Shown one piece after another: positions 1-64,000 of a DNA stretch of 64,000 nucleotides. Below the pieces are notes generated by a model. That model made no database searches, was not told where the DNA came from, and saw only the letters and a program-made list of their open reading frames with translations. The translations under genes and the position numbers were made by a program. This DNA comes from a virus. The stretch is taken from the IMG/VR virus record IMGVR_UViG_3300013830_000222, positions 2,140 through 66,139 of that record. One strand, written 5' to 3'. Numbering within the stretch: position 1 is the stretch's first letter; each line of letters begins with the position of its first letter.

Positions 1-1
1 A

Positions 2-376
2 ACAGCAGGACTGATCAATCAGCTGGCTGAAAGCAGGCAGAAAGGGGAGCTTGCTTCCTTTAAGAGAAAGCGGCTTGCCCCGGCAAAGATCATTATCCTG
101 GATGAGTTCGGGTACGTTCCGTATGACAGACTGGGATCGCAGCTCCTGTTCGACTATCTCTCAGAGATCCATGAACAGAAGTCGATCATCCTGAATACGA
201 ACCTTGAGTTCTCGCAGTGGGTCAACATCCTTTACGATGAGAGAATGACGACAGCGCTAATCGGCAGGCTTACCCATCATGTGGAACTGATCCTGTTCCC
301 GGGAGGGAACAACCGGCTTCGCGAATCAAGTATCAATGACCAGATGATCCGGACAAATCAGAAAAGGGAGGCCTGA
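2..376 (+). CDS. istB: IS21 helper ATPase IstB, 3' part (5' end outside window)
   Basis: Frame 2 reads ...IIILDEFGYVP...SIILNTNLEFSQW...TALIGRLTHH..., i.e. IstB Walker B and sensor motifs. TGA at 374-376. Confidence 0.9.
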   Translation, partial: TAGLINQLAESRQKGELASFKRKRLAPAKIIILDEFGYVPYDRLGSQLLFDYLSEIHEQKSIILNTNLEFSQWVNILYDERMTTALIGRLTHHVELILFPGGNNRLRESSINDQMIRTNQKREA

Positions 377-378
377 CC

Positions 379-702
379 ATGGCAGAATCAAAAAACAGCA
401 AAACTACCGCAACCGGTGAACGAAAGCCAACCGTGATCAGCATGAGGCGGTATGACGACGCAGTAGATTGGATTGAAAAGCTTGAATTGGACATTGATCA
501 GCTTAGCAACGAGCTAAGATATCTTACCTCGTTCATCGAATGGGCAGGACTTTTGGACCGCTATGAATTCTTCCAGGCGAATGCCAGGGAGGTTCAGATC
601 CCCGACCTGCCATACACTTCGCTACACTGTATTCCGTTCCCCGGAGCGGAGCCGGAGTCAAGGGACAGTACGCTGGACGCGAAGCGTCCGGGCAGCCCTT
701 GA
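379..702 (+). CDS. hypothetical protein carried inside the IS21 element
   Basis: 107-aa ORF with GGGAGG RBS, starting 2 nt after the istB stop and upstream of the IS end. Confidence 0.6.
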   Translation: MAESKNSKTTATGERKPTVISMRRYDDAVDWIEKLELDIDQLSNELRYLTSFIEWAGLLDRYEFFQANAREVQIPDLPYTSLHCIPFPGAEPESRDSTLDAKRPGSP

Positions 703-730
703 CGGAGGCTCACGGAATACCCTTCTGTGC

Positions 731-755
731 GGGAAAGGGTTTTAAACCCTTTCCC
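731..755. repeat. near-perfect palindrome inside the IS right end
   Basis: GGGAAAGGGTTT-T-AAACCCTTTCCC. Confidence 0.7.
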
Positions 756-823
756 TGCCTCCCCGGCGAGGGGCGGGTCCGGGCGGCGCCCGGGAACTCA
801 ATCAAGAGCAATGGATAAGGGGC

Positions 824-903
824 TGCAATTGCCTACAAAATGTATGTGCAACAACCTACAAAAATGCTCTGCAACTTTCTGCAAAAAGGGGTTGCAAAAA
901 ACA
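824..903. repeat. IS21 terminal repeat array (transposase binding sites)
   Basis: TGCAA at 824, 847, 870 and 893 (23-bp period). The first three units also contain CTRCAAAA. Terminal CA. Confidence 0.85.
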
Positions 904-2438
904 TCCCACCAGAAGGCGGTGATCATCGGATTGGTTGCCCTCCAGGAATCGACCAGTGGCTGCAGCTCTTCTTCTTTCAGTCCCATATCCAGAGCACCCA
1001 TTGATTTCAGAGCACCGACGGATCCACCGTAGCCAAGGGCAAGCTCTGCAATTTTACCCTTCTGCCGGAGGTGACCATTGATCCCGTGTTTGACGACCGG
1101 GACGCCGAACATCTGGCTGGCGGAGGCACAGTAGATATCTTTACCCTCTGCAAATATCTTGGAACGCCAGGTCTCGCCGGCGAGATGAGCCAAAACTCTT
1201 GCCTCAATGGCGGAGAAGTCGGATACCACAAATTTGTATCCGGGTCTTGCGATAAATGCGGTCCGAATCAGCTGCGAGAGTGTGTCCGGAATATCGTCAT
1301 AGAGCATTTCCAGCGTTTCATAATCTCCAGTGCGTACCAGCTCCCGGGCATCCGCCAGGTCATTCATATGGTTCTGTGGGAGGTTCTGCAGCTGGATCAG
1401 CCTGCCTGCCCAGCGGCCGGAGCGATTGGCTCCGTAGAACTGGAACATGCCATGTGCGCGCCCGTCTTTGCAGACTGCATTCTGCATGGCCTGATACTTC
1501 TTCACGGAGGATTTTGCCAGCTGCAGGCGAAGCTTTAACGCCTTCCTGATATCGCCGTCGGTCTCCGGGATCATCTGCTTCACATCCTTCTTTCCCAGAG
1601 ATTCAGCCTCGACGCCGTTCTTGGAGAGCCATTCCTTCATCTGGCTGACGCTGTTCGGATTCTCCAGACCGGTGAGCTGCTGCATCTGGATCATCAGGCT
1701 GTCTCTTGATTTCTCATCAAAGGCGATCGCATTATTGACGGCATCCATGTCCAGCTGGATCCCACGGTCGTTGATCTCCTGGTCGAGGTGATATTCTTCC
1801 CAGACCTGATCAGGTACCGGATAGTGGGCAAGTCGCTTCTGGATGGACATCTCCACCTCAACATCACGCTGGTTATAGAACTTGAAGAGGGACCATTTCT
1901 CCGGATCGTGCTCCGGGAGATTTCTGGTTCTGCCGCCGTTTGCCTTCGTCGGCTTGCAGGGAGAGCAGAAGTACCGGATCAGGTCCTTGCCTTCCTTCAG
2001 CTTCTGATCCTGAAGGCCCAGTACGGCACCAACGCCGGCAAGGGAGAGAGGAAGTCCCAGATAGGCGGACCAGATCATGGTGCATTTCCAGGAAACCGGG
2101 TTCAGATACCTGCCTGCCGGATCCTCAGGTATGCTGTAGCCGGTAAAGTACTGCGGATAGTAACGCTTCAGCCAGTTGGAAAGACAGATCCGCTCAAAGG
2201 AAGCGTTGAAGGCCCATTTGGTTACATTCTCATCAGATAGTGCTGTGAGGATATCCTCCGGAAGGACTTCGCAGCTTGCCAGGTCGTAGACTCTGACAGG
2301 GCTACCGTCAATGGAGACGCCGAAGAGCAGTATCTCAAACTGATCAGACTCAGCGTATTTGTAGACGCCACATTTACCTATGTCCACATCGCTGTAGGTC
2401 TCTAAGTCGATTGACATTTCCTTGATCATTTTCATCAT
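904..2438 (-). pseudogene. phage family A DNA polymerase, truncated by IS21
   Basis: N-terminal exonuclease SIDLETYS, SDFSAIEARVLA (motif A) and RQKGKIAELALGYGG (motif B). Reading frame runs into IS sequence after FWWDV, so motif C is missing. Confidence 0.9.
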
Positions 2439-2491
2439 CCTTTACTGAAAAGAGAGGCAGCAGGCCGTCAATGCCTGCCGCCTCCCGGAGC

Positions 2492-2707
2492 TTAGCGCCT
2501 GTCTTCAAGGAGCTTCTTATACCGGAGCTGGGACTCCTTGTATTCCAGCTCCTCCCGTTCCTTCCTGCGCTCGTAATCCTCCTTGTCCTGCTGCTTGACC
2601 TGCAGCATGAAGCGGATCGCGTAGATCATGCCGACCAGGATTGCCACGCACATACCACATCCGAGGATATTGAAAACCAGTGTTACGACGTTGTTTGCAA
2701 ATTCCAT
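2492..2707 (-). CDS. small membrane protein
   Basis: 71 aa, N-terminal hydrophobic helix and charged tail. AGAGGT RBS, in operon. Confidence 0.65.
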   Translation of the reverse strand: MEFANNVVTLVFNILGCGMCVAILVGMIYAIRFMLQVKQQDKEDYERRKEREELEYKESQLRYKKLLEDRR

Positions 2708-2778
2708 GATAGATACCTCTTTTCTAAAAGCTGTCGCAGGCGGCAGCAGAGCCGCCCGCCCGCATGGATTGTCAGTGA

Positions 2779-3348
2779 TCAGTCGAGAAAGTCGTCGCCG
2801 TCGTCCTCAAGACCGGCGAAGTCATCCTCAGCTCTGGACTTGCCGCCCAGGGGCTCACCGTCGCGGATCTTCTGAAGATTGTTCAGGCCGCAGGCGATTC
2901 CCTTGTTTCCGTTGCTGTTGAAGGCATAGAGATTGATGCTGGCTCTGCCGTACACGCCGGAGTAGACCTCGGAGCGTTCCAGAATCGGATTTCGGTCCGC
3001 GTCCACGATGCCCGGAGCGGTGGCAGAGTTGGCGTTGATGAAGTAGCTGTTCTTGTAAGCCTCATCGTCCGGTCTTTCCAGATCGCCGTCGCGGAGCGGA
3101 GTCTTCAGGGTGGAGAGAGCAGGAACGGACTTGCCGTTGCCCTTCAGCTTGGACTCACCCTCTTCATAGGCTGCCTGGATCGCGGCCTTGATCTTCTCGA
3201 TGGTTGCCTTGTCAGACTTCGGGATGATCAGGGAGACGCTGTACTTCGGCGCTCCGCCGTTGATGGACTTGGGATCCCAGACATTGGCATAGGACCATCT
3301 CGTGTTGACTCCGGTGATCACCTTGGTAGCATTCATAAACTTATGCAT
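2779..3348 (-). CDS. phage single-stranded DNA-binding protein (DUF2815, T7 gp2.5-like)
   Basis: RWSYANVW, PLRDGD, YSGVYGRASIN, GIACGLNNLQK, acidic C-terminal tail. Confidence 0.9.
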   Translation of the reverse strand: MHKFMNATKVITGVNTRWSYANVWDPKSINGGAPKYSVSLIIPKSDKATIEKIKAAIQAAYEEGESKLKGNGKSVPALSTLKTPLRDGDLERPDDEAYKNSYFINANSATAPGIVDADRNPILERSEVYSGVYGRASINLYAFNSNGNKGIACGLNNLQKIRDGEPLGGKSRAEDDFAGLEDDGDDFLD

Positions 3349-3362
3349 AATTCATTTCCTCC

Positions 3363-4484
3363 TTAATTTTCGTTGAAATCATCTTTTGCTGTATTGAGTG
3401 CCGGCCGCTTGTCGGACACGGGCACCAGTGTCGGTTTTCCCTGAGGCTTTGTGATGAGAGCACTCAGAAGCTCATTGAACTTCTTCTTTCCCAAGAGGGA
3501 AGTCATGGCTGTGATCCCGAGAAGCCTCTTCTCATATGGATCGTAGCCGGCAGCCTTTACCTTCTCAGCGACAGCTGCTTCATCGGAATACTTCCTGTTG
3601 GACTTTCCGGCGACGACCTTGAAGCCGTCATATTCCACACCGGAGAGAGCCTGCTGAAGAGCGTAGTCCTTGATGTCATTTGCCCAGGCGGTCAGTTCAT
3701 CGATCTGCGGCAGGATAGCTGCAATCTCAGAGTTCTCCAGCATGGCTGGCATCTCGAAATCATACTTTGCAAGATCCAGGTTGTACTCCGCCCGCTTCCT
3801 GCAGGTCGCCTTGACCTTGCAGAACTGGCAGTGGTCACCTGCCTTGAACTCGCCCTTTCCGTCATAGGCAAGAGCCGCTGTCGGCTTCAGGACTGCCTCA
3901 GCCCAGTGCAGGAGATCCTTTTTACTGATCTCGAAGGTGCTGATATTCTCCCGGCGGGGCTGAAAGATCGTCAGTTTCACTGTCCCGATGTCATAGAGGC
4001 AGTCATACTGATCGACGGCACCAAGGGCGTAGCACATCATCTGTGGATTCTCATGAGCATCCACCAGGACGCCAAGGCCGTATTTGAAATCAATGATGTG
4101 CAGCACATCGTCTGCGATGATCACGCAGTCACCGGTTCCGAAGCCCTCCGGTACCCATTTGGAGAAATCCAGCTTTTCCTCGACCAGGACCAGCGGATCC
4201 CGGCAGTGCTTCTTTGCTTCTTCGACCTGCTCGATCACGTAGGAGCAGTACTGATCTGTGCATTCATCCATTTCGCTGTCGAAGTAGGTCAGGTTCTCGG
4301 TCGGATCTGTCGGGCTTCTTCCCAGATGTTTCTCGACCTTGTACTCGCAGAGGGCATGTGCGTCCGTGCCCTGCTGAGCGTAAGGACTTCCGCTGTCCAC
4401 GATGCCGGCACACAGCTTTGCACTGGGCGGGCATTCAAGCCATCTGTGGCTGGAGGAAGCAGAGAGATAAGCGTGCTTAGGCAT
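3363..4484 (-). CDS. DUF2800 PD-(D/E)xK (Cas4-like) phage nuclease
   Basis: HAYLSASSSHRWLECPPS, GTDAH, FGTGD..IIDFKYG, C-terminal CQFC..C. Confidence 0.9.
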   Translation of the reverse strand: MPKHAYLSASSSHRWLECPPSAKLCAGIVDSGSPYAQQGTDAHALCEYKVEKHLGRSPTDPTENLTYFDSEMDECTDQYCSYVIEQVEEAKKHCRDPLVLVEEKLDFSKWVPEGFGTGDCVIIADDVLHIIDFKYGLGVLVDAHENPQMMCYALGAVDQYDCLYDIGTVKLTIFQPRRENISTFEISKKDLLHWAEAVLKPTAALAYDGKGEFKAGDHCQFCKVKATCRKRAEYNLDLAKYDFEMPAMLENSEIAAILPQIDELTAWANDIKDYALQQALSGVEYDGFKVVAGKSNRKYSDEAAVAEKVKAAGYDPYEKRLLGITAMTSLLGKKKFNELLSALITKPQGKPTLVPVSDKRPALNTAKDDFNEN

Positions 4485-4830
4485 CGGTCAGTCCCTCCAG
4501 TTCCTTCACAAGCGCCGGATAGCTCTCAGCCGGAATATCCTTCAGCGTGCCTCCGTTTCCATATTTCTGTACGAGGCCCTTCACTGCCGCCTTGAACCGG
4601 CCGTCTGCTTCATTGGCCTTTGCTGCCAGGAGCCCTCTGACGTCTTCCTTGGAATAGGTCCTTGGATTCTCTGCAGTAGGCGCTTCCTTCTTCGGGGCGG
4701 CTTCGGCTGTCGGCTTTATTTCCTCCTCAGTGGAGTAGAAGGCCTTGAGAGCCTTGCCGGTCTCGATCAGGGTTTCTCCGCAGGTAATTAGATTGTCGAT
4801 CACCTGGGAGAGCTCATTCATTTTCCCCAT
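4477..4830 (-). CDS. conserved phage hypothetical protein
   Basis: 117 aa, overlaps the DUF2800 start. Typical gene preceding DUF2800 in this phage family. Confidence 0.75.
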   Translation of the reverse strand: MGKMNELSQVIDNLITCGETLIETGKALKAFYSTEEEIKPTAEAAPKKEAPTAENPRTYSKEDVRGLLAAKANEADGRFKAAVKGLVQKYGNGGTLKDIPAESYPALVKELEGLTDA

Positions 4831-4972
4831 CCTTGTCTCCTTCCTTTGTCAATTCCTTCTGTAATTTGCTTGCGAGTCGCTTTGCCACAACGCTGATGGC
4901 GATCAGGGTATCGATAAGATCCTCATCGTCGCGGGTCATGGGAGCGGCTCTGTTCATGTTGGCTTCGCTCAT
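4814..4972 (-). CDS. small phage hypothetical protein (52 aa, not in ORF track)
   Basis: MSEANMNRAAPMTRDDEDLIDTLIAISVVAKRLASKLQKELTKEGDKDGENE with AAGGAGG RBS. First gene of the leftward operon. Confidence 0.65.
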   Translation of the reverse strand: MSEANMNRAAPMTRDDEDLIDTLIAISVVAKRLASKLQKELTKEGDKDGENE

Positions 4973-5010
4973 GTCTGCCTCCTTTCTGCGGGACTTCCTG
5001 TCCCTTACAG

Positions 5011-5044
5011 TCCTTAAAGTTCCCCCGGCAGGGAAAATTCCGCT
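5011..5044 (-). promoter_or_regulatory. bipartite motif copy 1, AGCGGAA-N10-CGGGGGAACTTTAAGGA
   Basis: Exact motif on the minus strand upstream of the polA operon. Confidence 0.75.
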
Positions 5045-5132
5045 GCTTTCGGAAAATTTTTCAAAAGAGTGAAACGACGATTCCGCATTTATAAGGAAGC
5101 GATTCAGAGCTTCTGAAAAAATCTGCCGAAGG

Positions 5133-5166
5133 AGCGGAAAAAACAGGCGCGGGGGAACTTTAAGGA
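5133..5166 (+). promoter_or_regulatory. bipartite motif copy 2
   Basis: Exact motif upstream of the primase operon. Confidence 0.75.
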
Positions 5167-5208
5167 GTAGGAGCTTTCAAGCTCACTACTTACAAGGAGG
5201 TCTAAGGA

Positions 5209-7503
5209 ATGAAGCTGGTTTTACAGACAGCCAGAGTGACTCAAGACGCGAAGAACTGCCTTTATCCGAATACGGTGGAGGTCACGGGTCCGGAGGAGCT
5301 GCAGCAGGCGGTGAGGTTTGACCATGTGTGCGCGGTTTATAAGAAGAACTACCGCAGCATTGAGAACTTCCTCAGGTCCAACGTTCTGGTCATGGATATA
5401 GACAATGACCACACAGAGGATCCGGGCGAGTGGATCACCTTCGAAAAGCTGGAGGACCTGTTCGGGGATATGAATTACGCGGTTGTTCCCAGCAGGCATC
5501 ATATGCTGCCGAAGGATAGCTACGGCCCCAGACCCAGGATGCACATCTATTTCGAGATCGCTGAGACGACGGATCCGGATTATTACGCCGGACTGAAGGA
5601 AGCGCTGCAGAGGAAGTATCCCTTCTTTGATGACAATGCCCTGGATGCGGCAAGATTCATCTTCGGCTCGGACAGTGATGACATCGTCTGGCATGAGGGC
5701 TGGACGGCGATTGACGAGGAGACGGAGGTTGTCATTAAGAAGGAAGAGACGGTGCCTTCGCAAAAGAAGCCTGCAGTCAGGAGCCTGGACGGGACGATCC
5801 GGCAGGGTAACCGGAACAATACACTGTCCCATTTCGCCGGGAGAGCCCTGAAGCGGTTCGGGGAAACAGATAAGGCGAGGCAGATCTTTCTGGATGAAGC
5901 CCTGAAATGTGATCCGCCGCTTTCCAACGCGGAGCTGAAGACCATATGGAATTCTGCCCTGAAGTTCTATCGAAAGAAGGTCCAGAGCGCGGACGGATAT
6001 GTGCCGCCGGAGCAGTATGACGCGGACTTTGACGATTCTCTGAAGCCGGCGGACTACTCCGACGTCGGAGAGGCCAAGGCCTTCACGAAGGAATATGGCG
6101 GAGAGCTCCGCTTCTCTGAGGCAACGGATTTCCTCCGATACGATGGCGAAGCCTGGATCGAGGACAGACAGCTGGCGGTCGGAGCCATGGTAGAGTTTCT
6201 GGATCTGCAGCTTGCGGATGCGCAGGATCAGGTCCAGAGGGCGAAGGATGCGCTGATCCAGAGCGGCGTTCCGAAGGAGACCGTGATCGCCGGCGGGAAG
6301 ACGCTGGAGAAGGCTGTCTCCGGAGATCAGCAGCTGAGGCTCCTTTTTGCTCTTCTGGCGGCAAAGACATATCTGGCTTTCGTCATGAAGCGTCGGGATT
6401 ACAAGTACGCGATGAATGCCATGAATTTCACCAAGGCCATGGTGGCAGTCGGCGTGGATGATCTGGACAAGGATCCGAATCTCCTCAATACGCCGTATGC
6501 GACCTTCAACCTGGCAAAGGGCATGGCAGGAGATCAGCCCCATGATCCGGCGGATCTCATCACGAAGCTGACAGCCTGCTCTCCCTCGGATGAAGGGAAG
6601 AACCTATGGGAGGAATCCATTCAGCTTTTCTTCCAGGGAGACCAGGAGCTGATCGACTATGTACAGTTGGTTGTCGGTATGGCTGCAGTCGGCAAGGTCT
6701 ATCAGGAGCATCTCATCATCGCCTATGGCGGAGGTGCCAACGGCAAGTCCACCTTCTGGAACACGATCTCCAGAGTGTTGGGAACCTATAGCGGAAAGCT
6801 GTCCGCAGAGACCCTGACCATGAACTGCAAGAGGAATGTGAAGCCGGAAATGGCGGAGCTGAAGGGCAAGCGCCTCATCATTGCCTCCGAGATGGAGGAG
6901 GGCATGAGGCTCAATACCTCTGTTGTGAAGCAGCTCTGCTCTACAGATGAGATCTTCGCGGAGAAGAAATACAAGGCGCCCTTTTCCTTCACGCCGTCCC
7001 ATACGCTGGTCCTTTACACGAACCACCTGCCCAAGGTCGGCGCCAATGACGACGGGATCTGGAGACGACTGATCGTCATTCCCTTCAATGCCAAGATCGT
7101 CGGCGACAGCGATATCAAGAACTACGCGGATTATCTCTATGAGAAGGCCGGCGGCTACATCCTGAAGTGGATCATCGAGGGAGCCCAGAAGGCGATTGCT
7201 CTGCACTTCAAGACAGAGCTGCCGCAGGTCGTGAAGGCAGCGATTGAAGACTATCGGGAGGACAACGACTGGCTGGGGCATTTCCTGGCAGAGTGCTGTG
7301 AGACCGGCAAGGACCTGACAGAGAAATCCGGGGAGCTGTATCAGCAGTACCGGGTCTATTGCATCCAGAACGGAGAGTATACCCGCAGCACCACGGACTT
7401 TTATACGGCGATCGAGAAGGCTGGCTATGTCAGAAGGAAGACGAACGCAGGGATTCTCGTGCATGGACTGAAGCTCAGATCCGGCGAGGATTTCCTGGAT
7501 TAA
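5209..7503 (+). CDS. P4-family phage primase-helicase (primase + PriCT-1 + D5-like SF3 helicase)
   Basis: VMDIDND..., GNRNNTL (PriCT-1), GGGANGKST Walker A, LIIASE, WRRLIVIPF. Confidence 0.92.
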   Translation: MKLVLQTARVTQDAKNCLYPNTVEVTGPEELQQAVRFDHVCAVYKKNYRSIENFLRSNVLVMDIDNDHTEDPGEWITFEKLEDLFGDMNYAVVPSRHHMLPKDSYGPRPRMHIYFEIAETTDPDYYAGLKEALQRKYPFFDDNALDAARFIFGSDSDDIVWHEGWTAIDEETEVVIKKEETVPSQKKPAVRSLDGTIRQGNRNNTLSHFAGRALKRFGETDKARQIFLDEALKCDPPLSNAELKTIWNSALKFYRKKVQSADGYVPPEQYDADFDDSLKPADYSDVGEAKAFTKEYGGELRFSEATDFLRYDGEAWIEDRQLAVGAMVEFLDLQLADAQDQVQRAKDALIQSGVPKETVIAGGKTLEKAVSGDQQLRLLFALLAAKTYLAFVMKRRDYKYAMNAMNFTKAMVAVGVDDLDKDPNLLNTPYATFNLAKGMAGDQPHDPADLITKLTACSPSDEGKNLWEESIQLFFQGDQELIDYVQLVVGMAAVGKVYQEHLIIAYGGGANGKSTFWNTISRVLGTYSGKLSAETLTMNCKRNVKPEMAELKGKRLIIASEMEEGMRLNTSVVKQLCSTDEIFAEKKYKAPFSFTPSHTLVLYTNHLPKVGANDDGIWRRLIVIPFNAKIVGDSDIKNYADYLYEKAGGYILKWIIEGAQKAIALHFKTELPQVVKAAIEDYREDNDWLGHFLAECCETGKDLTEKSGELYQQYRVYCIQNGEYTRSTTDFYTAIEKAGYVRRKTNAGILVHGLKLRSGEDFLD

Positions 7504-7505
7504 AG

Positions 7506-7776
7506 GTGCAGGTCGATGCAGGTCGTGAAGGTCGATTCCAGAACCCTTTCGGCAGGAGCGCAGGTTGTGCAGGTCGTTGGTAAGACTTTTTCAGAACCGA
7601 TGCAGCTCGTGCAGGTCATTTGCAGAAGTGATTTTTAAGGATCAGATTTTCAGGAATGTTGATTTTAAGCCATTTGTGCAGGTCGTGAAGGTCATTTCCC
7701 AAAGTTACCTTATAGAGGATTTTCAGAGAAAAATGCCCTATAGAGAAGTTTATACTACGACCTTCACGACCTGCAC
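7506..7776. repeat. iteron cluster, probable replication origin
   Basis: Many TGCAGGTC/TGAAGGTC units. Perfect 18-bp inverted repeat at 7676-7693 / 7759-7776 flanking an AT-rich core. Confidence 0.75.
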
Positions 7777-7794
7777 TTTCGGCAATGATGGAGG

Positions 7795-8082
7795 ATGGCG
7801 ATGCGGGAAAAAGTGATTGAGCAGAAATTAGTCTCTGAGGTCAAAAGGCGGGGCGGGATCTGTCCGAAGTGGGTGAGTCCCGGATATGACGGAATGCCGG
7901 ACCGGATCGTCTTGCTGCCAGATCGCCATTTCGGCTTTGTAGAGGTGAAGGCTCCGGGGCAGAAGCCAAGACCTCTGCAGCTGGCAAGACATAAGCTTCT
8001 CAGGGAGCTTGGGTATCCCACCCACATTCTTGACGGAGTAGAGCAGATCGGAGGAATCCTAGATGAAATACAGTCCACATGA
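7795..8082 (+). CDS. VRR-NUC domain nuclease
   Basis: EKVIEQKL...GMPDRIVL...FVEVKAPG..RPLQ. Confidence 0.92.
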   Translation: MAMREKVIEQKLVSEVKRRGGICPKWVSPGYDGMPDRIVLLPDRHFGFVEVKAPGQKPRPLQLARHKLLRELGYPTHILDGVEQIGGILDEIQST

Positions 8083-9448
8083 TTATCAGACCTATGCGAT
8101 CCGGTTTATAGAGGAGCATCCGGTCGCTGCAGTCCTTTTGGACATGGGTATGGGCAAGAGCTCCATTACTCTGACAGCGATAGAGGATCTGATTTTTGAC
8201 AGCTTCGAGATCAGCAAGGTTCTGATTATAGCGCCACTCCGAGTGGCAAGACATACCTGGCCGGAGGAGATCGAGAAGTGGGATCACCTGAAGGGACTCA
8301 GGTATTCCATGGCGGTCGGTACAGCAGCAGAGCGGATGGCAGCACTGAGGGCGGACGCGGACATCTACATCATCAATCGGGAAAATGTTCCCTGGCTGAT
8401 CCAGGACAGCGGGCTGCCCTTTGATTATGACATGGTCGTGATTGATGAGCTGTCCTCCTTCAAAAGCTGGCAGTCCAAGCGCTTCCGGGCATTGATGAAG
8501 ATGAGACCAAAGGTGAAAAGAATCGTGGGCCTTACCGGAACACCGTCCAGCAATGGCTTTATGGATCTCTTTGCAGAGTTTAAGCTCTTGGACATGGGAG
8601 AGAGGCTGGGCAAGTTCATTGGCTGGTACCGGAACGCTTTCTTCAGGCCGGACAGGATGAATGGACCGGTGGTCTATAGCTATAAGCTCCTTCCCGGCGC
8701 GGATCAGAAGATCTATGACCGGATCTCCGATATCACGATCTCCATGAAGAATACGGATCATCTGAAGATGCCGGAGCTGATCAGCGTGAGTGAGAAGGTC
8801 TACCTGGATGACGCGGAAAGAGACAAATATCAGACCATGATGAACGAGCTGGTCCTGCAGCTTCCGGGGAAGGAGATTACCGCAGCCAACGCCGCTGCCC
8901 TATCCGGGAAGCTACTGCAGATGGCAAACGGAGCGATGTACACCGATGACGGAGAGGTCGTAAGGATTCATGACCGGAAGCTGGATGCCCTGGAGGATCT
9001 GATCGAAGCAGCCAATGGGAAGCCGGTTCTGGTGGCCTATTGGTACAAGCATGATCTTAAGAGAATTGAGGAGCGACTGACGAACAGGGGTATTCCATTC
9101 GAGCGAATGGATTCTGATTCCAGCATCATCAGATGGAACAAGGGAGAGATCCCGGTTGCTCTGATTCATCCGGCATCTGCGGGACACGGCCTCAACCTGC
9201 AGCAGGGCGGCAACACCCTGATCTGGTTCGGGCTAACCTGGAGCCTGGAGCTTTATCAGCAGACAGTGGCCAGGCTCTGGCGGCAGGGACAGCAGTCCGG
9301 AACGGTCGTTGTGCAGCATATCATCACAGCAGGAACCATTGATGAGAGAGTCATGAAGGCTTTGCAAGACAAGGACCGGACACAGTCGGCCTTGATTGAA
9401 GCTGTGAAGGCTGAGATCGGAGGCGCCTATGGCAAAGGCAGATTATGA
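8063..9448 (+). CDS. SNF2-family helicase
   Basis: DMGMGKS, VVIDELSSFK, LTGTP, GHGLNLQ, ARLWRQGQ. Confidence 0.92.
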   Translation: MKYSPHDYQTYAIRFIEEHPVAAVLLDMGMGKSSITLTAIEDLIFDSFEISKVLIIAPLRVARHTWPEEIEKWDHLKGLRYSMAVGTAAERMAALRADADIYIINRENVPWLIQDSGLPFDYDMVVIDELSSFKSWQSKRFRALMKMRPKVKRIVGLTGTPSSNGFMDLFAEFKLLDMGERLGKFIGWYRNAFFRPDRMNGPVVYSYKLLPGADQKIYDRISDITISMKNTDHLKMPELISVSEKVYLDDAERDKYQTMMNELVLQLPGKEITAANAAALSGKLLQMANGAMYTDDGEVVRIHDRKLDALEDLIEAANGKPVLVAYWYKHDLKRIEERLTNRGIPFERMDSDSSIIRWNKGEIPVALIHPASAGHGLNLQQGGNTLIWFGLTWSLELYQQTVARLWRQGQQSGTVVVQHIITAGTIDERVMKALQDKDRTQSALIEAVKAEIGGAYGKGRL

Positions 9449-9668
9449 CGGCTATGAGGCACTCGCCAATGCCGTCGTGAAGCTGGCTGCCGAGGATTAC
9501 ATGAGGGCACTGAAGAGCCTGAAGCGGAATCCCGCCAGCCGGACGGCAAAGCAGGAGAAGGAAGATAACGAGAGATTTTTCCGGTCAGGCTGGTATTCAA
9601 CATTGACTAGCGTGGACGGGGAATATCTCATCAGGAGAATGAAGGAGGCGGTTGGTTATGAAGGCTAA
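9429..9668 (+). CDS. conserved phage hypothetical protein
   Basis: LANAVVKLAAEDY...ERFFRSGW. Paralog at 57517-57726. Confidence 0.75.
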   Translation: MAKADYDGYEALANAVVKLAAEDYMRALKSLKRNPASRTAKQEKEDNERFFRSGWYSTLTSVDGEYLIRRMKEAVGYEG

Positions 9669-10077
9669 GGAGTTTCTGCAGCAGGCAAGGTTTCTGGATC
9701 AGCGAATCAACAGCAAGGTCCGGGAGATCGAGAAGATGAATGCCCTTGCGACAAATATGTCGGCAGTCATCAGCGACATGCCGAAGGCGAAGGGTTCTTC
9801 TACATCCAGGATGGAGGATACGGTCTGCAAGATCATCGATTATGAGAATGAAGTCCGGGAGGATCTGGACCGGCTGATCTCCATCAAGCGGGAGATCAAC
9901 GATACTCTGGAGCAGATCGACGAGGTGGATTACCGGATCGTTCTTCAGAAGAGATATCTGGAGATGTGTTCCTGGGAAGAGATTGCCTGCGATATCGACA
10001 AGAAGGTCCGCTGGGTACAGATGCTGCACGGCCGTGGGCTGGATAAGGTTCAGGAGCTTTTGGACAGATCGGCATAA
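9658..10077 (+). CDS. ArpU/RinA-like late transcriptional activator (DUF1492-like)
   Basis: AKEFLQQA..LDQRINSK, C-terminal RY...WEEIA HTH. Lies just before the HNH/terminase genes. Confidence 0.8.
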   Translation: MKAKEFLQQARFLDQRINSKVREIEKMNALATNMSAVISDMPKAKGSSTSRMEDTVCKIIDYENEVREDLDRLISIKREINDTLEQIDEVDYRIVLQKRYLEMCSWEEIACDIDKKVRWVQMLHGRGLDKVQELLDRSA

Positions 10078-10166
10078 AGTTTTTTCAGGAATGCATGAAA
10101 ATGCGCAGAAGTGCATGTGCCCTTCGTGATAATGTTAAGCTGACGAAAGTGAAGATGAGAGGAGCT

Positions 10167-10199
10167 CTGCAGGGTAGGGGATACCCGCAGGGCTTTTTT
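10167..10199 (+). terminator. hairpin with T-tract in the late leader
   Basis: CTGC-A-GGGTA-GGGA-TACCC-GCAG followed by GGCTTTTTT. Confidence 0.55.
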
Positions 10200-10218
10200 C
10201 GTGGGAGGAGATGGCACA

Positions 10219-10599
10219 ATGCCAAGCAGACCAAAGCATCCATGTGTACACCCGGGCTGTCCGGAGCTGATCCCATACGGGGAGAAGTACTGTGAGAAGC
10301 ATGCGCCAATGCACGAGGCAGAGAAGAAGGATACAAGAACCGGCGGCTCAGCTGCCCGTGGGTATGGATGGAGGTGGCAGAAGGCAAGCAAGGCTTACCT
10401 TCATGCGCATCCGCTCTGTGCTGAGTGTGAGAGGCATGGCAAATATACCCGTGCTGAGGTCGTGGATCATATCGTTCCGCATCGCGGTGATATGAAGCTC
10501 TTCTGGGATCGTGACAATTGGCAGCCGTTGTGCAAGCAGTGTCACGATAAGAAGACCGCGCGTGAGGATCGCAACTTCCCGAGGAAGTACACGTATTGA
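10219..10599 (+). CDS. HNH endonuclease (terminase cofactor)
   Basis: HPLCAEC...VVDHIVPHRGD..LFWD..NWQPLCKQCHDKKT. Confidence 0.92.
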   Translation: MPSRPKHPCVHPGCPELIPYGEKYCEKHAPMHEAEKKDTRTGGSAARGYGWRWQKASKAYLHAHPLCAECERHGKYTRAEVVDHIVPHRGDMKLFWDRDNWQPLCKQCHDKKTAREDRNFPRKYTY

Positions 10600-10610
10600 A
10601 GCCGAGGAGT

Positions 10611-10697
10611 AGGGGCGGGTCAAATCTCTGGGGCCCGGCGCTCCAAGACCGACGCCTCCCCTTCGCGCAGAAAATCGCGAAATCGAAGATGGGGGTC
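10611..10697. other. probable cos packaging region of prophage 1
   Basis: Between HNH and terS. Shares CGGGT..AATCTCT..AGACCG.CGCC.CC..TCGCG..CGCGAAAT..GGGGGTC with 59876-59967. Confidence 0.6.
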
Positions 10698-10741
10698 TAA
10701 ATACCTATACATACTGAAATAATAAAGAAGGGAGGTGCCCT

Positions 10742-11206
10742 ATGGCAGCAGGAAGAAAGCCCAAGCCGACTGCTCTGAAGGAGCTGGAAGGCAATCCGGG
10801 CAAAAGGAAACTGAACAGATCCGAGCCGAAGCCTGACAAGGGCATGCCGCCCTGTCCAGCATGGCTCCTGCCGGAGGCAAAGAAGGAATGGAAGAGGCTG
10901 GCTGAGAACTTGTCCCAGCTTGGCGTACTGACGCAGATCGACATGGCTGCCTTCGCGGCATACTGTCAGTCTTACGCCAGATGGAAGGAAGCCCAGGAGC
11001 ATATCAATTCCGAAGGCTCCGTATTCGAAACCGATAAAGGATATCAGCAGCAGACGCCATGGGTCGGCATCTCCAATACGAATCAGAAGCTGATGCTTCA
11101 GGCAGCATCTGAGTTCGGGTTGACGCCGTCGTCCAGATCCCGGATCGTCGTATCTCATGACGATTCTGAGGAGGATGAGATGGAAGAACTGCTGGGCGGC
11201 GGCTGA
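10742..11206 (+). CDS. terminase small subunit (P27 family)
   Basis: GRKPKPTALKELEGNPGKR, EFGLTPSSRSRI. Confidence 0.93.
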   Translation: MAAGRKPKPTALKELEGNPGKRKLNRSEPKPDKGMPPCPAWLLPEAKKEWKRLAENLSQLGVLTQIDMAAFAAYCQSYARWKEAQEHINSEGSVFETDKGYQQQTPWVGISNTNQKLMLQAASEFGLTPSSRSRIVVSHDDSEEDEMEELLGGG

Positions 11207-12759
11207 TGTTTGATGAAGCCAAGGCGCAGAAGACTCTGCGGTTCATTGAGAACCTGAAGCATACCAAGGGCATCTGGCACGGTCAGAACTTCAAGCTCCT
11301 TCCCTGGCAGGAGGAGATCATCCGGACCATCTTCGGAACAGTGAAGAATGACGGATACCGGCAGTACAACACAGCCTATATCGAGATCCCAAAGAAGAAC
11401 GGGAAGTCGGAGCTGGCAGCTGCGGTTGCCCTGTACATGACCTGCGGTGACGGTGAGTGGGGAGCAGAGGTTTACGGCTGCGCTTCCGACCGGCAGCAGG
11501 CATCGATTGTATTTGATGTGGCTGTCGATATGGTGGACCAGTGTTCGGCACTGAAGAAGCGGATCAAGCCGGTTATGTCCACAAAGAGACTTGTCTATCA
11601 GCCGACGAATTCCTTTTACCAGGTGCTGTCGGCGGAAGCCTATACAAAGCACGGACTCAATGTCCATGCGGTCATCTTCGATGAGTTGCACTCGCAACCG
11701 ACAAGAGAGCTGTTTGATGTTATGGTCCGCGGATCCGGCGATGCCAGGAAGCAGCCGCTGTATTTCCTGATCACGACAGCCGGCACAGACCGGAACTCCA
11801 TCTGCTATGAGCAGCATCAGAAAGCTGAAGACATCATCGCCGGCAGGAAGATTGATCCGACCTACTACCCGGTGATCTACGGTGCCGCGGATGACGATGA
11901 CTGGACGGATGAGAAGGTCTGGTACAAGGCCAATCCTTCCCTGGGACATACGATCGATATCGAAAAGGTCCGGAACGCCTGCAGATCCGCACAGGACAAT
12001 CCTGCAGAGGAAAATGCCTTCCGGCAGCTGAGGCTGGATCAGTGGGTAAAGCAGTCTACACGCTGGATGCCGATGGAGAAGTGGGATGCCTGTGCATTTC
12101 CTGTAGACCCGAAGGAACTGGAAGGCAGAGATTGCTATGGCGGTCTGGACCTCTCCAGCACGTCAGATATCACAGCCTTCGTCCTGGTTTTTCCTCCGAG
12201 GACCGATGATGAGAAGTACATTGTGCTTCCATTCTGCTGGATCCCTGAGGACAACATGAGGCTCAGAGTAAGAAGAGACCACGTTCCCTACGATGTCTGG
12301 GAGAAGACCGGACATCTGATGACGACGGAAGGCAATGTGATCCATTACGGCTACATTGAGCATTTCATTGAGAAGCTGAATGAGAAATACCACATCTGTG
12401 AGATCGCTTTCGATAGATGGGGAGCTACCCAGATGGTGCAGGATCTGGAAGGCATGGGTTTTACGGTTGTGCCTTTCGGCCAGGGCTATAAGGACATGAG
12501 CCCGCCCACCAAGGAGCTGATGAAGCTTGTGCTGGAGCAGCGGATTGCTCACGGCGGGCATCCTGTCCTTCGATGGATGATGGATAACGTCTTCGTCCGG
12601 ACGGATCCTGCCGGCAACATCAAGATGGACAAGGAGAAGTCGACAGAGAAGATCGATGCTGCGGTGGCAACCGTAATGGCGCTGGACAGAGCGATAAGAA
12701 ATGCAAACAAGGAAACAGAGAGTGTCTACGATAGAAGAGGCGGAATTTTGTTCATATAG
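11206..12759 (+). CDS. terminase large subunit
   Basis: IPKKNGKSE Walker A, VIFDELH, GGLDLSST, KIDAAVA. Confidence 0.95.
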   Translation: MFDEAKAQKTLRFIENLKHTKGIWHGQNFKLLPWQEEIIRTIFGTVKNDGYRQYNTAYIEIPKKNGKSELAAAVALYMTCGDGEWGAEVYGCASDRQQASIVFDVAVDMVDQCSALKKRIKPVMSTKRLVYQPTNSFYQVLSAEAYTKHGLNVHAVIFDELHSQPTRELFDVMVRGSGDARKQPLYFLITTAGTDRNSICYEQHQKAEDIIAGRKIDPTYYPVIYGAADDDDWTDEKVWYKANPSLGHTIDIEKVRNACRSAQDNPAEENAFRQLRLDQWVKQSTRWMPMEKWDACAFPVDPKELEGRDCYGGLDLSSTSDITAFVLVFPPRTDDEKYIVLPFCWIPEDNMRLRVRRDHVPYDVWEKTGHLMTTEGNVIHYGYIEHFIEKLNEKYHICEIAFDRWGATQMVQDLEGMGFTVVPFGQGYKDMSPPTKELMKLVLEQRIAHGGHPVLRWMMDNVFVRTDPAGNIKMDKEKSTEKIDAAVATVMALDRAIRNANKETESVYDRRGGILFI

Positions 12760-12844
12760 CCCTGAAAATCTTGTGATGGTGATAGAAATTTGATAATATA
12801 AAAATAACTATACGCAAAAATCAAGAAAGAAAGGAGGAGCCATA

Positions 12845-13999
12845 ATGCCTAAGGTTAATGTGAACATTCAACCTACGATTCTGAATTGGGTCTTAGAACA
12901 GACATCTGATGATTCTCTGGGCAGTCAGTTACGTGCCAGCATTAGCAATTGGATTGATGGCTCTAAAACTCCTACTTTTAATCAGATACAGGATCTAAGT
13001 AAAAAATCGCATATTCCATTGGGCTACTTTTTTCTAAAGGTGCCACCAGTTGAAAGTATTAATTTACTTGAATTTAGAACTATTGACAGTATTCAACTGG
13101 CAAAACCTAGCAGAGACCTGATAGATACCATCCATACTATGGAAGAAAGACAGGATTGGATGGCAAACTATAGAAAAGAACAGGAGCTCGATCCGCTTTC
13201 CTTTGTTGGCGCTGCAGAAAATGAAAAAGATCCGTATAAGGTGGCCAGCGCTATTCGGAAGGCAATTGGGATAGAAGAAACATGGTCTATGACAGCATCT
13301 TCCATAAGGGATGCGTTTAATTCTATCAGAGCAGCATTGGAAGGAAGTGGAGTCTTAATAATGATGAGTGGTATTGTGGGTAACAATACTCATCGTCCAC
13401 TTAATATTGAAGAATTTCGTGCTTTTGCATTAATAAATAAATGGGCACCTTTAGTTTTTATTAACAGTGCAGATTCTCAAGGAGGGAAACTATTTTCTCT
13501 TTTACATGAGGTTGCGCATATATGGTGCGGACAAGATGATCTATTTAATGATAGGCAAGGATTATCTACAAAGCCACTAGAAACATTTTGTAATGCGGTA
13601 GCAGCAGAACTGCTTGTACCGAAGAGTAAGTTCTCTGAATGCTGGGAAGATAGTCGTGGTGATATATATGAGAAAATAGCTTCTTTAGCTATGAAGTTTC
13701 ATTGCGGTGAAACCGTTATAGCAAGAAAAGCATTGGATGCAGGTTTGATAGGGAAGAAAAATTATCAGAAGGTGGCAGATAACGCAATAGAAGGATTTAG
13801 AAAGGAAAAAGAGAAGGGAGGAAGTGGAGGCAATTTTTACGCAACTACTGAATCCAGGATAGATAGATCCTTCATGCGTGCAATTTGCGATGGAATAAGT
13901 TCTGGAACTCTAAGCTATACAGACGCTTATCGGCTTACAGATACAAGCCGAAAGACATTTGATAAGGTTGCGAAAGAACTGGGAGGGGTCATATGGTAA
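12845..13999 (+). CDS. HTH + ImmA/IrrE-family Zn metallopeptidase (moron)
   Basis: N-terminal XRE-like HTH (W..GSKTPTFNQ), LLHEVAH HExxH motif, ETFCNAVAAELL. Low GC. Confidence 0.88.
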   Translation: MPKVNVNIQPTILNWVLEQTSDDSLGSQLRASISNWIDGSKTPTFNQIQDLSKKSHIPLGYFFLKVPPVESINLLEFRTIDSIQLAKPSRDLIDTIHTMEERQDWMANYRKEQELDPLSFVGAAENEKDPYKVASAIRKAIGIEETWSMTASSIRDAFNSIRAALEGSGVLIMMSGIVGNNTHRPLNIEEFRAFALINKWAPLVFINSADSQGGKLFSLLHEVAHIWCGQDDLFNDRQGLSTKPLETFCNAVAAELLVPKSKFSECWEDSRGDIYEKIASLAMKFHCGETVIARKALDAGLIGKKNYQKVADNAIEGFRKEKEKGGSGGNFYATTESRIDRSFMRAICDGISSGTLSYTDAYRLTDTSRKTFDKVAKELGGVIW

Positions 14000-14517
14000 G
14001 TGACGACAAAACCTTCCTGATTGACGCAAATTGCTTTATTGCTCCATACCATGATTTTTACGCATTCGATCTTGTTCCGAAGTATTGGGAAATTCTTGCT
14101 GAGAAAGCCAAAACAGGGAGAATTGTTCTTTTGGACAAGGTAAAGAGGGAACTTGATACTGGTGGAGATAAACTTTCAGATTGGATGAAAAGTAACAATC
14201 AGTTTAAGGTATGTTCAATAAACGATGAGCAGATTATTGCCGTGTATGCAGAAATAATGCAGTACATTCAGGAGAGCGAATTTTATAGTGACAAGGCTTT
14301 GAATCAATGGGCGGATGACAAGGTCGCAGATCCATGGTTAATTGCCGCAGCTAAAGTTAAAGGATACATCATTGTAACATTTGAAGGACCCAATACGGGC
14401 TTAAATAAAAACAATCCAAGCAAAAATGCTAAAATCCCAGATGTTGCAAGTGCATTTGGAGTGAAGACATGTAATCTATATACAATGATGAGGGAATTAG
14501 CAATAAAAATTGATTAG
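13993..14517 (+). CDS. DUF4411-family PIN-like protein
   Basis: FLIDANCFI, ADPWLIAAA, IVTFE, KIPDVA. Overlaps the peptidase stop. Confidence 0.85.
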   Translation: MVSDDKTFLIDANCFIAPYHDFYAFDLVPKYWEILAEKAKTGRIVLLDKVKRELDTGGDKLSDWMKSNNQFKVCSINDEQIIAVYAEIMQYIQESEFYSDKALNQWADDKVADPWLIAAAKVKGYIIVTFEGPNTGLNKNNPSKNAKIPDVASAFGVKTCNLYTMMRELAIKID

Positions 14518-14538
14518 CAATAATATGTTCTTTTTCAG

Positions 14539-14575
14539 AGCATCTATCGGAGAGATCCGGTAGGTGCTTATTTTA
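14539..14575 (+). terminator. intrinsic terminator closing the moron
   Basis: AGCATCTATCGGA-GAGA-TCCGGTAGGTGCT followed by TATTTT. Confidence 0.7.
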
Positions 14576-14594
14576 TGCCCTGAAGGAGGCGGAC

Positions 14595-14666
14595 ATGATT
14601 ATTCTTTCGATTATCGGATTTCTCCTGATCAGGGAGGCACTGAATGGAATGGAGGATTTCAGATGA
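14595..14666 (+). CDS. 23-aa hydrophobic peptide coupled to portal
   Basis: AAGGAGG RBS, MIILSIIGFLLIREALNGMEDFR. ATGA overlap with the portal start. Confidence 0.5.
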   Translation: MIILSIIGFLLIREALNGMEDFR

Positions 14667-15994
14667 GCATATTTTCTGGGATGTTCAAGAGCAGGGATAA
14701 GCCAAAGGATTCCACAGCGGGAAGCTCCTTCAGCTTCCTGTTCGGCGGAACGGCTGCAGGGAAGCCTGTAAATGAGCAGACCTCGATGCAGGTCACAGCG
14801 GTGTACTGCTGTGTGAGGATCCTGTCCGAGGCGGTGGCGAGCCTGCCGCTTCATCTATACAGATACAGCTCCGAGGGGAGCAAGGAAAAAGCGGTGGACC
14901 ATCCGCTTTATTTTTTGCTCCATAACGAGCCGAATCCGGAGATGACGTCCTTCGCCTACAGGGAAACGATGATGACGCACCTTTTGCTGTACGGAAACTG
15001 CTATTCGCAGATCATCCGGAACGGCAAGGGTGAGGTCGTTGCCCTGTATCCGCTGATGCCGAACCGGATGAGGGTGGACAGGGACCTGAAGGGCCAGCTC
15101 TATTACGAATACCAGACCGGGCAGGACGAAGCCAGGACTATGAAGGGAACGATCGTGAGGCTCCAGCCGAAGGATGTGCTGCATATCCCGGGGCTTGGAT
15201 TTGACGGGCTGGTCGGCTACAGCCCGATCGCGATGGCAAAGAACGCGGTCGGAATGGCTATCGCCTGTGAGGAGTATGGAGCGAAGTTCTTCGCGAACGG
15301 GGCAACGCCGGGAGGAATCCTAGAGCATCCGGGCGTCGTGAAGGATCCGGAAAAGGTCCGGGAAAGCTGGATGTCAGCCTTCGGTGGATCCGCGAACAGC
15401 AATAAGGTCGCGGTCCTTGAGGAGGGCATGAAGTACACGCCAATCTCGATCAGCCCGGAGGAGGCCCAGTTCCTGGAGACACGGAAGTTCCAGATCGATG
15501 AGATCGCGCGGATCTTCCGGATCCCGCCGCATATGATCGGAGACCTGGAAAAGTCTTCCTTCAATAACATCGAGCAGCAGTCGCTGGAATTCGTGAAGTA
15601 CACGCTGGATCCCTGGGTATGCCGTTGGGAGCAGTCCATGCAGAGATCTCTCCTGAATCAGGAGGAGAAGAAGGATTACTTCTTCAAGTTCAACGTGGAC
15701 GGGCTTCTGAGAGGCGACTACCAGAGCCGTATGCAGGGCTACGCGGTCGGACGCCAGAACGGCTGGATGTCCGCGAACGATATCCGCAGCCTAGAGAATC
15801 TGGACCTGATTCCGGATGAGGAGGGCGGAAATCTATACCTGGTGAATGGGAACATGACTAAGCTCTCAGAGACGATCTCTTACAGCGGCGAACAGGATTC
15901 AGGATCGGAGGATACCGGTGAAGAAAAGACGCAAGGTCAAAAGCCCGGAGAAGCCGGGGAAAGACAGATACAGAGACATGGAGGAGGCATATGA
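14663..15994 (+). CDS. HK97-family portal protein
   Basis: AVYCCVRILSEAVASLPL, GLGFDGLVGYSPI, QFLETRKFQ. Start reassigned to ATG 14663 (GGAGG RBS). Confidence 0.95.
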   Translation: MSIFSGMFKSRDKPKDSTAGSSFSFLFGGTAAGKPVNEQTSMQVTAVYCCVRILSEAVASLPLHLYRYSSEGSKEKAVDHPLYFLLHNEPNPEMTSFAYRETMMTHLLLYGNCYSQIIRNGKGEVVALYPLMPNRMRVDRDLKGQLYYEYQTGQDEARTMKGTIVRLQPKDVLHIPGLGFDGLVGYSPIAMAKNAVGMAIACEEYGAKFFANGATPGGILEHPGVVKDPEKVRESWMSAFGGSANSNKVAVLEEGMKYTPISISPEEAQFLETRKFQIDEIARIFRIPPHMIGDLEKSSFNNIEQQSLEFVKYTLDPWVCRWEQSMQRSLLNQEEKKDYFFKFNVDGLLRGDYQSRMQGYAVGRQNGWMSANDIRSLENLDLIPDEEGGNLYLVNGNMTKLSETISYSGEQDSGSEDTGEEKTQGQKPGEAGERQIQRHGGGI

Positions 15995-16767
15995 AAAGAA
16001 AGTTCTGGAACTGGGTGCGGAACGAAGGGCAGGATGCCTTCGGTTCCGACCGTACACTTTACCTCGACGGGGAAATCTCAGATGAGACCTGGTTCGGGGA
16101 TGAGGTGACGCCGCAGCTCTTCAAGGATGAGCTGAATGCAGGCAACGGAAACATCACGCTGTGGATCAACTCTCCGGGCGGTGATGTGTTCGCGGCAGCA
16201 CAGATCTACAACATGCTGATGGACTACAAGGGTGATGTGACGGTCAAGATCGACGCACTCGCAGCTTCGGCTGCAAGCGTGATCGCTATGGCCGGCACGA
16301 AGGTCTGCATGAGCCCGGTCGCCATGCTGATGGTCCACAACCCGGCAACGGTGGCCATCGGAGATGCTGAGGAGATGCAGAAGGCCATCGACATGTTGAA
16401 TGAGGTCAAGGAAAGCATCATGAATGCTTACGAGATCAAGACCGGCATGTCACGGCACAAGATCTCGCAGCTCATGGACGCGGAGACCTGGATGAACGCC
16501 AGGGAGGCCGTCAAGCTGGGATTCGCAGATGAGATCCTGTTTGACAAGGATCAGGAAGAGGTAGCGGACAGCAAGAACCCGGGCGCCGCAATGCTTTTCA
16601 GCCGGAAGGCGGTTACGGATTCCCTGTTATCCAGGCTGATCCCGAAGGACAGACATGGAGCAGATTCTATAGGGGAACCTGCCGCGAAAAAGCATGAGGC
16701 TGAAACAAAGGAGGCCGGGATCCCGGTCGCACAGCTTGAGAAGAGACTGTCTCTTCTCTCACATTAA
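15991..16767 (+). CDS. ClpP-type prohead protease
   Basis: INSPGGDVF, AASAASVIA, MVHNP, ETWM.A.EAV..GFADEI. Confidence 0.95.
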   Translation: MKRKFWNWVRNEGQDAFGSDRTLYLDGEISDETWFGDEVTPQLFKDELNAGNGNITLWINSPGGDVFAAAQIYNMLMDYKGDVTVKIDALAASAASVIAMAGTKVCMSPVAMLMVHNPATVAIGDAEEMQKAIDMLNEVKESIMNAYEIKTGMSRHKISQLMDAETWMNAREAVKLGFADEILFDKDQEEVADSKNPGAAMLFSRKAVTDSLLSRLIPKDRHGADSIGEPAAKKHEAETKEAGIPVAQLEKRLSLLSH

Positions 16768-16772
16768 GGAGG

Positions 16773-18008
16773 ATGAAAGCAATGAGCAAGATTATGGATC
16801 TGATGGAGAAGAGAGCGAAGGCATGGAATGCGGCGAAGGAGTTCCTGGAAAGCCATTCTCAGAACGGCGGTAATGTTTCTGCGGAGGATGCTGCTGTTTA
16901 CGACCGCATGGAGAAGGAGGTCACTGATCTCACCAAGGATATCGAGCGCCTGCAGAGACAGGAAGCAATCGACCAGATGCTGAACCAGCCGACCAGCAAG
17001 CCCATCACCGACAGACCGGCGCAGGCGAAGGGCGAGGAAAAGACCGGAAGAGCGACCGATGAGTACCGCAAAGCCTTCTGGGACAACATCCGGCATCCTG
17101 GCAACCCGGTGCTGCGTGATGTCCTGGAGGTCGGCACGGATGGCAACGGTGGTTATCTGGTCCCGACAGAGTTCGAGCGCACCTTGGTCAAGGCACTTGA
17201 CGAAAACAACGTCATGAGGACGATCGGCTGCAAGATCATCACGACTCAGAATGAGCGTAAGATCCCGGTCGCTGATGGTCACACGGTTGCTGCCTGGACT
17301 GCCGAGAACGGTGCGTATACCGAGAACAATCCGACTTTCGCCCAGAAGAGCATCGATGCCTACAAGCTCACCGACCTGATCAAGGTCTCTGATGAGCTGC
17401 TTTCTGACAGCTTCTTCGATATCGAGGGCTATATTTCCGAGGAGTTCGGAAGGGCATTCGGTGAGGCGGAGGAGGATGCGTTCATCAACGGCGCTATCCA
17501 GAGCGGGCAGACGGTAATCGACCGTCCGACAGGCCTTTTCTCTAAGGCAACTGCAGGTGGAGCACCGCAGGGTGTTGTGGCTGCAGGCGCAACAGCCATT
17601 ACTGCGGACGAGCTGATCAGCCTGGTCTACTCTCTGAAGGCACCTTACCGCGGAAAGGCAAAGTTCCTGATGAACGACGCCACGGTGGCAGCAATCCGTA
17701 AGCTGAAGGACAGCAACGGTGTTTACATGTGGCAGCCGTCCCTGACGGCAGGAGAGCCGGACAGACTGCTTGGCTATCCGCTGTTCACTTCTCCGAAGGT
17801 GCCGGTGATGGCTGCAGGAGCAAGGGCAGTTGCATTTGGTGATTTCTCCTGCTACTGGATCGCAGATCGCGCAGGCCGCACGATGAAGCGTCTGAATGAG
17901 CTTTATGCAACCAACGGACAGGTAGGATTCACCTGCACGGAGCGTGTCGATGGCAAGCTGATCCTGTCTGAGGGTATCAAGATCCTCGACATGAAGGCGG
18001 GATCCTGA
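16773..18008 (+). CDS. HK97-fold major capsid protein
   Basis: GGYLVPTEF, VSDELL.DS, LKDSNG.YMWQP, FGDFS.Y. Confidence 0.95.
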   Translation: MKAMSKIMDLMEKRAKAWNAAKEFLESHSQNGGNVSAEDAAVYDRMEKEVTDLTKDIERLQRQEAIDQMLNQPTSKPITDRPAQAKGEEKTGRATDEYRKAFWDNIRHPGNPVLRDVLEVGTDGNGGYLVPTEFERTLVKALDENNVMRTIGCKIITTQNERKIPVADGHTVAAWTAENGAYTENNPTFAQKSIDAYKLTDLIKVSDELLSDSFFDIEGYISEEFGRAFGEAEEDAFINGAIQSGQTVIDRPTGLFSKATAGGAPQGVVAAGATAITADELISLVYSLKAPYRGKAKFLMNDATVAAIRKLKDSNGVYMWQPSLTAGEPDRLLGYPLFTSPKVPVMAAGARAVAFGDFSCYWIADRAGRTMKRLNELYATNGQVGFTCTERVDGKLILSEGIKILDMKAGS

Positions 18009-18066
18009 TCAGGAAGAATAAGCAGGGCTCCGGTGAAAGCCGGGGCCTTCGGCTTGGGAGGTGAGC

Positions 18067-18354
18067 ATGATGCTGGTAACAATAGATGAGGCAAAAGCAT
18101 ATCTCAGGGTCGATACCGGTGACGAAGATTCCCTGATCCAGAGTCTGCTCACATCCTCTGAGAAGCTGGCAATGGACGTGGCAAGGTTATCGGAGGAGGA
18201 AGTTCCAGAGCATCAGGAGCTGTTGAAGACAGCGGTGCTGTTTACCCTTGGGTACCTTTATGAGCACCGGGAGGAGGCGGATCATCACGAGCTGGTGATG
18301 ACGCTCAGAAACCTTCTCTTCTCGATCCGGGAAGGAAGGCCGGTGATCACATGA
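18067..18354 (+). CDS. head-tail connector (gp6-like)
   Basis: EAKAYLRVD..DEDSLI, YLYEHRE. Confidence 0.88.
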   Translation: MMLVTIDEAKAYLRVDTGDEDSLIQSLLTSSEKLAMDVARLSEEEVPEHQELLKTAVLFTLGYLYEHREEADHHELVMTLRNLLFSIREGRPVIT

Positions 18355-18689
18355 ACATCGCAAGGCTTCACAAGAGGATCCTGTTTCAGGTGAACGCGGT
18401 CACGACAGACAGGTACGGAAACCATGCGAGCGGATGGAAGGACTACTTTTCCGCATGGGCCACGATAGGGACGGACAGCTACGGGTCCGAGGACAAGGGC
18501 GTGGTCATCAATCCGGAGGAGACACTGAATTTCACGACAAGGTGGTGCACGGAGCTGGCGGCGGTAGAGTCCACAAGGTACAGGATCCTGTGCGAGGGGA
18601 AGATCTACAACATTATTTTCGTGAATCCGATGGGCTATAAGCATACGTCGCTGAAGTTCACCGGAAAGCTCTACAAGGAGAAGTCATGA
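18351..18689 (+). CDS. head closure / head-tail adaptor
   Basis: Position in operon; D.YGN...W, YRI...G.IYNI. Confidence 0.85.
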   Translation: MNIARLHKRILFQVNAVTTDRYGNHASGWKDYFSAWATIGTDSYGSEDKGVVINPEETLNFTTRWCTELAAVESTRYRILCEGKIYNIIFVNPMGYKHTSLKFTGKLYKEKS

Positions 18690-19072
18690 GCGACAGGGTA
18701 TCGATTGACGGGATGACAGACGCCATCATGGGTGAGCTGGAGAAATACCGGGACCTGGCCGCGGAGGATCTGAAGGAAGCAGTTAAGGAGACCGGAAACG
18801 ATGTGAAGAAGGATATCTCGGCCCATGCTCCGGTCAGGACTGGGAAGTACAAGAAGTCCTGGGCGGTGAAGAAGACGGCGGAGACAGCGGAGTCCATAGA
18901 GCTGGTGGTTCATTCCAAAAACCGCTATCAGATCGCTCATCTTCTGGAAAACGGCCATGCCAAGAGGGGCGGCGGCAGGGTGGCTGCAATTCCCCATATT
19001 AAGCCTGCGGAGCAGAGAGGCGAGACAGAGCTTGTAGAGAAGATCAAGCGGAGGCTGGAGGGAGGCGGCTGA
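18686..19072 (+). CDS. HK97 gp10-family neck protein
   Basis: APVRTGKY.KSW, HLLENGHAKRGGGRV...PHI.PA. Confidence 0.88.
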   Translation: MSDRVSIDGMTDAIMGELEKYRDLAAEDLKEAVKETGNDVKKDISAHAPVRTGKYKKSWAVKKTAETAESIELVVHSKNRYQIAHLLENGHAKRGGGRVAAIPHIKPAEQRGETELVEKIKRRLEGGG

Positions 19073-19073
19073 T

Positions 19074-19403
19074 GTGACATTTGAAGAGACCATGACAATG
19101 CTGCAGGCGGCTGACCTGCCGCTTGCCTACGATCATTTTGCTGAGGGCGAATCTCCGGATCCGCCTTTTTTGGTGTTTCTTTTTCCGGAATCAGAGAACG
19201 TCTTTGCCGACGATACAGTCTACCAGAAGGTCGAGGACCTGAATGTGGAGCTGTATACGGACAAGAAGGATCCGGAGCTGGAAAAGAAGCTGGAAACGAT
19301 ATTGACGGAGCATCAGTGCCCATATGTAAAGACAGAGGTCTGGATTTCGGATGAGCGGATGTACGAGGTGCTCTATCAGACGCAGATCATAAAGGAGGAT
19401 TGA
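19074..19403 (+). CDS. tail terminator protein
   Basis: Position before the major tail gene; N.FADD.VY, ELYTDKKD. Confidence 0.8.
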   Translation: MTFEETMTMLQAADLPLAYDHFAEGESPDPPFLVFLFPESENVFADDTVYQKVEDLNVELYTDKKDPELEKKLETILTEHQCPYVKTEVWISDERMYEVLYQTQIIKED

Positions 19404-19406
19404 GAG

Positions 19407-20006
19407 ATGGCTGCAGTAAAGAACAAGGTGAAGTTCGGTCTGAGAAATTGCCATTACGCGCTTGCAACAATGGATGATTCCCAGAACGTAACCTTCAGTA
19501 CGCCGGTGCCGATCCCCGGTGCGGTGTCCCTTTCGCTGAGTGCAGAGGGTGATAATGATCCCTTCTATGCAGATGATTCTGTGTATTTCCTGGTGGCAAC
19601 GAATACCGGCTATTCAGGAGATCTGGAGGTTGCCATGATTCCGGAGAGCTTCCTGAAGGATGTCCTGAAGGAGACGGAGGACGCGAACGGAGTCATCGTG
19701 GAGAACAAGGACGCGGAGCCGGCGCATTTTGCCCTGCTCTTCGAGTTCACGGGCGACAAGAAGCAGATCCGCCACTGCATGTACTACTGCAGTGCGACAA
19801 GACCGGCTATGGAAGGCGATACCAAGGAGGACAAGACGAATGTGAAGACCGAGAAGATCTCGATCACGTCGACGCCGCTGCCGAATGGCATCGTGAAGTC
19901 CAAGACCGGGTCCAATACCTCGGACACCGTCTACAACGACTGGTACAAGGCGGTTTATATGCCGTCTGCGACTCCGGCTTCTACGGAGACAGATACAGGT
20001 GCGTGA
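19407..20006 (+). CDS. major tail protein (phi13 family)
   Basis: KNKVKFGL.N.HYA, FYADD..Y, GYSGDLE, FALLFEF.GD. Confidence 0.92.
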   Translation: MAAVKNKVKFGLRNCHYALATMDDSQNVTFSTPVPIPGAVSLSLSAEGDNDPFYADDSVYFLVATNTGYSGDLEVAMIPESFLKDVLKETEDANGVIVENKDAEPAHFALLFEFTGDKKQIRHCMYYCSATRPAMEGDTKEDKTNVKTEKISITSTPLPNGIVKSKTGSNTSDTVYNDWYKAVYMPSATPASTETDTGA

Positions 20007-20096
20007 GAACAAGGACTGCATCGGCTGAGGCAGAAGCTTTAGCTGGTGCAGCCCGATTTTTGGAAATGGCAGGGTGCACTGCCTGGAGGAGACAGT

Positions 20097-20477
20097 ATGG
20101 CGGTTACAAAAGAGATTGAGATTGACGGGATCCCGGTGAAGTTCAAGGCATCGGCGGCGATCCCGAGATTATACAGAAACAAGTTCGGAAGGGACATCTA
20201 CAGGGATCTGGCAAAGCTCCAGAAAGCGATCGAGGAGAATGATGCGGATAATTCCTCCCTGGATAATTTCTCCCTGGACGTGTTCGAGAGCCTTGCCTGG
20301 CTTTCTGCCTGGCATGCGGATCCGCAGCATGTGCCGGACAATCCGGATGAATGGCTGGATCAGTTCAACACGTTTTCCATCTATGAGATCCTGCCGCAGA
20401 TCATTGAACTTTGGGGCATGAACGTGGAACAGCAGGTGGAGGCTAAAAAAAACTTCCCGCCACAGACAGGGAAATGA
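20097..20477 (+). CDS. tail assembly chaperone (gpG-like)
   Basis: Between the major tail and tape measure genes. Ends near slippery A AAA AAC. Confidence 0.85.
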   Translation: MAVTKEIEIDGIPVKFKASAAIPRLYRNKFGRDIYRDLAKLQKAIEENDADNSSLDNFSLDVFESLAWLSAWHADPQHVPDNPDEWLDQFNTFSIYEILPQIIELWGMNVEQQVEAKKNFPPQTGK

Positions 20478-20641
20478 CGACGCCGCTGTTTCTATTGCGG
20501 TGTGTGCAGCTGGGGATCAGCCTGCGGGATCTGGATCTTCTGACCATCGGGACGGTCAATGACATGTACTCGGAGATGAGCAACGACGACTATGACGGGT
20601 ACTGCGAGATCGCGACCGAGGCTCAGATGGATGCATTCTGA
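20474..20641 (+). CDS. tail assembly chaperone -1 frameshift extension (gpT-like)
   Basis: The -1 frame is open from the A8C site (20445-20453) to TGA 20639-20641: LPATDREMTTPLFLLRCVQLG...QMDAF. Confidence 0.8.
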   Translation: MTTPLFLLRCVQLGISLRDLDLLTIGTVNDMYSEMSNDDYDGYCEIATEAQMDAF

Positions 20642-20686
20642 TGGCGGTACAAGGTAGGTTTTTGATTTTATGGGAAGGAGGCCGGC

Positions 20687-23221
20687 ATGGCGGACAGGAT
20701 AAAGGGCATAACTGTCGAGATCAATGGTGATACCACCGGTCTCTCGAAGGCTCTTTCGGGTGTCAACAAGGAGATCAGGAATACCCAGGCGCAGCTGAAG
20801 GACGTGAACAAGCTCCTGAAGCTGGATCCGGGCAATACGGAGCTGATCGCACAGAAGCATAAGCTCCTGCAGCAGGCGGTCGATGAGACGAAAAAGAAGC
20901 TGCAGTCCCTGAAGGAGGCCCAGAAGCAGGCGGATGAAGCCTTAAAGAACGGGACCATTTCCCAGGAGCAGTATGACGGTCTGCAGAGGGAGATTGCAGA
21001 GACTACCCAGAAACTGAAGGATCTGGAAGCCCAGGCGGAGCAGTCGGCAACAGCACTGCAGAAGATCGCAGCAGCCGGAGGAAAGCTCAAGGATATCGGC
21101 GGCAAGGTATCTGGAATCGGAAAGGATCTGACTACTTATGTGACGGTCCCTCTGGCGGCAGCTGGTGCTGCGGGCGTGAAGTCCTTTGCCGAGGTCGACA
21201 AGACGATGGCGCTTGCCAACAAGACAATGGGCAACACGGCAGAGCAGGCTGGTGTCTTGAACGATGCCATGAAGGACGCAGCGGCCAATTCCACCTATGG
21301 AATGAGCGATGCCGCGAACGCCACATTAAACTTCGCAAGAGCCGGTCTTGATGCGGAACAGTCGGCAGCGGCTCTCGCACCTGCCATGAACCTGGCTGCC
21401 GGCGAGGGTGGCGACCTGGATACGGTTTCCGCAGGACTGGTCGCGACGATCAACGGCTTTCACGGGTCCTTTGAAGAGGCAGGAACTTATGCAGACGTAT
21501 TTGCCTCTGCCTGCAACAATTCGGCACTGGATGTAAACAGCCTGTCATCGGCTATGTCGGTGGCGGCACCGATCTTTGCCTCCGCTGGCTATAAGGTTAA
21601 TGACGCAGCTCTCTACATGGGCGTGATGGCCAACAACGGAATCGAAGCCGACAAGGCAGCCAATTCCCTGAAGACCGGTATCGCAAGGCTTGTCTCTCCG
21701 GCCAAGGACGGTGCGGAGATGATGGAGAAGCTGGGCATCTCCATCACGAACTCCGACGGATCCATGAAGGATTCCGTTACCGTGCAGAAGGAACTGCATG
21801 ACGCCTTCGCGAATCTGTCGGAATCGGAGCAGATCGCTGCGGCCTCCGCAATTTTCGGGAAGAACCAGATGGCGCCCTGGCTGGCGCTGATCAATACGGC
21901 GCCGGGCGATGTGAATGAGCTGAATGCTTCCCTGACAGCCTGCGGCGGAACGACGAAGGACATGGCGGACACCATGATGAATGGCTTCGGCGGATCCATT
22001 GAGAAGCTGAAGTCTTCCATCGATGTTTTAGTCTATTCGCTCGGTCAGGCGCTGGCGCCTACGATCCAGAGCGTGATCAATTTCCTGCAGGGGCTGGTGG
22101 ATAAGTTCAATGCCTTAAGTCCTGCCCAGCAGGACCTGATCGTGAAGGTCGGGCTCTTCGTCGCGGCAATCGGGCCGGTTCTTCTCATCGTGGGAAAGCT
22201 CATGTCGGCGGTCGGGACGATTATGACGGTTGTTCCAAAGCTGGCGGGATTGATCAGTACGGTGAAGGGAGCCTTTGCCGCCCTGAACGCGGTCATGCTG
22301 GCCAATCCGATTATGATCGTCATTGCTGCGATCGCGGCGCTGGTGGCGGCATTCATCTATCTCTGGAATACAAATGAGGAGTTCCGGCAGTTCTGGATCA
22401 ACCTTTGGGAGAGCATCAAGCAGGCGGTCATCACAGCCTGGAACGCGATTGGAGAGTTCCTGAAGAGAGCCTGGGAAGAAATCAGGAATACCTGCCAGAC
22501 GATCTTTAATGCCATCAAGACATTTTTCCAGACTGTGTGGAACGGGATCAAAAATATCTTCTCCACAGCAGTCGGCGCGGTGAAGACGGTGGTCACCAAT
22601 GCCTGGAATGCGATTAAGACGGTCACCTCGACCGTATGGAACGGCATCAAGTCTGTCGTGACGGGAGCTGTCAATGCGATCAGGAACGGGATCTCTACAG
22701 GGCTTACTGCGGCGAAGAATACGGTCACAAATATCCTGAACGGAATTAAGAATGCGTTCTCAACAGTCTGGGAGGGTGCGAAGAACATCGTCTCCGGTGC
22801 CATCGGGAAGATCAAGGGCATGATGAACTTCCATTGGGAGCTGCCAAAGCTGAAGCTGCCGCATTTTTCCATCACAGGAAAATTCAGCCTGGATCCGCCC
22901 TCCATTCCGAAGATTGGAGTGGAGTGGTATCGGAAGGCGATGGGCGACGGCATGATCCTGGATTCACCGACTATATTTGGCACTGCTGGCGGAAAGTTAC
23001 TGGCTGGAGGTGAGGCAGGTCCTGAGGCGGTGGTCGGAGTGGATTCGTTGAGGACCATGATCCAGGAGGCGGTCGCCGGACAGACGGCGGTGCTCGCCCA
23101 GGCGATCGGAGCGGCCGGCGGCGGGGACATTACCATTCCTGTCTATGTGGGTGGAACACTTCTGGATGAGATGGTTGTCACAGCGCAGAATCGGCAGAAC
23201 CTGAGATCAGGAGGAAGGTGA
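20687..23221 (+). CDS. tail tape measure protein
   Basis: MADRIKGITVEING, Ala-rich TP901-like core, periodic Trp repeats, GGEAGPEAV. Confidence 0.93.
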   Translation: MADRIKGITVEINGDTTGLSKALSGVNKEIRNTQAQLKDVNKLLKLDPGNTELIAQKHKLLQQAVDETKKKLQSLKEAQKQADEALKNGTISQEQYDGLQREIAETTQKLKDLEAQAEQSATALQKIAAAGGKLKDIGGKVSGIGKDLTTYVTVPLAAAGAAGVKSFAEVDKTMALANKTMGNTAEQAGVLNDAMKDAAANSTYGMSDAANATLNFARAGLDAEQSAAALAPAMNLAAGEGGDLDTVSAGLVATINGFHGSFEEAGTYADVFASACNNSALDVNSLSSAMSVAAPIFASAGYKVNDAALYMGVMANNGIEADKAANSLKTGIARLVSPAKDGAEMMEKLGISITNSDGSMKDSVTVQKELHDAFANLSESEQIAAASAIFGKNQMAPWLALINTAPGDVNELNASLTACGGTTKDMADTMMNGFGGSIEKLKSSIDVLVYSLGQALAPTIQSVINFLQGLVDKFNALSPAQQDLIVKVGLFVAAIGPVLLIVGKLMSAVGTIMTVVPKLAGLISTVKGAFAALNAVMLANPIMIVIAAIAALVAAFIYLWNTNEEFRQFWINLWESIKQAVITAWNAIGEFLKRAWEEIRNTCQTIFNAIKTFFQTVWNGIKNIFSTAVGAVKTVVTNAWNAIKTVTSTVWNGIKSVVTGAVNAIRNGISTGLTAAKNTVTNILNGIKNAFSTVWEGAKNIVSGAIGKIKGMMNFHWELPKLKLPHFSITGKFSLDPPSIPKIGVEWYRKAMGDGMILDSPTIFGTAGGKLLAGGEAGPEAVVGVDSLRTMIQEAVAGQTAVLAQAIGAAGGGDITIPVYVGGTLLDEMVVTAQNRQNLRSGGR

Positions 23222-23225
23222 GAGA

Positions 23226-23588
23226 ATGGCTTTTATACAGTATCTGACCTTTGATAATGTGGCGATTCCCCGGCCGGACTCCTATGAGGTGCAGCTTTCC
23301 GATGTGGAGGCGGACTCCGGCGGGGAGACAGAGGCCGGGACAACGCAGAGAGATATCGTGCGGACAGGGGTCGCAGAGATCCCTGTTTCCTTTTCCGTCA
23401 GCCCATCCTGGATGAAGCGGCTGACGGCCTATAAGAACAAGGCTTCCATCTCGGTGAAGTACTATGATCCAGAGACGGCAGCGGTGAAGATAGCAGAGAT
23501 GTATATTGACGGCTTCAAGGCAAAACTGGTGCAGGATACCAGCTATGGAGGGCTGTGGAACGTTTCCTTCACGCTGAGAGAATTCTGA
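23226..23588 (+). CDS. distal tail / minor tail protein
   Basis: 120 aa directly after the tape measure gene; ETEAGTTQRD. Confidence 0.7.
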   Translation: MAFIQYLTFDNVAIPRPDSYEVQLSDVEADSGGETEAGTTQRDIVRTGVAEIPVSFSVSPSWMKRLTAYKNKASISVKYYDPETAAVKIAEMYIDGFKAKLVQDTSYGGLWNVSFTLREF

Positions 23589-23730
23589 TTGGGTGAATCA
23601 GTCAAGACTGATATGATGAAGGAAATAAATCAGTATTTTTCAGATTTGGAAAAATATTCTTGCCTTGATACTTGACTGGATCTCAAGACGACATGGATCG
23701 CTTTTGACCCAAAATGATAATCCATATTTT

Positions 23731-23780
23731 AACTGTTGACAGGTCAACAATTAAGAAGCATAATTGACATATCAACAGTT
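23731..23780. promoter_or_regulatory. paired MarR operator palindromes / promoter
   Basis: TGTTGACAGGTCAACA and TTGACATATCAA. The region is bracketed by AACTGTTGA...TCAACAGTT and contains TTGACA. Confidence 0.75.
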
Positions 23781-23791
23781 AGAGGTGGGAA

Positions 23792-24226
23792 ATGAATAAC
23801 ATTGGGAAACAGATCAATATCCTGGTCAGGCAGTTTAATCTCTATCTGAATCACGAATTAACAGAGCTTAATGTGTCCGCAACGGAGATCCTGTACCTTG
23901 CCTCACTGTATAAAGAGGATGGACTTACGCAGGATGAACTGGCATCTGAATATCTTGTCGATAAAGCTGCGGTCGCAAGAACCGTCAGCAAGATGGAGGA
24001 CAAAGGGCTGATTACAAGAAAAGATAATCCGAAGAACAGAAGGCAGAAACAGCTCTTTCTGACAGAAAAGGCGCGGAAAATCAAACCGGAACTTAAAAAG
24101 GTTCAGGATCGATGGCTAAAGATTATGACGGAAGATGAAGACGCAGGTCTGACAGAAGCACTTTCATCATACCTCGACAGAATCGTAAGCCGTGCAATTA
24201 GTGTGAATCAGAAGGAGGCGGAATAG
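23792..24226 (+). CDS. MarR-family transcriptional regulator
   Basis: GLTQDELA...DKAAVARTVSKMEDKGLITR..NP.NRR...LFLT. Confidence 0.93.
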   Translation: MNNIGKQINILVRQFNLYLNHELTELNVSATEILYLASLYKEDGLTQDELASEYLVDKAAVARTVSKMEDKGLITRKDNPKNRRQKQLFLTEKARKIKPELKKVQDRWLKIMTEDEDAGLTEALSSYLDRIVSRAISVNQKEAE

Positions 24227-24227
24227 A

Positions 24228-24887
24228 ATGGATATCAAAGAAGCAATCAAAGCAAGGCATATGGTTCGCAAATATACGGATAAAACGATACCGGCTGATC
24301 TCGTAGAGCAGCTGAATGCCAGAATCACGGAAAACAATGAAAAGTATGGGATGAATATAAAGCTTGTCACAGGAAAGTCGGATGGTTTAAGTGCTGTTGC
24401 CAAACTGGTGCTGGCAAGAGGCGTCAACAACTATATAGCCCTTTCCGGCAAGGATACACCGGAGCTTGATGAGAAAGCAGGTTATTGCGGTGCGGATGTT
24501 ATGCTTTATGCGCAGACGCTTGGTCTCAACACCTGGTGGGTCGGCGGCATGTATTCAAGGAAAGGCGTAAGCAATAATACTGATGGTGAAAGACCTGCCG
24601 GGATCATAGCAATCGGCTACGGACAGACACAGGGCGTTCAGCATAAGATGAAGACACCATCGGATATCAGTTCCTATGAGGGTGATGAACCACAGTGGTT
24701 CAAGGACGGCGTGGAAGCCCTTCTTTTAGCTCCGACTGCTCTTAACAAGATGGCTTTTACAGTAAAGGGAACCGGAAATAAGGTTTCTCTTTCCTGCGAA
24801 AATGGTATTTTTTCCGGCGTTGATAAAGGAATTGGCAAATATTTCTTTGAGGCTGGTGCAGGAAAAGAAAACTTCGAGTGGGTGTAA
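24228..24887 (+). CDS. nitroreductase-family protein (TM1586-like)
   Basis: AIKARHMVRKY, AQTLGLNTWWVGG, LAPTALN. Confidence 0.88.
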   Translation: MDIKEAIKARHMVRKYTDKTIPADLVEQLNARITENNEKYGMNIKLVTGKSDGLSAVAKLVLARGVNNYIALSGKDTPELDEKAGYCGADVMLYAQTLGLNTWWVGGMYSRKGVSNNTDGERPAGIIAIGYGQTQGVQHKMKTPSDISSYEGDEPQWFKDGVEALLLAPTALNKMAFTVKGTGNKVSLSCENGIFSGVDKGIGKYFFEAGAGKENFEWV

Positions 24888-24889
24888 TT

Positions 24890-25591
24890 ATGGATGAGCA
24901 GATCAGAAAACTACAGCAGATGCTGGATGAGAGCCGGTTTACACTGGTTGTTACCGGTTCCGGGATTTCCGTTGCATCAGGCATTCCGAGCATGCACGGG
25001 CTTAATCTGGCAGAAACGCTGCAGTTTGTATCCAACAATGTTCTTAGGGCAACGCCGGAGCATTACTACAGGGTAGCAAGGCGTTCGTTTTTGAAGGCTA
25101 TGTTTGAGAACGGTCCCAGCCTGTCACATAAGAAGCTTTCTGAGCTTGAGCAAAAAGGTAAAGTGCATGGGATTATCACGACAAACCTTGATAATCTGCA
25201 CAGCATGGCCGGTTCTGTAAATGTGGCGGAGATCCAGGGAAGCTTTGCAGTAAATACCTGCCTGAAATGCGAAAAACAGAATTTTGATGTAAATATATGG
25301 AATCAGGGTAAGGCACCAAGATGTGAATGCGGAGGGCTTTACAGCTGCTGGCCTGTTTATGCACACATCGGTCTTTATGAACCGGACGCGGCGAAAGCGA
25401 GGACATGGGCAGCAAAGGCTGAACTGGTTATTCTTGTCGGCGCAGAAGGGGCATATGGCGGTGTCTATTGGAATTCAATCCCATCTTCAGCAAGGATTGT
25501 TCAAATCAATCCGGGAAAGACACAATTTGATTCATCCGCCATTCTGAATATCAGAAAACCGTGTGATGAGGTATTTGCTTTGTTGGACTGA
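24890..25591 (+). CDS. Sir2/sirtuin-family protein with non-canonical active site
   Basis: TGSGISVASGIP, ITTNLDNLH, EIQGS, CLKC..CECG zinc ribbon, INP. Confidence 0.88.
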   Translation: MDEQIRKLQQMLDESRFTLVVTGSGISVASGIPSMHGLNLAETLQFVSNNVLRATPEHYYRVARRSFLKAMFENGPSLSHKKLSELEQKGKVHGIITTNLDNLHSMAGSVNVAEIQGSFAVNTCLKCEKQNFDVNIWNQGKAPRCECGGLYSCWPVYAHIGLYEPDAAKARTWAAKAELVILVGAEGAYGGVYWNSIPSSARIVQINPGKTQFDSSAILNIRKPCDEVFALLD

Positions 25592-25684
25592 TGACAATCG
25601 CCATAATTTAAAAATATGATGTTTATGAGGGTCATAGAGATATGGCTCTTTTCTTTTGCCATAAACTGAGGAAGGAGGCGGGCG

Positions 25685-27667
25685 ATGTATCCGGTAAGTG
25701 ATGTGTTTCTGCAGGCGGTGCAGAGGAAAACCCGCCATTATTACTGGACAGGGAAAATCACGACGACCGGCGGTGCAGCGTATGAGTTTGGTCCGGAGGA
25801 TATCGTGAAGGGATCCGGATATATTTCTGCCCAATGCTGCGGGTCCTCTGAAATCGAGCTGGGAACGGTGTATGCCGCGGAGTTCGGGATCTCATTATTT
25901 TCCTCGATAGACCGGTACACGCTGAAGGACGCAAAGGTCGAGCTGTTCTATCATCTGGAGCTGACGGACAGGACTTATGAGACGGTGCCGATGGGAATCT
26001 TTGAGGTCTCGGAGGCCAACCGGAAGGTCAGGACGCTGGAGCTGAAGGGTTATGACTACATGCTCCGGTTCGAGCAGAACTTCAACGGCTTTGAGACCAT
26101 TGGAACACCGTATGACTTCATCGCTCTGTGCTGCAAGGCCTGCAAGGTGGAGATGGCGCAGACGAAGGAACAGATCGAAGCCATGACCAATGGCACCCAG
26201 GCCATGTCCATCTATACAGAAAATGATATCGAGACCTACAGGGACTGTCTTTATTATGTTGGGCAGGTTCTGGCAGGCTTTTTTGTTATCAACCGGGAAG
26301 GAAAGCTGGAGCTTCGGAAGTATGGAATGAACCCTGTTCAGACCTACGAGGCGAAGCACCGGTTTTCGTCCAGCTTTTCGGATTTCATCACAAGGTATAC
26401 GGCGGTCAATTCTACGAACCGGCGGACGGAGATTGCTGAGTACTATGCCCTGGAGACGGATGATGCTCTGATCATGAACCTGGGCGTGAATCCTTTGCTG
26501 CAGTTCGGCCTGGAAGAGACCAGGGAGATGCTCTGCAGGAACATCCTGAATGACATTGCACAGATCCGCTATGTGCCTTTTGAGTCGGACACGATCGGAA
26601 ATCCGGCACTGGATCTTGGGGATGTGCTGACTTTTTCCGGAGGACAGGCTGACGCAAATCAGCTGGCAGCCATTACCTCTATGGAGATCAAGATCGGCGG
26701 GAAGGAGACGCTGAAGTGCGTCGGCAAGAATCCGCTGCTGGCTCAGTCGAAGTCCAAGAACGATAAGAATATTGCCGGCCTGATGAATTCCATTGAGCAG
26801 GGGAAAATCGGAATTCATACCTTTACCAATGCTTCTGTCATTGACGTAGCGGAGACAGATAAGAAGATCATCAGCATTCAGTTCGCGACCTCGGAAGCAA
26901 ACCATGTTCAGTTCTTTGGGCAGGTCATGATCAATGTGGCGGCGAAGGCTGTGACGAAGGCAGGAGAGGCGGCGGGTAGCATTACCGTTCCGGCACTGCC
27001 GGTAAGCACAGCTTCTGGAATATCGGATGCCGACGGTACTGATAACGGATCATCGGATTCTGCTGGGATGGGAGCTGGAGACACTTCAGAAAGTACGGAT
27101 TCGACCGAATCCGGAACCGGCGACACAAGCGGAAACACTGATGCAGGCGGAACGGATACCACTGCAGAATCCTCCAGCACGTCAGAGACAGTCATCCAGG
27201 TGGCGCTGCCGGTCACGATTGAAATGGATGGGCAGGCAGAGGGGATCATTACTTATGAATTCAATGATACGAAGCTGACGACACCGGTGCCGGTGGAGAC
27301 CTGGCATTCCGGGAAGCATATCCTGAGCCTCTATTATCCGATCGAGAACGTCATTGCCAATTACACGAATACCTTCAACGTGTATATGAGGATGACCAGC
27401 GGGACCGGAAGAATCGAGATCGGCGACATTATCGCATCGATCAGCGGCCAGTCCATGGCGGCAAAGGAGGCTTGGGATGGAAAGATCGCAATCGATGAGA
27501 AGATACAGCCCTTCAGACTGACGGCAGCGATAAGGCCGATCGCATTTACGGAAGCTATAGAGAAGGAAGTGAAGTGGGTCGTCAATTATTACTGGAGCGA
27601 CACCATCACCGGAAGGCAGAAGGTTGGCGCCTTCGGCAAGATCATGGAGACAGGAGGTACAGCATGA
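25685..27667 (+). CDS. tail tip / baseplate hub protein
   Basis: 660 aa in the tail module; GNPALDLGDVL. Internal S/T/G/D-rich linker. Confidence 0.75.
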   Translation: MYPVSDVFLQAVQRKTRHYYWTGKITTTGGAAYEFGPEDIVKGSGYISAQCCGSSEIELGTVYAAEFGISLFSSIDRYTLKDAKVELFYHLELTDRTYETVPMGIFEVSEANRKVRTLELKGYDYMLRFEQNFNGFETIGTPYDFIALCCKACKVEMAQTKEQIEAMTNGTQAMSIYTENDIETYRDCLYYVGQVLAGFFVINREGKLELRKYGMNPVQTYEAKHRFSSSFSDFITRYTAVNSTNRRTEIAEYYALETDDALIMNLGVNPLLQFGLEETREMLCRNILNDIAQIRYVPFESDTIGNPALDLGDVLTFSGGQADANQLAAITSMEIKIGGKETLKCVGKNPLLAQSKSKNDKNIAGLMNSIEQGKIGIHTFTNASVIDVAETDKKIISIQFATSEANHVQFFGQVMINVAAKAVTKAGEAAGSITVPALPVSTASGISDADGTDNGSSDSAGMGAGDTSESTDSTESGTGDTSGNTDAGGTDTTAESSSTSETVIQVALPVTIEMDGQAEGIITYEFNDTKLTTPVPVETWHSGKHILSLYYPIENVIANYTNTFNVYMRMTSGTGRIEIGDIIASISGQSMAAKEAWDGKIAIDEKIQPFRLTAAIRPIAFTEAIEKEVKWVVNYYWSDTITGRQKVGAFGKIMETGGTA

Positions 27668-29073
27668 AGCTAAAGGGAAGGATGACCATTGAGCTCATGG
27701 ACTCGAATACCGGGGCAGTGGAGACAGTTACAGAGGAAAATATGATCACAGAGGCGGTGAACGACCTCTTTGCCTATAATCCCTTCGGAGTCCATTACAC
27801 GACCGGAAACACGATCAACGAGGTGGAGTGGTACAAGACCATGCTGCCCATCTGTCCGAACCTGATCGGCGGGATTTTATTATTTTCAAAGCCTCTGACG
27901 GAGGATGCAGCGAACATTTACCCACCGACGGACAACCTGCCGGTGGCCTATGCCTCCAACAATGTGAATTCCACGGCGGATGTGGCAAGAGGAAGCCTGA
28001 ACCAGTCAGAGAGTAAGAAACTCGATAACGGCTATAAGTTTGTCTGGGAGTTTACTCCTTCTCAGGGCAACGGGACGATTGCAGCCGCAGCGCTGACCTC
28101 CTGCTGGGGCGGGACGAACGCATTCGGAAGCTCCGCGGGGACCAAGGCGACATTTCAGATGATGAAGAGGGTGAACATCGGGGATGTGGCGGACGCCAGG
28201 AAGCGGATGCTCTTTAACGCCGTCGCTTTTGACTGGGAGAAGGAACTCCTGACCTCGATCACCTATAAGGACTCTGCGGTCGTGATCCGAAAGCTCAGGG
28301 TTCCGACCTTTACCATCGGGCTGAATGAGCAGCTGAACGATTCGACGACCTCAATCCTTGAGGAGAAATCCGTGACGACGACTTCCTTTGTCTGGGGCGA
28401 TGACTACAGCGTCTGGGGAGATTTCTTTGACGGAGGCGACGGCTACTGGTACGGATTCTCTTCAGAGGGAAATTCGTCCGGCAACGCGACGGTCACCTGG
28501 GTGAAGATCAAGAAGGATGATCTCACGATGACGGACGGCTCCTGGACGCTGACAAAGGCATATCTTCACCGGATCGGGACCAGGGATGAGGCGTCGAGCT
28601 ATCCGGAAAGGACCATTTATTCCGTGATGCGGGGCGGCTATCTCTATGTGCTGGCCTACAACAAGAAGGGCATCTACAAGATTAATGCCAACAACCAGAC
28701 GGATGTCACGCTGATCCCGTTCGGATTTACATCTGCCTTAAAGCCGCTCTGCGAGTCCGGAAGCTGCGAGGTTTACATGACGGTTGTGAACGGGCTGATC
28801 ATGGGATGGGATTTCATCCTGGACGCGTCAGATAAGGTGACGAAGGTCGGCGGTGCGGTGCGGCTGGAGGACGCGGCTTCGCCCATTTTCCAGTACAAGA
28901 ATTATCTCGTGCAGTGGGGAGGCTCCTACGGAAATGAGTACCGGACGGTGTACATCCTGACGCCGTATCTGGCTTCCATCAATAATCTTTCTCAGACCGT
29001 GGAAAAGACAGCTGAAAAGACCATGAAGATCACGTACACGCTGACGCAGGAGGCGGAGACATCGGCATCCTGA
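27664..29073 (+). CDS. minor tail protein, probable receptor-binding protein
   Basis: Last tail gene before the holin; YVWEF-like ..GNGTI motif and KTMKITYTL C-terminus. Start reassigned to ATG 27664. Confidence 0.7.
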   Translation: MKLKGRMTIELMDSNTGAVETVTEENMITEAVNDLFAYNPFGVHYTTGNTINEVEWYKTMLPICPNLIGGILLFSKPLTEDAANIYPPTDNLPVAYASNNVNSTADVARGSLNQSESKKLDNGYKFVWEFTPSQGNGTIAAAALTSCWGGTNAFGSSAGTKATFQMMKRVNIGDVADARKRMLFNAVAFDWEKELLTSITYKDSAVVIRKLRVPTFTIGLNEQLNDSTTSILEEKSVTTTSFVWGDDYSVWGDFFDGGDGYWYGFSSEGNSSGNATVTWVKIKKDDLTMTDGSWTLTKAYLHRIGTRDEASSYPERTIYSVMRGGYLYVLAYNKKGIYKINANNQTDVTLIPFGFTSALKPLCESGSCEVYMTVVNGLIMGWDFILDASDKVTKVGGAVRLEDAASPIFQYKNYLVQWGGSYGNEYRTVYILTPYLASINNLSQTVEKTAEKTMKITYTLTQEAETSAS

Positions 29074-29158
29074 CGCGCGATATTATTTTGAACCTGTAAA
29101 TGGGCAGCTCCTTTTGGGGCTGTCTTTTGTTTTGCCTGTAAGGGAGAAGGAGGTAGCG

Positions 29159-29608
29159 ATGAAGGAGTTCTGGAACATTATTCAAGCGGAGTTTGCTGTC
29201 GTCGGAGGATGGCTTGGCTGGTTTCTCGGAGGGGCGGACGGACTTATGTATGCACTGATTCTATTCGTAGTCTGCGACTATATCACGGGCGTGATGTGCG
29301 GGGCGGCAGATCACAAGCTGTCCTCGCAGATCGGCTTCAAGGGGATCTTTCGAAAAATCGTCATTTTCATCATGGTCGGGATCGGCAATGCCATTGATAT
29401 CCATGTGCTGGGAAAGCCGGGTGTCCTGCGAACAGCAGTCATCTTTTTCTACATCTCGAATGAAGGGCTGTCTCTGGTGGAGAACAGCGTGCACCTGGGG
29501 CTGCCGGTGCCGGAGAGCCTGAAGAGAGTACTGGAAGAGCTGCATGACAGAGACGGCAAGGAGAAGGAAGAGGAGAAGGAGATAAAGGATCATGATGAAG
29601 GGAATTGA
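29159..29608 (+). CDS. phage holin (holin 4_1 / toxin-secretion family)
   Basis: DYITGV, GFKGIFRK, NEGLSLVEN...GLPVP. Confidence 0.92.
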   Translation: MKEFWNIIQAEFAVVGGWLGWFLGGADGLMYALILFVVCDYITGVMCGAADHKLSSQIGFKGIFRKIVIFIMVGIGNAIDIHVLGKPGVLRTAVIFFYISNEGLSLVENSVHLGLPVPESLKRVLEELHDRDGKEKEEEKEIKDHDEGN

Positions 29609-30383
29609 TGTTTCGAAGTGGCAGGGGAAGATCGACTGGCAGAGGGTGGAGGCGTCCGGTATCGAGTTCGCCATCATCCGGGCAGGCTACGGGAACTCTG
29701 CAAATCAGAAGGATTCATTCTTCGAGAGGAACTATCTTGGCGCGAAGACGGCGGGGCTGCATGTCGGCGCTTACTGGTACAGCTATGCCAACAGCTTCCG
29801 GGAAGCTACCCTTGAGGCGAAGGCTTTCCAGAGGGTGATCGCCGGGAAGCAGTTCGACATGCCGGTGTACTTTGACATGGAGGAGAAGGATCAGCTGGAG
29901 GCCGGCAGGGATTTTTGCAGCGGACTGATCCGGACCTTCTGCAGTGAAATGGAGAAGGTGGGATACTTCGCCGGCTTTTACACATCGGCATCCTATGCAA
30001 AGGCGGTGGTATCGCCGGAGATCCTCAGCCGGTATACCTTCTGGTGCGCCCAGTGGGCGAAGAGCTGCAGCTATCAGGGGCGCTGCGGAATCTGGCAGTA
30101 TTCCTCCAAGGGCAGGGTGCCGGGGATCAGCGGGAATGTGGATCTGGATCGGTGCTATCAGGACTTTCCGAAGGTGATCCAGAGCGGAGGGTTTAATGGA
30201 TACCCGAAAGGTACCGGAGCAGGAACGACTGCAGCGGCGCCTTCCAGAAAGTCTGTCGAGGAACTGGCCAGAGAGGTCATTGCCGGGAAGTGGGGCAATG
30301 GCAGGGAAAGACAGCAGAGGCTGATTGCTGCCGGGTATGACTATAAGGCCGTACAGAGAAAAGTGAATGAGATGATGAGGTAA
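29592..30383 (+). CDS. endolysin, GH25 muramidase with CW_7 domain
   Basis: GIDVSKWQG, YFDME, WQYSSKG, VDLD; C-terminal LAREVIAGKWGNG.ER. Confidence 0.93.
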   Translation: MMKGIDVSKWQGKIDWQRVEASGIEFAIIRAGYGNSANQKDSFFERNYLGAKTAGLHVGAYWYSYANSFREATLEAKAFQRVIAGKQFDMPVYFDMEEKDQLEAGRDFCSGLIRTFCSEMEKVGYFAGFYTSASYAKAVVSPEILSRYTFWCAQWAKSCSYQGRCGIWQYSSKGRVPGISGNVDLDRCYQDFPKVIQSGGFNGYPKGTGAGTTAAAPSRKSVEELAREVIAGKWGNGRERQQRLIAAGYDYKAVQRKVNEMMR

Positions 30384-30405
30384 CGGAGCGTTGCATCATC
30401 TGGGA

Positions 30406-30455
30406 AGAAGGGCTATTCATGGCGGAGAGATCTGCGGTGGATAGCCCTTATTTTT
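30406..30455 (+). terminator. terminator after the lysis cassette
   Basis: AAGGGCTATTCAT...GTGGATAGCCCTT followed by ATTTTT. Confidence 0.65.
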
Positions 30456-30465
30456 GTGCTCTGAG

Positions 30466-30499
30466 AGCGGAAAAAATCCGACCGGGGGAACTTTAAGGA
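30466..30499 (+). promoter_or_regulatory. bipartite motif copy 3
   Basis: AGCGGAA-AAAATCCGAC-CGGGGGAACTTTAAGGA upstream of the recombinase operon. Confidence 0.75.
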
Positions 30500-30521
30500 G
30501 TAGGAAAACTACAACCTGGAG

Positions 30522-30767
30522 GTGCCTATGACGGTCGATGAAATGAAGAACGTGGACGTGCGGACGGTCAGCCGTGATGATTTGGTAGATATCAGAGACG
30601 TGCATATAGACAGGACTCTTCCGAAGGAGGAGCGTGTCCGGAGCTTTGTGCAGCAGATCCGGAATCCATACTGCTTCAAATGCGGGAATGTTGTCGTGAA
30701 GACCAGATTTACAGATACGGATGTGACGCTTGAGGAGCGCATGGAGCATTATCTCCGGTCAAAATAA
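30522..30767 (+). CDS. small protein preceding serine recombinases (DUF6870-like; possible directionality factor)
   Basis: LVDIRDV.ID..LP.EER...F..QI.NPYCF. Confidence 0.8.
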   Translation: MPMTVDEMKNVDVRTVSRDDLVDIRDVHIDRTLPKEERVRSFVQQIRNPYCFKCGNVVVKTRFTDTDVTLEERMEHYLRSK

Positions 30768-30888
30768 TTGTGGCCGATGAGGCAGCGTATGATCATGGTA
30801 GAATCAGACCATAGCGAATAAGAATCAGGGCTGTACCGGATGCATTTGTTTTTGCTTGGTCAGATGGTGACTAAGGAGGACAAACAGC

Positions 30889-32520
30889 ATGAATAAAGAG
30901 TACAGCGCCTGCATTTATGCCAGACTGTCCCGTGACGACGGAGACAAGCTGGAAAGTGACAGCATTATCAATCAAAGAGCCCTGATCAGGGACTATCTCA
31001 AAAAGCATCCGGAGATCCATATCGTTTCTGAAAAGACTGATGATGGATTCTCCGGAGTCAATTTCGACAGACCAGCCTTCAAGGAGATGATGGATGAGAT
31101 CCGCTCCGGGAAGGTCAATTGTGTTGTCGTCAAGGATCTTTCCCGTTTTGGAAGAAATTATATCGAGGCTGGCAATTATATCGAGAAGGTGTTCCCGTTT
31201 ATGGGAGTGCGCTTCATCGCCATCAATGACAGCTATGACAGCCTGGACAGGAACCAGGCGGATTCTCTGATTATTCCCTTCAAGAATCTGATCAATGATG
31301 CTTACTGCAAGGACATCTCTGTGAAGATCCGCAGCCAGCTCGAGATCAAGAGGAAGAATGGCGAGTACATTGGCGCCTTTGTCGTATACGGCTATCTGAA
31401 GGATCCGGAGAATAAGAACAAGATTATCGTTGATCCCTTTGCGTCTGAGGTGGTCCGGGCGATCTTCAAATGGAAAATCGAGGGCATGAGCCAGAGCAGG
31501 ATTGCGGACAAGCTGAACGCGCAGGGAGTCCTCTGCCCGCTGGAGTATAAGAAGTCGATTGGCGTGAACTTGAAGAGCAGCTTCCAGGTCAGGAAGAAGG
31601 CCATGTGGTCTCCGGTCTCTGTGGAGCGGATCCTGAAAAATGAAATCTATACAGGGGTCCTGCTGCAGGGGAAGAGGAGCACTCCGAACTATAAGGTCAA
31701 GAAGCTGATGCTGAAGGATGAGTCAGAATGGGTGAGAGCGGAGGATACACATGAAGCCATTATCGACCGCGAGACCTTTGAGAATGTCCAGATCATTCTG
31801 AAGCATGATATCCGGATTGCTCCGCAGGAGGATATGGTCTACCCGCTTTCGGGCTATGTGCGGTGCGGCGATTGCAGACAGAGCATGGTCCGCAAGTCCT
31901 TTGTACATGGAAAGAAGCGCTACAGCTATTTCGTCTGCTCGACACATAAGCGCGGCAAGGGCTGCTCTACACATTCCATTGGCGTGGAAGAGCTGACAGC
32001 AGCAGTTCTCACTGCGACCAGAAGGCATGTGGACACCATCCTTGAGATGGCAAAAACGATTGATTATGTTGAGGCGATTCCTGAGCGTCAGAGAGGCGTC
32101 CTTAATTATGACGCGCAGATCGTCAGGCTTAAGGAGGATATTGAGAAAAACGAGACGTTCAAGCTGAAGCTTTATGAGAACCTGCAGGAGGGTATGATCA
32201 GCCAGGATGAGTATTTTCTCTTCAAGAAAAGCTATGCAGAGAAGATCAAGAAGGCGCAGCAGTCCATAAAGCTCCTGCAGGAGGACCGGGAGCAGATGGT
32301 AAGCAGCAGCCGGGAGAGGCTTTCCTGGATGGATGTCTTTAAGAAGCATGCAAATCTCACGGAGCTGGAGCGAACAGCGGTCGTCGATATGATCGAGTGC
32401 ATCTATGTCTATGAGGACCAGCGAATCGAGGTCGTTTTCAGATACGCAGATGAATGCGAGAAAATCATCAAATTTCTGCAGAATGTTCCTGAAGACGTAA
32501 AAGCCCGGGCAGCAGTGTAA
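30889..32520 (+). CDS. large serine recombinase 1
   Basis: YARLSRDD, DDGFSG..FDRP, KDLSRFGR, C-terminal zinc ribbon and coiled coil. Confidence 0.95.
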   Translation: MNKEYSACIYARLSRDDGDKLESDSIINQRALIRDYLKKHPEIHIVSEKTDDGFSGVNFDRPAFKEMMDEIRSGKVNCVVVKDLSRFGRNYIEAGNYIEKVFPFMGVRFIAINDSYDSLDRNQADSLIIPFKNLINDAYCKDISVKIRSQLEIKRKNGEYIGAFVVYGYLKDPENKNKIIVDPFASEVVRAIFKWKIEGMSQSRIADKLNAQGVLCPLEYKKSIGVNLKSSFQVRKKAMWSPVSVERILKNEIYTGVLLQGKRSTPNYKVKKLMLKDESEWVRAEDTHEAIIDRETFENVQIILKHDIRIAPQEDMVYPLSGYVRCGDCRQSMVRKSFVHGKKRYSYFVCSTHKRGKGCSTHSIGVEELTAAVLTATRRHVDTILEMAKTIDYVEAIPERQRGVLNYDAQIVRLKEDIEKNETFKLKLYENLQEGMISQDEYFLFKKSYAEKIKKAQQSIKLLQEDREQMVSSSRERLSWMDVFKKHANLTELERTAVVDMIECIYVYEDQRIEVVFRYADECEKIIKFLQNVPEDVKARAAV

Positions 32521-32531
32521 GGAGGTGCGCT

Positions 32532-34241
32532 ATGGCAAGAAAGAGCAGAAGGTCTGTAGCCACTGTTGCTGCAGAGAAGAATGATGCCGCTGTCGTTTAT
32601 TATCCGACGGCGATCTATGCCAGGCTTTCTATTGAGAATAGCGGCAAGGACGATGAGGGAGATTCTATCGCAAACCAGATCAGCTTTTGCAGAGATTACC
32701 TGAAGAACGCAAGTGATCTGAGGCTATACGATATTTATGAGGACAACGGCCAGAAGGGAACCCGGTTCGACCGACCGGAATTTCAGCGCCTGATGGATGA
32801 TGTCAGAGCCGGGAAGGTGAAGTGCATTGTAGTCAAGGACCTGTCCCGATTCGGAAGAAATTATCTTGAGGCGGGAGAGTACCTGGAGAAGATTTTTCCC
32901 TTTATGGGAGTCAGATTCATTTCCATCACGGATGGCTACGACAGTCTTCTGTCTAGTGACGCAGAGGGTGCCCTGATGATCCCACTGAAAAACATGATCA
33001 ACGATGTGTACGCCAAGGACATCTCCAGGAAGATCATTACTTCCTTCCGGGCAAGGCAGGAGAAGGGAGAATTCCTCCCGGCCTTCGCTCCGTATGGTTA
33101 CATGAAGTCACAGACACAGCAATATCGCTATGAGCCTGATCCGGTGACGGCTCCGTATGTAAAGCTGATCTTCGAATGGAAGGCAGCAGGCGTCAGCCAC
33201 AGTGAAATCTGTAATCGGCTCAATGACATGGGAGCCATTACGCCTGCCAGACGGAAGGTCGAGCTGGGAATCTGGAAGGCTGAGAAATACAAGCATACGA
33301 TCTGGCACGGCAGAAGCATATTGGATATCCTGCAGAATCCGACCTATACGGGAGCCATTGTCTATGGAAGGATGCCGAAGTCTCTGTATCAGGGGATCAA
33401 GATCCATAGAGGGAAGCCCGAGGAGCTGAGAATCCTCCCGGAGATGCATGAACCGCTTGTAAGCCAAGAACTTTTTGATCAGGTCCAGGCTATTTTTGCG
33501 GAGACGAAGAAGAATGCCAACAGGAAGATGGAGCAGACTGCAGACGTCAGAAGAAGGATCATAAATCTCTTCAAGGGAAAGATCTACTGTGGCGACTGCG
33601 GAAAACGAATGCGGTTTATCAAAGGACAGGGAAAGGATAAGCAATATACCTTCATCTCCTACGCCTGCGGCGGGGATATCGATACCGGGTACCGAAATTG
33701 CAGCAGGCACCACATCAAATATGGAGATGTTTGCGACACTGCACTATCTGTCATCAGGGAGCAGCTGGAGCATGCTCTGAATCAGGAGGAAATGCTTCGT
33801 CGACTGAAGGGAACAAGAAGCGAGCGGAATCTTCTGGACCAGTATAACGGCGATTACAATCATGCGCTTCGGGAGGTTCAGAAGGTGAATGCCCGGCGTG
33901 AAGGACTGTACGAAAGCTTTACGGAAGGCGTTCTTGATGCCGATGAATACAGATACGCCAAGGCTGAATATGAGAGGAAGGCAGAAGAGCTGCAGAAAAA
34001 GCTCGACGCCGCGAAGAAGAAAAGGGATCAGCTGGAGCAGATTCTCTCAGGGAACAGCAACTGGCTTGAGGCTCTTCACAGAGCAGAGAATGCCAGTGAG
34101 CTCGATCAGAGTCTGGTGGACGATCTGATCAGCAGAGTTCTTGTTTATGAGGATGAACGGGTGGAAATCGAGCTGAATTATTCTGATGAAAAGAATGCCT
34201 TTGAAGCCGTTCTGGCAAAACTCTTGAAGGAGGCGGATTGA
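32532..34241 (+). CDS. large serine recombinase 2
   Basis: YARLSIEN, KDLSRFGR, CGDCG. Confidence 0.95.
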   Translation: MARKSRRSVATVAAEKNDAAVVYYPTAIYARLSIENSGKDDEGDSIANQISFCRDYLKNASDLRLYDIYEDNGQKGTRFDRPEFQRLMDDVRAGKVKCIVVKDLSRFGRNYLEAGEYLEKIFPFMGVRFISITDGYDSLLSSDAEGALMIPLKNMINDVYAKDISRKIITSFRARQEKGEFLPAFAPYGYMKSQTQQYRYEPDPVTAPYVKLIFEWKAAGVSHSEICNRLNDMGAITPARRKVELGIWKAEKYKHTIWHGRSILDILQNPTYTGAIVYGRMPKSLYQGIKIHRGKPEELRILPEMHEPLVSQELFDQVQAIFAETKKNANRKMEQTADVRRRIINLFKGKIYCGDCGKRMRFIKGQGKDKQYTFISYACGGDIDTGYRNCSRHHIKYGDVCDTALSVIREQLEHALNQEEMLRRLKGTRSERNLLDQYNGDYNHALREVQKVNARREGLYESFTEGVLDADEYRYAKAEYERKAEELQKKLDAAKKKRDQLEQILSGNSNWLEALHRAENASELDQSLVDDLISRVLVYEDERVEIELNYSDEKNAFEAVLAKLLKEAD

Positions 34242-34242
34242 T

Positions 34243-35859
34243 ATGCGGGAAACTGTGATTGGAAAGTACATTCGCCTCTCTCAGGCTGATCGGGATCTGA
34301 TGAAGAAGAAAAGCAAGACGGAGAGCGAGAGCATTTCTCATCAGAGAGCCTTAATCCAGAACTATATCGAATCTGATCCGGAGCTGAAGGGCTGCCGGCA
34401 GGAGGAATTCTTCGATGACGGGTACAGCGGGACGAATTTTGACAGGCCATCCTTTGAGAGGCTGCTGCAGAAGATCCGCTCTGGCGAGATCAATTGTGTC
34501 ATCGTCAAGGACTTCTCCCGCTTTGGAAGAGATTATATCGAGCTGGGAGATTATCTGGAGAGGATCTTTCCCTTCCTGGGCGTGAGGTTCATTTCTGTCA
34601 ACGATCATTACGACAGCAACGATTACAAGGGTACGACTGGCGGACTGGATGTCGTCATGAAGAACATCGTTTATGACTACTACAGCAAGGACCTGTCCAT
34701 GAAGGTAAAAACAGCCAAGCGATCGAAGATGAAGCGCGGTGAGTACATGGGCGGACACATTCCCTACGGGATCATGAAGGATCCAGACAGGAAGAACAGC
34801 CTGATACCGGATCCGGAGGCGGCGGAGATCGTGAAGGAGATCTTCGGATATGCATTGAAGAAAATGAAGCAGAAGGATATTGTGGATACGCTGAATCAAA
34901 AGGGCTATGAGACTCCGGGAGCCTATTACCGCAGGAAGCATCCGGGATCGAAGAAATTTGCAAACGCTTCAGCTCTCAGCTGTTGGACGATGGACAATGT
35001 CCGAAATATTCTTCAGCAGGAAATGTATTACGGCGCTGTGGTCCAGCACAAGCGAGAAGGCATCGGCATTGGCTGTAAGCATACAAGAGCGATCCCGAAG
35101 GAGGAGCAGCTGATCGTTGAAGGCATGTTTGAGCCGATTGTCAGCAAGGAAACCTTCCTGGATGCTCAGAAGATTTTTCGAAGAGTAACAGGCAGGAAGA
35201 CGGCAGTGCCGTACGTGTATCCTCTGAAGAGTCATGTCAAGTGCGCCGTCTGCGGAAGGCGGCTGCAGTACAGATCGAATGAGATCAAAGGCGTCTATTA
35301 CAATTATTTCTGGTGCCCGCTGTCGAAATACCAGAATGGATCCCAGTGCTTTCCGGGCTATTACAGAGAGGATGACCTGAATAGGATTGTTCTGGAAGGA
35401 ATTCAGAAGCTTCAAGATCTGGCGGGACAGGCAGCGATGAAAACCTCCAGGAGTAAGGCCAATGCTGCAGATGAGAGACTGTCGAAGGCTCGCACGCTGA
35501 GTGACCTGCAGAAGGCACTGGAGCGGTGTGAGAACGATAAGTTTGCCAACGTAGACGCCATGATGTCGGGAGACATCAGCAAGGATCAATATCAGGAGCG
35601 CAGGAAGCTTCTGAATGATCAGGAGGAAGCACTGAAGAAACAGATTGCCGAAGCACAGAAGCGGGATTTTGATCCCAGGATGGAGCAGAGCGAGGAGGCA
35701 GCAGGTGTGATAGAAAAGCTCAGATCCTTCGATGGAGCGCAGGAGCTCACGCCGGAGATGGTGGGTGCACTGGTAAAGGAGGTGCGGGTCACGGATCCGG
35801 AGCACATCGAGATCCGGTGGAACTTCTCGGAAATGGTGATGGAATTCCTTACTGAATGA
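34243..35859 (+). CDS. large serine recombinase 3
   Basis: YIRLSQAD, DDGYSGTNFDRP, KDFSRFGR, CAVCG. Confidence 0.95.
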   Translation: MRETVIGKYIRLSQADRDLMKKKSKTESESISHQRALIQNYIESDPELKGCRQEEFFDDGYSGTNFDRPSFERLLQKIRSGEINCVIVKDFSRFGRDYIELGDYLERIFPFLGVRFISVNDHYDSNDYKGTTGGLDVVMKNIVYDYYSKDLSMKVKTAKRSKMKRGEYMGGHIPYGIMKDPDRKNSLIPDPEAAEIVKEIFGYALKKMKQKDIVDTLNQKGYETPGAYYRRKHPGSKKFANASALSCWTMDNVRNILQQEMYYGAVVQHKREGIGIGCKHTRAIPKEEQLIVEGMFEPIVSKETFLDAQKIFRRVTGRKTAVPYVYPLKSHVKCAVCGRRLQYRSNEIKGVYYNYFWCPLSKYQNGSQCFPGYYREDDLNRIVLEGIQKLQDLAGQAAMKTSRSKANAADERLSKARTLSDLQKALERCENDKFANVDAMMSGDISKDQYQERRKLLNDQEEALKKQIAEAQKRDFDPRMEQSEEAAGVIEKLRSFDGAQELTPEMVGALVKEVRVTDPEHIEIRWNFSEMVMEFLTE

Positions 35860-35870
35860 TGACAAAAATG

Positions 35871-35915
35871 AAAAGACCGGCTATTGCTTTCGGCAAGCAG
35901 TAGCCGGTCTTTTTT
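35871..35915. terminator. bidirectional intrinsic terminator
   Basis: AAAAGACCGGCTATTGCTT-TCGGC-AAGCAGTAGCCGGTCTTTTTT between convergent genes. Confidence 0.85.
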
Positions 35916-35918
35916 CGG

Positions 35919-36125
35919 CTAAGCAGCTTTGTATACGTCATTGTCATCCTCCCGTGCATATGACTCATTTGGATGAGTGACCTTGAGAGCGTAGACCGCT
36001 ACTCCAGAGCAGAAAAATGCAATGGCTGTGATTGCTGCCGGCCAACCTTCGAGACTGACATTGAGCTGAGTGTTTTTAATGAGGGTAGGGATGGTATCGA
36101 CTATCTGAGTGAGTTTGTTTTCCAT
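35919..36125 (-). CDS. small membrane protein divergent from the WYL gene
   Basis: 68 aa, AAAGGAGG RBS, one hydrophobic helix. Confidence 0.7.
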   Translation of the reverse strand: MENKLTQIVDTIPTLIKNTQLNVSLEGWPAAITAIAFFCSGVAVYALKVTHPNESYAREDDNDVYKAA

Positions 36126-36320
36126 GCTGGAAACCTCCTTTGTGGTGTTTGTCGTTTGTGCGGTACACTTTTTATGCTCTTATTGTAATTCTGGAAAAAT
36201 TAAATAGATAGAATCAGATTTAAAAATTTCACGACCCCTTAAATTTCAATAAATTACGTGATATATTAGAAAAAAGCAATTGTTTTGCGACCCCAAAACG
36301 GGGCTGTAGGAGACGCCACA

Positions 36321-37340
36321 TTGGAAAAGATAAATGTTTATGTACCGGAAAATATAGGGGCAATGCTTGAAAACGATGCCATGATGTTCGAGGTCTATAA
36401 AAAAGATGGCAGGACTGTTAATAGAAACAAATTCCTTGGCATGCTTATTAACGGGTATTATGCGGATTATGTGACGGAGGCAAGAACGGCATATGATAGG
36501 ATCCTTTCGACGATAAATACAGATAAGCTTAGTCCCAAAGAAAAAGAACATATTGCAAATAATATACTGAAGGCAGTTGTGCTTCCAGTTGTTCCATCAC
36601 GTAAAGGGAAGAATCCAACAAAGCTTTCAGTGAAACCTACTAAGGATACGGAAGCATTGATTGAACAGATTCTTTTGAATCTTGGCGGAGATGATTATAT
36701 TTCACAGTATTTCTGCCGCATGTTCATGAGCTATTGTGAAAAGCCTTTCAGTAAGAGAGAACAGATTGTATTTAAGAGTACTTTTGTAGAATTGCAACTA
36801 GCATGTGATGCTAAGAGAAGCATTACCTTTAAGACAATATGGAATACAAAAAAAATCCACGAAGTGATTCCATATAGAGTTGTGACCGGAACAGAAGAGA
36901 TGTTTAATTATCTCCTCTGCGCAGAACTAAACGAAACAACTGGAAATCAGGAAGCAAAAACATATCGATTGAATCGTATTGACAAGTTGAACTATGGGAG
37001 GAGCATGGCCTCAATTGACAATACTGTGCGAACACACTTGGATATGATGGTTCAGTATGGTCCACAGTATATGATTAATGATGAGGAAGAAACTTGTGTA
37101 AGGCTTACAGCTTCAGGACAGAGAAATTTCAGCCGAATATATTATGGCAGACCTGTGCTTGATAGAGTTGAAGAAAGAGAAGACGGACACTATTACTATT
37201 TTAAGGGTTCTAAAGATCAGGTATTTTTCTACTTCAGACGCTTTGGATATGATGATGCTGAAATTATTACGCCGGAGTCACTCAGAACAAAGATGATAGA
37301 ATTTCATTCGCGTGCTTGTGAAATGTACAAGAGGAAGTAA
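36321..37340 (+). CDS. WYL-domain protein (WYL1 / Cas13d-accessory-like architecture)
   Basis: IPYRVV...MFNYLLC, YRLNRI, LT..G...F..IYYGRP, YFRRFG.DAEII.PESLR. TTG start with AGGAG RBS. Confidence 0.85.
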   Translation: MEKINVYVPENIGAMLENDAMMFEVYKKDGRTVNRNKFLGMLINGYYADYVTEARTAYDRILSTINTDKLSPKEKEHIANNILKAVVLPVVPSRKGKNPTKLSVKPTKDTEALIEQILLNLGGDDYISQYFCRMFMSYCEKPFSKREQIVFKSTFVELQLACDAKRSITFKTIWNTKKIHEVIPYRVVTGTEEMFNYLLCAELNETTGNQEAKTYRLNRIDKLNYGRSMASIDNTVRTHLDMMVQYGPQYMINDEEETCVRLTASGQRNFSRIYYGRPVLDRVEEREDGHYYYFKGSKDQVFFYFRRFGYDDAEIITPESLRTKMIEFHSRACEMYKRK

Positions 37341-37352
37341 AGGGTTATTACT

Positions 37353-39113
37353 ATGGATAATTCGAAAATTTATGAAGAAATAATGTTGAATGGATGCTTT
37401 AATAAAATGAAGTCCATACGCAATGCCTGGAGCGACAATAAGAAGGAGAGTGTGTATGGCCTGCCATCTATTATTGACATAGGTGGATCCGATTATAGAT
37501 CCTATTCTTTCATTATGAAACAGTGCGAATCACTCATATATGAAATGATTCCATATTTAGTGATTGAACTAATGAGAGCATATAATATAACAGCTCAGTT
37601 TTACAAAATAAATCAGAACGATGCTCATATATATTCTGTGTCTGAAAATAAAAATTGGCCTGATTATGTTGAGCAGTCTAATAGAAAACAGGTATTTGCT
37701 TTTAGCTGCAAAGGTGATCAGAAGGAAGGACTGTATATTTTTAAGGAGTTTGGAATTGGAAATCATATCCCGAAGAGTCTTCTTGAAACAATTAAGAAGG
37801 AAAATGGTTTAAAACTTCACTGCTATGTTTCGATAGTTGAAAATGATGCATATTCTGAAGTAATTAATCACAATGACGATGAAAATGATCCGACCAGAGG
37901 AACTGGCATATACTCACTCAAGCAATTTTTCGATTTCTTTTTTGGGCCAGAAGAATATGCAGTGTTTAAAAAGTTCGCAGATATTTTCGCGGAGAAGGTT
38001 CGTGATTATTTTGGGTTTGAGATAGTCAGGACAATAAAACCTAATACATTGCATAATTTCAGAAGTGTAGTTAGAGATGATATAGCTTCCTTCGATGTAA
38101 CAGAGCTTGATTCAGATTCAAGAATCTCTGATAGTCAACGAAACCTAATTGAAGAGCAGTTCTTCAAAGAGAAAAATTACGAGATTCTAACTGGATCAAG
38201 TGATTTTGCGCAAAGCTATATGACAGCGGAATGGCTTTATAAATCGTTATCCGGTGCGGGTAAAATTGATTTGACTGCTATTGCAATGGGATATTTCAAG
38301 GCTATAGAACAGCTCCTGTTCCATTACCTTGAACTTCACACCATAGAAAAGGATGGGGTAACCCGCACGGTTTTTGTTGGTCGAGGCAAACCTTATGCTG
38401 ATCCAAGGGGAAACGCGGATCTGACTGATGCACTCATAAGTGATGAAGAAAAAACAAAAGATATAAATCTGGGATCTCTTACGGGCATGTTTGGCTATTA
38501 CGATGGAAGAAGAGGCCAATACTATTGGAGAAACCGAGATTTGCTGGTTAGTGGAATTGATAATGATACCTATGAGTTCATAATAGACACTTTTACCGGC
38601 ATAGTTGGTCTGCGAAATGGTTTCTTCCACAAACATAATCTCACAGATTGGTCGAAAGTAGTTGATGCCAGGAATAGTGCACGGCTGATATTCTATTTGC
38701 TGCTTGGAGCATACAAAATAAATGAAAGCGATAAAACAGCGCTCGGACTGATTCAAGTGGATGAGCATGATGACTATTATAAATTATGTGATTACATGAA
38801 TGAAAAAGCCTATGGAATTAGCGGACTTGATATTCCAATTTTCTATTTAAACGGACAAACGGATCCATATGGATTCTGGATGGGGTATCGTGACGACTAC
38901 ATAGAATATGACAATTACGGTGAACCTGTGTACTCTGGCGTATACTTCAGGGAATTACATGATAAGCAGCACATCAGAAAGGCTACGAGGGAAAATTTAC
39001 CTACAGAAATATGGGAAGGAACAATGAGTATAAGCAGGAGCGTTCCGATTGAAATCAAACCTTCCGGACCTCAGAAGAAGATTTATCAAGATGGAAAATT
39101 TGTTGGCGAATGA
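37353..39113 (+). CDS. putative HEPN-domain protein
   Basis: 586 aa, low GC. GYFKAIEQLL helix and LRNGFFH (RxxxxH, nt 38613-38630). Confidence 0.6.
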   Translation: MDNSKIYEEIMLNGCFNKMKSIRNAWSDNKKESVYGLPSIIDIGGSDYRSYSFIMKQCESLIYEMIPYLVIELMRAYNITAQFYKINQNDAHIYSVSENKNWPDYVEQSNRKQVFAFSCKGDQKEGLYIFKEFGIGNHIPKSLLETIKKENGLKLHCYVSIVENDAYSEVINHNDDENDPTRGTGIYSLKQFFDFFFGPEEYAVFKKFADIFAEKVRDYFGFEIVRTIKPNTLHNFRSVVRDDIASFDVTELDSDSRISDSQRNLIEEQFFKEKNYEILTGSSDFAQSYMTAEWLYKSLSGAGKIDLTAIAMGYFKAIEQLLFHYLELHTIEKDGVTRTVFVGRGKPYADPRGNADLTDALISDEEKTKDINLGSLTGMFGYYDGRRGQYYWRNRDLLVSGIDNDTYEFIIDTFTGIVGLRNGFFHKHNLTDWSKVVDARNSARLIFYLLLGAYKINESDKTALGLIQVDEHDDYYKLCDYMNEKAYGISGLDIPIFYLNGQTDPYGFWMGYRDDYIEYDNYGEPVYSGVYFRELHDKQHIRKATRENLPTEIWEGTMSISRSVPIEIKPSGPQKKIYQDGKFVGE

Positions 39114-39148
39114 TATCCAGCCACCAAAAATGTGGCGGAGAATATGTG

Positions 39149-39189
39149 TTGACCTATCTTGACACAAGCTGATGAATGCCACCGGTCGA
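39149..39189. other. probable attR junction of prophage 1
   Basis: Non-hsdR sequence TTGACCTATCTTGACACAAGCT is joined to hsdR codons GATGAATGCCAC (DECH). Imperfect arms TTGACC / GGTCGA. GC content shifts here. Confidence 0.55.
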
Positions 39190-40979
39190 TCTACAATGTG
39201 TGGTCGCAGGTGCTGGAATACTTTGATGCTTTCATTATCGGCCTGACCGCCACACCAGAGAAGAGGACATTTGCGTTCTTTAACCAGAATGTGGTCAGCG
39301 AATACTCCCGGGAGAAAGCAATCATTGACCGGGTTAATGTCGGCGAGGACATCTATCTGATCAATACCGAAATCACCCAGAATGGTGCTATGATCATGAA
39401 ACGTCTGGCAGAATACCGGGATCGTCTGACCCGGGCAAAGCGCTGGCGGCAGATGGATGAAGATATGGCCTATAATCCGGGAATGCTGGATGTGGACGTT
39501 GTGAATCCGAGCCAGATCCGTGCTGTCATCCAGACATACCGGGACAAGGTATTTACGGAGCTGTTCCCGCGAAGAAAGAATGTGCCGAAGACACTGATCT
39601 TTGCCAAAAATGACAGCCATGCCGATGATATTGTTCAGATCGTCAGAGAAGTGTTCGGTGAGGGAAATGAATTCTGCCAGAAGATTACTTGCAAGGCAAA
39701 GAAGGCAGACGAGGCTCTGAGCAATTTCCGCAATCAGTTTTATCCTCGCATTGCAGTGACGGTCGAAATGATCGCTACCGGAACGGACGTGAAACCTCTG
39801 GAGTGTCTGATCTTTATGCGTGATGTCCGGAGCAAAGGCCACTACGAGCAGATGCTCGGTCGCGGAACCAGAGTGCTGAAGCTGGAAGACCTGAAGATGG
39901 TTTCCGGTGATGACGCTACAGAGAAAGATCACTTTGTCGTAATCGATGCGGTCGGCGTAACAAAATCCAAGAAGACGGAAACAAGGCCACTGGAGTATAA
40001 GCCCCATGTAAGTCTGACAGAGCTTATGAAACGGGCATCGCTCGGAACAAAAGATCCGGAGATTCTTACATCACTGGCAAATCGTCTAATCCGGCTGAGC
40101 ACAAAACTGAAACCAGAAGAACTTGACGAGTTTGAAGCAAAAGTCGGAAAGCCGATCAGTACTGTTGCAGAAGACCTGCTTAACGCATTCGATGAGGATG
40201 TAGTTGCCGCGAGAGCCGGAGTTGAGCTTGACCCGGACAGAGATCCAAGCCCGGAAGAACAGGTGAAACTTGACGCTGCTCAGGAGGAGCTGATCAAAGA
40301 AGCAGAACAGCCTTTCAACGATCCGGACAACCGGGATTATATTGAAGACGTCCGGAAGAAGCACGAGCAGATCATCGACAATGTAAACATCGACTCCGTA
40401 ACTTATGCTGGGTGGGACAAAGACCGTGACAGCAACGCTGATCAGGTGATCAAGAGCTTTCATGAATTTATCGAAGAGAACAAGGATGAGATTCTTGCGC
40501 TGCGGATTATTTACGATCAGAGATTCGCAGACCGCCCGATGGCGATTCGGAAGCTGAAGGAGCTGTATGAAAAGCTTCAGCAGGAGCATATCACCATTGA
40601 ACGGCTCTGGGATTGCTATGCCATTAAGAAGCCTGACAAAGTGAAGCGTGGCACGATCGGACAGCTGGCGGATCTGATTTCCATCATTCGTTTCGAGATG
40701 GGCTATGCAGACAACCTGCAGCCGTTTGCCGACAAGGTAAACTATAACTTCATGCAGTGGACGCTGAAACGGAACGCCGGTGCTGTGCATTTCACAGACG
40801 AACAGATGGAGTGGCTGCGTTTGGTGAAGGATCACATTGCTGCGAGCCTGAGCATCAGCGCGGACGATCTGGATTATACGCCATTTGACCGGAAGGGTGG
40901 GCTCGGCAGATTTTATGAAGTGTTCGGTGATCAGTATCTGGAGATACTTGATGAGATGAATATAGAATTGGTGGCGTAA
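39159..40979 (+). pseudogene. hsdR: type I restriction subunit HsdR, 3' part only
   Basis: Begins at DECHRSIY, then GLTATP, KTLIFA, TGTDVK, QMLGRGTR and an EcoEI-type C-terminus. Nuclease domain and Walker A are absent. Confidence 0.9.
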
Positions 40980-40983
40980 GGGT

Positions 40984-42105
40984 ATGGAAAAAAGAAAATG
41001 GGCTGATGTTTTACACATTGTAAGTGGAAAAAATCAGAAAGATGTCCAGAATCCGAATGGAAAATATCCCATATATGGCAGTGGTGGGAAGATGGGCTAT
41101 GCAGATGAATACCTGTGTGAGCCAGGTACCACTATTGTAGGAAGAAAAGGTACGATAAATCGCCCCATCTATGTAGATGAGCCATTCTGGAATATCGACA
41201 CCGCTTTTGGCGTAACACCGGATGGGGGCTTGGATTCAAAGTATCTATTCTACTTCTGTGTACATTTTAATTTTATGCCGCTCGACAAGTCTACAGGAAG
41301 ACCGAGTTTAGCTAAAAGCGATCTCCTTAAAATAGAGATGCCGGTACCGTCAATAGATGAGCAGCGCCGGATCGTCTACCGAATAGAGGAACTGTTTTCT
41401 GAACTGGACAACAGCGTAAGCACATTGCAGAAGACAAAGGAACAGCTGGCGGTTTATCGGCAGGCAAGTATTACATCTGCATACCCGGTGATGACGAAAG
41501 AAAACACGAAGAAGCTTTCGGAAATTTCGGATATAACAGGTGGGATCACTAAAGGAAGAGATCTTAAACAAGCAGAGACTATCTTTCTTCCTTATCTTCG
41601 TGTGGCGAATGTTCAAAACGGCTTTCTGGATCTGACGGAGATAAAAGAGATAGAGCTAAAAGCCGATGAGAAGGAGAAGTACCTACTGAAAAAGGGAGAT
41701 GTTCTTTATACAGAAGGCGGGGACAGAGATAAACTGGGACGTGGAACCGTATGGAACGAGGAAATCCCCGACTGTGTCCATCAAAACCATGTATTCAGAG
41801 CGAGAGTAGATAAGAGTATTGCAATACCAGAATATGTCGCTTACTGGTCAATGGGCAGTTATGCCCGCATGTATTTCTTTAGAAAAGGAAAACAGACGGT
41901 AAATCTTGCGTCGATCAATAAAACAGTTCTTTCAAATTTGGAGTTGCCAATCCCCGATTTAGCGACACAGGAGAAAGTTCTTGCCGAGATCGAATCCCGC
42001 CTCTCCGTCTGCGATTCCATCGAACACACCGTGGACACCGCACTCCAGCAGGCGGAAGCGATGCGTCAGTCCATTCTGAAACAGGCATTCGAAGGGAGAT
42101 TATAA
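40984..42105 (+). CDS. hsdS: type I restriction-modification specificity subunit
   Basis: Two TRDs separated by conserved P.P..EQ.RI..IEELFS helices. Ends SILKQAFEGRL. Confidence 0.93.
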   Translation: MEKRKWADVLHIVSGKNQKDVQNPNGKYPIYGSGGKMGYADEYLCEPGTTIVGRKGTINRPIYVDEPFWNIDTAFGVTPDGGLDSKYLFYFCVHFNFMPLDKSTGRPSLAKSDLLKIEMPVPSIDEQRRIVYRIEELFSELDNSVSTLQKTKEQLAVYRQASITSAYPVMTKENTKKLSEISDITGGITKGRDLKQAETIFLPYLRVANVQNGFLDLTEIKEIELKADEKEKYLLKKGDVLYTEGGDRDKLGRGTVWNEEIPDCVHQNHVFRARVDKSIAIPEYVAYWSMGSYARMYFFRKGKQTVNLASINKTVLSNLELPIPDLATQEKVLAEIESRLSVCDSIEHTVDTALQQAEAMRQSILKQAFEGRL

Positions 42106-42108
42106 ATC

Positions 42109-43614
42109 ATGGCCGAATTATCGACACAAACCAGTTCTATCGTATCAAAGGTCTGGGGCCTTTGTAATCCTCTTCGGGATGACGGTGTTTCTTACGGGGA
42201 TTATCTGGAGCAGCTGACCTACCTCATTTTCCTGAAGATGGCAGATGAATATTCCAAACCGCCCTATAACCGTGACAGCGGGATTCCTGCCGGATGCACG
42301 TGGCAGGATATGCGTTCGCTCAAGGGAACGGAGCTGGAGGATAAATACAAAACCATTCTGGAGACCCTCGGAAAGCAGAGTGGCCTTCTCGGCAGCATCT
42401 TTTTCCAGTCATCCAACAAGATCAGCAAGGCTGCTATCCTAAAGCGTGTCGTTGATATGATAGACGGCGAGAAATGGGTGTCCATGTCCTCGGATGTGAA
42501 GGGTGACATCTATGAGGGCCTTCTTCAGAAGAACGCGGAAGATACCAAGAGCGGTGCCGGGCAGTATTTCACACCGCGATCACTGATCCGGACGATGGTG
42601 CGCTGTATGCGTCCGGAACCGGGGAAGACTATCGCAGATCCCTGCTGCGGCAGCGGCGGTTTTTTCCTTGCCTCACAGGATTTCATCGCAAATGAATACA
42701 GGGAGACACTTGACCGGGAGCAGAAGGAGTTCCTGAAGAATAAGACTTTCTACGGAACGGAACTGGTTCCGACCACCTTTAAGCTCTGCTTGATGAACCT
42801 ATACCTTCACAATATCGGAGATATCTACGGCGATGTGCCGGTCAAGCAGGCGGATGCATTGCTGACAGATCCCGGGTATCGTGTGGACTATGTGCTCACG
42901 AATCCGCCCTTTGGAAAAAAGTCCTCAATTACCTTTACGAATGAAGAAGGGGAGACCGAGGACGAGGATCTTGTTTATAACCGCTCTGAGTTCTGGACGA
43001 CCAGCTCTAATAAGCAGCTGAACTTTGTGCAGCATATTTACACGATCCTGAATTCTACCGGAAAGGCAGCAGTTGTCGTGCCGGATAACGTGCTCTTTGA
43101 AGGCGGTGCAGGGGAAACGGTGAGGGAGCAGCTTCTACAGAACACAGATCTGCATACGATCCTGCGTCTGCCTACTGGCATCTTTTATAAGCAGGGTGTT
43201 AAGGCGAATGTGATCTTCTTCGACAAGCGGCCCGCCAGCCCGGAACGTCAGACGAGGGAAGTCTGGATCTATGATTTCCGGACAAACATTCATTTCACAT
43301 TGAAACAGAATCCGATGAAGGAAAGTGATCTCGACGATTTTGTCGCCTGCTTCAATCCTGAGAACCGACACCAGAGGAAGGAAACCTGGTCGGAAGAGAA
43401 TCCTGACGGCAGATGGAGAAGGTTCACTGTTGATGAGATCTGGAAGCGGGACAAGAAGAGTCTGGATATTTTCTGGGTGAAGGACAAGAGTCTCGCGGAT
43501 CTTGATAACCTTCCGGAGCCGGATGTGCTGGCGGAGGATATCATTGAAAATCTGCAGAGTGCGCTGGAAGGATTCCAAGCGCTGCAGGCGAAGTTGAGTA
43601 AGAAAAGCCAATAA
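42109..43614 (+). CDS. hsdM: type I restriction-modification N6-adenine methyltransferase
   Basis: GQYFTPR, DPCCGSGGF, TNPPF, LRLPTGIFY. Confidence 0.95.
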   Translation: MAELSTQTSSIVSKVWGLCNPLRDDGVSYGDYLEQLTYLIFLKMADEYSKPPYNRDSGIPAGCTWQDMRSLKGTELEDKYKTILETLGKQSGLLGSIFFQSSNKISKAAILKRVVDMIDGEKWVSMSSDVKGDIYEGLLQKNAEDTKSGAGQYFTPRSLIRTMVRCMRPEPGKTIADPCCGSGGFFLASQDFIANEYRETLDREQKEFLKNKTFYGTELVPTTFKLCLMNLYLHNIGDIYGDVPVKQADALLTDPGYRVDYVLTNPPFGKKSSITFTNEEGETEDEDLVYNRSEFWTTSSNKQLNFVQHIYTILNSTGKAAVVVPDNVLFEGGAGETVREQLLQNTDLHTILRLPTGIFYKQGVKANVIFFDKRPASPERQTREVWIYDFRTNIHFTLKQNPMKESDLDDFVACFNPENRHQRKETWSEENPDGRWRRFTVDEIWKRDKKSLDIFWVKDKSLADLDNLPEPDVLAEDIIENLQSALEGFQALQAKLSKKSQ

Positions 43615-43625
43615 AGGAAATAAGC

Positions 43626-44630
43626 ATGAGTAATCAAGTACCAGAGACTGAAGAAAAAAGAGTCTGGGGCATCCATACGAAAGACGACAATCTTTTCTTG
43701 AAAGAAAATGTCATTGCATTAGGGTGGCAGCAGATTGGTGATCTGAGCCTCATAGTTCCCGACAGAGAGTCATTCAAAGAAAAATACATAGCGGCTTATC
43801 CGGATGCAAAGAAGGGCTCGATTCCCACCGGTGTCGGTATGCTGTTCCGGTTTTGCCATGAGGTGCAGATCGGAGATTACATTATCTATCCTTCAAAGAT
43901 TGATCGCATGATCAATATCGGCGAGGTTACCGGCGGCTACAAGTATGTTCCGGAAGCGAATGAATATGTACAGCAGCGGAGTGTCAAGTGGCTGAAGCAT
44001 GTACCGCGCATGTCTTTCTCACAGGGGGCTCTGTACGAGATTGGCTCGGCTATGTCTTTCTTCATGGTGAAAAATTATGCCGATGAATTCTTGGCGGCTC
44101 TCGATAAGGGCTTTGCCAAGAGCATATCTGAAGGTGAAGAGGATGACACGGTTGGTGCCACGGCAGACGACATTATAGAAAGCACCAAGGATTTTATTCT
44201 GAAGGAGCTGAGCCGTCAATTAAAAGGTTATGATCTGGAACAATTTGTCGCGGATCTTTTACAGGCGATGGGCTACCGGACAACTGTGTCTCCGCATGGT
44301 GGTGATAGCGGTATCGATATCACTGCTTATAAAGATGAGCTGCCGCCGAGAATTCTGGTACAGGTGAAAAGCCAGGACAGCGATATCAAGGAAACAACTA
44401 TTCAGTCTTTAAAGGGCGCAATGCGCGAGGGTGATTATGGCCTGTTCGTCACGCTGTCAAACTATACCAAGAAGGCGCAGAAGTATCTGGAGAACACACC
44501 GATTATCCGAGGCATCAACGGAACAGAGCTGGTGGATCTGATCCTGAAATACTATGATGATCTGAGCGAAAAGTACCGGAAGATGATCCCTCTGAAGATG
44601 GTCTATATTCCGGTTCCGAAAGAGGAGTGA
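43626..44630 (+). CDS. Mrr-like restriction endonuclease
   Basis: LEQFVADLL.AMGY, GGDSGID, VQVK, GLFVT, INGTELVDL. Confidence 0.88.
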   Translation: MSNQVPETEEKRVWGIHTKDDNLFLKENVIALGWQQIGDLSLIVPDRESFKEKYIAAYPDAKKGSIPTGVGMLFRFCHEVQIGDYIIYPSKIDRMINIGEVTGGYKYVPEANEYVQQRSVKWLKHVPRMSFSQGALYEIGSAMSFFMVKNYADEFLAALDKGFAKSISEGEEDDTVGATADDIIESTKDFILKELSRQLKGYDLEQFVADLLQAMGYRTTVSPHGGDSGIDITAYKDELPPRILVQVKSQDSDIKETTIQSLKGAMREGDYGLFVTLSNYTKKAQKYLENTPIIRGINGTELVDLILKYYDDLSEKYRKMIPLKMVYIPVPKEE

Positions 44631-44639
44631 TCAGCACGC

Positions 44640-44735
44640 ATGAAGCTGATGATCAAGTTCAATGTCGGTGTGTCCGTCGACCATGTATATGAGGTCAAGC
44701 GGATCGATACGGATTTCTTTAATGAGGGACTCTGA
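44640..44735 (+). pseudogene. mrr: C-terminal remnant of a canonical mrr gene
   Basis: KLMIKFNVGVSVDHVYEVKRIDTDFF matches the typical Mrr C-terminus (LMI..NVGVS....Y.IK.ID.DYF). Confidence 0.65.
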
Positions 44736-44765
44736 CTAATAGGTGCTTTTCAGAAAGGGCTTTAA

Positions 44766-45791
44766 ATGATTGAACTTCTACTGGAAAATCTGTTCTCAAT
44801 GGTTGCTGATCTGTCAATTGAAAAAATCGCCGACCTAAGAAAGCAGTACACAAATCAGAAAATCTTATATCTGACTGCTGAACAATATGTAAATGCAGAA
44901 TATTTTCGTTCAGAGTATAGGGATGTTATACCAGTTCTGGAAAAGGATAGGATTCTTGCGATTGATTCCAGAGATATAGAGCCATCTAAATCCATTCAGG
45001 AACTGAGCGAAAGTATAAAACCGGTTTTCGCTTCCATGCTGATAACCGATAAAGAAACATTAAAGCAAGATATTATAACGGCAATTGCTGCGCAGTACAG
45101 ATCAAAAAGAGAACTTGCGATTAGTCTATTTGATATTCTTGAACAACAGAAAAAAGATACCGATGCTATTCTGCAGAAAATTAGCAATGTCGATACTAAA
45201 ACACTTTTGATTACTGACTCGCTCCAGAGAAGAGAGGCGTTAAAAGAACGAGCGATCAGAAGTGGAATAGGAAGAAAAATGGAACAGCTGATCCATTACG
45301 CCTCTCAAAGCTTTATTTCTATTGTCACAAAGAAGCCTGCTCAATCAGCGGGAGATGCAGGCACAGAGCTTGAACAGTATATGAATTGTATAAGAAAGCA
45401 GTTAGAGGATGATTTCCCTGAAATAGGAATTGATTTTCTTCAGAAGCCTGTATCGATCATAATGCCTAATCCCGATGGATCTATTATTCCATTGCAAAAG
45501 GAAATAGAGACGCTACAGTTTTTAAATCTGTTTTCGCGCCAGACACAAGGGTATATTGATGAATTGCTTAAATACACTACTCTGTTGCCGGATGATTTTA
45601 TTATCAAAATGATAGAGGTGGGTAATGTAATTGACTCCAATCTGTATTCCCACGCGATAGAAAGAGGGATTGCCCCGATGTTAAGAAATGCAATCCCCAC
45701 AGATAAGAAAGCTCATGTGGACAGTTTTAAGAAATACTATAGGGAACTTGGGGTGAAAATTCTTTCCATGGAGCATTATGCTAAGTCGTGA
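44766..45791 (+). CDS. hypothetical protein, low GC, in defence cluster
   Basis: 341-aa ORF, no recognised motif. Confidence 0.7.
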   Translation: MIELLLENLFSMVADLSIEKIADLRKQYTNQKILYLTAEQYVNAEYFRSEYRDVIPVLEKDRILAIDSRDIEPSKSIQELSESIKPVFASMLITDKETLKQDIITAIAAQYRSKRELAISLFDILEQQKKDTDAILQKISNVDTKTLLITDSLQRREALKERAIRSGIGRKMEQLIHYASQSFISIVTKKPAQSAGDAGTELEQYMNCIRKQLEDDFPEIGIDFLQKPVSIIMPNPDGSIIPLQKEIETLQFLNLFSRQTQGYIDELLKYTTLLPDDFIIKMIEVGNVIDSNLYSHAIERGIAPMLRNAIPTDKKAHVDSFKKYYRELGVKILSMEHYAKS

Positions 45792-45794
45792 TGA

Positions 45795-46316
45795 TTAACA
45801 TGCCTCCCACTCATCCGTCTTAAACAGCGATTCATCAGAAGAGGTGATCTCGGCCACATCGGCCAGCGGGATTGCCGCTTCATCTATTTTGATGCATCCC
45901 GTCTCCTCTGGGTCGACCTTCCAGCAGATCCCGGTCACAGTCACGTACTGGCCCAGCATCTGCCATGCGAAGCGGTTGTGATCCGTGCAGGGGGTGTAGT
46001 AGCGGACACTGACCTTTACCTGATTGGCCCGGGCCATCTTGCTGTTATAGGTAAGAGTCCGTAGGATCTGCAGACGGCGATTCAGCTCGATGCGGTCAGC
46101 TTCCTCGAGTTCGATCTGCTCCACATACTCCACGTTCTTGCTGTCGATGCTTTCGGAGTATCCGTCCAGTGCGTCGAACGGTGCGAAGATCTTAGCCCGT
46201 CTGCGGCGATCCATCTTGGGATGCTTCCGGGAGAAATCATCAAAGCGGTGGTGCTGAGGGCGTCCGGAGAGGAATGCCGCCGTGTATTTGAATCCGATGG
46301 GGAGAGTTGCTGCCAT
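45795..46316 (-). CDS. YolD-like protein
   Basis: KHPKM...RAKIFAPFDALDGY; downstream of umuC. Confidence 0.85.
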   Translation of the reverse strand: MAATLPIGFKYTAAFLSGRPQHHRFDDFSRKHPKMDRRRRAKIFAPFDALDGYSESIDSKNVEYVEQIELEEADRIELNRRLQILRTLTYNSKMARANQVKVSVRYYTPCTDHNRFAWQMLGQYVTVTGICWKVDPEETGCIKIDEAAIPLADVAEITSSDESLFKTDEWEAC

Positions 46317-46349
46317 GATATCCTGCCTTTCTATCGGCAGGACATAGGA

Positions 46350-47747
46350 TCAGGCTTTATGCCCGCCGATCTGGAGATTGCGTTCGCGTGCGGTGCCGCC
46401 GTTCATGTAGTTGAAACCGCGCAGCAACGCATTTGATCCGTATTTTTGGCGTACTTCAAGAAGGGCACGCTGCAGTCTGCGTTCCTTATCGAGTGCGTCA
46501 TAATCTGTGAACAAATCTAACTGATACATTCCATCATCTTTTCTGGTGTCCTGTGCAGCGATGCCGAGCCTGCGGACAAGGAGTGACTTGTCGACCTTCT
46601 TCGTGAAGGCATCCAGCAGCAGGGACATGATTTCCTGATTGCTGTTGGTACGGGTGCGGAGTTTGAAACTGCCGCCGACATGGCAAGGGTGAAGTCTGCC
46701 GTAGAAATCGATCGAGACTGGCCCTTCGTAATATGGATTTTCCTCCAGAGACTTCGGGTCGAAGCTTACCCAGAAGGAGAGTCCGCCCGCTGTCAGATTC
46801 TGCGAGAGCAGGTCGGTGGCCAGCAGGTCGACCATTTCTGTGAAGACCAGCTTCGCCTCATCATAAGAATAAGGACGGGAGAGTACTTGGCCCTTGGAGA
46901 GAGAATGACTCTTGTTCCTATAGCTCTTGATGTCACTCATGAGGCAGGGCTCAATACCCCACACGTGGTCGAGCAGGATTTCTGCGTCGATCCCGAACAT
47001 CTTATAAAACTGGCCTTCGTCGTAGAGCGCGGCCATTGCCACATCCCCGAGCGTGAACATTGCACGCTTCTCCAGTTTCCGGGCGGTGCCAGGGCCGATC
47101 ATCCAGAAATCTGTCAGGGGCCGGTGATCCCAGAGGAGGATCTTATACTTGTCTTCATCAAGCTCGGCGATCCGGACGCCGTCTTTATCCGGCGGGGCTT
47201 TTTTCGCCACGATATCCATGCCAACCTTCGCAAGATACAGGTTGGTGCCGATTCCGACGGTCGCGGTGATGCCGGTCTCTTTCAAGACGTCTCGGATCAT
47301 GGTGATCGCCATCTGGTGGGCAGGGGAGACACCGGCGGCCTTCGCATCCGCTTCATAGAAATGCAGGTATCCGGTCACATCGATAAAGCACTCATCGATC
47401 GAATAGACATGGATGTCTTCGGCGGCGACGTACTTCCGGTAAATCTCATAGATCTTTGAAGAGACTCGGATGTATTCCGCCATCCGAGGGACAGCGATCT
47501 CGTAGAGAATCCGCGTGTGGTGCGCGATCTCATATTCCTTGATTTTCTGCTTGGCTTCAAACAGCCGGGGCCGTCCCGGAACACCGATCGCCTTGAGGGC
47601 AGGGGAGACAGCGAGCACGATGGTCTTATCTGTCCGGCTGTTGTCGGCGACCAGCAAGTTGCATTTCAACGGATCGTATCCACGGGATACAGCTTCCACC
47701 GAAGCGTAATAAGATTTTAAATCGATGCAAATATACGTCCTGTCCAT
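46350..47747 (-). CDS. Y-family error-prone DNA polymerase (UmuC/UvrX-like)
   Basis: CIDLKSYYASVE, YSIDECFID, GIGTNLYLAK, QIGGHKA. Start reassigned to ATG 47747. Confidence 0.92.
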   Translation of the reverse strand: MDRTYICIDLKSYYASVEAVSRGYDPLKCNLLVADNSRTDKTIVLAVSPALKAIGVPGRPRLFEAKQKIKEYEIAHHTRILYEIAVPRMAEYIRVSSKIYEIYRKYVAAEDIHVYSIDECFIDVTGYLHFYEADAKAAGVSPAHQMAITMIRDVLKETGITATVGIGTNLYLAKVGMDIVAKKAPPDKDGVRIAELDEDKYKILLWDHRPLTDFWMIGPGTARKLEKRAMFTLGDVAMAALYDEGQFYKMFGIDAEILLDHVWGIEPCLMSDIKSYRNKSHSLSKGQVLSRPYSYDEAKLVFTEMVDLLATDLLSQNLTAGGLSFWVSFDPKSLEENPYYEGPVSIDFYGRLHPCHVGGSFKLRTRTNSNQEIMSLLLDAFTKKVDKSLLVRRLGIAAQDTRKDDGMYQLDLFTDYDALDKERRLQRALLEVRQKYGSNALLRGFNYMNGGTARERNLQIGGHKA

Positions 47748-47755
47748 AGGGCCTC

Positions 47756-47769
47756 CAAACATTTGTTCT
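47756..47769 (-). promoter_or_regulatory. LexA (SOS) box
   Basis: AGAACAAATGTTTG next to the umuC RBS, matching Firmicutes GAAC-N4-GTTY. Confidence 0.7.
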
Positions 47770-47809
47770 TTCACAAAGAAAAAAAGAAAAGAGGGAGGGC
47801 CGACAGACA

Positions 47810-48343
47810 TTAAATGGAGTCAGCCCGATCCTCTATCGTTCCCATAAATGCAGACTTTGGCACAAAGGGAACATTGAAATCGTAACCGGATTTATTCATG
47901 GTGAGCAGCTTCACCATCAGCATGTTGACGTTGACGTTCAGCAGCGAAGCGATCCGGACAACATCATTCCCTTCCTGAATCAACTCCAGCAGTTCTTCAT
48001 CATCGATCAGGATGTTCGCGGCAAACTGGTTTGCTTCGAGCTCCCGCTGATCGGTGATATCAAAGATTTCCATTTCCACGAGATAATCCCGTTTCGTAAG
48101 CGCATCCTTGTGGAGCAGGAGATGACCAAGTTCGTGGGCGCAGGTCATCCGCTGCATCTGCAGGCTCATATTTGAATTGATGAAGATGAAGTAATTGTTC
48201 AGGTAAATCTTACAGAATCCCTTCTGCTTTTTCGTGTTAATGAACTTCACATAGTACCCGAGAAGCCTTGCCAGCTGGAACGGATCCCTGGTATCGTGCC
48301 GCTCGATCAGACGCTCGGGTATACGAAAAATTCTCTCGTCCAT
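47810..48343 (-). CDS. ImmA/IrrE-family metallopeptidase
   Basis: TRDPF, CAHELGH, ELEANQFAA. Confidence 0.9.
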   Translation of the reverse strand: MDERIFRIPERLIERHDTRDPFQLARLLGYYVKFINTKKQKGFCKIYLNNYFIFINSNMSLQMQRMTCAHELGHLLLHKDALTKRDYLVEMEIFDITDQRELEANQFAANILIDDEELLELIQEGNDVVRIASLLNVNVNMLMVKLLTMNKSGYDFNVPFVPKSAFMGTIEDRADSI

Positions 48344-48360
48344 TCATGATCCCCCGTATG

Positions 48361-48783
48361 TTACTGGTCAGAGGAATCCTCTTTCCTGTAACGCTTATTG
48401 ACATACTTGCGGTTATTTTTCTTCGCCTCCCAGTATGCCTCCTGCATGGCACGCATGATCTCGTCCATGTCTTCCTCTTCAATTTCTCCCCCGGCAGCGA
48501 GCACTTTGAAATCTGCAACCAGATCCCATGCCTGCCGTGCGCCGCGTCCGCCGTATTGCTCGTTGGCCCGGAGAACGAAGTCGGCGTTCTCATCCATCAG
48601 GACTTTCTCATCGACTCCGAGGGCCTCTGACAGCTTGGTGTAGGTATCCCGGCTCTTAGGCATCCGAGCACCGGATTCGTAGTTCTGAATCGTCCGCAGA
48701 GAGATCCCGGTCGCTTTTGCCAGATCATTCTGCGACATCTGTTTGGCTGCCCTCGCGTTTTTGATTTTTTCGCTCAGGTTCAT
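48361..48783 (-). CDS. XRE-family HTH repressor (ImmR-like)
   Basis: MSQNDLAKATGISLRTIQNYESG. Confidence 0.92.
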   Translation of the reverse strand: MNLSEKIKNARAAKQMSQNDLAKATGISLRTIQNYESGARMPKSRDTYTKLSEALGVDEKVLMDENADFVLRANEQYGGRGARQAWDLVADFKVLAAGGEIEEEDMDEIMRAMQEAYWEAKKNNRKYVNKRYRKEDSSDQ

Positions 48784-48844
48784 GTTGGTACGTCCTTTCT
48801 AAGGTAGCGAATCGTTTGTGAACTCTGAGTTTCGTAATTGCCGC

Positions 48845-49002
48845 AACTTTCGTATTGACAGAGAAGAGAGATGTCTGTATACTAACTTGCGTAAGTTACG
48901 TAACTCATAGGACGATCATACAGCCAGATACGCAAGTTGTCAATAGGAAGAATGAAAAAACTTTCGTGTTTTTCTCCTAAACATTCGCATGAGACGAAAG
49001 TT
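48845..49002. promoter_or_regulatory. face-to-face sigma-A promoters with repeated operators
   Basis: Plus: TTGACA 48855-60, 17 nt, TATACT. Minus: TTGACA 48943-38, 17 nt, TATGAT. Five AACTTKCGT copies. Confidence 0.75.
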
Positions 49003-49174
49003 AAGGAGAATGCAGGTGGCGTACTTTCAGCTCTGGTGATTGTAGTATAGCAAAAGAGGTGTACAGAAATTTGGACAATGGTGCGGAAATATATTCAAAC
49101 AAAATCCCTGCCATTGAATAGTATGCGAAAATTGATTCGTATTAAACCATCTATGTAAAATTATGAATGTCATA

Positions 49175-49203
49175 TTGACAGATAGTTCAAATACAGCTAT
49201 AAT
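49175..49203 (+). promoter_or_regulatory. consensus sigma-A promoter
   Basis: TTGACA-17 nt-TATAAT upstream of 49235. Confidence 0.85.
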
Positions 49204-49234
49204 ATCAACATCAGATTGAAAAGGAGGTAAATAG

Positions 49235-50023
49235 ATGGGCGAGGCATTTGACAAGAAGATATTGCTTGAGAACATCTCCTACCTTTTGAAAGAGAAGGAA
49301 ATGAAAATCGGTGAGCTGGAAGCTGCTGCAAAAGTCAGCACCGGCTATATTTCCAGAATAACCAAGGAGGAGAATTCGAAGCCAGGTATCGATTTTATTA
49401 TGAACGTGGCGGAGGTGCTTAACATCGGAATGGACACTTTGTTGAAAGTAGATCTATCAGCACAGACACCAACAGAAAGATATCTGATTTCCTTTTTTGA
49501 CAAATTGATTGCAGATACTACAGCAGATAAGCTGGACTGGGGAGTTGAGAAGGCTGGGACTTTAAATCGTTTGGATACTGACATTAATGGCAATGTGAGC
49601 CACCCTCTTTTTGAATACGAGACCTTTATGGAAGAGGGTGAATCGGAGTACCCAGAAGAGGTTACCCGAGTTGTTTTTCCATCGCATAGCTTTGATGTCC
49701 ATACGACGATATATGGAGATTGCTACAACCTTCGCCTTAAAAATGGTGCCTTCCTATATCTGATGAATATATGCAAGTCAGTATATAGGGTTAACGATCC
49801 AGATGCATTTGCAAAAGAAGCATGGCTTGTAGGGGCTGACTATTCTATACAGTTTCTGGCAGGTACGAAAGATGATGCGGTGCTTGCTTATCTCGTTACG
49901 CATCTTTATGCAGCGGTGGCTGAAAGCATGAAACACCCGAAATTACAGAAGGGTGCTAAGGATGCGATAGAAGCATTTATGCGAGACGACTTTACGGACG
50001 ATGATGAGCCACCATTTTTCTAA
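49235..50023 (+). CDS. XRE HTH protein with unknown C-terminal domain
   Basis: IGELEAAAKVSTGYISR HTH; AAGGAGG RBS. Confidence 0.8.
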   Translation: MGEAFDKKILLENISYLLKEKEMKIGELEAAAKVSTGYISRITKEENSKPGIDFIMNVAEVLNIGMDTLLKVDLSAQTPTERYLISFFDKLIADTTADKLDWGVEKAGTLNRLDTDINGNVSHPLFEYETFMEEGESEYPEEVTRVVFPSHSFDVHTTIYGDCYNLRLKNGAFLYLMNICKSVYRVNDPDAFAKEAWLVGADYSIQFLAGTKDDAVLAYLVTHLYAAVAESMKHPKLQKGAKDAIEAFMRDDFTDDDEPPFF

Positions 50024-50225
50024 AGAGGGGGGATTTGCGAATGGAGAAAAAAGCCGTCCACGGATTGTGAAGACACCGCAGTTTAATATTCCGATCGGGG
50101 AAGCCATAAAGAATCCGGATGGTCACTATAGCCTGAGGATTAAAAAGGCGAAAAGTCAGGAAATGGAAGTGATCCCGCTGGATCAACTGAACAAGATGAT
50201 CATGCAGGAAGCGGAAAAGGTATAA
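50001..50225 (+). CDS. small hypothetical protein (start uncertain)
   Basis: ORF between two HTH genes; true start codon unclear. Confidence 0.5.
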   Translation: MMSHHFSKEGGFANGEKSRPRIVKTPQFNIPIGEAIKNPDGHYSLRIKKAKSQEMEVIPLDQLNKMIMQEAEKV

Positions 50226-50306
50226 GGCAGCGACTCCGAAACTGAGAGACGCGCCGTAAAATCAAATAGTAGTTAGCTCCAGACGAGCGGAACCGAAGAT
50301 GAGTTC

Positions 50307-50362
50307 AGGCCGGTACGAGCATTTACAGAGAAATCTGTAAGTGTTGGTACCGGCCTTTTTTT
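50307..50362 (+). terminator. long-stem terminator / structured leader
   Basis: AGGCCGGTACGAGCATTTACAGA-GAAA-TCTGTAAGTGTTGGTACCGGCCT followed by TTTTTT. Confidence 0.8.
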
Positions 50363-50392
50363 GTTCAGGAACAGGGAGGGGGTGAGTGCAGG

Positions 50393-50740
50393 ATGCAGCT
50401 GTCACTGAAAAATGACAACGACAAATATGAGATCGGCAATAAGATCCGTGAGCGGCGTACTGCGCTCGGCTTCTCACAGGATGAGCTGGCAGACATGGTA
50501 GGGACTGACGGTAATTCTGTCTCCCGTCACGAGAACGGAACCCGGGAGATGAAGATCTCCGTGTTCTGCCAATATGCCGACGCGCTCTCTGCAAATCCGG
50601 CAGACCTGCTGCCGGAGCGCCTCTCGAAAAAGCTGGAGGGGAAATACGCGGAGCTGGTCGATACAGCAGCGGGCCTCTCTGAGGGCGACCTGGAGATCCT
50701 GCTTCTCATGGCAAAGCGGATGAAGGCACAGGCTTCCTGA
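50393..50740 (+). CDS. XRE-family HTH regulator
   Basis: IRERRTALGFSQDELADMVG...VSRHENG. Confidence 0.9.
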   Translation: MQLSLKNDNDKYEIGNKIRERRTALGFSQDELADMVGTDGNSVSRHENGTREMKISVFCQYADALSANPADLLPERLSKKLEGKYAELVDTAAGLSEGDLEILLLMAKRMKAQAS

Positions 50741-50905
50741 TGCAAGTTCTACCAATTGGCAGACAAAGCAGCAGAAACCTGACCGCTTAGGCTGAGGGAT
50801 CGGGAAGCGATTTTTTCTAAACTATAACCATCCCGAGCGGGACTGCAGCCCGCCGGGAAATACGAAGAATTGAAGCCGGATGCATACGGCTTTTCGGAAA
50901 GGAAA

Positions 50906-51424
50906 ATGATGAAGCTCTACGAAATCAATCTGGAGATTATGCGGCTTGCGGATGCGATCCCGTTTGACGAGGAGACCGGGGAGATCCTTGGTGATGTCGA
51001 TGAGTTCTATCAGCAGATCGAATCCCTGCAGATGGAAAAGCAGCGCATCCTCGAATATCTCGCCAAGCTGGTGCTGAATCTCCGGTCAGAGGAAGAGGCT
51101 CTAAAGACAGAAGAGAAGCGTCTCAAAGACAGAAGGCAGCGGCTCGAGAAGAAGGAAGATCGCCTCATCCGTGTGCTTGACCGGGAGTGCGCCGGGCAGA
51201 CAACAGATCTCGGGGTGGCGACGCTTGCATACCGGAAGACCAGTCATGTGGAGGTGGACGATCCGGGAAAGGCTGTGCGGTGGCTGAAGAGAAACAAGTT
51301 CCTTACTGCCTTCCGCGTGCCGGAGCCGGAGGTCGCAAAAGCGGAGGTTCGGAAACTCATCAGCGCCGGAAAGAAAATTCCGGGATGCAGTATCGTCGAT
51401 GACGTGTCCTGCAAATTGAAGTAA
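50906..51424 (+). CDS. siphovirus Gp157-family protein
   Basis: KLYEIN, DEETGEI, coiled coil, G.KIPG. Confidence 0.88.
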   Translation: MMKLYEINLEIMRLADAIPFDEETGEILGDVDEFYQQIESLQMEKQRILEYLAKLVLNLRSEEEALKTEEKRLKDRRQRLEKKEDRLIRVLDRECAGQTTDLGVATLAYRKTSHVEVDDPGKAVRWLKRNKFLTAFRVPEPEVAKAEVRKLISAGKKIPGCSIVDDVSCKLK

Positions 51425-51435
51425 GGAGTTAAAAC

Positions 51436-52371
51436 ATGCTGAGCATTACAAAAGGAAAGACGGCCCGGGCCATGAAGGTAGTGGTTTATGGGTCGGAAGG
51501 AATCGGGAAAAGCACGTTTGCTGCCGATGCCCCAGATCCCCTCTTTATCGATACGGAAGGCAGTACGGCCCACATGGATGTGCGCCGGATCGAGAAACCG
51601 GAGACATGGGAGGAGCTGGTTGACATCGTAAAGGAAGTTGCGGTGACACCAGATATTTGTAAGACGCTGGTGCTCGATACGGCGGACTGGGCGGAGCAGC
51701 TCTGCGTTTCCCATATCTGCAAGAAGTATAAGCAGCCGAGCATCGAGAGCTTTGGTTACGGCAGGGGCTATGTGTATCTCTCCGAGGAATTTGCCCTCCT
51801 CTTGCGGGCTCTCGATCAGGTGATCGCTGCCGGAATCCACGTGATCATTACAGCCCATGCCAAGATGCGCAAGTTCGAGCAGCCGGATGAGCAGGGAGCC
51901 TATGACCGGTGGGAGATGAAGCTCTCCAAGCACGTGGCTCCGCTTTTGAAGGAATGGTGCGACATGCTCCTTTTCTTAAACTACCGCACCTATGTGGTCA
52001 CGACGGAGACGAATGCGAAGAAGGCGCAGGGCGGGAAGCGTGTCATGTACACGAGCCACCATCCCTGCTGGGATGCCAAGAACCGTCAGGATCTGCCGGA
52101 GGAGCTGCCGCTGGATTTCAAGACCATCGCCCATCTCTTTTCGCTGACGCCGACGGCAGAGGCGGAAAAGCCGCTCGATCGTCTGAAAAAGATGATGGAG
52201 GAAGCCGGTATCACGGAGGAACAGATCCAGTCCGTGGTGGCAGATAAGGGGCACTACCCGAGGGAAGCCGGGATCGATACCTACAGCGATAAGTTCATCA
52301 GCGGATGGCTGATCAAGTACTGGCCCCAGGTAACGAAACTGATCAAAGAGACAAGTGCAGATGCACAGTGA
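51436..52371 (+). CDS. phage AAA ATPase (Sak4 / AAA_24-like)
   Basis: YGSEGIGKSTFA, IDTEGS, LVLDT.DW, WDAKNR. Confidence 0.9.
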   Translation: MLSITKGKTARAMKVVVYGSEGIGKSTFAADAPDPLFIDTEGSTAHMDVRRIEKPETWEELVDIVKEVAVTPDICKTLVLDTADWAEQLCVSHICKKYKQPSIESFGYGRGYVYLSEEFALLLRALDQVIAAGIHVIITAHAKMRKFEQPDEQGAYDRWEMKLSKHVAPLLKEWCDMLLFLNYRTYVVTTETNAKKAQGGKRVMYTSHHPCWDAKNRQDLPEELPLDFKTIAHLFSLTPTAEAEKPLDRLKKMMEEAGITEEQIQSVVADKGHYPREAGIDTYSDKFISGWLIKYWPQVTKLIKETSADAQ

Positions 52372-52384
52372 GGAGAAAAATACC

Positions 52385-52888
52385 ATGAGCGATATGAATC
52401 AGAATAACCAGAACATGTTCCTTGACTGGGACGATGCCATTGAAAACGACGGGCAGGAATTTATCGTCCTGCCGGAGGGAGACTACAACTTTACCGTCAC
52501 AGATTTTGAACGCGGGCGCTTCCCCGGCGGCCAGAAGATCCCGGCCTGCAATAAGGCAAGCCTGACCCTGCAGGTGCAGACAGATGATGGCGTGGCCATG
52601 TGCTTCATCGACCTGCTGCTCTACAAGACGATGGAGTGGAAACTCTCCTCATTTTTCCGCAGCATTGGCCAGAAGCAGAGAGGGCAGCGGCTTGTCATGA
52701 ACTGGAACCGTGTAGTCGGAAGCCAGGGCCGGGCACACTTTAAGCCCCGCTCCTATAAAGACCGCGATGGGAATGACCGTCAGACGAATGACGTCGACCG
52801 CTTCTATGACTATGACGAGAAGAACTTCCCGAACAACGGGTTTATGGAAATCCCGGAGGGGATCGATGATGAGCTGCCGTTCAATTAA
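52385..52888 (+). CDS. phage SSB-like protein (DUF669)
   Basis: LPEGDYNF.V, C-terminal DDELPF. Confidence 0.82.
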   Translation: MSDMNQNNQNMFLDWDDAIENDGQEFIVLPEGDYNFTVTDFERGRFPGGQKIPACNKASLTLQVQTDDGVAMCFIDLLLYKTMEWKLSSFFRSIGQKQRGQRLVMNWNRVVGSQGRAHFKPRSYKDRDGNDRQTNDVDRFYDYDEKNFPNNGFMEIPEGIDDELPFN

Positions 52889-52899
52889 GGAGGAGAGAT

Positions 52900-54480
52900 A
52901 TGTTTTCGCTTAGACCATATCAGGCCGAGGCAAAACAGGCGATCCTTGCTGCATGGGACGAGGGGCACAGGAAGACGCTCCTCGTCCTCCCGACAGGGTG
53001 CGGGAAGACCGTCGTGTTTTCATCGGTCACAGAAGAACAGGTGGGAAAAGGACACCGGGTGCTGATCATGGCGCACCGGGGAGAGCTCCTCGAGCAGGCA
53101 GCAGAGAAGCTGAAGCAGGCATCGGGCCTTGATACGGTGCTGGAGAAAGCGGAGAGCAGCAGCCTCGGGAGTTTCATTCCGGTGACGGTCGGATCGGTGC
53201 AGTCGCTCTGCCAGATGAGCAGGCTCTCCCGGTTCCCTCACGATTACTATCAGGACATCATCGTAGATGAGGCCCATCACTGCTTATCCGACAGCTACCG
53301 CCGGGTACTCGACCATTTCCCGGAGGCGAATGTGCTCGGTGTGACGGCGACGCCGGATCGTGGGGATATGAAAAACCTCGGAGAGTTCTTTGACTCCCGG
53401 GCCTATGAGTACAGCATGAGCACTGCGATCAAGGATGGGTATCTCTGCCCCATTAAAGCGCAGATGATCCCGCTCGAACTTGATATCTCCAGCGTGAAAA
53501 TGAGCAGCGGTGACTTTGCGGTAGGCGAGATCGGGTCGGCATTGGAGCCGTATCTTCACCAGATCGCCGATGAGATGGTGCATTACTGCGGAGGCAGGCG
53601 AACGGTGGTATTCCTTCCGCTCATCGCAACGAGCCAGCGCTTCTGCCGGATGTTAAATGACCGGGGCCTTCGGGCAGCGGAGGTGAACGGCAACTCGGAA
53701 GACCGATCAGAGATCCTTGCTGATTTTGAAGCCGGGAAATATGACGTTCTCTGCAACAGCATGCTGCTGACAGAGGGCTGGGACTGTCCAGCGGTCGACT
53801 GCATCGTGGTGCTCAGGCCCACAAAGGTGCGATCGCTCTACCAGCAGATGGTGGGGCGCGGGATGCGACTCTCACCGGGAAAGGATCATCTTTTGCTTCT
53901 CGACTTCCTGTGGATGACAGAGCGGCACGACCTCTGCAGGCCGTCGGCGCTTATCAGTAAGGACACGAAGATCGCGGAGATGATCGATGACAAGATTGCA
54001 AAAGGCGACGAAGAAATCGACCTGATCGAAGCAGAAGAGCAGGCGGAACGGGATGTCCTTGCAGAACGCGAAAGGGCTCTGGCCCGGGAACTGGAAGAGA
54101 TGCGCCGCCGCAAACGAAAGCTCGTAGATCCCCTGCAGTATGCCCTGTCCATTGCAGCAGAAGATCTGGCAAATTATACGCCGACCTTTGTATGGGAAAT
54201 GGCCCCGCCATCGAAGAAGCAGCTCGCCTTCCTTGAGGGAAGGGGAATCTTTGCAGAAGGCGTGACAAATGCAGGGATGGCTTCGCTTCTCATTGACCGT
54301 CTGGTACGGCGGCAGGATGAGGGGCTGGCCACGCCCAAGCAGATCCGGCTTTTGGAACGGTACGGTTTCCGGCACGTAGGTACCTGGACATTTGAATCGG
54401 CAACGAAACTGATCGGCAGGATCGCGGGGAACAGCTGGTCACTCCCAAGGGGGATGAACCCGGCGGCCTATATGCCGTAA
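52900..54480 (+). CDS. SF2 DEAH helicase
   Basis: LPTGCGKT, DEAHH, TATP, LTEGWD.P, QMVGRG.R. Confidence 0.93.
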   Translation: MFSLRPYQAEAKQAILAAWDEGHRKTLLVLPTGCGKTVVFSSVTEEQVGKGHRVLIMAHRGELLEQAAEKLKQASGLDTVLEKAESSSLGSFIPVTVGSVQSLCQMSRLSRFPHDYYQDIIVDEAHHCLSDSYRRVLDHFPEANVLGVTATPDRGDMKNLGEFFDSRAYEYSMSTAIKDGYLCPIKAQMIPLELDISSVKMSSGDFAVGEIGSALEPYLHQIADEMVHYCGGRRTVVFLPLIATSQRFCRMLNDRGLRAAEVNGNSEDRSEILADFEAGKYDVLCNSMLLTEGWDCPAVDCIVVLRPTKVRSLYQQMVGRGMRLSPGKDHLLLLDFLWMTERHDLCRPSALISKDTKIAEMIDDKIAKGDEEIDLIEAEEQAERDVLAERERALARELEEMRRRKRKLVDPLQYALSIAAEDLANYTPTFVWEMAPPSKKQLAFLEGRGIFAEGVTNAGMASLLIDRLVRRQDEGLATPKQIRLLERYGFRHVGTWTFESATKLIGRIAGNSWSLPRGMNPAAYMP

Positions 54481-54489
54481 GGAGGGAAT

Positions 54490-56496
54490 ATGGAGAATAA
54501 TACAAACATTTTGTCGGCGCTCAAGTTCTTGGATGTGGCGTCCATGACAAGGGCGGAGTGGATCGCGGTCGGCATGGCCCTTAAGACTGAAGGTTATCCT
54601 TGCTCGATCTGGGATGACTGGTCTCGGAATGACCGGCGCTACCACCCCGGGGAATGTGAGAAAAAATGGAACAGCTTTCATGGCAGCGGGAATCCTGTGA
54701 AGGGCGGAAGCATCGTGCAGATGGCAAAGGAGCGCGGCTGGACACCCTTTGGAGGAGAAAACGGCTGTATGGGCTGGGACGATACCATCGAATATGACGG
54801 CGATCCCGCCTTCACCGGCTTCTCGCAGGAGCCATGGGATCAGGCGCAGGATCTGATCGCCTATCTGGAGACACTGTTTTTGCCGGATGAAAAGGTTGGC
54901 TATGTTACGAACGATGTGTGGCAGGATGCCGATGGGCGCTGGGTGCCAAGCAAAGGCGTCTTTGACCGGACGGCAGCAGAGCTGATCGCATCCCTTAAGA
55001 AGCATCCGGATGACCTCGGCGCGACGATCGGCGACTGGAAGAAGGACGTCGGTGCCTGGATACGGTTCAACCCGGTGGACGGGCAGGGTGTAAAGAACGA
55101 GAATATCACCCGCTTCACCTATGCACTGGTGGAGTCCGATACCCTGCCGATCCCGGAGCAGGACATCCTGTTCCGGAAACTGGAACTTCCGATCGCGGCT
55201 CTCGTGCATTCCGGCGGAAAGAGCCTGCATGCGATTGTGAAGGTAGATGCGGAAAACTATGAGGAATATCGGAAACGCGTCGAGTTTTTATATGACTTTC
55301 TGGAAAAGAACGGCGTGTCGATCGATAAGCAAAACCGCAACCCGTCACGGCTTTCGCGTATGCCGGGAGTGACACGGAACGGAAACCGCCAGTATCTTGT
55401 GGCAACGAACATAGGCCGTAAGAGCTGGGTGGACTGGATGGATTTCGTGGAGGGTGTGACGGACGAGCTGCCGGATATGGTATCCCTCTCACAATATAAG
55501 GATAATCCGCCGACGCTTCCCGAGGAGCTGATCGAAGGAATTCTCCGGCGTGGACATAAGATGCTGATCTCCGGGTCATCGAAGGCGGGGAAGAGCTTCC
55601 TTCTTATGGAGCTCTGTATCGCGATTGCAGAAGGAAAGAAATGGCTGGGTTTCCCCTGCCGGAAGGGCCGCGTCCTCTATGTCAACCTGGAGATCGACCC
55701 GGCGAGTGCCATCAACCGGTTTCTCAAAATCTATGAGGCACAGGGCCTGCCGATCCGGCAGTCGGAGAACATCCTTATCTGGAACCTTCGTGGCCATGCA
55801 GTACCGCTCGATCAGCTGGTGCCAAAGCTCATCCGGAGAGTCCGGGATCTGAAGCTTGATGCCATCGTGATTGACCCGATCTACAAGGTCATCACCGGTG
55901 ATGAGAATTCCGCTTCGGACATGGGAGCCTTCTGTAACCAGTTCGATAAGATCTGCAACGAGACAGGCTGCAGTACCATTTACTGCCACCATCATTCCAA
56001 AGGATCGCAGGGGATGAAGAAGGCGATGGATCGGGCCTCCGGGAGCGGCGTCTTTGCCCGAGATCCGGATGCGCAGCTGGATATGATCGAGCTGGAGTTA
56101 TCTGACGATGTGAAAAACAACGTCCGGGACGGAATGGCGACGGCGTGGCGGCTGGAATCCTCCCTTAGGGAATTCCCGAATATCCAGCCCGTCAATTTCT
56201 GGTTTGAGTATCCCCTCCATAAGATCGATGAAAACGGCGTCCTCGGTGAGATGCCTGCACAGGGTACACCGCAGGCCGGGAGGCTCAACAACCCGAGATC
56301 GAAAAGCGCAGAGGAAGCGGCGGAGGAATTCCGTACGGCTTATGATGCCCTCAACATGAACGGAAAGGTCACTGTGCAGGACATGATGGAATATATGGAT
56401 CTGACGGATAAAACAATCTATGCGCGGCTCAAAAAGATGGGCGGAGAGTTCCTTCTGGAAAAGGGCACGATCAAACGCGCGGATGCTGAGAAATAA
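54490..56496 (+). CDS. PriCT-2 / primase / AAA_25 replication protein
   Basis: W..VGMALK..W..WS (PriCT-2), LVESD, SGGKSLHA, GSSKAGKS. Confidence 0.9.
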   Translation: MENNTNILSALKFLDVASMTRAEWIAVGMALKTEGYPCSIWDDWSRNDRRYHPGECEKKWNSFHGSGNPVKGGSIVQMAKERGWTPFGGENGCMGWDDTIEYDGDPAFTGFSQEPWDQAQDLIAYLETLFLPDEKVGYVTNDVWQDADGRWVPSKGVFDRTAAELIASLKKHPDDLGATIGDWKKDVGAWIRFNPVDGQGVKNENITRFTYALVESDTLPIPEQDILFRKLELPIAALVHSGGKSLHAIVKVDAENYEEYRKRVEFLYDFLEKNGVSIDKQNRNPSRLSRMPGVTRNGNRQYLVATNIGRKSWVDWMDFVEGVTDELPDMVSLSQYKDNPPTLPEELIEGILRRGHKMLISGSSKAGKSFLLMELCIAIAEGKKWLGFPCRKGRVLYVNLEIDPASAINRFLKIYEAQGLPIRQSENILIWNLRGHAVPLDQLVPKLIRRVRDLKLDAIVIDPIYKVITGDENSASDMGAFCNQFDKICNETGCSTIYCHHHSKGSQGMKKAMDRASGSGVFARDPDAQLDMIELELSDDVKNNVRDGMATAWRLESSLREFPNIQPVNFWFEYPLHKIDENGVLGEMPAQGTPQAGRLNNPRSKSAEEAAEEFRTAYDALNMNGKVTVQDMMEYMDLTDKTIYARLKKMGGEFLLEKGTIKRADAEK

Positions 56497-56521
56497 AGGC
56501 TTTGCAGCGCTCCATCAACAG

Positions 56522-56619
56522 TATTCTTCTACACTGAATATATATGTCTATATATTCTTAGAATCGTTACACTCCCGAATTAGGTAGGGCTTAAACGCCC
56601 GCCCTACCTATTCGAGGAG
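56522..56619. other. candidate replication origin of prophage 2
   Basis: AT-rich AATATATA-TGTC-TATATATT, followed by a TAGGTAGGGC...GCCCTACCTA hairpin, directly after the primase gene. Confidence 0.45.
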
Positions 56620-56671
56620 CGCAACGGTGACTGAATGGTTTGGAGGAGCGCCGAAGAGGAAGAGGTGTAGA

Positions 56672-57082
56672 ATGCATTTTTTTATCGAAATGAATCCGCC
56701 GACCGCGACGGCACAGGAAAAGAAGGTCACGGTTGTGGGCGGGAAACCAAGATATTATGATCCGGCCCCGGTGAAGGAGGCAAGAAAGAACCTGACTGGG
56801 AGGCTGATCTTCCATAGACCGGATGTGCCCATAACAGGGCCCGTGGCGCTGACTACGATCTGGCTCTTCCCGAAGGGGAATTCCCATAGGAACGGAGAGT
56901 GGCGCAGCACGAAACCGGATACCGATAACCTGCAGAAGCTCCTGAAGGACTGCATGACGAAATGCGGCTTCTGGAAGGATGATGCGCAGGTGGTGCGTGA
57001 GACAGTCGAGAAGCGCTGGTCAGATGACCCGGCGGGTATCTATATCGAAATCGAGGAACTGGAGGTGGCCAATGAGAAATAA
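56672..57082 (+). CDS. rusA: RusA-family Holliday junction resolvase
   Basis: KPDTDNLQKLLKDCMT...WKDDAQV. Confidence 0.9.
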   Translation: MHFFIEMNPPTATAQEKKVTVVGGKPRYYDPAPVKEARKNLTGRLIFHRPDVPITGPVALTTIWLFPKGNSHRNGEWRSTKPDTDNLQKLLKDCMTKCGFWKDDAQVVRETVEKRWSDDPAGIYIEIEELEVANEK

Positions 57083-57530
57083 CCGGAATGCGGAAGGCTA
57101 TTTTGATCCGACTGCTGGGATCGCCATTTCCAGAGTGACAAGGCAGGAGAGAAAGGCACAGAAAAAACAGTACCGTCCGCTGGTGTATCTTTGCAGCGCC
57201 TATGCAGGTGATATGGTGCGGAACATTCTCGCGGCGCAGGATTACTGCCGGTTTGCTGTGAAGGAAGGATATATCCCGGTGGCGGCACATCTGCTGTTTC
57301 CACAGTTTCTGAAGGATGAAGATCCGGCGGAGCGGAAGATGGGGCTCTTCTTTGGAAACATCCTCATGGATAAATGCGATGAGGTCTGGCTGTTTGGGGA
57401 AACCTTCTCTGCCGGAATGCAGGCGGAGTATGACCGGGCCAAACGGCGCGGATACAAGATCCGCCGCTTCACGAAGGACTGTCAGGAACTGACGGGCCAG
57501 ATCGGAGGTGGAGGCGATGGATCCCTATGA
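57072..57530 (+). CDS. DUF4406-like (nucleoside deoxyribosyltransferase-like) protein
   Basis: PLVYLCSAYAGD, CDEVWLFG...S.GM..E. Confidence 0.8.
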   Translation: MRNNRNAEGYFDPTAGIAISRVTRQERKAQKKQYRPLVYLCSAYAGDMVRNILAAQDYCRFAVKEGYIPVAAHLLFPQFLKDEDPAERKMGLFFGNILMDKCDEVWLFGETFSAGMQAEYDRAKRRGYKIRRFTKDCQELTGQIGGGGDGSL

Positions 57531-57726
57531 GAGACTGGCAAACGCAATCATTCTGCAGGCGGTGAAGGACTGGCGAGGCGCGATGGTGCGGCTTAGGAAG
57601 CGGCCCAACAATCATGATGCAGAACGGATACGAAATGAAACAGAGAAGTTCTTTCTCTCGGGCTGGTTTGGTGTCCTTACCAAGCTCGATGGGAAAGCAT
57701 TACTTCGGAAGCTGAAGGAGGAGTGA
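57517..57726 (+). CDS. conserved phage hypothetical protein
   Basis: YERLANAIILQAVKDW...EKFFLSGWF. Paralog of 9429-9668. Confidence 0.78.
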   Translation: MDPYERLANAIILQAVKDWRGAMVRLRKRPNNHDAERIRNETEKFFLSGWFGVLTKLDGKALLRKLKEE

Positions 57727-58187
57727 CCAATTTGAAAGCAAAGGAATATCTGAAGCAGGCATACAGGCTGGATCAGCGGATCAACAGCAACATCAAGGAA
57801 GTCGGTGAGCTGCGGGCGATGGCAGGCAGCATCTCCTCCCCACAGCTCTCGGCAGATAAGGTACAGACTTCCCACAATGGGGATGCTCCCTTCGAGCGGG
57901 CTCTTGTGCGGATCTGGGAGATGGAGGCGAAGATCGATGCGGAGATTGATCTGTATGTCGACCTGAAGAACCAGATCCGGGAGGTGATCAGCCAGATTGA
58001 CAACGTGGATGAGCAGATGGTGCTCCGGTACCGCTATATCCATAACAAGACCTGGGAGCAGATCGGGATGGAGCTCTTTGTAGATAAGAGTACCGTGAAA
58101 CGCTGGCACGATACAGCGCTCACCCATGTGGTGGTGCCGGAAAATCCGATCCTGATTTCCCAGCTTGATGAAAATGAGCCGCTTTAA
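57723..58187 (+). CDS. ArpU/RinA-like late activator (DUF1492-like)
   Basis: AKEYLKQAYRLDQRINS, RYI..KTWEQI. Confidence 0.82.
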   Translation: MTNLKAKEYLKQAYRLDQRINSNIKEVGELRAMAGSISSPQLSADKVQTSHNGDAPFERALVRIWEMEAKIDAEIDLYVDLKNQIREVISQIDNVDEQMVLRYRYIHNKTWEQIGMELFVDKSTVKRWHDTALTHVVVPENPILISQLDENEPL

Positions 58188-58400
58188 GCCGAAATGAGCT
58201 GGTGAGAATTATGATATAGTACAATCAGCAAAAAAGATGGAGCAGGGCCTCGGAAGAAGATTTCCGGGGCTTTTGTTTTGAAAAAGACCAGGATGAGCCG
58301 GTTTGAGCCGAAATGAGCCGGTCGCATTCATGATATAGTACAATCAGCGAAACAAGATGATCAACAGCCTCGGGGACAGAAGTCTTCCGGGGCTTTCTTC
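58174..58400 (+). repeat. tandem 119-bp duplication of a late promoter plus hairpin
   Basis: ATGAGCCG x3 ... ATGATATAGTACAATCAGC ... GCCTCGG..CCGGGGCTTT starting at 58174 and 58293. Confidence 0.8.
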
Positions 58401-58413
58401 ATGAAAGGAACAG

Positions 58414-59490
58414 ATGATGAGAATACTGACCTGCGAGCAGGTGAGCGAGGGCCATCCGGATAAGATCTGCGACCAGATCGCCGATGCCATCGTGACGGAC
58501 TGCTTAAACCACGACCCGGATTCCCGGGTGGCGATCGAGTGCCTGATGAAAGACCGGCACATCATTATCGCCGGGGAACTGACCAGCAAACAGGAGCCCG
58601 ATTACAAAAAGCTCGTGAACGATGTCTTTGAAAAGATCAGATGGGAGAAGATGGGCTACGGGAATCCTGCCATGTACGCAGGCCCTGATATCGGCCTTCT
58701 GGTAAAGCGCCAGTCTCCGGATATCGCGCTTGGCGTTGATAAGGGCGGTGCCGGTGATCAGGGAATCATGTACGGCTATGCGACGAATGAAACACCGGAG
58801 CTCATGCCGATTCCCTTTATGGTGGCGACACGCTTCCTGCAGATCTTAAAGAACCACCCGAGCCGGATGTTCCGGGCGGATGCCAAGGCCCAGGTTTCCT
58901 ACGATTATGATACCGGACGAATTACGACCTTCCTCTGCAGCGTCCAGCATAGCCCGGATGTGGAGGTAGCAGATTTCCGGCATATCATTGAGTCGATCAT
59001 GGTACTGGCCGCATCCGAGTATGTACTGAATACGGACTTTGAAAAGCTGGTCAATCCGACCGGCAGGTTTGTAATCGGAGGCAGCTTTGCAGACTGTGGC
59101 GTGACAGGTCGGAAACTGGCCTGTGACACCTATGGAGGTATCGGCCATATCGGTGGTGGTGCCCTGTCCGGGAAAGACCCGACGAAGGTTGACCGGTCTG
59201 CAGCCTACATGGCTCGGAAGATTGCAAGGGATATTGTGCTTTCCGGTTATGCGGATAAGTGCGAAGTACAGCTGGCATACGCCATTGGCGTGACGGAGCC
59301 GGTTTCTGTGTATATCGATCTTTTCGGTACGGAGTTCCAGAATCCGGAATTCATCCGCCGGTACGTGCAGGAAAACTACGACCTCACACCAAGGGGCATC
59401 ATCCGGGAACTGGGGCTTCTATCCGTCGATTACAACAAGACCAGCACCTACGGACACTTCGGGAAGCAGGGCCTTCCGTGGGAGGCGTAA
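58414..59490 (+). CDS. metK: S-adenosylmethionine synthetase (phage-encoded)
   Basis: GHPDKICDQI, GAGDQG, NPTGRF, GGGALSGKDPTKVDRS, YGHFG. Confidence 0.95.
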   Translation: MMRILTCEQVSEGHPDKICDQIADAIVTDCLNHDPDSRVAIECLMKDRHIIIAGELTSKQEPDYKKLVNDVFEKIRWEKMGYGNPAMYAGPDIGLLVKRQSPDIALGVDKGGAGDQGIMYGYATNETPELMPIPFMVATRFLQILKNHPSRMFRADAKAQVSYDYDTGRITTFLCSVQHSPDVEVADFRHIIESIMVLAASEYVLNTDFEKLVNPTGRFVIGGSFADCGVTGRKLACDTYGGIGHIGGGALSGKDPTKVDRSAAYMARKIARDIVLSGYADKCEVQLAYAIGVTEPVSVYIDLFGTEFQNPEFIRRYVQENYDLTPRGIIRELGLLSVDYNKTSTYGHFGKQGLPWEA

Positions 59491-59855
59491 TGCCTGCCCA
59501 TGTAAGGGTGCCCTGTAAGCACCCGGGGTGTGCGGCCCTTATACCCTATGGTTCTAAGTACTGTGACGCACACAAAAAGCTCCACCCGGAAGAGACTCGG
59601 TCGGCTTCGAGCCGGGGGTACGGTGCCGCGTGGCAGCGGGAGAGCAGGCGTTTCCTTTCGATGCCGGAGCACCGGCTCTGTGAGGAGTGCTTAAAGGAAG
59701 GACGCTACGTCAAAGCAACGGTGGTGGATCACGTCGTTCCGCACCGGGGAGATCCGACGCTCTTCTGGGATCGAAGCAACTGGCGCGGCCTCTGCAAGAG
59801 TTGTCACGACAAAAAGACCGGACGCGAGGACAGCCATCCCACGTACCACTACTGA
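59490..59855 (+). CDS. HNH endonuclease
   Basis: LCEEC...VVDHVVPHRGD..LFWD..NW..LCKSCHDKKT. Confidence 0.92.
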   Translation: MPAHVRVPCKHPGCAALIPYGSKYCDAHKKLHPEETRSASSRGYGAAWQRESRRFLSMPEHRLCEECLKEGRYVKATVVDHVVPHRGDPTLFWDRSNWRGLCKSCHDKKTGREDSHPTYHY

Positions 59856-59875
59856 AGAAGCTCTGAGGGCAGCCC

Positions 59876-59967
59876 CGGGGGCCGGGTATGAATCTCTAAA
59901 AGGCCAGTCCCCACAGACCGCCGCCCCCTCTCGCGTTCATTTCCGCGAAATTCATAGGGCGGGGGTC
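59876..59967. other. probable cos packaging region of prophage 2
   Basis: Same blocks as 10611-10697, directly after the HNH gene. Confidence 0.6.
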
Positions 59968-60207
59968 AGGCTGTTCCGGACGGCAACGAAATGATCAGCA
60001 TCTGAGTTTCTCCTTCTCAGATCAAAAGGCGTGAAACTGTAGGAAAAACCTCAGGTTTCGCGCCTTTTTATGTGCCCGGGAGGACGAAACAGCATAGACG
60101 AAATTGATCCATGCGGGGGTAAAACTACCTCCGCATTTTTATACCTGTTTTGAAGTAAATCCGCGAAATCCATAGGGGTTTCATTCACACAAGGGAGGTG
60201 CGCGTAC

Positions 60208-60546
60208 TTGGTGGATTATATCGAAGTCGACATGAAGGAATTCATCGCCGGGTGCGCGAAACGATTCTGTCCGACCTGCGGGCAGGAGATCGAAATAGAC
60301 AAAAGCGGACACACCCTTGTTGGCAGGCCCCGGAAGTTCTGCTCGGATGCCTGCAGACAGAAATTCTGGAAGGCGCACCCGAAGGTGGAGGTGTGGGCCT
60401 CCTATGAACAGAAGACCTGTCCGGTGTGCGGCGGGCTGTTTTTTGCCCAGCATGAAAACCGGCGGGAGCGGAAATATTGCAGCCGTGCCTGTGCCAACCG
60501 GGGACGGGCCGGGAAGGGAGGCAGAGATGATGGAAGCGTTTTGTAA
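60208..60546 (+). CDS. Cys-rich zinc-finger phage protein
   Basis: CPTCG...KFCSDAC, CPVCG...KYCSRAC. Confidence 0.75.
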   Translation: MVDYIEVDMKEFIAGCAKRFCPTCGQEIEIDKSGHTLVGRPRKFCSDACRQKFWKAHPKVEVWASYEQKTCPVCGGLFFAQHENRRERKYCSRACANRGRAGKGGRDDGSVL

Positions 60547-60700
60547 CCTGCTGCTTCTTGTCGTGTTCGTCGCCGTTATGATCCTGTGGATCACGGCGCT
60601 TGTCGATAGCGATGGCAAGTGTCATCTGGAGGATTGTACCGGGTGCCCGTACCGGCATGACTGTCAGGAGGAGAGGAGAAGGAAAGATGAAGACTGCTGA
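60527..60700 (+). CDS. small membrane protein with Cys-rich tail
   Basis: Hydrophobic helix followed by C..DC.GC...C; overlapping start and stop codons with neighbours. Confidence 0.55.
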   Translation: MMEAFCNLLLLVVFVAVMILWITALVDSDGKCHLEDCTGCPYRHDCQEERRRKDEDC

Positions 60701-61952
60701 ATTAAAAGTGCTGCCGGTATCCGTACTCAAACCGGCAGAGTATAACCCGCGTAAAAAGCTGAAACCGGGTGATAAGGAATACGAGAAGATCAAAGCCTCC
60801 ATTCAGGAATTTGGTTTTGCTGATCCACTGGTGGTAAACGCGGACATGACGATTATCGGCGGACACCAGAGACTCACCGTAGCCATGGATCTCGGTTACA
60901 CCGAGGTGCCCTGCGCCGTGGTGGATATCGATAAAGTCCGGGAGAAGGCATTAAACATTGCGCTCAATAAGATCACCGGCGCATGGGATGAGAACCTGCT
61001 GGCCGATCTTTTACAGGACATTCAGGATTCGGATTTTGATCTCGGGAAGACCGGCTTTGATCCGCCGGAGATCGAGACCCTGTTCAATAAGGTACACGAC
61101 AAGGCAGTGAAGGAAGATGACTTCGATGTGGAGTCGGAGCTGAAGCAGCCCGCATTTTCGAAGAAGGGCGACATCTGGATGCTTGGCAGGCACAAAGTAC
61201 TCTGCGGGGACTCGACCCTACCAGAAAGCTACCAGACCCTGCTTGGCGATGTGAAGGCCAACATGGTTCTTTCGGATCTTCCGTACTTTGTGGCCTACCA
61301 CGGGACGGCGGGAACCATCCAGAACGACGACCTGAACGACGCCGATGCCTATGATTTCACCCTGAAGGCGATGAAGTGCATGGCGGATGTGCTGGCCGAT
61401 GACGGCAGCATCTATATCTTCCATGCGGATACGAAAGGGCTGATCTTCCGCAGGGCCTTTGATGAGGCTGGTTTTTACCTGTCTGGCTGTTGCATCTGGA
61501 AGAAGAACGCGCTCGTGCTGGGCCGCTCCCCGTATCAGTGGATGCATGAGCCCTGCCTGTACGGCTGGAAGAAAGACGGGAAACACCAGTGGTATTCCGA
61601 CCGGAAGCAGACGACCGTCTGGGAGTATGATCGTCCGAAGGCGAACAAGGATCACCCGACGATGAAGCCGGTGGCGCTGATGGCCTATCCCATTAAGAAC
61701 AGCACCATGACAAACGGCATCGTCCTTGATCCTTTCCTCGGGAGCGGCAGTACCCTGATCGCCTGCGATGAGACAGACCGTGTGGCTTTTGGCATTGAAA
61801 TCGAAGAGAAGTTTGTCGATGTCATCGTGAAGCGGTATATCCAGATCCATGACGGCGACTACGCAGATGTGTTCGTTATCCGCGATGGCCAGAAGCTGAA
61901 GTTCGACGAGGTAGCATCTTTCGAGCCGGAAGGCGGTGAGCCACTTGAGTAA
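60687..61952 (+). CDS. ParB-domain N6/N4 DNA methyltransferase
   Basis: YNPRK..IIGGHQR (ParB), SDLPY, HPTMKP, DPFLGSGST. Confidence 0.92.
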   Translation: MKTAELKVLPVSVLKPAEYNPRKKLKPGDKEYEKIKASIQEFGFADPLVVNADMTIIGGHQRLTVAMDLGYTEVPCAVVDIDKVREKALNIALNKITGAWDENLLADLLQDIQDSDFDLGKTGFDPPEIETLFNKVHDKAVKEDDFDVESELKQPAFSKKGDIWMLGRHKVLCGDSTLPESYQTLLGDVKANMVLSDLPYFVAYHGTAGTIQNDDLNDADAYDFTLKAMKCMADVLADDGSIYIFHADTKGLIFRRAFDEAGFYLSGCCIWKKNALVLGRSPYQWMHEPCLYGWKKDGKHQWYSDRKQTTVWEYDRPKANKDHPTMKPVALMAYPIKNSTMTNGIVLDPFLGSGSTLIACDETDRVAFGIEIEEKFVDVIVKRYIQIHDGDYADVFVIRDGQKLKFDEVASFEPEGGEPLE

Positions 61953-62532
61953 CGTGACCTACCACTTTGAAGGCGATACCGGGATCGGGACACTGCCGGA
62001 CGGGACAAGGTTCCTCTTTGATGCCGACAAGTTCGACCGCATCCGGGATACCAAGTGGTACCGGAATTACCGGAAGCCTGGGAGTAGGAGGCTGTATCTC
62101 ATCGACCGGAAAGGCAACTACCTGCACCGGGTGATCACCGGCTGCCCGGAAGGCTATGAGGTCGACCATATAAGCCTCGATACGCTGGACAACCGTTCCT
62201 GCAATCTGCGGATCGTGACGCACCAGCAAAACCAGATCAACCACTCCCTGCAGAGGAACAACTCAAGCGGTGTGTCCGGTGTGGACTTCTATCCCCGGAA
62301 CGAGAAATACCGTGCCCGGATCAAGGTCTCCCAGCAGGAGATCCACCTTGGCTACTACGATGATTTCGAGGAAGCGGTGCAGGCCCGGAACGTCGGCATG
62401 GAGTGTATGTTTGGCGAATACGGAAGATACAACGATGTCCAGGAGCCGCCGGGCTGGATCAGAGAAGATGTGGAATCACGCTGCAGACGCTTCGCAGACC
62501 TGTCGGTTTGCGGGGCGTTTTCTTCTGCCTAA
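61936..62532 (+). CDS. HNH-AP2 homing-type endonuclease
   Basis: LHRVI...VDHI..DTLDNR.CNLR, NSSGVSGV, HLGYY...EEAV.AR. Confidence 0.85.
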   Translation: MSHLSNVTYHFEGDTGIGTLPDGTRFLFDADKFDRIRDTKWYRNYRKPGSRRLYLIDRKGNYLHRVITGCPEGYEVDHISLDTLDNRSCNLRIVTHQQNQINHSLQRNNSSGVSGVDFYPRNEKYRARIKVSQQEIHLGYYDDFEEAVQARNVGMECMFGEYGRYNDVQEPPGWIREDVESRCRRFADLSVCGAFSSA

Positions 62533-62534
62533 GA

Positions 62535-62564
62535 TGCACAAATGCTGACCGGAAGATTTGTGCA
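62535..62564. promoter_or_regulatory. inverted repeat upstream of a promoter
   Basis: TGCACAAAT-N12-ATTTGTGCA just upstream of TTGACTTGCT. Confidence 0.5.
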
Positions 62565-62665
62565 CGAATTCTGCAGAATTGACTTGCTATCTGTCCGCTT
62601 CAGAGTGATGAATACACTACCCAAAGAAAACCGGCCTCCGGGCCGTAAAAACAAGGAGGTACACT

Positions 62666-63487
62666 ATGAAAGCGAACTACAACGTAACAGGCGAGGACAG
62701 GAAGCAGATGGTGGCGATCATCAGCCGGGAGGCAGGCGTGCAGGCAGTCTACACCAGGATGCCCGAATGTGCCTACATGATCGACAGCATGAAGGTTACA
62801 AAGACCGGCGAGCTTCTCTGGGACGACCTCACGGACGCGGATCTGATCGGGAAGATCACGGCGGCCCTTGCTGCAGCAGGCTTTACCACGCAGGCGGAAG
62901 AGGATCCTGAGACGGAAGATGCTGCCGAGACTGCCGGAGATTCCGCAGAAGATGCGGGCATCGAAGGGCTGACCATTTCCTTCCCGAGGGCGGATTTCAC
63001 CGAAAATGCGCTGGCCAACCTGACGGCCCTGATCGCATCGAAACAGACGCTGATCAAAAAGGCCCTGCAGTCGGACAGCCTTGAGATGAAGCTCGACGAT
63101 GAGAAGGTTTCCTTCCCCTGGTGGAACGGGATGCCGACGCCGGAGCAGATCGCAGCCTACACCGAATTCCTGACGGCTCTCGTAAAGATGGCGAAGGAAG
63201 CGAGGCGCGTGACGGCAAAGGAAAAGGCAACTGAGAGCGAAAAATACACCTTCCGGACATTCCTCCTGCGGCTGGGATTCATTGGCGCAGAGCACAAGCA
63301 AGCCCGAGCCATCCTGATGGAGCACCTTTCCGGGCATGCCGCCTTTAAGAATCAGGCGGACGCCGACGCCTTCTATGCAAAGCTGAAGGAGAAGAAGGCT
63401 GCCACAAAAACAACTGTGGCGGAAACGACCGAGCCGGAAATCGCCGATGCTGCAGAGGAGGGTGAAGACGATGAGATTTCCGAATAA
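62666..63487 (+). CDS. conserved phage protein ('virulence protein'-type)
   Basis: FPW.., EKYTFRTFLLRLGFIG.E.K.AR..L...LSG..AFK. Confidence 0.78.
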   Translation: MKANYNVTGEDRKQMVAIISREAGVQAVYTRMPECAYMIDSMKVTKTGELLWDDLTDADLIGKITAALAAAGFTTQAEEDPETEDAAETAGDSAEDAGIEGLTISFPRADFTENALANLTALIASKQTLIKKALQSDSLEMKLDDEKVSFPWWNGMPTPEQIAAYTEFLTALVKMAKEARRVTAKEKATESEKYTFRTFLLRLGFIGAEHKQARAILMEHLSGHAAFKNQADADAFYAKLKEKKAATKTTVAETTEPEIADAAEEGEDDEISE

Positions 63488-63704
63488 AGAGACGGTGGAG
63501 CGAATCCGCCGGATGTACCCGGCAGGCACGAGGGTGGAGCTTCTGGCTATGGACGACCCAATGGCTCCGCCAATTGGCACACTCGGAACCGTTCTAAGCG
63601 TCGACGATATGGCCAGTTTGATCATGCGCTGGGACAATGGATCGGGCCTCAACGTGGTCTGGCAGCAAGACCGCGTGCGGAAGGTGGATGATCCGGATGC
63701 CTGA
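63471..63704 (+). CDS. DUF4314 protein
   Basis: YPAGTRVEL..MDDP...GTV..VDD...WDNGSGL. Confidence 0.88.
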   Translation: MRFPNKETVERIRRMYPAGTRVELLAMDDPMAPPIGTLGTVLSVDDMASLIMRWDNGSGLNVVWQQDRVRKVDDPDA

Positions 63705-63873
63705 GAGAGTGAAGGAACAGATCCTTGAGATCCGCGCCACAGGCGAGACGAACATGTTTGACCTGCTGGTGGTGCAGCGGATGGCTTATGAGCGGGATTA
63801 CTTCGAACTGGTCATTTTTCTGGAGGAGCACCCGAAGGAGTACGTGCACTTCATCCTGACCGGGGAGGGCTGA
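63697..63873 (+). CDS. DUF5049 protein
   Basis: KEQILEIRATGETNMFD..VQR.A...Y..FILTG. Confidence 0.88.
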   Translation: MPERVKEQILEIRATGETNMFDLLVVQRMAYERDYFELVIFLEEHPKEYVHFILTGEG

Positions 63874-64000
63874 TTCCCAAAGCCAGAGGAGCCGGAGACG
63901 GCTCTTTTGGTCGTGATAAATAGTGAATGCTCAATAAATAAAGTCCCTTTACTCAAAGGAAAATGCCGAAAAATATGATATAATCATTGCAAAGATATTC

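Follow-up and report, generated by a model that had tools for sequence, protein, structure and literature searches.

Upstream of genes for WYL1-like proteins, we found a novel two-box element. It also occurs in a cassette encoding a WYL1-like protein and a 586-aa protein with a HEPN-like domain. This cassette is foreign, lies at a prophage end and is probably a self-regulated module, either anti-phage or toxin, for which CRISPR is not needed. As best explanation we propose horizontally acquired prophage cargo encoding a self-regulated HEPN-nuclease module, a reading with about even chances of being right. The window analysed, to which all coordinates refer, comprises 64,000 nt of record IMGVR_UViG_3300013830_000222 (positions 2,140-66,139 of that record).

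The cassette (35919-39113) consists of three genes, coding for a 68-aa membrane protein (MEM), the WYL protein and the 586-aa protein, hereafter called effector. Its GC content is low (0.33-0.39 for 36000-38999) compared with the flanks (0.47-0.52). Three large serine recombinases are encoded upstream and a 5'-truncated hsdR downstream. The N-terminal part of this HsdR is missing, the Pfam ResIII match being limited to profile positions 132-163/164 at residues 5-34. No ORF was found in the 45 nt between the effector stop (39113) and the truncated hsdR ORF (39159). The original prediction of a low-GC cassette between recombinases and a junction, with a divergent membrane protein, a WYL gene and a 586-aa protein 12 nt further on, agrees with these results. 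The motifs KAIEQLL and LRNGFFH, also named there, are located at residues 316-322 and 420-426 of the effector. The 12 nt between the WYL stop and the effector ORF are a spacing of operon type. For the examples listed from a cluster of 12 loci, the WYL/effector junctions range from -22 to +15 nt, as overlaps or gaps. One 254-nt contig from a bovine-gut metatranscriptome covers 37193-37446 and spans this junction, and two further RNA runs gave no match to the cassette. The single RNA contig is a weak hint and too little to claim transcription of the cassette.

Table 1 Features of the cassette and its borders in the window
Feature	Position	Strand	Remarks
Inverted repeat, 19 nt, bidirectional terminator-like	35871-35913		95% complementary; between last recombinase gene and cassette
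MEM, 68-aa single-pass membrane mini-protein	35919-36125	-	ORF; divergent from WYL gene
Box 1, TTTCACGACCCC	36227-36238	+	core ACGACCCC at 36231-36238; proposed operator half-site upstream of -10
Extended -10-like element, TGATATATT	36259-36267	+	conserved offset between boxes; sequence
Box 2, GCGACCCC, then N5 and GGGG	36287-36303	+	CCCC-AAAAC-GGGG palindrome; 56 nt after box 1
WYL1-like gene, TTG start at 36321 (339 aa)	36321-37340	+	RHH-like N-terminal domain, WYL beta-barrel, C-terminal dimerisation-type domain
Effector ORF, 586 aa	37353-39113	+	
Effector N-terminal domain, aa 1-222	37353-38018	+	restriction-endonuclease-like fold; no invariant catalytic triad
Effector HEPN-like domain, aa 223-455	38019-38717	+	R421 codon 38613-38615; H426 codon 38628-38630
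Effector C-terminal beta-rich domain, aa ~470-586	38760-39113	+	AF2 secondary structure; conservation
Junction of cassette/prophage end with 5'-truncated hsdR	39114-39158		hsdR ORF 39159-40979

The longest WYL ORF (36285-37340, plus strand) codes for 351 aa. The start given in Table 1, which lies behind the sequence AGGAG (36308-36312), is more likely, because most homologues have 339-343 aa. The PADLOC model for WYL matched the protein with an E-value of 1.7e-10. The likeness to WYL1 named in the original prediction was confirmed. With phmmer the only match among PDB sequences was 6oaw (E 3.9e-11), the profile reached E 3.1e-20 (positions 96-341 against 124-389), and 6oaw ranked first in Foldseek with the AF2 model (pLDDT 90.8), at E 1.2e-15 and TM 0.64/0.59 over 384 columns and the full length. 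The identity in this alignment is about 19%. As predicted, the N-terminus is not a winged HTH: it was modelled as strand (16-20)-helix-helix, is part of the full-length alignment with the RHH-bearing 6oaw, and no HTH family matched the protein. The structure 6OAW is RspWYL1, and both proteins have an RHH-like N-terminal domain, an Sm-like WYL barrel and an alpha/beta C-terminal domain. In each case the partner is a HEPN-type protein, but RspWYL1 is located in a Cas13d CRISPR locus and the gene of the window is not.

BrxR, CapW, DriD and PafBC are WYL-domain transcription factors controlling defence or stress genes. They share the fold of WYL domain and C-terminal extension with the protein of the window (Foldseek E-values 9.7e-9 for DriD, 2.6e-7 for PafBC, 1.3e-5 for CapW and 3.1e-4 for BrxR), whose Pfam WCX match is weak (E 0.15). 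Comparable are also the gene position directly upstream of the controlled system and operator-like sites at the own promoter, both putative for the window. In contrast to these winged-HTH proteins, the WYL protein of the window is RHH-like, and the nucleic acid bound by its nearest relative is ssRNA, not ssDNA.

The two-box element has the conserved sequence ACRRCCCC twice, at a distance of 54-57 nt, with a -10-like element in between, and it precedes WYL1-like genes. A TGATATAAT-like element could be aligned at this position in eight loci; in the window the -10-like element was not listed by a consensus promoter scan. Box 2 is located about 18 nt ahead of the region of the WYL start codon. 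Box pairs were found in all eight MEM-WYL-HEPN loci, with a spacing of 54-56 nt, and in none of 130 effector loci without WYL gene. Among 217 loci, which amount to 4.54 Mb with both strands counted, there are 37 box pairs, and every one of them precedes a WYL1-like start by 0-120 nt. The boxes also occur in locus L088 and in distant WYL1-like loci adjoining DUF2828/DUF7788-RtcB operons. In genus g75 they are paired in 21 of 30 loci, and at least one box is present in all 30; genes of this genus which are more WYL1-like (E 2.6e-21 to 6oaw) differ from the family of the window in lacking such boxes (0/7). Since the box pairs are confined to WYL1-like promoters in the DNA examined, the WYL1-like protein looks like a self-regulating transcription factor with putative DNA binding. 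Other observations point the other way, among them the absence of the -10-like element from the promoter scan. The RHH domain of RspWYL1 is reported to disfavour dsDNA and to bind ssRNA (Zhang 2019, PMC6547453), and box 2 is probably part of the 5'UTR, where it might act as RNA or be recognized by a different protein.

For the effector, no match was obtained among PDB sequences, either with the single protein or with the profile. Effector and MEM gave no match in Pfam, NCBIfam and PADLOC, the last having no model for the effector family, and for the effector there was no meaningful match in PHROGs either (E <= 1); PHROGs also yielded nothing for MEM. The ESM Atlas contained only unnamed clusters and leads below 0.8 to PD-(D/E)xK families for the effector, and nothing useful for MEM. 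Foldseek searches against PDB and BFVD, which covered the protein ahead of its C-terminal part (~470-586), yielded no match at E <= 1e-3. The nearest fold is that of the toxin-antitoxin (TA) toxins RnlA/LsoA; Cas13d was absent from the fold matches listed.

Anantharaman 2013 names as a criterion for HEPN proteins a conserved Rx4-6H motif in which R is followed by a polar residue. The effector has this motif as R421-N422-x3-H426. Both R421 and H426 are present in 240 of the 241 relatives covering the site, as is N422. Residues 223-455 were modelled as a helical bundle, which is a HEPN-like fold. All ten invariant residues of the protein (E293, W294, D306, K316, E319, Q320, R421, N422, H426 and N429) belong to this domain. 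The HEPN signature proposed earlier is therefore sound at the level of fold and motif, and by analogy we infer RNase activity of the 586-aa protein. The family shares one build: a REase-like N-terminal domain, a HEPN-like middle with invariant R-N-x3-H and a beta-rich C-terminal domain, the last with the conserved motifs YSGxYF and SGPxKxIY. An activity on DNA via the REase-like domain or a role in prophage integration or excision, with R-N-x3-H used otherwise, is very improbable, because the N-terminal domain has no invariant acidic/lysine triad and the invariant residues are all HEPN-like, no recombinase was found within 3 kb in 138 of 161 effector loci (a serine recombinase in 23), and shortened forms such as the 262-aa ones of Streptococcus keep the HEPN part.

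The effector family comprises about 800 clusters at 50% identity, with members in Bacillota and Actinomycetota of gut and rumen as well as in Streptococcus phages. Relatives were detected in 17 IMG/VR loci, but none among plasmids; for the WYL protein, no relatives were found in phage records. The effector is mostly encoded by a solo gene, often adjoining integrases. In Streptococcus phage Javan405 it is the last gene, after lysin and recombinases. GmrSD is among the neighbours of effector loci. The MEM-WYL-HEPN trio recurs as a unit in eight distinct loci. MEM has a conserved N(T/H)xLNxSLxGWPAAV motif and a hydrophobic helix. Its homologues form nine clusters in the protein collection, and their genes are placed divergently in the same manner in L007, L010/L105, L029, L086, L107, L115 and L178. 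Hence, the predicted pairing of WYL protein and effector is recurrent, but not obligatory: a WYL-domain neighbour was found in 19 of 161 effector loci, of which 15 are WYL1-like and four unrelated HTH-WYL proteins. Of 78 near-full-length effector loci, 13 have a WYL1-like gene, 52 have none and 13 could not be assigned. A locus was counted as lacking the gene only if its upstream flank reached 1100 nt or more, which gives 52 of 65 loci. As most loci are without WYL gene and its presence is scattered on the effector tree, the WYL protein seems dispensable for the effector. In L012, L099, L114 and L155, a HTH-WYL(-WCX) protein, similar in type to BrxR, CapW, DriD and PafBC, replaces the WYL1-like one in the slot upstream of the effector, which fits a generic regulatory role. 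An upstream 327-aa gene of Collinsella was rejected as possible WYL gene; it looks like a tyrosine recombinase.

The absence of linked CRISPR-Cas, stated from the beginning, holds. No cas gene adjoins the cassette; the WYL gene is surrounded by the genes for MEM, the 586-aa protein, HsdR and the recombinases. Elsewhere in the genome, on other contigs, there are cas1 loci of types I-E and II-A, and no evidence of Cas13 was found in this genome (assembly 91% complete). Distant R-x4-H pairs occur in two of its ORFs with 700 aa or more, but neither matched Cas13: one codes for an oxidoreductase, and for the other, of 1202 aa, no match was obtained. The partner in the window has one HEPN motif compared with two in Cas13d, and we observed no similarity between these two proteins. 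WYL1-like genes also adjoin RtcB RNA-repair operons and, in genus g75, other R-N-x3-H proteins of ~890, 469 and 447 aa, which makes an evolutionary relation to the type VI-D accessories plausible. With hhalign, the effector profile did not match significantly either the 469-aa g75 protein or the 897-aa one; for the latter the probability was 0.75%, and the aligned block TAEWLY..YFKAIEQ is a lead only. For the ~900-aa neighbours of g75 WYL genes, an assignment as Cas13d was not possible, with no PDB match.

In the favoured reading of a self-regulated HEPN-nuclease module, a dimer of the WYL1-like protein would bind both boxes and repress or poise its own operon of WYL protein and effector as well as the divergent MEM gene. 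A nucleic-acid ligand, appearing upon infection by another phage or upon RNA damage, would bind the WYL/CTD surface and release or activate transcription. Candidates are ssRNA or RNA fragments, by analogy to RspWYL1, or ssDNA as in other WYL factors. The effector may then dimerise via its HEPN domains and cut tRNA or mRNA, with arrest of either the cell or the incoming phage. Sensing or autoinhibition may be the task of its REase-like and C-terminal domains, which would account for the many family members acting without WYL partner, the majority of the family. MEM may be a co-induced membrane effector or anchor. Hence, control of the effector by the WYL protein, as originally suggested, is to be expected first from an autoregulating transcription factor, to which the boxes point, and not necessarily from direct stimulation as with Cas13d. 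The term RNA-targeting defence system is what we infer by analogy.

A helper at the protein level, as in type VI-D, is unlikely, but compatible with this explanation. In that case the WYL1-like protein would bind ssRNA and the effector and present substrates or stimulate allosterically, with DNA binding being secondary. The nearest solved relative is RspWYL1, which according to Yan 2018 (PMC5935466) and Zhang 2019 is an ssRNA-binding protein that interacts with and stimulates Cas13d. Also, the WYL and effector genes are tightly coupled to translation, and the R-N-x3-H neighbours in genus g75 fit such a role. On the other hand, an unrelated HTH-WYL family fills the same slot, conserved boxes follow the WYL gene, and the effector is usually solo. 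Furthermore, identities of WYL protein and effector are uncoupled (59% and 35% in L107, 53% and 24% in L029), which is hard to square with a specific protein interface.

RnlA/RnlB and LsoA/LsoB are RNase LS HEPN toxin-antitoxin systems acting against T4, RnlA/RnlB originating from the E. coli prophage CP4-57. Together with the fold similarity to RnlA/LsoA, the classic layout with an upstream RHH gene, a 12-nt gap and operator-like boxes suggests a type II TA system. The RHH-bearing WYL protein would be antitoxin of the HEPN toxin and autorepressor of the operon, and any defence role would depend on antitoxin decay. In L022, MqsA-HTH and a Panacea antitoxin occupy the slot upstream of the effector. 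Nevertheless, this arrangement is quite unlikely for the window. Co-occurrence is not obligatory (52 of 65) and phage copies of the effector are solo genes; the effector is therefore not constitutively toxic. A protein of 339 aa with ligand-binding domain is atypical for an antitoxin, and the same WYL1-like family with its boxes putatively regulates RtcB operons, which are no toxins. At the sequence level the effector is not similar to RnlA/LsoA: hhalign of the family profile against RnlA of E. coli K-12 gave a probability of 0.24% (E 0.25), and Pfam RnlA did not match. The N-terminal domain differs, being REase-like in the effector, and the 45 nt downstream leave no antitoxin of RnlB/LsoB type, the partner being the upstream WYL protein.

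ApeA and AbiD/F are solo HEPN abortive-infection proteins. HepS of the Salmonella prophage Gifsy-1 is a single-HEPN protein that both senses and executes, as described by Sargen et al. 2026 (PMC13043305). Most relatives of the 586-aa protein resemble HepS in being encoded alone, within prophages or islands, whereas the copy in the window has an added WYL regulator and MEM. No sequence or fold match of the effector to HepS, ApeA or AbiD/F was among the matches listed, and the domain build differs. For RNA repair, regulation of RtcBA by RtcR involves a CARF sensor of damaged tRNA, as stated in Makarova 2014. An analogous arrangement of a putative nucleic-acid-sensing regulator with RNA repair concerns relatives, not the cassette itself: distant WYL1-like genes preceded by the box pair lie divergently to DUF2828/DUF7788 operons, and RtcB is present in one of these loci. 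In RtcR, however, the sensor is CARF, not WYL, and the DNA-binding domain is another one.

A wider reading is tentative and rather unlikely. WYL1-like proteins may be a family of RHH transcription factors sensing RNA or RNA damage, with a fixed operator (ACRRCCCC twice, ~55 nt apart), which were repeatedly recruited to RNA-cleaving or RNA-repairing modules, including Cas13d in one offshoot. The Cas13d helper would then descend from a regulator of CRISPR-less HEPN systems, and the cassette would amount to a complete immune module that targets RNA independently of CRISPR. The modules named in this reading are the 586-aa REase-HEPN effector, the ~890-aa and 469-aa R-N-x3-H proteins, RtcB operons and Cas13d; the co-regulated MEM is likened to Csx28 of Cas13b. 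To our knowledge of the literature searched, the pairing of WYL1-like and HEPN proteins has no description.

Should the effector be inert or non-defensive, the cassette would be no more than a prophage moron of the ordinary kind that has a WYL regulator. If the proposed module is real, a sizeable uncatalogued HEPN effector family would join the anti-phage repertoire, and a compact ligand-gated expression switch with RNase would be available for tool building. The WYL1 type, known only as Cas13d booster, would work outside CRISPR and have a concrete DNA operator, which bears on how WYL1 acts. Nucleic-acid-sensing WYL regulators would thus be tied to RNA cleavage and to RNA repair operons (RtcB) alike.

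The window from position 824 onward is covered by one 63-kb contig of a 3.27-Mb genome (91% complete). This contig carries a prophage with genes for a D5-type primase, a SNF2 helicase, terminase, portal, capsid and tape measure. Beyond the 19-nt inverted repeat at 35871-35913 the GC content falls from about 0.50 to 0.33-0.39 over 3 kb. This low-GC cassette contains three genes, encoding the membrane mini-protein MEM, a WYL protein and an effector with a HEPN-like middle domain (see table). An hsdR ORF starts 45 nt past the effector gene. Its N-terminal part is missing (ResIII was matched only from profile position 132), and hsdS, hsdM and an Mrr-type gene were found beyond it. The cassette thus forms the final cargo at the prophage/host junction, in line with the original prediction. 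A short inverted repeat, GCCAC-N-GTGGC, lies within the 45-nt junction directly past the effector stop (39096-39117) and could be a terminator remnant or a piece of the attachment site. Elsewhere in the prophage, a TM1586-type nitroreductase gene and a Sir2-family gene were observed amid the tail genes (24228-25591), and a gene for an M78 (IrrE/ImmA-type) peptidase between terminase and portal (12845-13999).

The most probable start codon of the WYL gene is TTG 36321, preceded by AGGAG; its product would then have 339 aa, the size of most homologues. One 254-nt RNA-library contig from a bovine-gut metatranscriptome exactly matches 37193-37446, across the WYL/effector junction; the match would fit co-transcription without being evidence for it.

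Features of the cassette, its surroundings and related loci
Feature	Location	Strand	Remark
Three large serine recombinases	30889-35859		prophage, with holin and GH25 lysin
19-nt inverted repeat	35871-35913		precedes GC fall
MEM	35919-36125	minus	68 aa
Boxes 1 and 2	36231 and 36287
WYL gene, longest ORF	36285-37340
Effector gene	37353-39113		586 aa
Mini-proteins upstream of WYL-less effectors	L011:3101-3325, L013:6529-6759, L018:9374-9541, L024:9444-9602, L036:9553-9717, L065:9252-9416, L131:2032-2217
Distant WYL1-like loci, genus g75	L179:6752-10732, L180:4914-7692, L182:1923-4711		boxes 55-56 nt apart
Homologous ~880-900-aa proteins next to WYL1-type genes	L221:3266-8479, L217:8423-12192, L219:1126-5558, L222:6210-9385
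447-449-aa RN(S/V)AAH proteins	L215:6140-7928, L216:10293-12092, L220:2632-4990

A likeness of the WYL protein to WYL1 had been proposed. This was correct, since RspWYL1 (PDB 6oaw), the accessory protein of type VI-D Cas13d, was the only PDB sequence match (E 3.9e-11 with the single sequence) and the first Foldseek match (E 1.2e-15, TM 0.64/0.59, 384 columns), with DriD, PafBC, CapW and BrxR ranking below. A profile of 41 sequences aligned 96-341 with 124-389 of 6oaw at E 3.1e-20, and the PADLOC WYL model matched at 1.7e-10. In the AlphaFold model (pLDDT 90.8) a strand at 16-20 comes first, followed by helices, a second short strand at 112-116, a beta-barrel and an alpha/beta C domain. RspWYL1 is described as a homodimer of RHH-WYL-CTD build, with ssRNA binding and a stimulating effect on Cas13d (Yan 2018, PMC5935466; Zhang 2019, PMC6547453). 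No Cas13 candidate was found in the window's own genome (G000), as far as the 91% complete assembly covers it; its cas1 loci belong to type II-A (Cas9, Cas1, a Cas2-sized ORF, Csn2) and type I-E (Cas3, Cse1, Cas7). A 1202-aa open frame of this genome (G000:C19:40520-44128, equal to L170:521-4129, minus strand) contains four R-x4-H motifs; searches with it against Pfam, PADLOC and PDB sequences were negative.

For the 586-aa effector no match was obtained in curated libraries or in PDB sequence searches. Relatives formed 176 clusters at 90% identity in a word-indexed search, and 806, 681 and 408 clusters at 50% identity (E <= 1e-3, 1e-10 and 1e-30) in an exhaustive profile search. The sole invariant residues in an alignment of 53 sequences were E293, W294, D306, K316, E319, Q320, R421, N422, H426 and N429. 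R421, N422 and H426 belong to the RNGFFH signature proposed for the HEPN site; R421 and H426 were both kept in 240 of the 241 site-covering relatives (250 were aligned to the family HMM). The structure model of the effector (pLDDT 89) retrieved no solved structure with Foldseek at E <= 1e-3. An hhalign comparison between the family profile and E. coli RnlA was negative; hence, the effector is RnlA-like in fold only. Its N domain, which has no invariant acidic/lysine triad, is tentatively read as a sensor or binding domain. The domain at the C-terminus is beta-rich. Truncated versions of 262 aa with the HEPN and C-terminal parts only (query residues 293-576) were observed at L014-L016, L109, L111 (Streptococcus) and L067, where they adjoin a gene for Lit (lipoprotein intramolecular transacylase).

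Co-occurrence of the genes was examined in 161 loci with effector relatives (64 from species-representative genomes, 17 from IMG/VR and 80 from metagenomes). With the WYL-family HMM, a WYL1-like gene was detected beside the effector in 15 loci, directly upstream on the same strand in 12 and directly downstream and convergent in three (L142-L144). Four more upstream neighbours form one BLAST cluster of a family other than WYL1-like. Three of them contain a WYL domain: L012 (Pfam WYL and PADLOC WYL), L114 (Pfam WYL and WCX) and L155, nearly identical to L114 in sequence. The WYL1-like HMM and this cluster together give a WYL-domain neighbour in 19/161 loci, including L099, which has no Pfam match and is counted via the BLAST cluster only. 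Ten of the loci with WYL upstream have enough sequence to look for MEM; in seven of them MEM homologues, recognizable by the motif NTxLNxSLxGWPAAV and a hydrophobic helix, are divergent from WYL, as is the case in the IMG/VR locus L178. Given these WYL1-like and MEM neighbours, the predicted three-gene unit is real and recurrent, but the effector occurs mostly solo. Among 78 near-full-length effector loci, WYL was upstream in 11, downstream in two and absent in 52 whose upstream flank reached 1100 nt or more; 13 were not judgeable.

The WYL-linked effectors are scattered on a quick ML tree, with eight changes of the upstream state, at least six of them forced by well-supported branches. The link is commoner among the closest relatives of the window's effector. 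With identical lengths of the longest contig as proxy for a shared contig, 18 effector clusters could be paired with a WYL cluster, and 14 of these fall among the 44 clusters of at least 49% identity. Compared with the window, L107 is 59% identical in WYL, 35% in the effector and 67% in the neighbouring recombinase; for L029 the values are 53% (WYL) and 24% (effector). WYL and effector identities are uncoupled between loci. Together, WYL and MEM behave like an accessory to an effector that mostly occurs solo.

A large serine recombinase was found within 3 kb in 23/161 effector loci. Distant effector relatives are present in seven Streptococcus phage records; that of phage Javan405 shows the synteny of the window, with lysin, two recombinases and the effector relative last in the record. 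An AAA_13 ATPase gene precedes the effector relative in L032. The effector neighbourhoods fit mobile, conflict-related cargo, which is no proof of defence.

Furthermore, several neighbours of effector relatives were observed. In Collinsella (L037-L054) a divergent 326-327-aa gene lies upstream and a GmrSD type IV restriction gene downstream. The C-terminal part of the 326-327-aa protein contains LGH..TT.RY, which we take to be a tyrosine-recombinase-like motif, and these loci look like a small mobile defence islet. At L022:8542-9555 the gene before the effector relative encodes a fusion of an MqsA-type zinc-ribbon/HTH protein with a SocA/Panacea antitoxin domain, an independent hint of a toxic effector family. 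Genes for hydrophobic mini-proteins (~35-75 aa, one predicted membrane helix) of at least two unrelated sequence groups immediately precede, on the same strand, those of several WYL-less effector relatives.

Between MEM and WYL, the intergenic sequences of eight loci have hardly anything in common except two boxes (ACRRCCCC) and a -10-like element. Box 1 is TTCAC(R)(R)CCCC, with a TGATATAAT-like element ~27 nt downstream; box 2 is ACGACCCC followed by N5-GGGG, and the spacing of the boxes is 54-56 nt. Paired boxes also precede the WYL gene of L088 and distant WYL1-like genes of another family (L179, L180, L182). In g75, pairs were detected in 21/30 loci and at least one box in 30/30, and no boxes at seven WYL genes of this genus closer to RspWYL1 (e.g. 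L217, E 2.6e-21 to 6oaw). As a control, the degenerate 8-mer box occurs about once per 9.9 kb. In 217 loci (4.54 Mb over both strands) a WYL1-like start follows box 2 within 0-120 nt in all 37 same-strand pairs with 50-60 nt spacing, and no pair lies elsewhere; as some loci overlap, the 37 pairs do not all count as independent events. At 130 WYL-less loci, the stretch of 300 nt ahead of the effector gene contained no pair. Thus, the element belongs to the WYL1-like gene and not to the effector. The simplest reading is a putative operator pair on either side of the -10 element, at a promoter under autoregulation; box 2 may itself fall within the transcript. For the RHH of RspWYL1, dsDNA is described as disfavoured (Zhang et al., PMC6547453). 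The two-box element is a new observation of this analysis.

The WYL1-like family counts 263 clusters; a member was found in 7/399 genomes of the window's class and in 49/100 genomes of g75. At L179, L180 and L182 the box-bearing WYL1-like gene and a DUF2828/DUF7788 (vWA-like) gene are transcribed away from each other, and in L179 an RtcB RNA ligase gene comes after the latter; this layout looks like a WYL-regulated RNA-repair operon. In L181 an AAA/M41-like gene takes the place of the DUF2828/DUF7788 gene. A close WYL relative in genome G401 (E 1e-131) is convergent with 897-aa and 469-aa proteins with one R-N-x3-H each. The ~880-900-aa proteins have a single RN(A/H/D)ASH motif near the C-terminus and gave no PDB sequence match. 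The hhalign comparison with the 586-aa family was not significant, yet the block TAEWLY...YFKAIEQ was aligned. L221 also encodes a 469-aa protein that contains RNGIGH and ends in a SEC-C-like tail. Further g75 proteins, of 447-449 aa, have RN(S/V)AAH near residue 383; their genes neighbour WYL genes and arrays of CRISPR-like repeats. A WYL1-type regulator together with an R-N-x3-H protein or an RNA-repair operon is a recurring pairing, which backs the general WYL and HEPN idea of the original prediction. This recurrence also supports the suggestion that Cas13d may have drawn its helper from a pool of such regulators.

WYL regulators of defence systems are a known kind. Prophage HEPN abortive-infection proteins are likewise described (HepS; Sargen et al. 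2026, PMC13043305). Literature searches gave no account of a non-Cas HEPN partner for a WYL1-like protein, though the WYL tree of Yan 2018 might hold cases. The homologies, fold matches, invariant site, operon layout, box pairs and genomic contexts are observed here. In the proposed mechanism the WYL1-like protein would bind DNA and be gated by a ligand, and the effector would dimerise and act as RNase, with abortive infection as the presumed outcome. MEM may have a role in the module; at the membrane it might, by analogy only, resemble Csx28. The module is real, recurrent and uncatalogued, and its presumed function becomes directly testable through the putative two-box operator.

Follow-up and report, generated by a model that had tools for sequence, protein, structure and literature searches.

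The window, that is, the whole stretch of 64,000 nucleotides that was analysed, contains what is, as judged from sequence, an EcoEI-type Type I restriction operon with the gene order hsdR-hsdS-hsdM, followed by mrr; on the same grounds, hsdR is interrupted by the right end of a siphovirus-like temperate prophage (Table 1). The hsdR sequence is carried by a 606-aa ORF (39159–40979, +), which must start at helicase motif II, because its ResIII match is limited to profile positions 132–163/164 and is followed by Helicase_C and EcoEI_R_C (Pfam). At 39159–39182 the ORF reads TTG ACA CAA GCT and then GAT GAA TGC CAC. Nucleotide homology to the intact hsdR of a genome from the same genus (G008; 98% aa identity) begins exactly at window position 39171 (contig C11, position 38348), the GAT of DECH, and in the place of the phage sequence the intact gene reads ...TGC ATT ATC GTC (FDCIIV). 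A TGA at 39150–39152 ends the hsdR frame six codons upstream of DECH. The HsdR of the window is incomplete, starting at DECH and lacking the N-terminal nuclease and Walker A. Compared with G008, the remaining part of its frame is free of stops; HsdM and HsdS cover their profiles over the full length without internal stops (HsdM residues 7–499 align to positions 2–480 of 487 in the PADLOC MTase_I profile). The preliminary description of the locus had claimed that hsdR starts abruptly at DECH, that the sequence before it is foreign to the gene and that the rest of hsdR, hsdS and hsdM is intact, and the comparison bears out all three claims.

Contig C11 begins at window position 824, inside a phage DNA polymerase gene, and therefore the left junction and the 319-codon 5' half of hsdR are missing from the assembly; no counterpart of the first 319 residues of the G008 HsdR was found in its 95 contigs (91% completeness). 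The prophage genes follow the order replication, terminase, portal, protease, major head, tail, tape measure, tail proteins, endolysin, recombinase triplet and cargo. By analogy with a relative in genome G066 (see below), the full prophage probably measures ∼55 kb, of which 38 kb are visible. All three large serine recombinases score above the cut-offs for PF00239, PF07508 and PF13408, and R11, S13 (R-x-S-Q stretch) and D16 of the third do not vary among the 10 sequences aligned. The triplet (30889–35859) and hsdR are co-oriented (+), with 3.3 kb of cargo between them.

The cargo had been described as a 'WYL-HEPN' cassette. The WYL part of this assignment stands, but neither HEPN nor any other family was matched by the 586-aa protein in Pfam and PADLOC profile searches. 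In other loci the cargo slot is 104–6155 nt long, and the closest viral relative (L018) diverges after 35826, so that its cargo differs. No terminator-like site was found on the + strand between 38263 and 40322, which makes transcriptional read-through from the cargo into hsdS/hsdM possible.

Table 1. Features of the prophage, its right junction and the restriction operon (window positions).
Feature	Positions	Strand	Remarks
Prophage, visible 38.3 kb	824–39170	+	PHROGs matches; left end beyond contig
Large serine recombinase 1 (internal), 543 aa	30889–32520	+	Resolvase, Recombinase, Zn_ribbon_recom domains
Large serine recombinase 2 (middle), 569 aa	32532–34241	+	The three recombinase domains; weak DUF4368 (E 8e-4, below curated cut-off)
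Large serine recombinase 3 (external, nearest junction), 538 aa	34243–35859	+	The three recombinase domains
Cargo slot	35973–39113	+	Three ORFs between triplet and junction
Small ORF	35973–36188	+	In cargo slot
WYL-domain protein	36285–37340	+	PADLOC WYL E 1.7e-10
586-aa protein	37353–39113	+	No family found
Short inverted repeat GCCAC...GTGGC	39120–39136	+	Upstream of phage arm; kept as GCCAT..ATGGC in relatives
Phage-derived half of attR (P arm)	39148–39170	+	19/23 positions match consensus TTAGACCTATCTTGACAYAMGCT of 31 junctions
Crossover dinucleotide GA, inferred	39171–39172	+	First two bases of DECH Asp codon
hsdR 3' part, codons D320 to end	39171–40979	+	Motif II onward, Helicase_C, EcoEI_R_C
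hsdS, 373 aa, intact	40984–42105	+	Two Methylase_S stretches; PADLOC Specificity_I, profile covered end to end
hsdM, 501 aa, intact	42109–43614	+	N6_Mtase and HsdM_N; PADLOC MTase_I E 3.8e-191
mrr, Mrr-type nuclease gene, intact	43626–44630	+	Mrr_cat; PADLOC PDC-S02 E 5.9e-140

The attachment site and its targets in related loci

The P arm is missing from the intact hsdR. When the 31 junctions are aligned, conservation runs along the phage arm but on the target side is confined to the D-E-x-H-[HR] codons; the base at −1 comes from the phage in every case, and that at +3 is T or C depending on the target, even where the phage arms before it are nearly the same. Serine recombinases cut with a 2-bp stagger, and the GA of the Asp codon is the candidate crossover. 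In 17 of the 31 junctions, the window not among them, the ATG of the upstream inverted repeat shares the reading frame of the target and precedes it by 13 codons. A complete attP is held by a related viral contig (L022), where it forms an imperfect palindrome of ∼48 bp centred on GA, with the arms TTAGACCTAT at −23..−14 and ATAGGTCTAA at +14..+23. The imperfect arms TTGACC (39149–39154) and GGTCGA (39184–39189), to which the preliminary description had pointed, are both present and their proposed centre near 39169 lies 2–3 nt from the putative crossover. They are, however, not true symmetry partners, because the partner of the phage arm is a P' arm absent from the window, and GGTCGA belongs to the normal coding sequence of hsdR. 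The window holds attR only (39148–39172), and the P' arm was not found anywhere in the 95-contig assembly. The split of hsdR in this genome is seen from one side, its own attL, 5' half and P' arm lying outside the assembly.

The search for relatives of recombinase 3 gave 29 loci in viral sequences and 80 in genomes. Where the third recombinase is at least 37% identical (54 loci), 30 loci have this phage arm directly beside GAY-GAR-NNN-CAY (DExH); among the 55 loci with at most 36% identity there is none. Among the remaining 24 of the 54, the junction of one is cut by the contig end (L051) and another holds the attP mentioned above; 19 of the 54 loci have at most 1.7 kb downstream, where the junction cannot be judged, and three loci whose downstream sequence extends to at least 4.4 kb lack it (L052, L068 and L075). 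In three genomes the two parts of an interrupted helicase gene, with attL and attR, occur on the same contig and strand, 56 kb (G066), 79 kb (G068) and 90 kb (G070) apart, and the 5' halves end with ...II[MI] D[ED], followed by the phage P' arm. The 56-kb insert of G066 is a homologous prophage with a full set of phage genes ending in the triplet; amino acid identities to the window are 72% for TerL, 75% for the portal protein and 70, 61 and 54% for the three recombinases, in their order in that prophage.

Helicase or restriction Pfam domains are present in the target 3' fragments of 13 of the 17 loci tested, as well as in the window. Among the other targets, two have no Pfam match, one has a sub-threshold match to PLDc_2 only, and that of L060 is a DEAQ sequence whose protein is no helicase but has an MscS-channel domain. 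Since a DEAQ/MscS-type target is used in L060 (and probably also in X3, see below), it is the DNA sequence that is recognized and not the function of the gene. The wider clade (37–59% identity) occupies many different targets, numbering dozens. Of 18 proteins retrieved, 5 are N-terminal fragments of EcoEI-type HsdR in which a phage-encoded tail directly follows FFDCII[VI]D, and there is one variant besides. In other metagenomic runs, Logan contigs contain hsdR intact across 39171 (X3, X4), and the same phage end, with 0–3 mismatches, joins a DEAQRV... target (X3) or a DECHRAIS... target (X2, X4). Near-identical phage ends thus adjoin three targets, hsdR and the DECHRAIS... and DEAQRV... genes; multi-targeting has been defined as one recombinase cluster at 90% identity in more than three target clusters at 50% identity (Durrant et al. 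2022).

The preliminary description had proposed a prophage integrated in hsdR at DECH by serine recombinases and had suggested a survey of the insertion sites of homologous recombinases, with att sites near 35860 as a contrary outcome. The survey yielded DExH codons at 30 other junctions and located the att junction at 39171 rather than near 35860, and the proposal is upheld by the conserved arm at 31 junctions, the attP of the relative, the attL/attR pairs and the joining of the phage end with its cargo to other targets.

Mechanism and alternative readings

We consider it best explained, with a probability of about 0.88, that a temperate phage integrated site-specifically in hsdR by means of its serine-recombinase triplet at the DExH codons; that integration takes place at DExH is, taken by itself, very probable. 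Integration would be conservative, and the bacterial site would be a coding motif rather than a single gene, namely the strand and DExH segment of motif II (peptide F-D/E-x-I-I-[VIM]-D-E-x-H-[HR]), cut at the GA of the Asp codon, so that the phage lineage could land in many ResIII-type helicase-nuclease genes. Among such genes would be hsdR of either Type I kind, those for PLD-helicase-DUF3427 enzymes and those for further ResIII helicases. In hsdR the insertion would part the nuclease and Walker A half (319 codons) from motif II onward, and the lysogen is expected to be restriction-minus and methylation-plus, losing restriction and keeping HsdM and HsdS.

Serine recombination is conservative, and for this reason excision would rebuild hsdR exactly. 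The insertion might accordingly be read as a regulated switch (active lysogeny), in which non-lethal excision restores HsdR and reintegration follows, turning restriction on and off. The undamaged 606-codon 3' part and the intact hsdR alleles of other samples are consistent with this reading, and switch-like prophages are raised as a possibility for targets of integrative conjugative elements (ICEs) in the available text of PMC4701971. However, neither excision products nor an attB or attP form were found among the source-run contigs (one contig only, and contigs hide rare forms), and no recombination directionality factor was identified. Moreover, the same phage occupies other, unrelated DExH genes and its clade dozens of targets, for which reason a generic landing site fits better than a one-gene circuit. 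A switch is therefore unlikely to be the main point of the insertion.

Considerably less probable is that the mobile unit is a small cassette, consisting of the triplet and its cargo, beside the phage. Such a unit would agree with the position of triplet and cargo at the extreme end, with the difference in cargo between close relatives and with the ParA/ParB-like genes carried by the left ends of related elements. Nevertheless, the 56 kb between the gene halves of G066 contain a complete set of homologous phage genes with the triplet at its end, and many viral loci have tail and lysis genes immediately before the triplet (L019, L028–L030, L033, L040, L042 and L045; blastn to window 28000–29580).

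That hsdR lost its 5' half through a deletion or rearrangement unconnected with the phage, whose real site would lie elsewhere, e.g. near 35860, is very improbable: the hsdR 5' half is indeed nowhere in the assembly and homology to L018 stops at 35826, but the 23 nt left of 39171 are the arm conserved beside DExH codons elsewhere. A contig from another sample also contradicts this reading, being identical to the window over 36500–39175 and then entering a different gene; the cargo thus moves with the phage end, and the element must end at 39170–39175. Least credible of all is an assembly chimera at a motif common to two metagenome genomes, which the fragmented draft of 95 contigs and the position of the junction in a conserved motif might suggest, since the sequence common to both sides is only ∼5–15 nt, an independent assembly of the probable source run gave a 28.6-kb Logan contig with the identical junction (0 differences over 5 kb), and the same type of junction occurs in isolate genomes such as those of Faecalicatena contorta and Oribacterium sp.

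Returning to site-specific integration by the triplet, the choice of target most likely reflects its value as a portable, conserved and dispensable landing site, with the loss of a defence gene as an added effect, rather than a role as a regulated switch. The suggestion that targeting the restriction gene is an anti-defence strategy is plausible and has to be widened, hsdR being one of many DExH targets. More tentatively, and with the odds rather against it, the attP of the clade may have been shaped into an imitation of the helicase motif II codons, so as to knock out whatever restriction or defence helicase-nuclease the host has (Type I HsdR of two kinds, PLD-helicase-DUF3427 or other ResIII enzymes), combining anti-defence at the level of the integrase with a landing site portable across Bacillota families. 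At most junctions the phage arm has a conserved ATG in frame, from which an N-terminally truncated, dominant-negative fragment of the target might be expressed.

Comparison with known elements and significance

Prophages and phage-like elements that split genes by serine recombinases include the comK/A118-type phages, spsM/SPbeta and sigK/skin. In these, as is proposed here, the element is placed within a coding gene by a large serine recombinase, and the gene can be made whole again by precise excision; in contrast to the motif family targeted here, each has one dedicated target, with developmental or infection-linked excision. The sigK/skin pair is also given in the accessible portion of PMC5025042.

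The gene arrangement is closest to the serine-integrase triplets of streptococcal ICEs, which, in the available sections of Ambroset et al. 2016 (PMC4701971), disrupt hsdM, mutT or traG. In both cases three tandem recombinase genes at the element end are co-oriented with the disrupted gene, sometimes with one or more CDSs between; the junction duplication is very short and hsdM, like hsdR, is a Type I restriction-modification gene. The likeness is one of gene arrangement. As far as those sections go, the carrier differs, being here a tailed phage and not a conjugative element, and one gene is used per triplet lineage of the ICEs, whereas here hsdR and the DExH codons of many helicase genes are used. 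Streptococcal integrative and mobilizable elements inserted in SNF2 helicase genes (PMC13089153, in the part available) likewise place a serine-recombinase element in a helicase-family gene, but are small and mobilizable, with a single recombinase.

Multi-targeting large serine recombinases, as presented in the available text of Durrant et al. 2022 (PMC10083194), are closely related enzymes found in several target gene clusters with a common sequence motif. DUF4368, weakly matched by the middle recombinase here, is common in that clade; the motif of the worked example, however, is AT-rich with a TT core, in contrast to the protein-coding helicase signature and GA core described above. According to the same text, the targets of large serine recombinases are overall not enriched in or near defence genes, which counts against the anti-defence side. 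No description of a serine-recombinase integration module aimed at a helicase protein motif was found in the literature, although the motif lists supplementing Durrant et al. 2022 may include it.

An attachment site set by a universal protein motif, and not by one gene, would explain lysogeny by a single phage lineage across several Bacillota families and at different loci in different strains. It would also tie prophage integration directly to the loss of restriction and defence functions, in contrast to the large survey finding no such association of serine-integrase targets, as far as its text is available (PMC10083194). Lysogens would be restriction-minus yet methylation-plus and hence perhaps more accessible to further gene transfer. 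Annotators should bear in mind that, in gut Bacillota, a gene labelled 'truncated DEAD/DEAH helicase' beside serine recombinases may represent an attL or attR half. Finally, the phage would provide a natural integrase with a target motif of ∼30 bp encoding FDxIIxDExH, open to experimental dissection.

The phage genome and the hsdR remnant

Positions 824–63943 of the window represent contig C11 of a draft genome (G000; 95 contigs, 3.27 Mb, 91% complete). The flanking positions 1–823 and 63944–64000 come from other contigs of the draft and, the window being a concatenation, features running across 823/824 or 63943/63944 (e.g. the ORF at 798–2438) have artefactual ends.

The truncated hsdR ORF matches only positions 132–163 of the 164-position ResIII profile of Pfam, followed by Helicase_C and EcoEI_R_C, and therefore corresponds to a Type I HsdR beginning at helicase motif II; full-length HsdR homologues comprise about 800–930 aa. 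When 61 genomes (G000 and 60 relatives) were queried with the truncated protein, four, G000 itself among them, contained a match with E ≤ 1e-50. In the same-genus genome G008, hsdR is spread over two short contigs, with 98% amino acid identity and ∼320 extra codons upstream, and G036 carries a 929-codon open frame with 69% identity. The nucleotide sequence becomes homologous to the intact genes precisely at position 39171, where GAT GAA TGC CAC starts, so that the abrupt start noted in the preliminary description is correct to the base. Upstream of this point the relatives read ...CCG CCG GAA TTC TTC GAT TGC ATT ATC GTC (PPEFFDCIIV), and the window contains unrelated sequence. Genes hsdS, hsdM and that for an Mrr-type nuclease come after hsdR at spacings of 4–12 nt. 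Both hsdS and hsdM are intact, as had been described: the former has two target-recognition stretches and the latter covers the PADLOC Type I methyltransferase profile over its full length. Since a second prophage-like region begins about 1.2 kb past mrr, the hsdR'-hsdS-hsdM-mrr island (about 6.6 kb) lies between two prophages.

Upstream of hsdR, searches against PHROGs revealed a tailed-phage genome. It encodes a replication set (DNA polymerase, truncated where the contig begins, annealing protein, exonuclease, primase-helicase and helicase) and a structural set (small and large terminase, portal, protease, major head and major tail proteins), the latter followed by tape measure, tail proteins and endolysin. 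Of the three recombinases, the middle one also shows a weak DUF4368 match. Searches in INPHARED gave no match to window positions 25000–39170 and, for the left part, only short matches (60–80%) to Lachnospiraceae, Dorea, Agathobacter and Coprococcus phages. Of what had been called a 'WYL-HEPN' cassette in the cargo slot, the WYL-domain protein is borne out (PADLOC, E 1.7e-10); the 586-aa protein, which belongs to no Pfam or PADLOC family and has no relative among the viral contigs, may or may not be a HEPN protein.

In relatives (e.g. L047, L062, L072, L044 and L033) the recombinase triplet is separated from attR by 104–6155 nt, and the closest viral relative, L018, differs from the window in this slot despite 93.5% nucleotide identity over 29592–35826. 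Judged from such comparisons, the slot looks like a cargo hot spot.

Positions of features in the window
Feature	Position	Strand	Details
Exonuclease, annealing-protein and DNA-polymerase block	824–5000	minus	
Primase-helicase	5209–7503		
Three tandem large serine recombinases	30889–35859		each with Resolvase, Recombinase and zinc-ribbon domains
Third (external) recombinase	34243–35859		nearest to the junction
Cargo slot	between third recombinase and hsdR		3.3 kb; small ORF, WYL-domain protein, 586-aa protein
Phage-derived half of attR (P arm)	39148–39170		
Truncated hsdR ORF	39159–40979		606 codons
hsdS	after hsdR		373 aa
hsdM	after hsdS		501 aa
Mrr-type nuclease gene	after hsdM		
Second prophage-like region	45795–63943		also encodes AAA_24 and PriCT_2/AAA_25 primase
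Y-family polymerase	46350–47810	minus	second prophage-like region
ImmA/IrrE peptidase and HTH repressor pair	47810–48783	minus	second prophage-like region
Complete ResIII helicase	52900–54480		second prophage-like region
SAM synthetase	58414–59490		second prophage-like region
ParB-methyltransferase	60600–61952		second prophage-like region

Contig C11 begins inside the prophage, and its left junction consequently lies outside the window. Five long HsdR homologues, compared with the genome by tblastn, matched the 3' part only; for the N-terminal 319 aa of HsdR from G008 the best tblastn match in the assembly (E 2.9e-4) was a different helicase; and blastn with the hsdR 5' half (word size 7) returned only matches of 19–40 nt. 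The P' arm, the phage half expected in attL, is likewise absent from the assembly. The 5' half is unassembled or unbinned, and its absence, which reflects the fragmentation of the draft, speaks neither for nor against integration and is not evidence of deletion. The left end of related elements, as represented by L022 (after about 7690) and L147 (after attL), opens with genes for a SymE/AbrB-like protein of 111 aa, ParA (258 aa) and ParB (about 325 aa). As tblastx with these genes yielded only ParA-like matches of 35–38% on contigs C8, C32 and C90, the left end of the prophage cannot be picked out in the assembly. Partition genes are not usually located at the end of a prophage, and their presence may hint at an episomal phase.

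Attachment sites in related elements

A search for genes related to that of the third recombinase gave 29 loci in viral contigs and 80 in species-representative genomes. Thirty of these loci share with the window a conserved phage arm (consensus TTAGACCTATCTTGACAYAMGCT) that runs straight into GAY GAR NNN CAY. All 30 fall among the 54 loci at least 37% identical to the third recombinase; of the others, one has lost the junction at a contig end (L051), one carries an uninterrupted site, attP (L022), 19 have at most 1.7 kb downstream, permitting no judgement, and three (L052, L068 and L075), with at least 4.4 kb downstream, encode related recombinases but lack the junction motif within the 4.4–10 kb searched. 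The junction occurs in none of the 55 loci with identity of 36% or less; L112 was discarded as a probable chance match. On the target side, conservation is confined to the D-E-x-H-[H/R] codons, beyond which the sequence varies freely (DECHRS, DEAHRL, DEFHHA, DECHHA, DEAHHS, DEAHRV, DEAQRV and others). In L093, L117 and L119 a similar phage arm is followed by AAY GAR (N-E-K...), that is, another specificity. These three loci and L071, L074 and L076, all with more distant recombinases (33–36% identity), retain a similar arm (TTGACACAAG...) next to other coding motifs, including N-E-K-Y... and D-E-G-I-T-G-T-S..., which suggests that the specificity of related integrases has moved to different conserved motifs of proteins.

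In 20 of 31 junctions (window 39120–39170; L019–L054) an ATG in frame with the target comes from the phage arm. In 17 of the 31 it lies 13 codons upstream, giving a leader M-[AS]-[ED]-K-x-[FV]-R-P-[IM]-L-T-Y-[AS] fused to D-E-x-H, and the junction ATG is contained in a conserved inverted repeat, GCCAT..ATGGC. In the window the ATG does not share the frame of hsdR, which is closed by a TGA at 39150. Such a start codon might drive the synthesis of truncated target proteins or might merely be a by-product of a binding site.

In the viral contig L022 the phage arm is followed by GA and then by a second arm, an imperfect reverse complement of the first (TTAGACCTAT at −23..−14; ATAGGTCTAA at +14..+23), which is the architecture expected for the attP of a serine integrase. 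At every junction the base preceding GA is phage-derived, and that following it (T or C) depends on the target, also where the phage arms are nearly identical. Taken together with the 2-bp stagger at which serine recombinases cut, this pattern places the crossover at GA, positions 39171–39172 of the window, with which the Asp codon begins.

Both halves of an interrupted gene were sought with the ResIII profile in five genomes with such loci, and in three of them were found on the same contig and strand, 56 kb (G066), 79 kb (G068, a Clostridium niameyense record) and 90 kb (G070) apart. Each 5' half codes for a PLD-type nuclease motif and for Walker A, and the three end at profile position 133–134 as ...FDCIIM-DE, ...EYIII-DE and ...DYIII-DD, after which come the P' arm and a stop within 7–11 codons; the 3' halves begin at about 128–132. 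When 5' halves were sought with the ResIII profile in the genomes that carry L049 and L063, the best candidate (G062:C8:173755) proved to be UvrB and was discarded. The interval compared with the window, that of G066, is a homologue of the window prophage, with amino acid identities of 72% for DNA polymerase, 72% for TerL, 75% for the portal and 61% for the major head protein, and with a recombinase triplet at its right end (70, 61 and 54%). In this prophage (G066:C6) the structural genes and the block for exonuclease, annealing protein and DNA polymerase share one orientation, in contrast to the window, as a result of either module shuffling or inversion, and the primase-helicase of the window has no counterpart. 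A protein database was also queried with the 319-aa N-terminal part of HsdR, and 18 proteins of 316–347 aa were taken from the 120 matches listed. Five of the 18 end in FFDCII[VI]D and then a phage-encoded tail, (E/D)Y(D/G)IIGL...AA, and one more has a variant tail; these are predicted attL products in EcoEI-type hsdR genes of other metagenomes.

Range of targets

Contigs of four Logan runs (X1–X4) were compared over window positions 36500–41500. The single contig obtained from X1, the probable source run, is identical over the entire interval and confirms the junction in an independent assembly, albeit of non-independent data; no alternative form of the junction was seen among the contigs of this run. 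An 8.3-kb contig of X3 matches window positions 36500–39175 without a difference and proceeds into D-E-A-Q-R-V-P-Q codons, and contigs of X2 and X4, with three differences over 37347–39185, proceed as D-E-C-H-R-A-I-S-L-T. In X3 and X4, hsdR contigs run leftward of 39171 with ...GATTGCATTATCGTC and ...CCGCCGGAATTCTTCGATTGCATTATTGTC, representing intact hsdR with an empty site. Because the X2–X4 contigs enter other targets, the cargo and the phage arm travel as one unit ending at 39170–39175, and near-identical phages reside at no fewer than three different targets. The same contigs exclude both an att site near 35860 and an unrelated deletion that happened to truncate hsdR.

Helicase or restriction domains were detected in 13 of the 17 target fragments long enough to be scanned. 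These are HsdR with EcoEI_R_C (L020, L063) or with T1R_D3-like and EcoR124_C domains (L025), proteins with Helicase_C plus DUF3427 (L039, L053, L067, L072) and proteins with ResIII or Helicase_C only (L029, L032, L038, L049, L054, L065). The others have an MscS-channel domain behind DEAQ (L060), a sub-threshold PLDc_2 match only (L050) or no Pfam match (L047, L061). The left arm of the bacterial site was read from three attL sequences, from three intact genes and from the two loose ends, and in every case it codes for F-D/E-x-I-I-[VIM] ahead of DE. The site is thus the stretch of DNA that codes for the complete motif II strand in ResIII-type enzymes. The existence of the DEAQ/MscS target indicates that recognition operates at the DNA level.

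Integration and its probable consequences for restriction

The conserved arm, the attP of a relative, the attL/attR pairs in relatives and the several targets bear out the earlier proposal of prophage integration into hsdR at DECH. Integration by serine recombination at these codons is well supported, by independent comparison rather than by the left junction of this genome itself. Recombination of attP with attB by large serine recombinases is conservative and takes place at a 2-bp core; excision needs a directionality factor. In the window, one or more of the three recombinases would have carried out the integration.

Triplets of serine integrases with the same module architecture are described for streptococcal ICEs, where they disrupt hsdM, mutT or traG and are co-oriented with the target, sometimes with CDSs in between (PMC4701971). 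Streptococcal IMEs with single serine recombinases are reported to insert in SNF2 helicase genes (PMC13089153). Durrant et al. 2022 define multi-targeting LSRs with sequence motifs, often with DUF4368, and find LSR targets not enriched in or near defence genes (PMC10083194). In full-text literature searches, no phage or integrase with DExH/motif II codons or hsdR as attB was found; supplements might list one.

HsdR is probably non-functional, because the half with the nuclease and Walker A is parted from motif II onward, and HsdM and HsdS would still methylate. No terminator-like site occurs on the plus strand from 38263 to 40322 and there is only a weak promoter-like match ahead of hsdS; transcripts of the cargo operon may extend into hsdS and hsdM. 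The regulated on/off switch of restriction envisaged in the preliminary description is possible in principle, but the breadth of targets better fits a generic, conserved and dispensable landing site. Loss of restriction would then be a consequence of landing-site use that may or may not have been selected. The finding generalises beyond this genome: the interrupted hsdR is one instance of a phage clade with helicase motif II as its attachment site.
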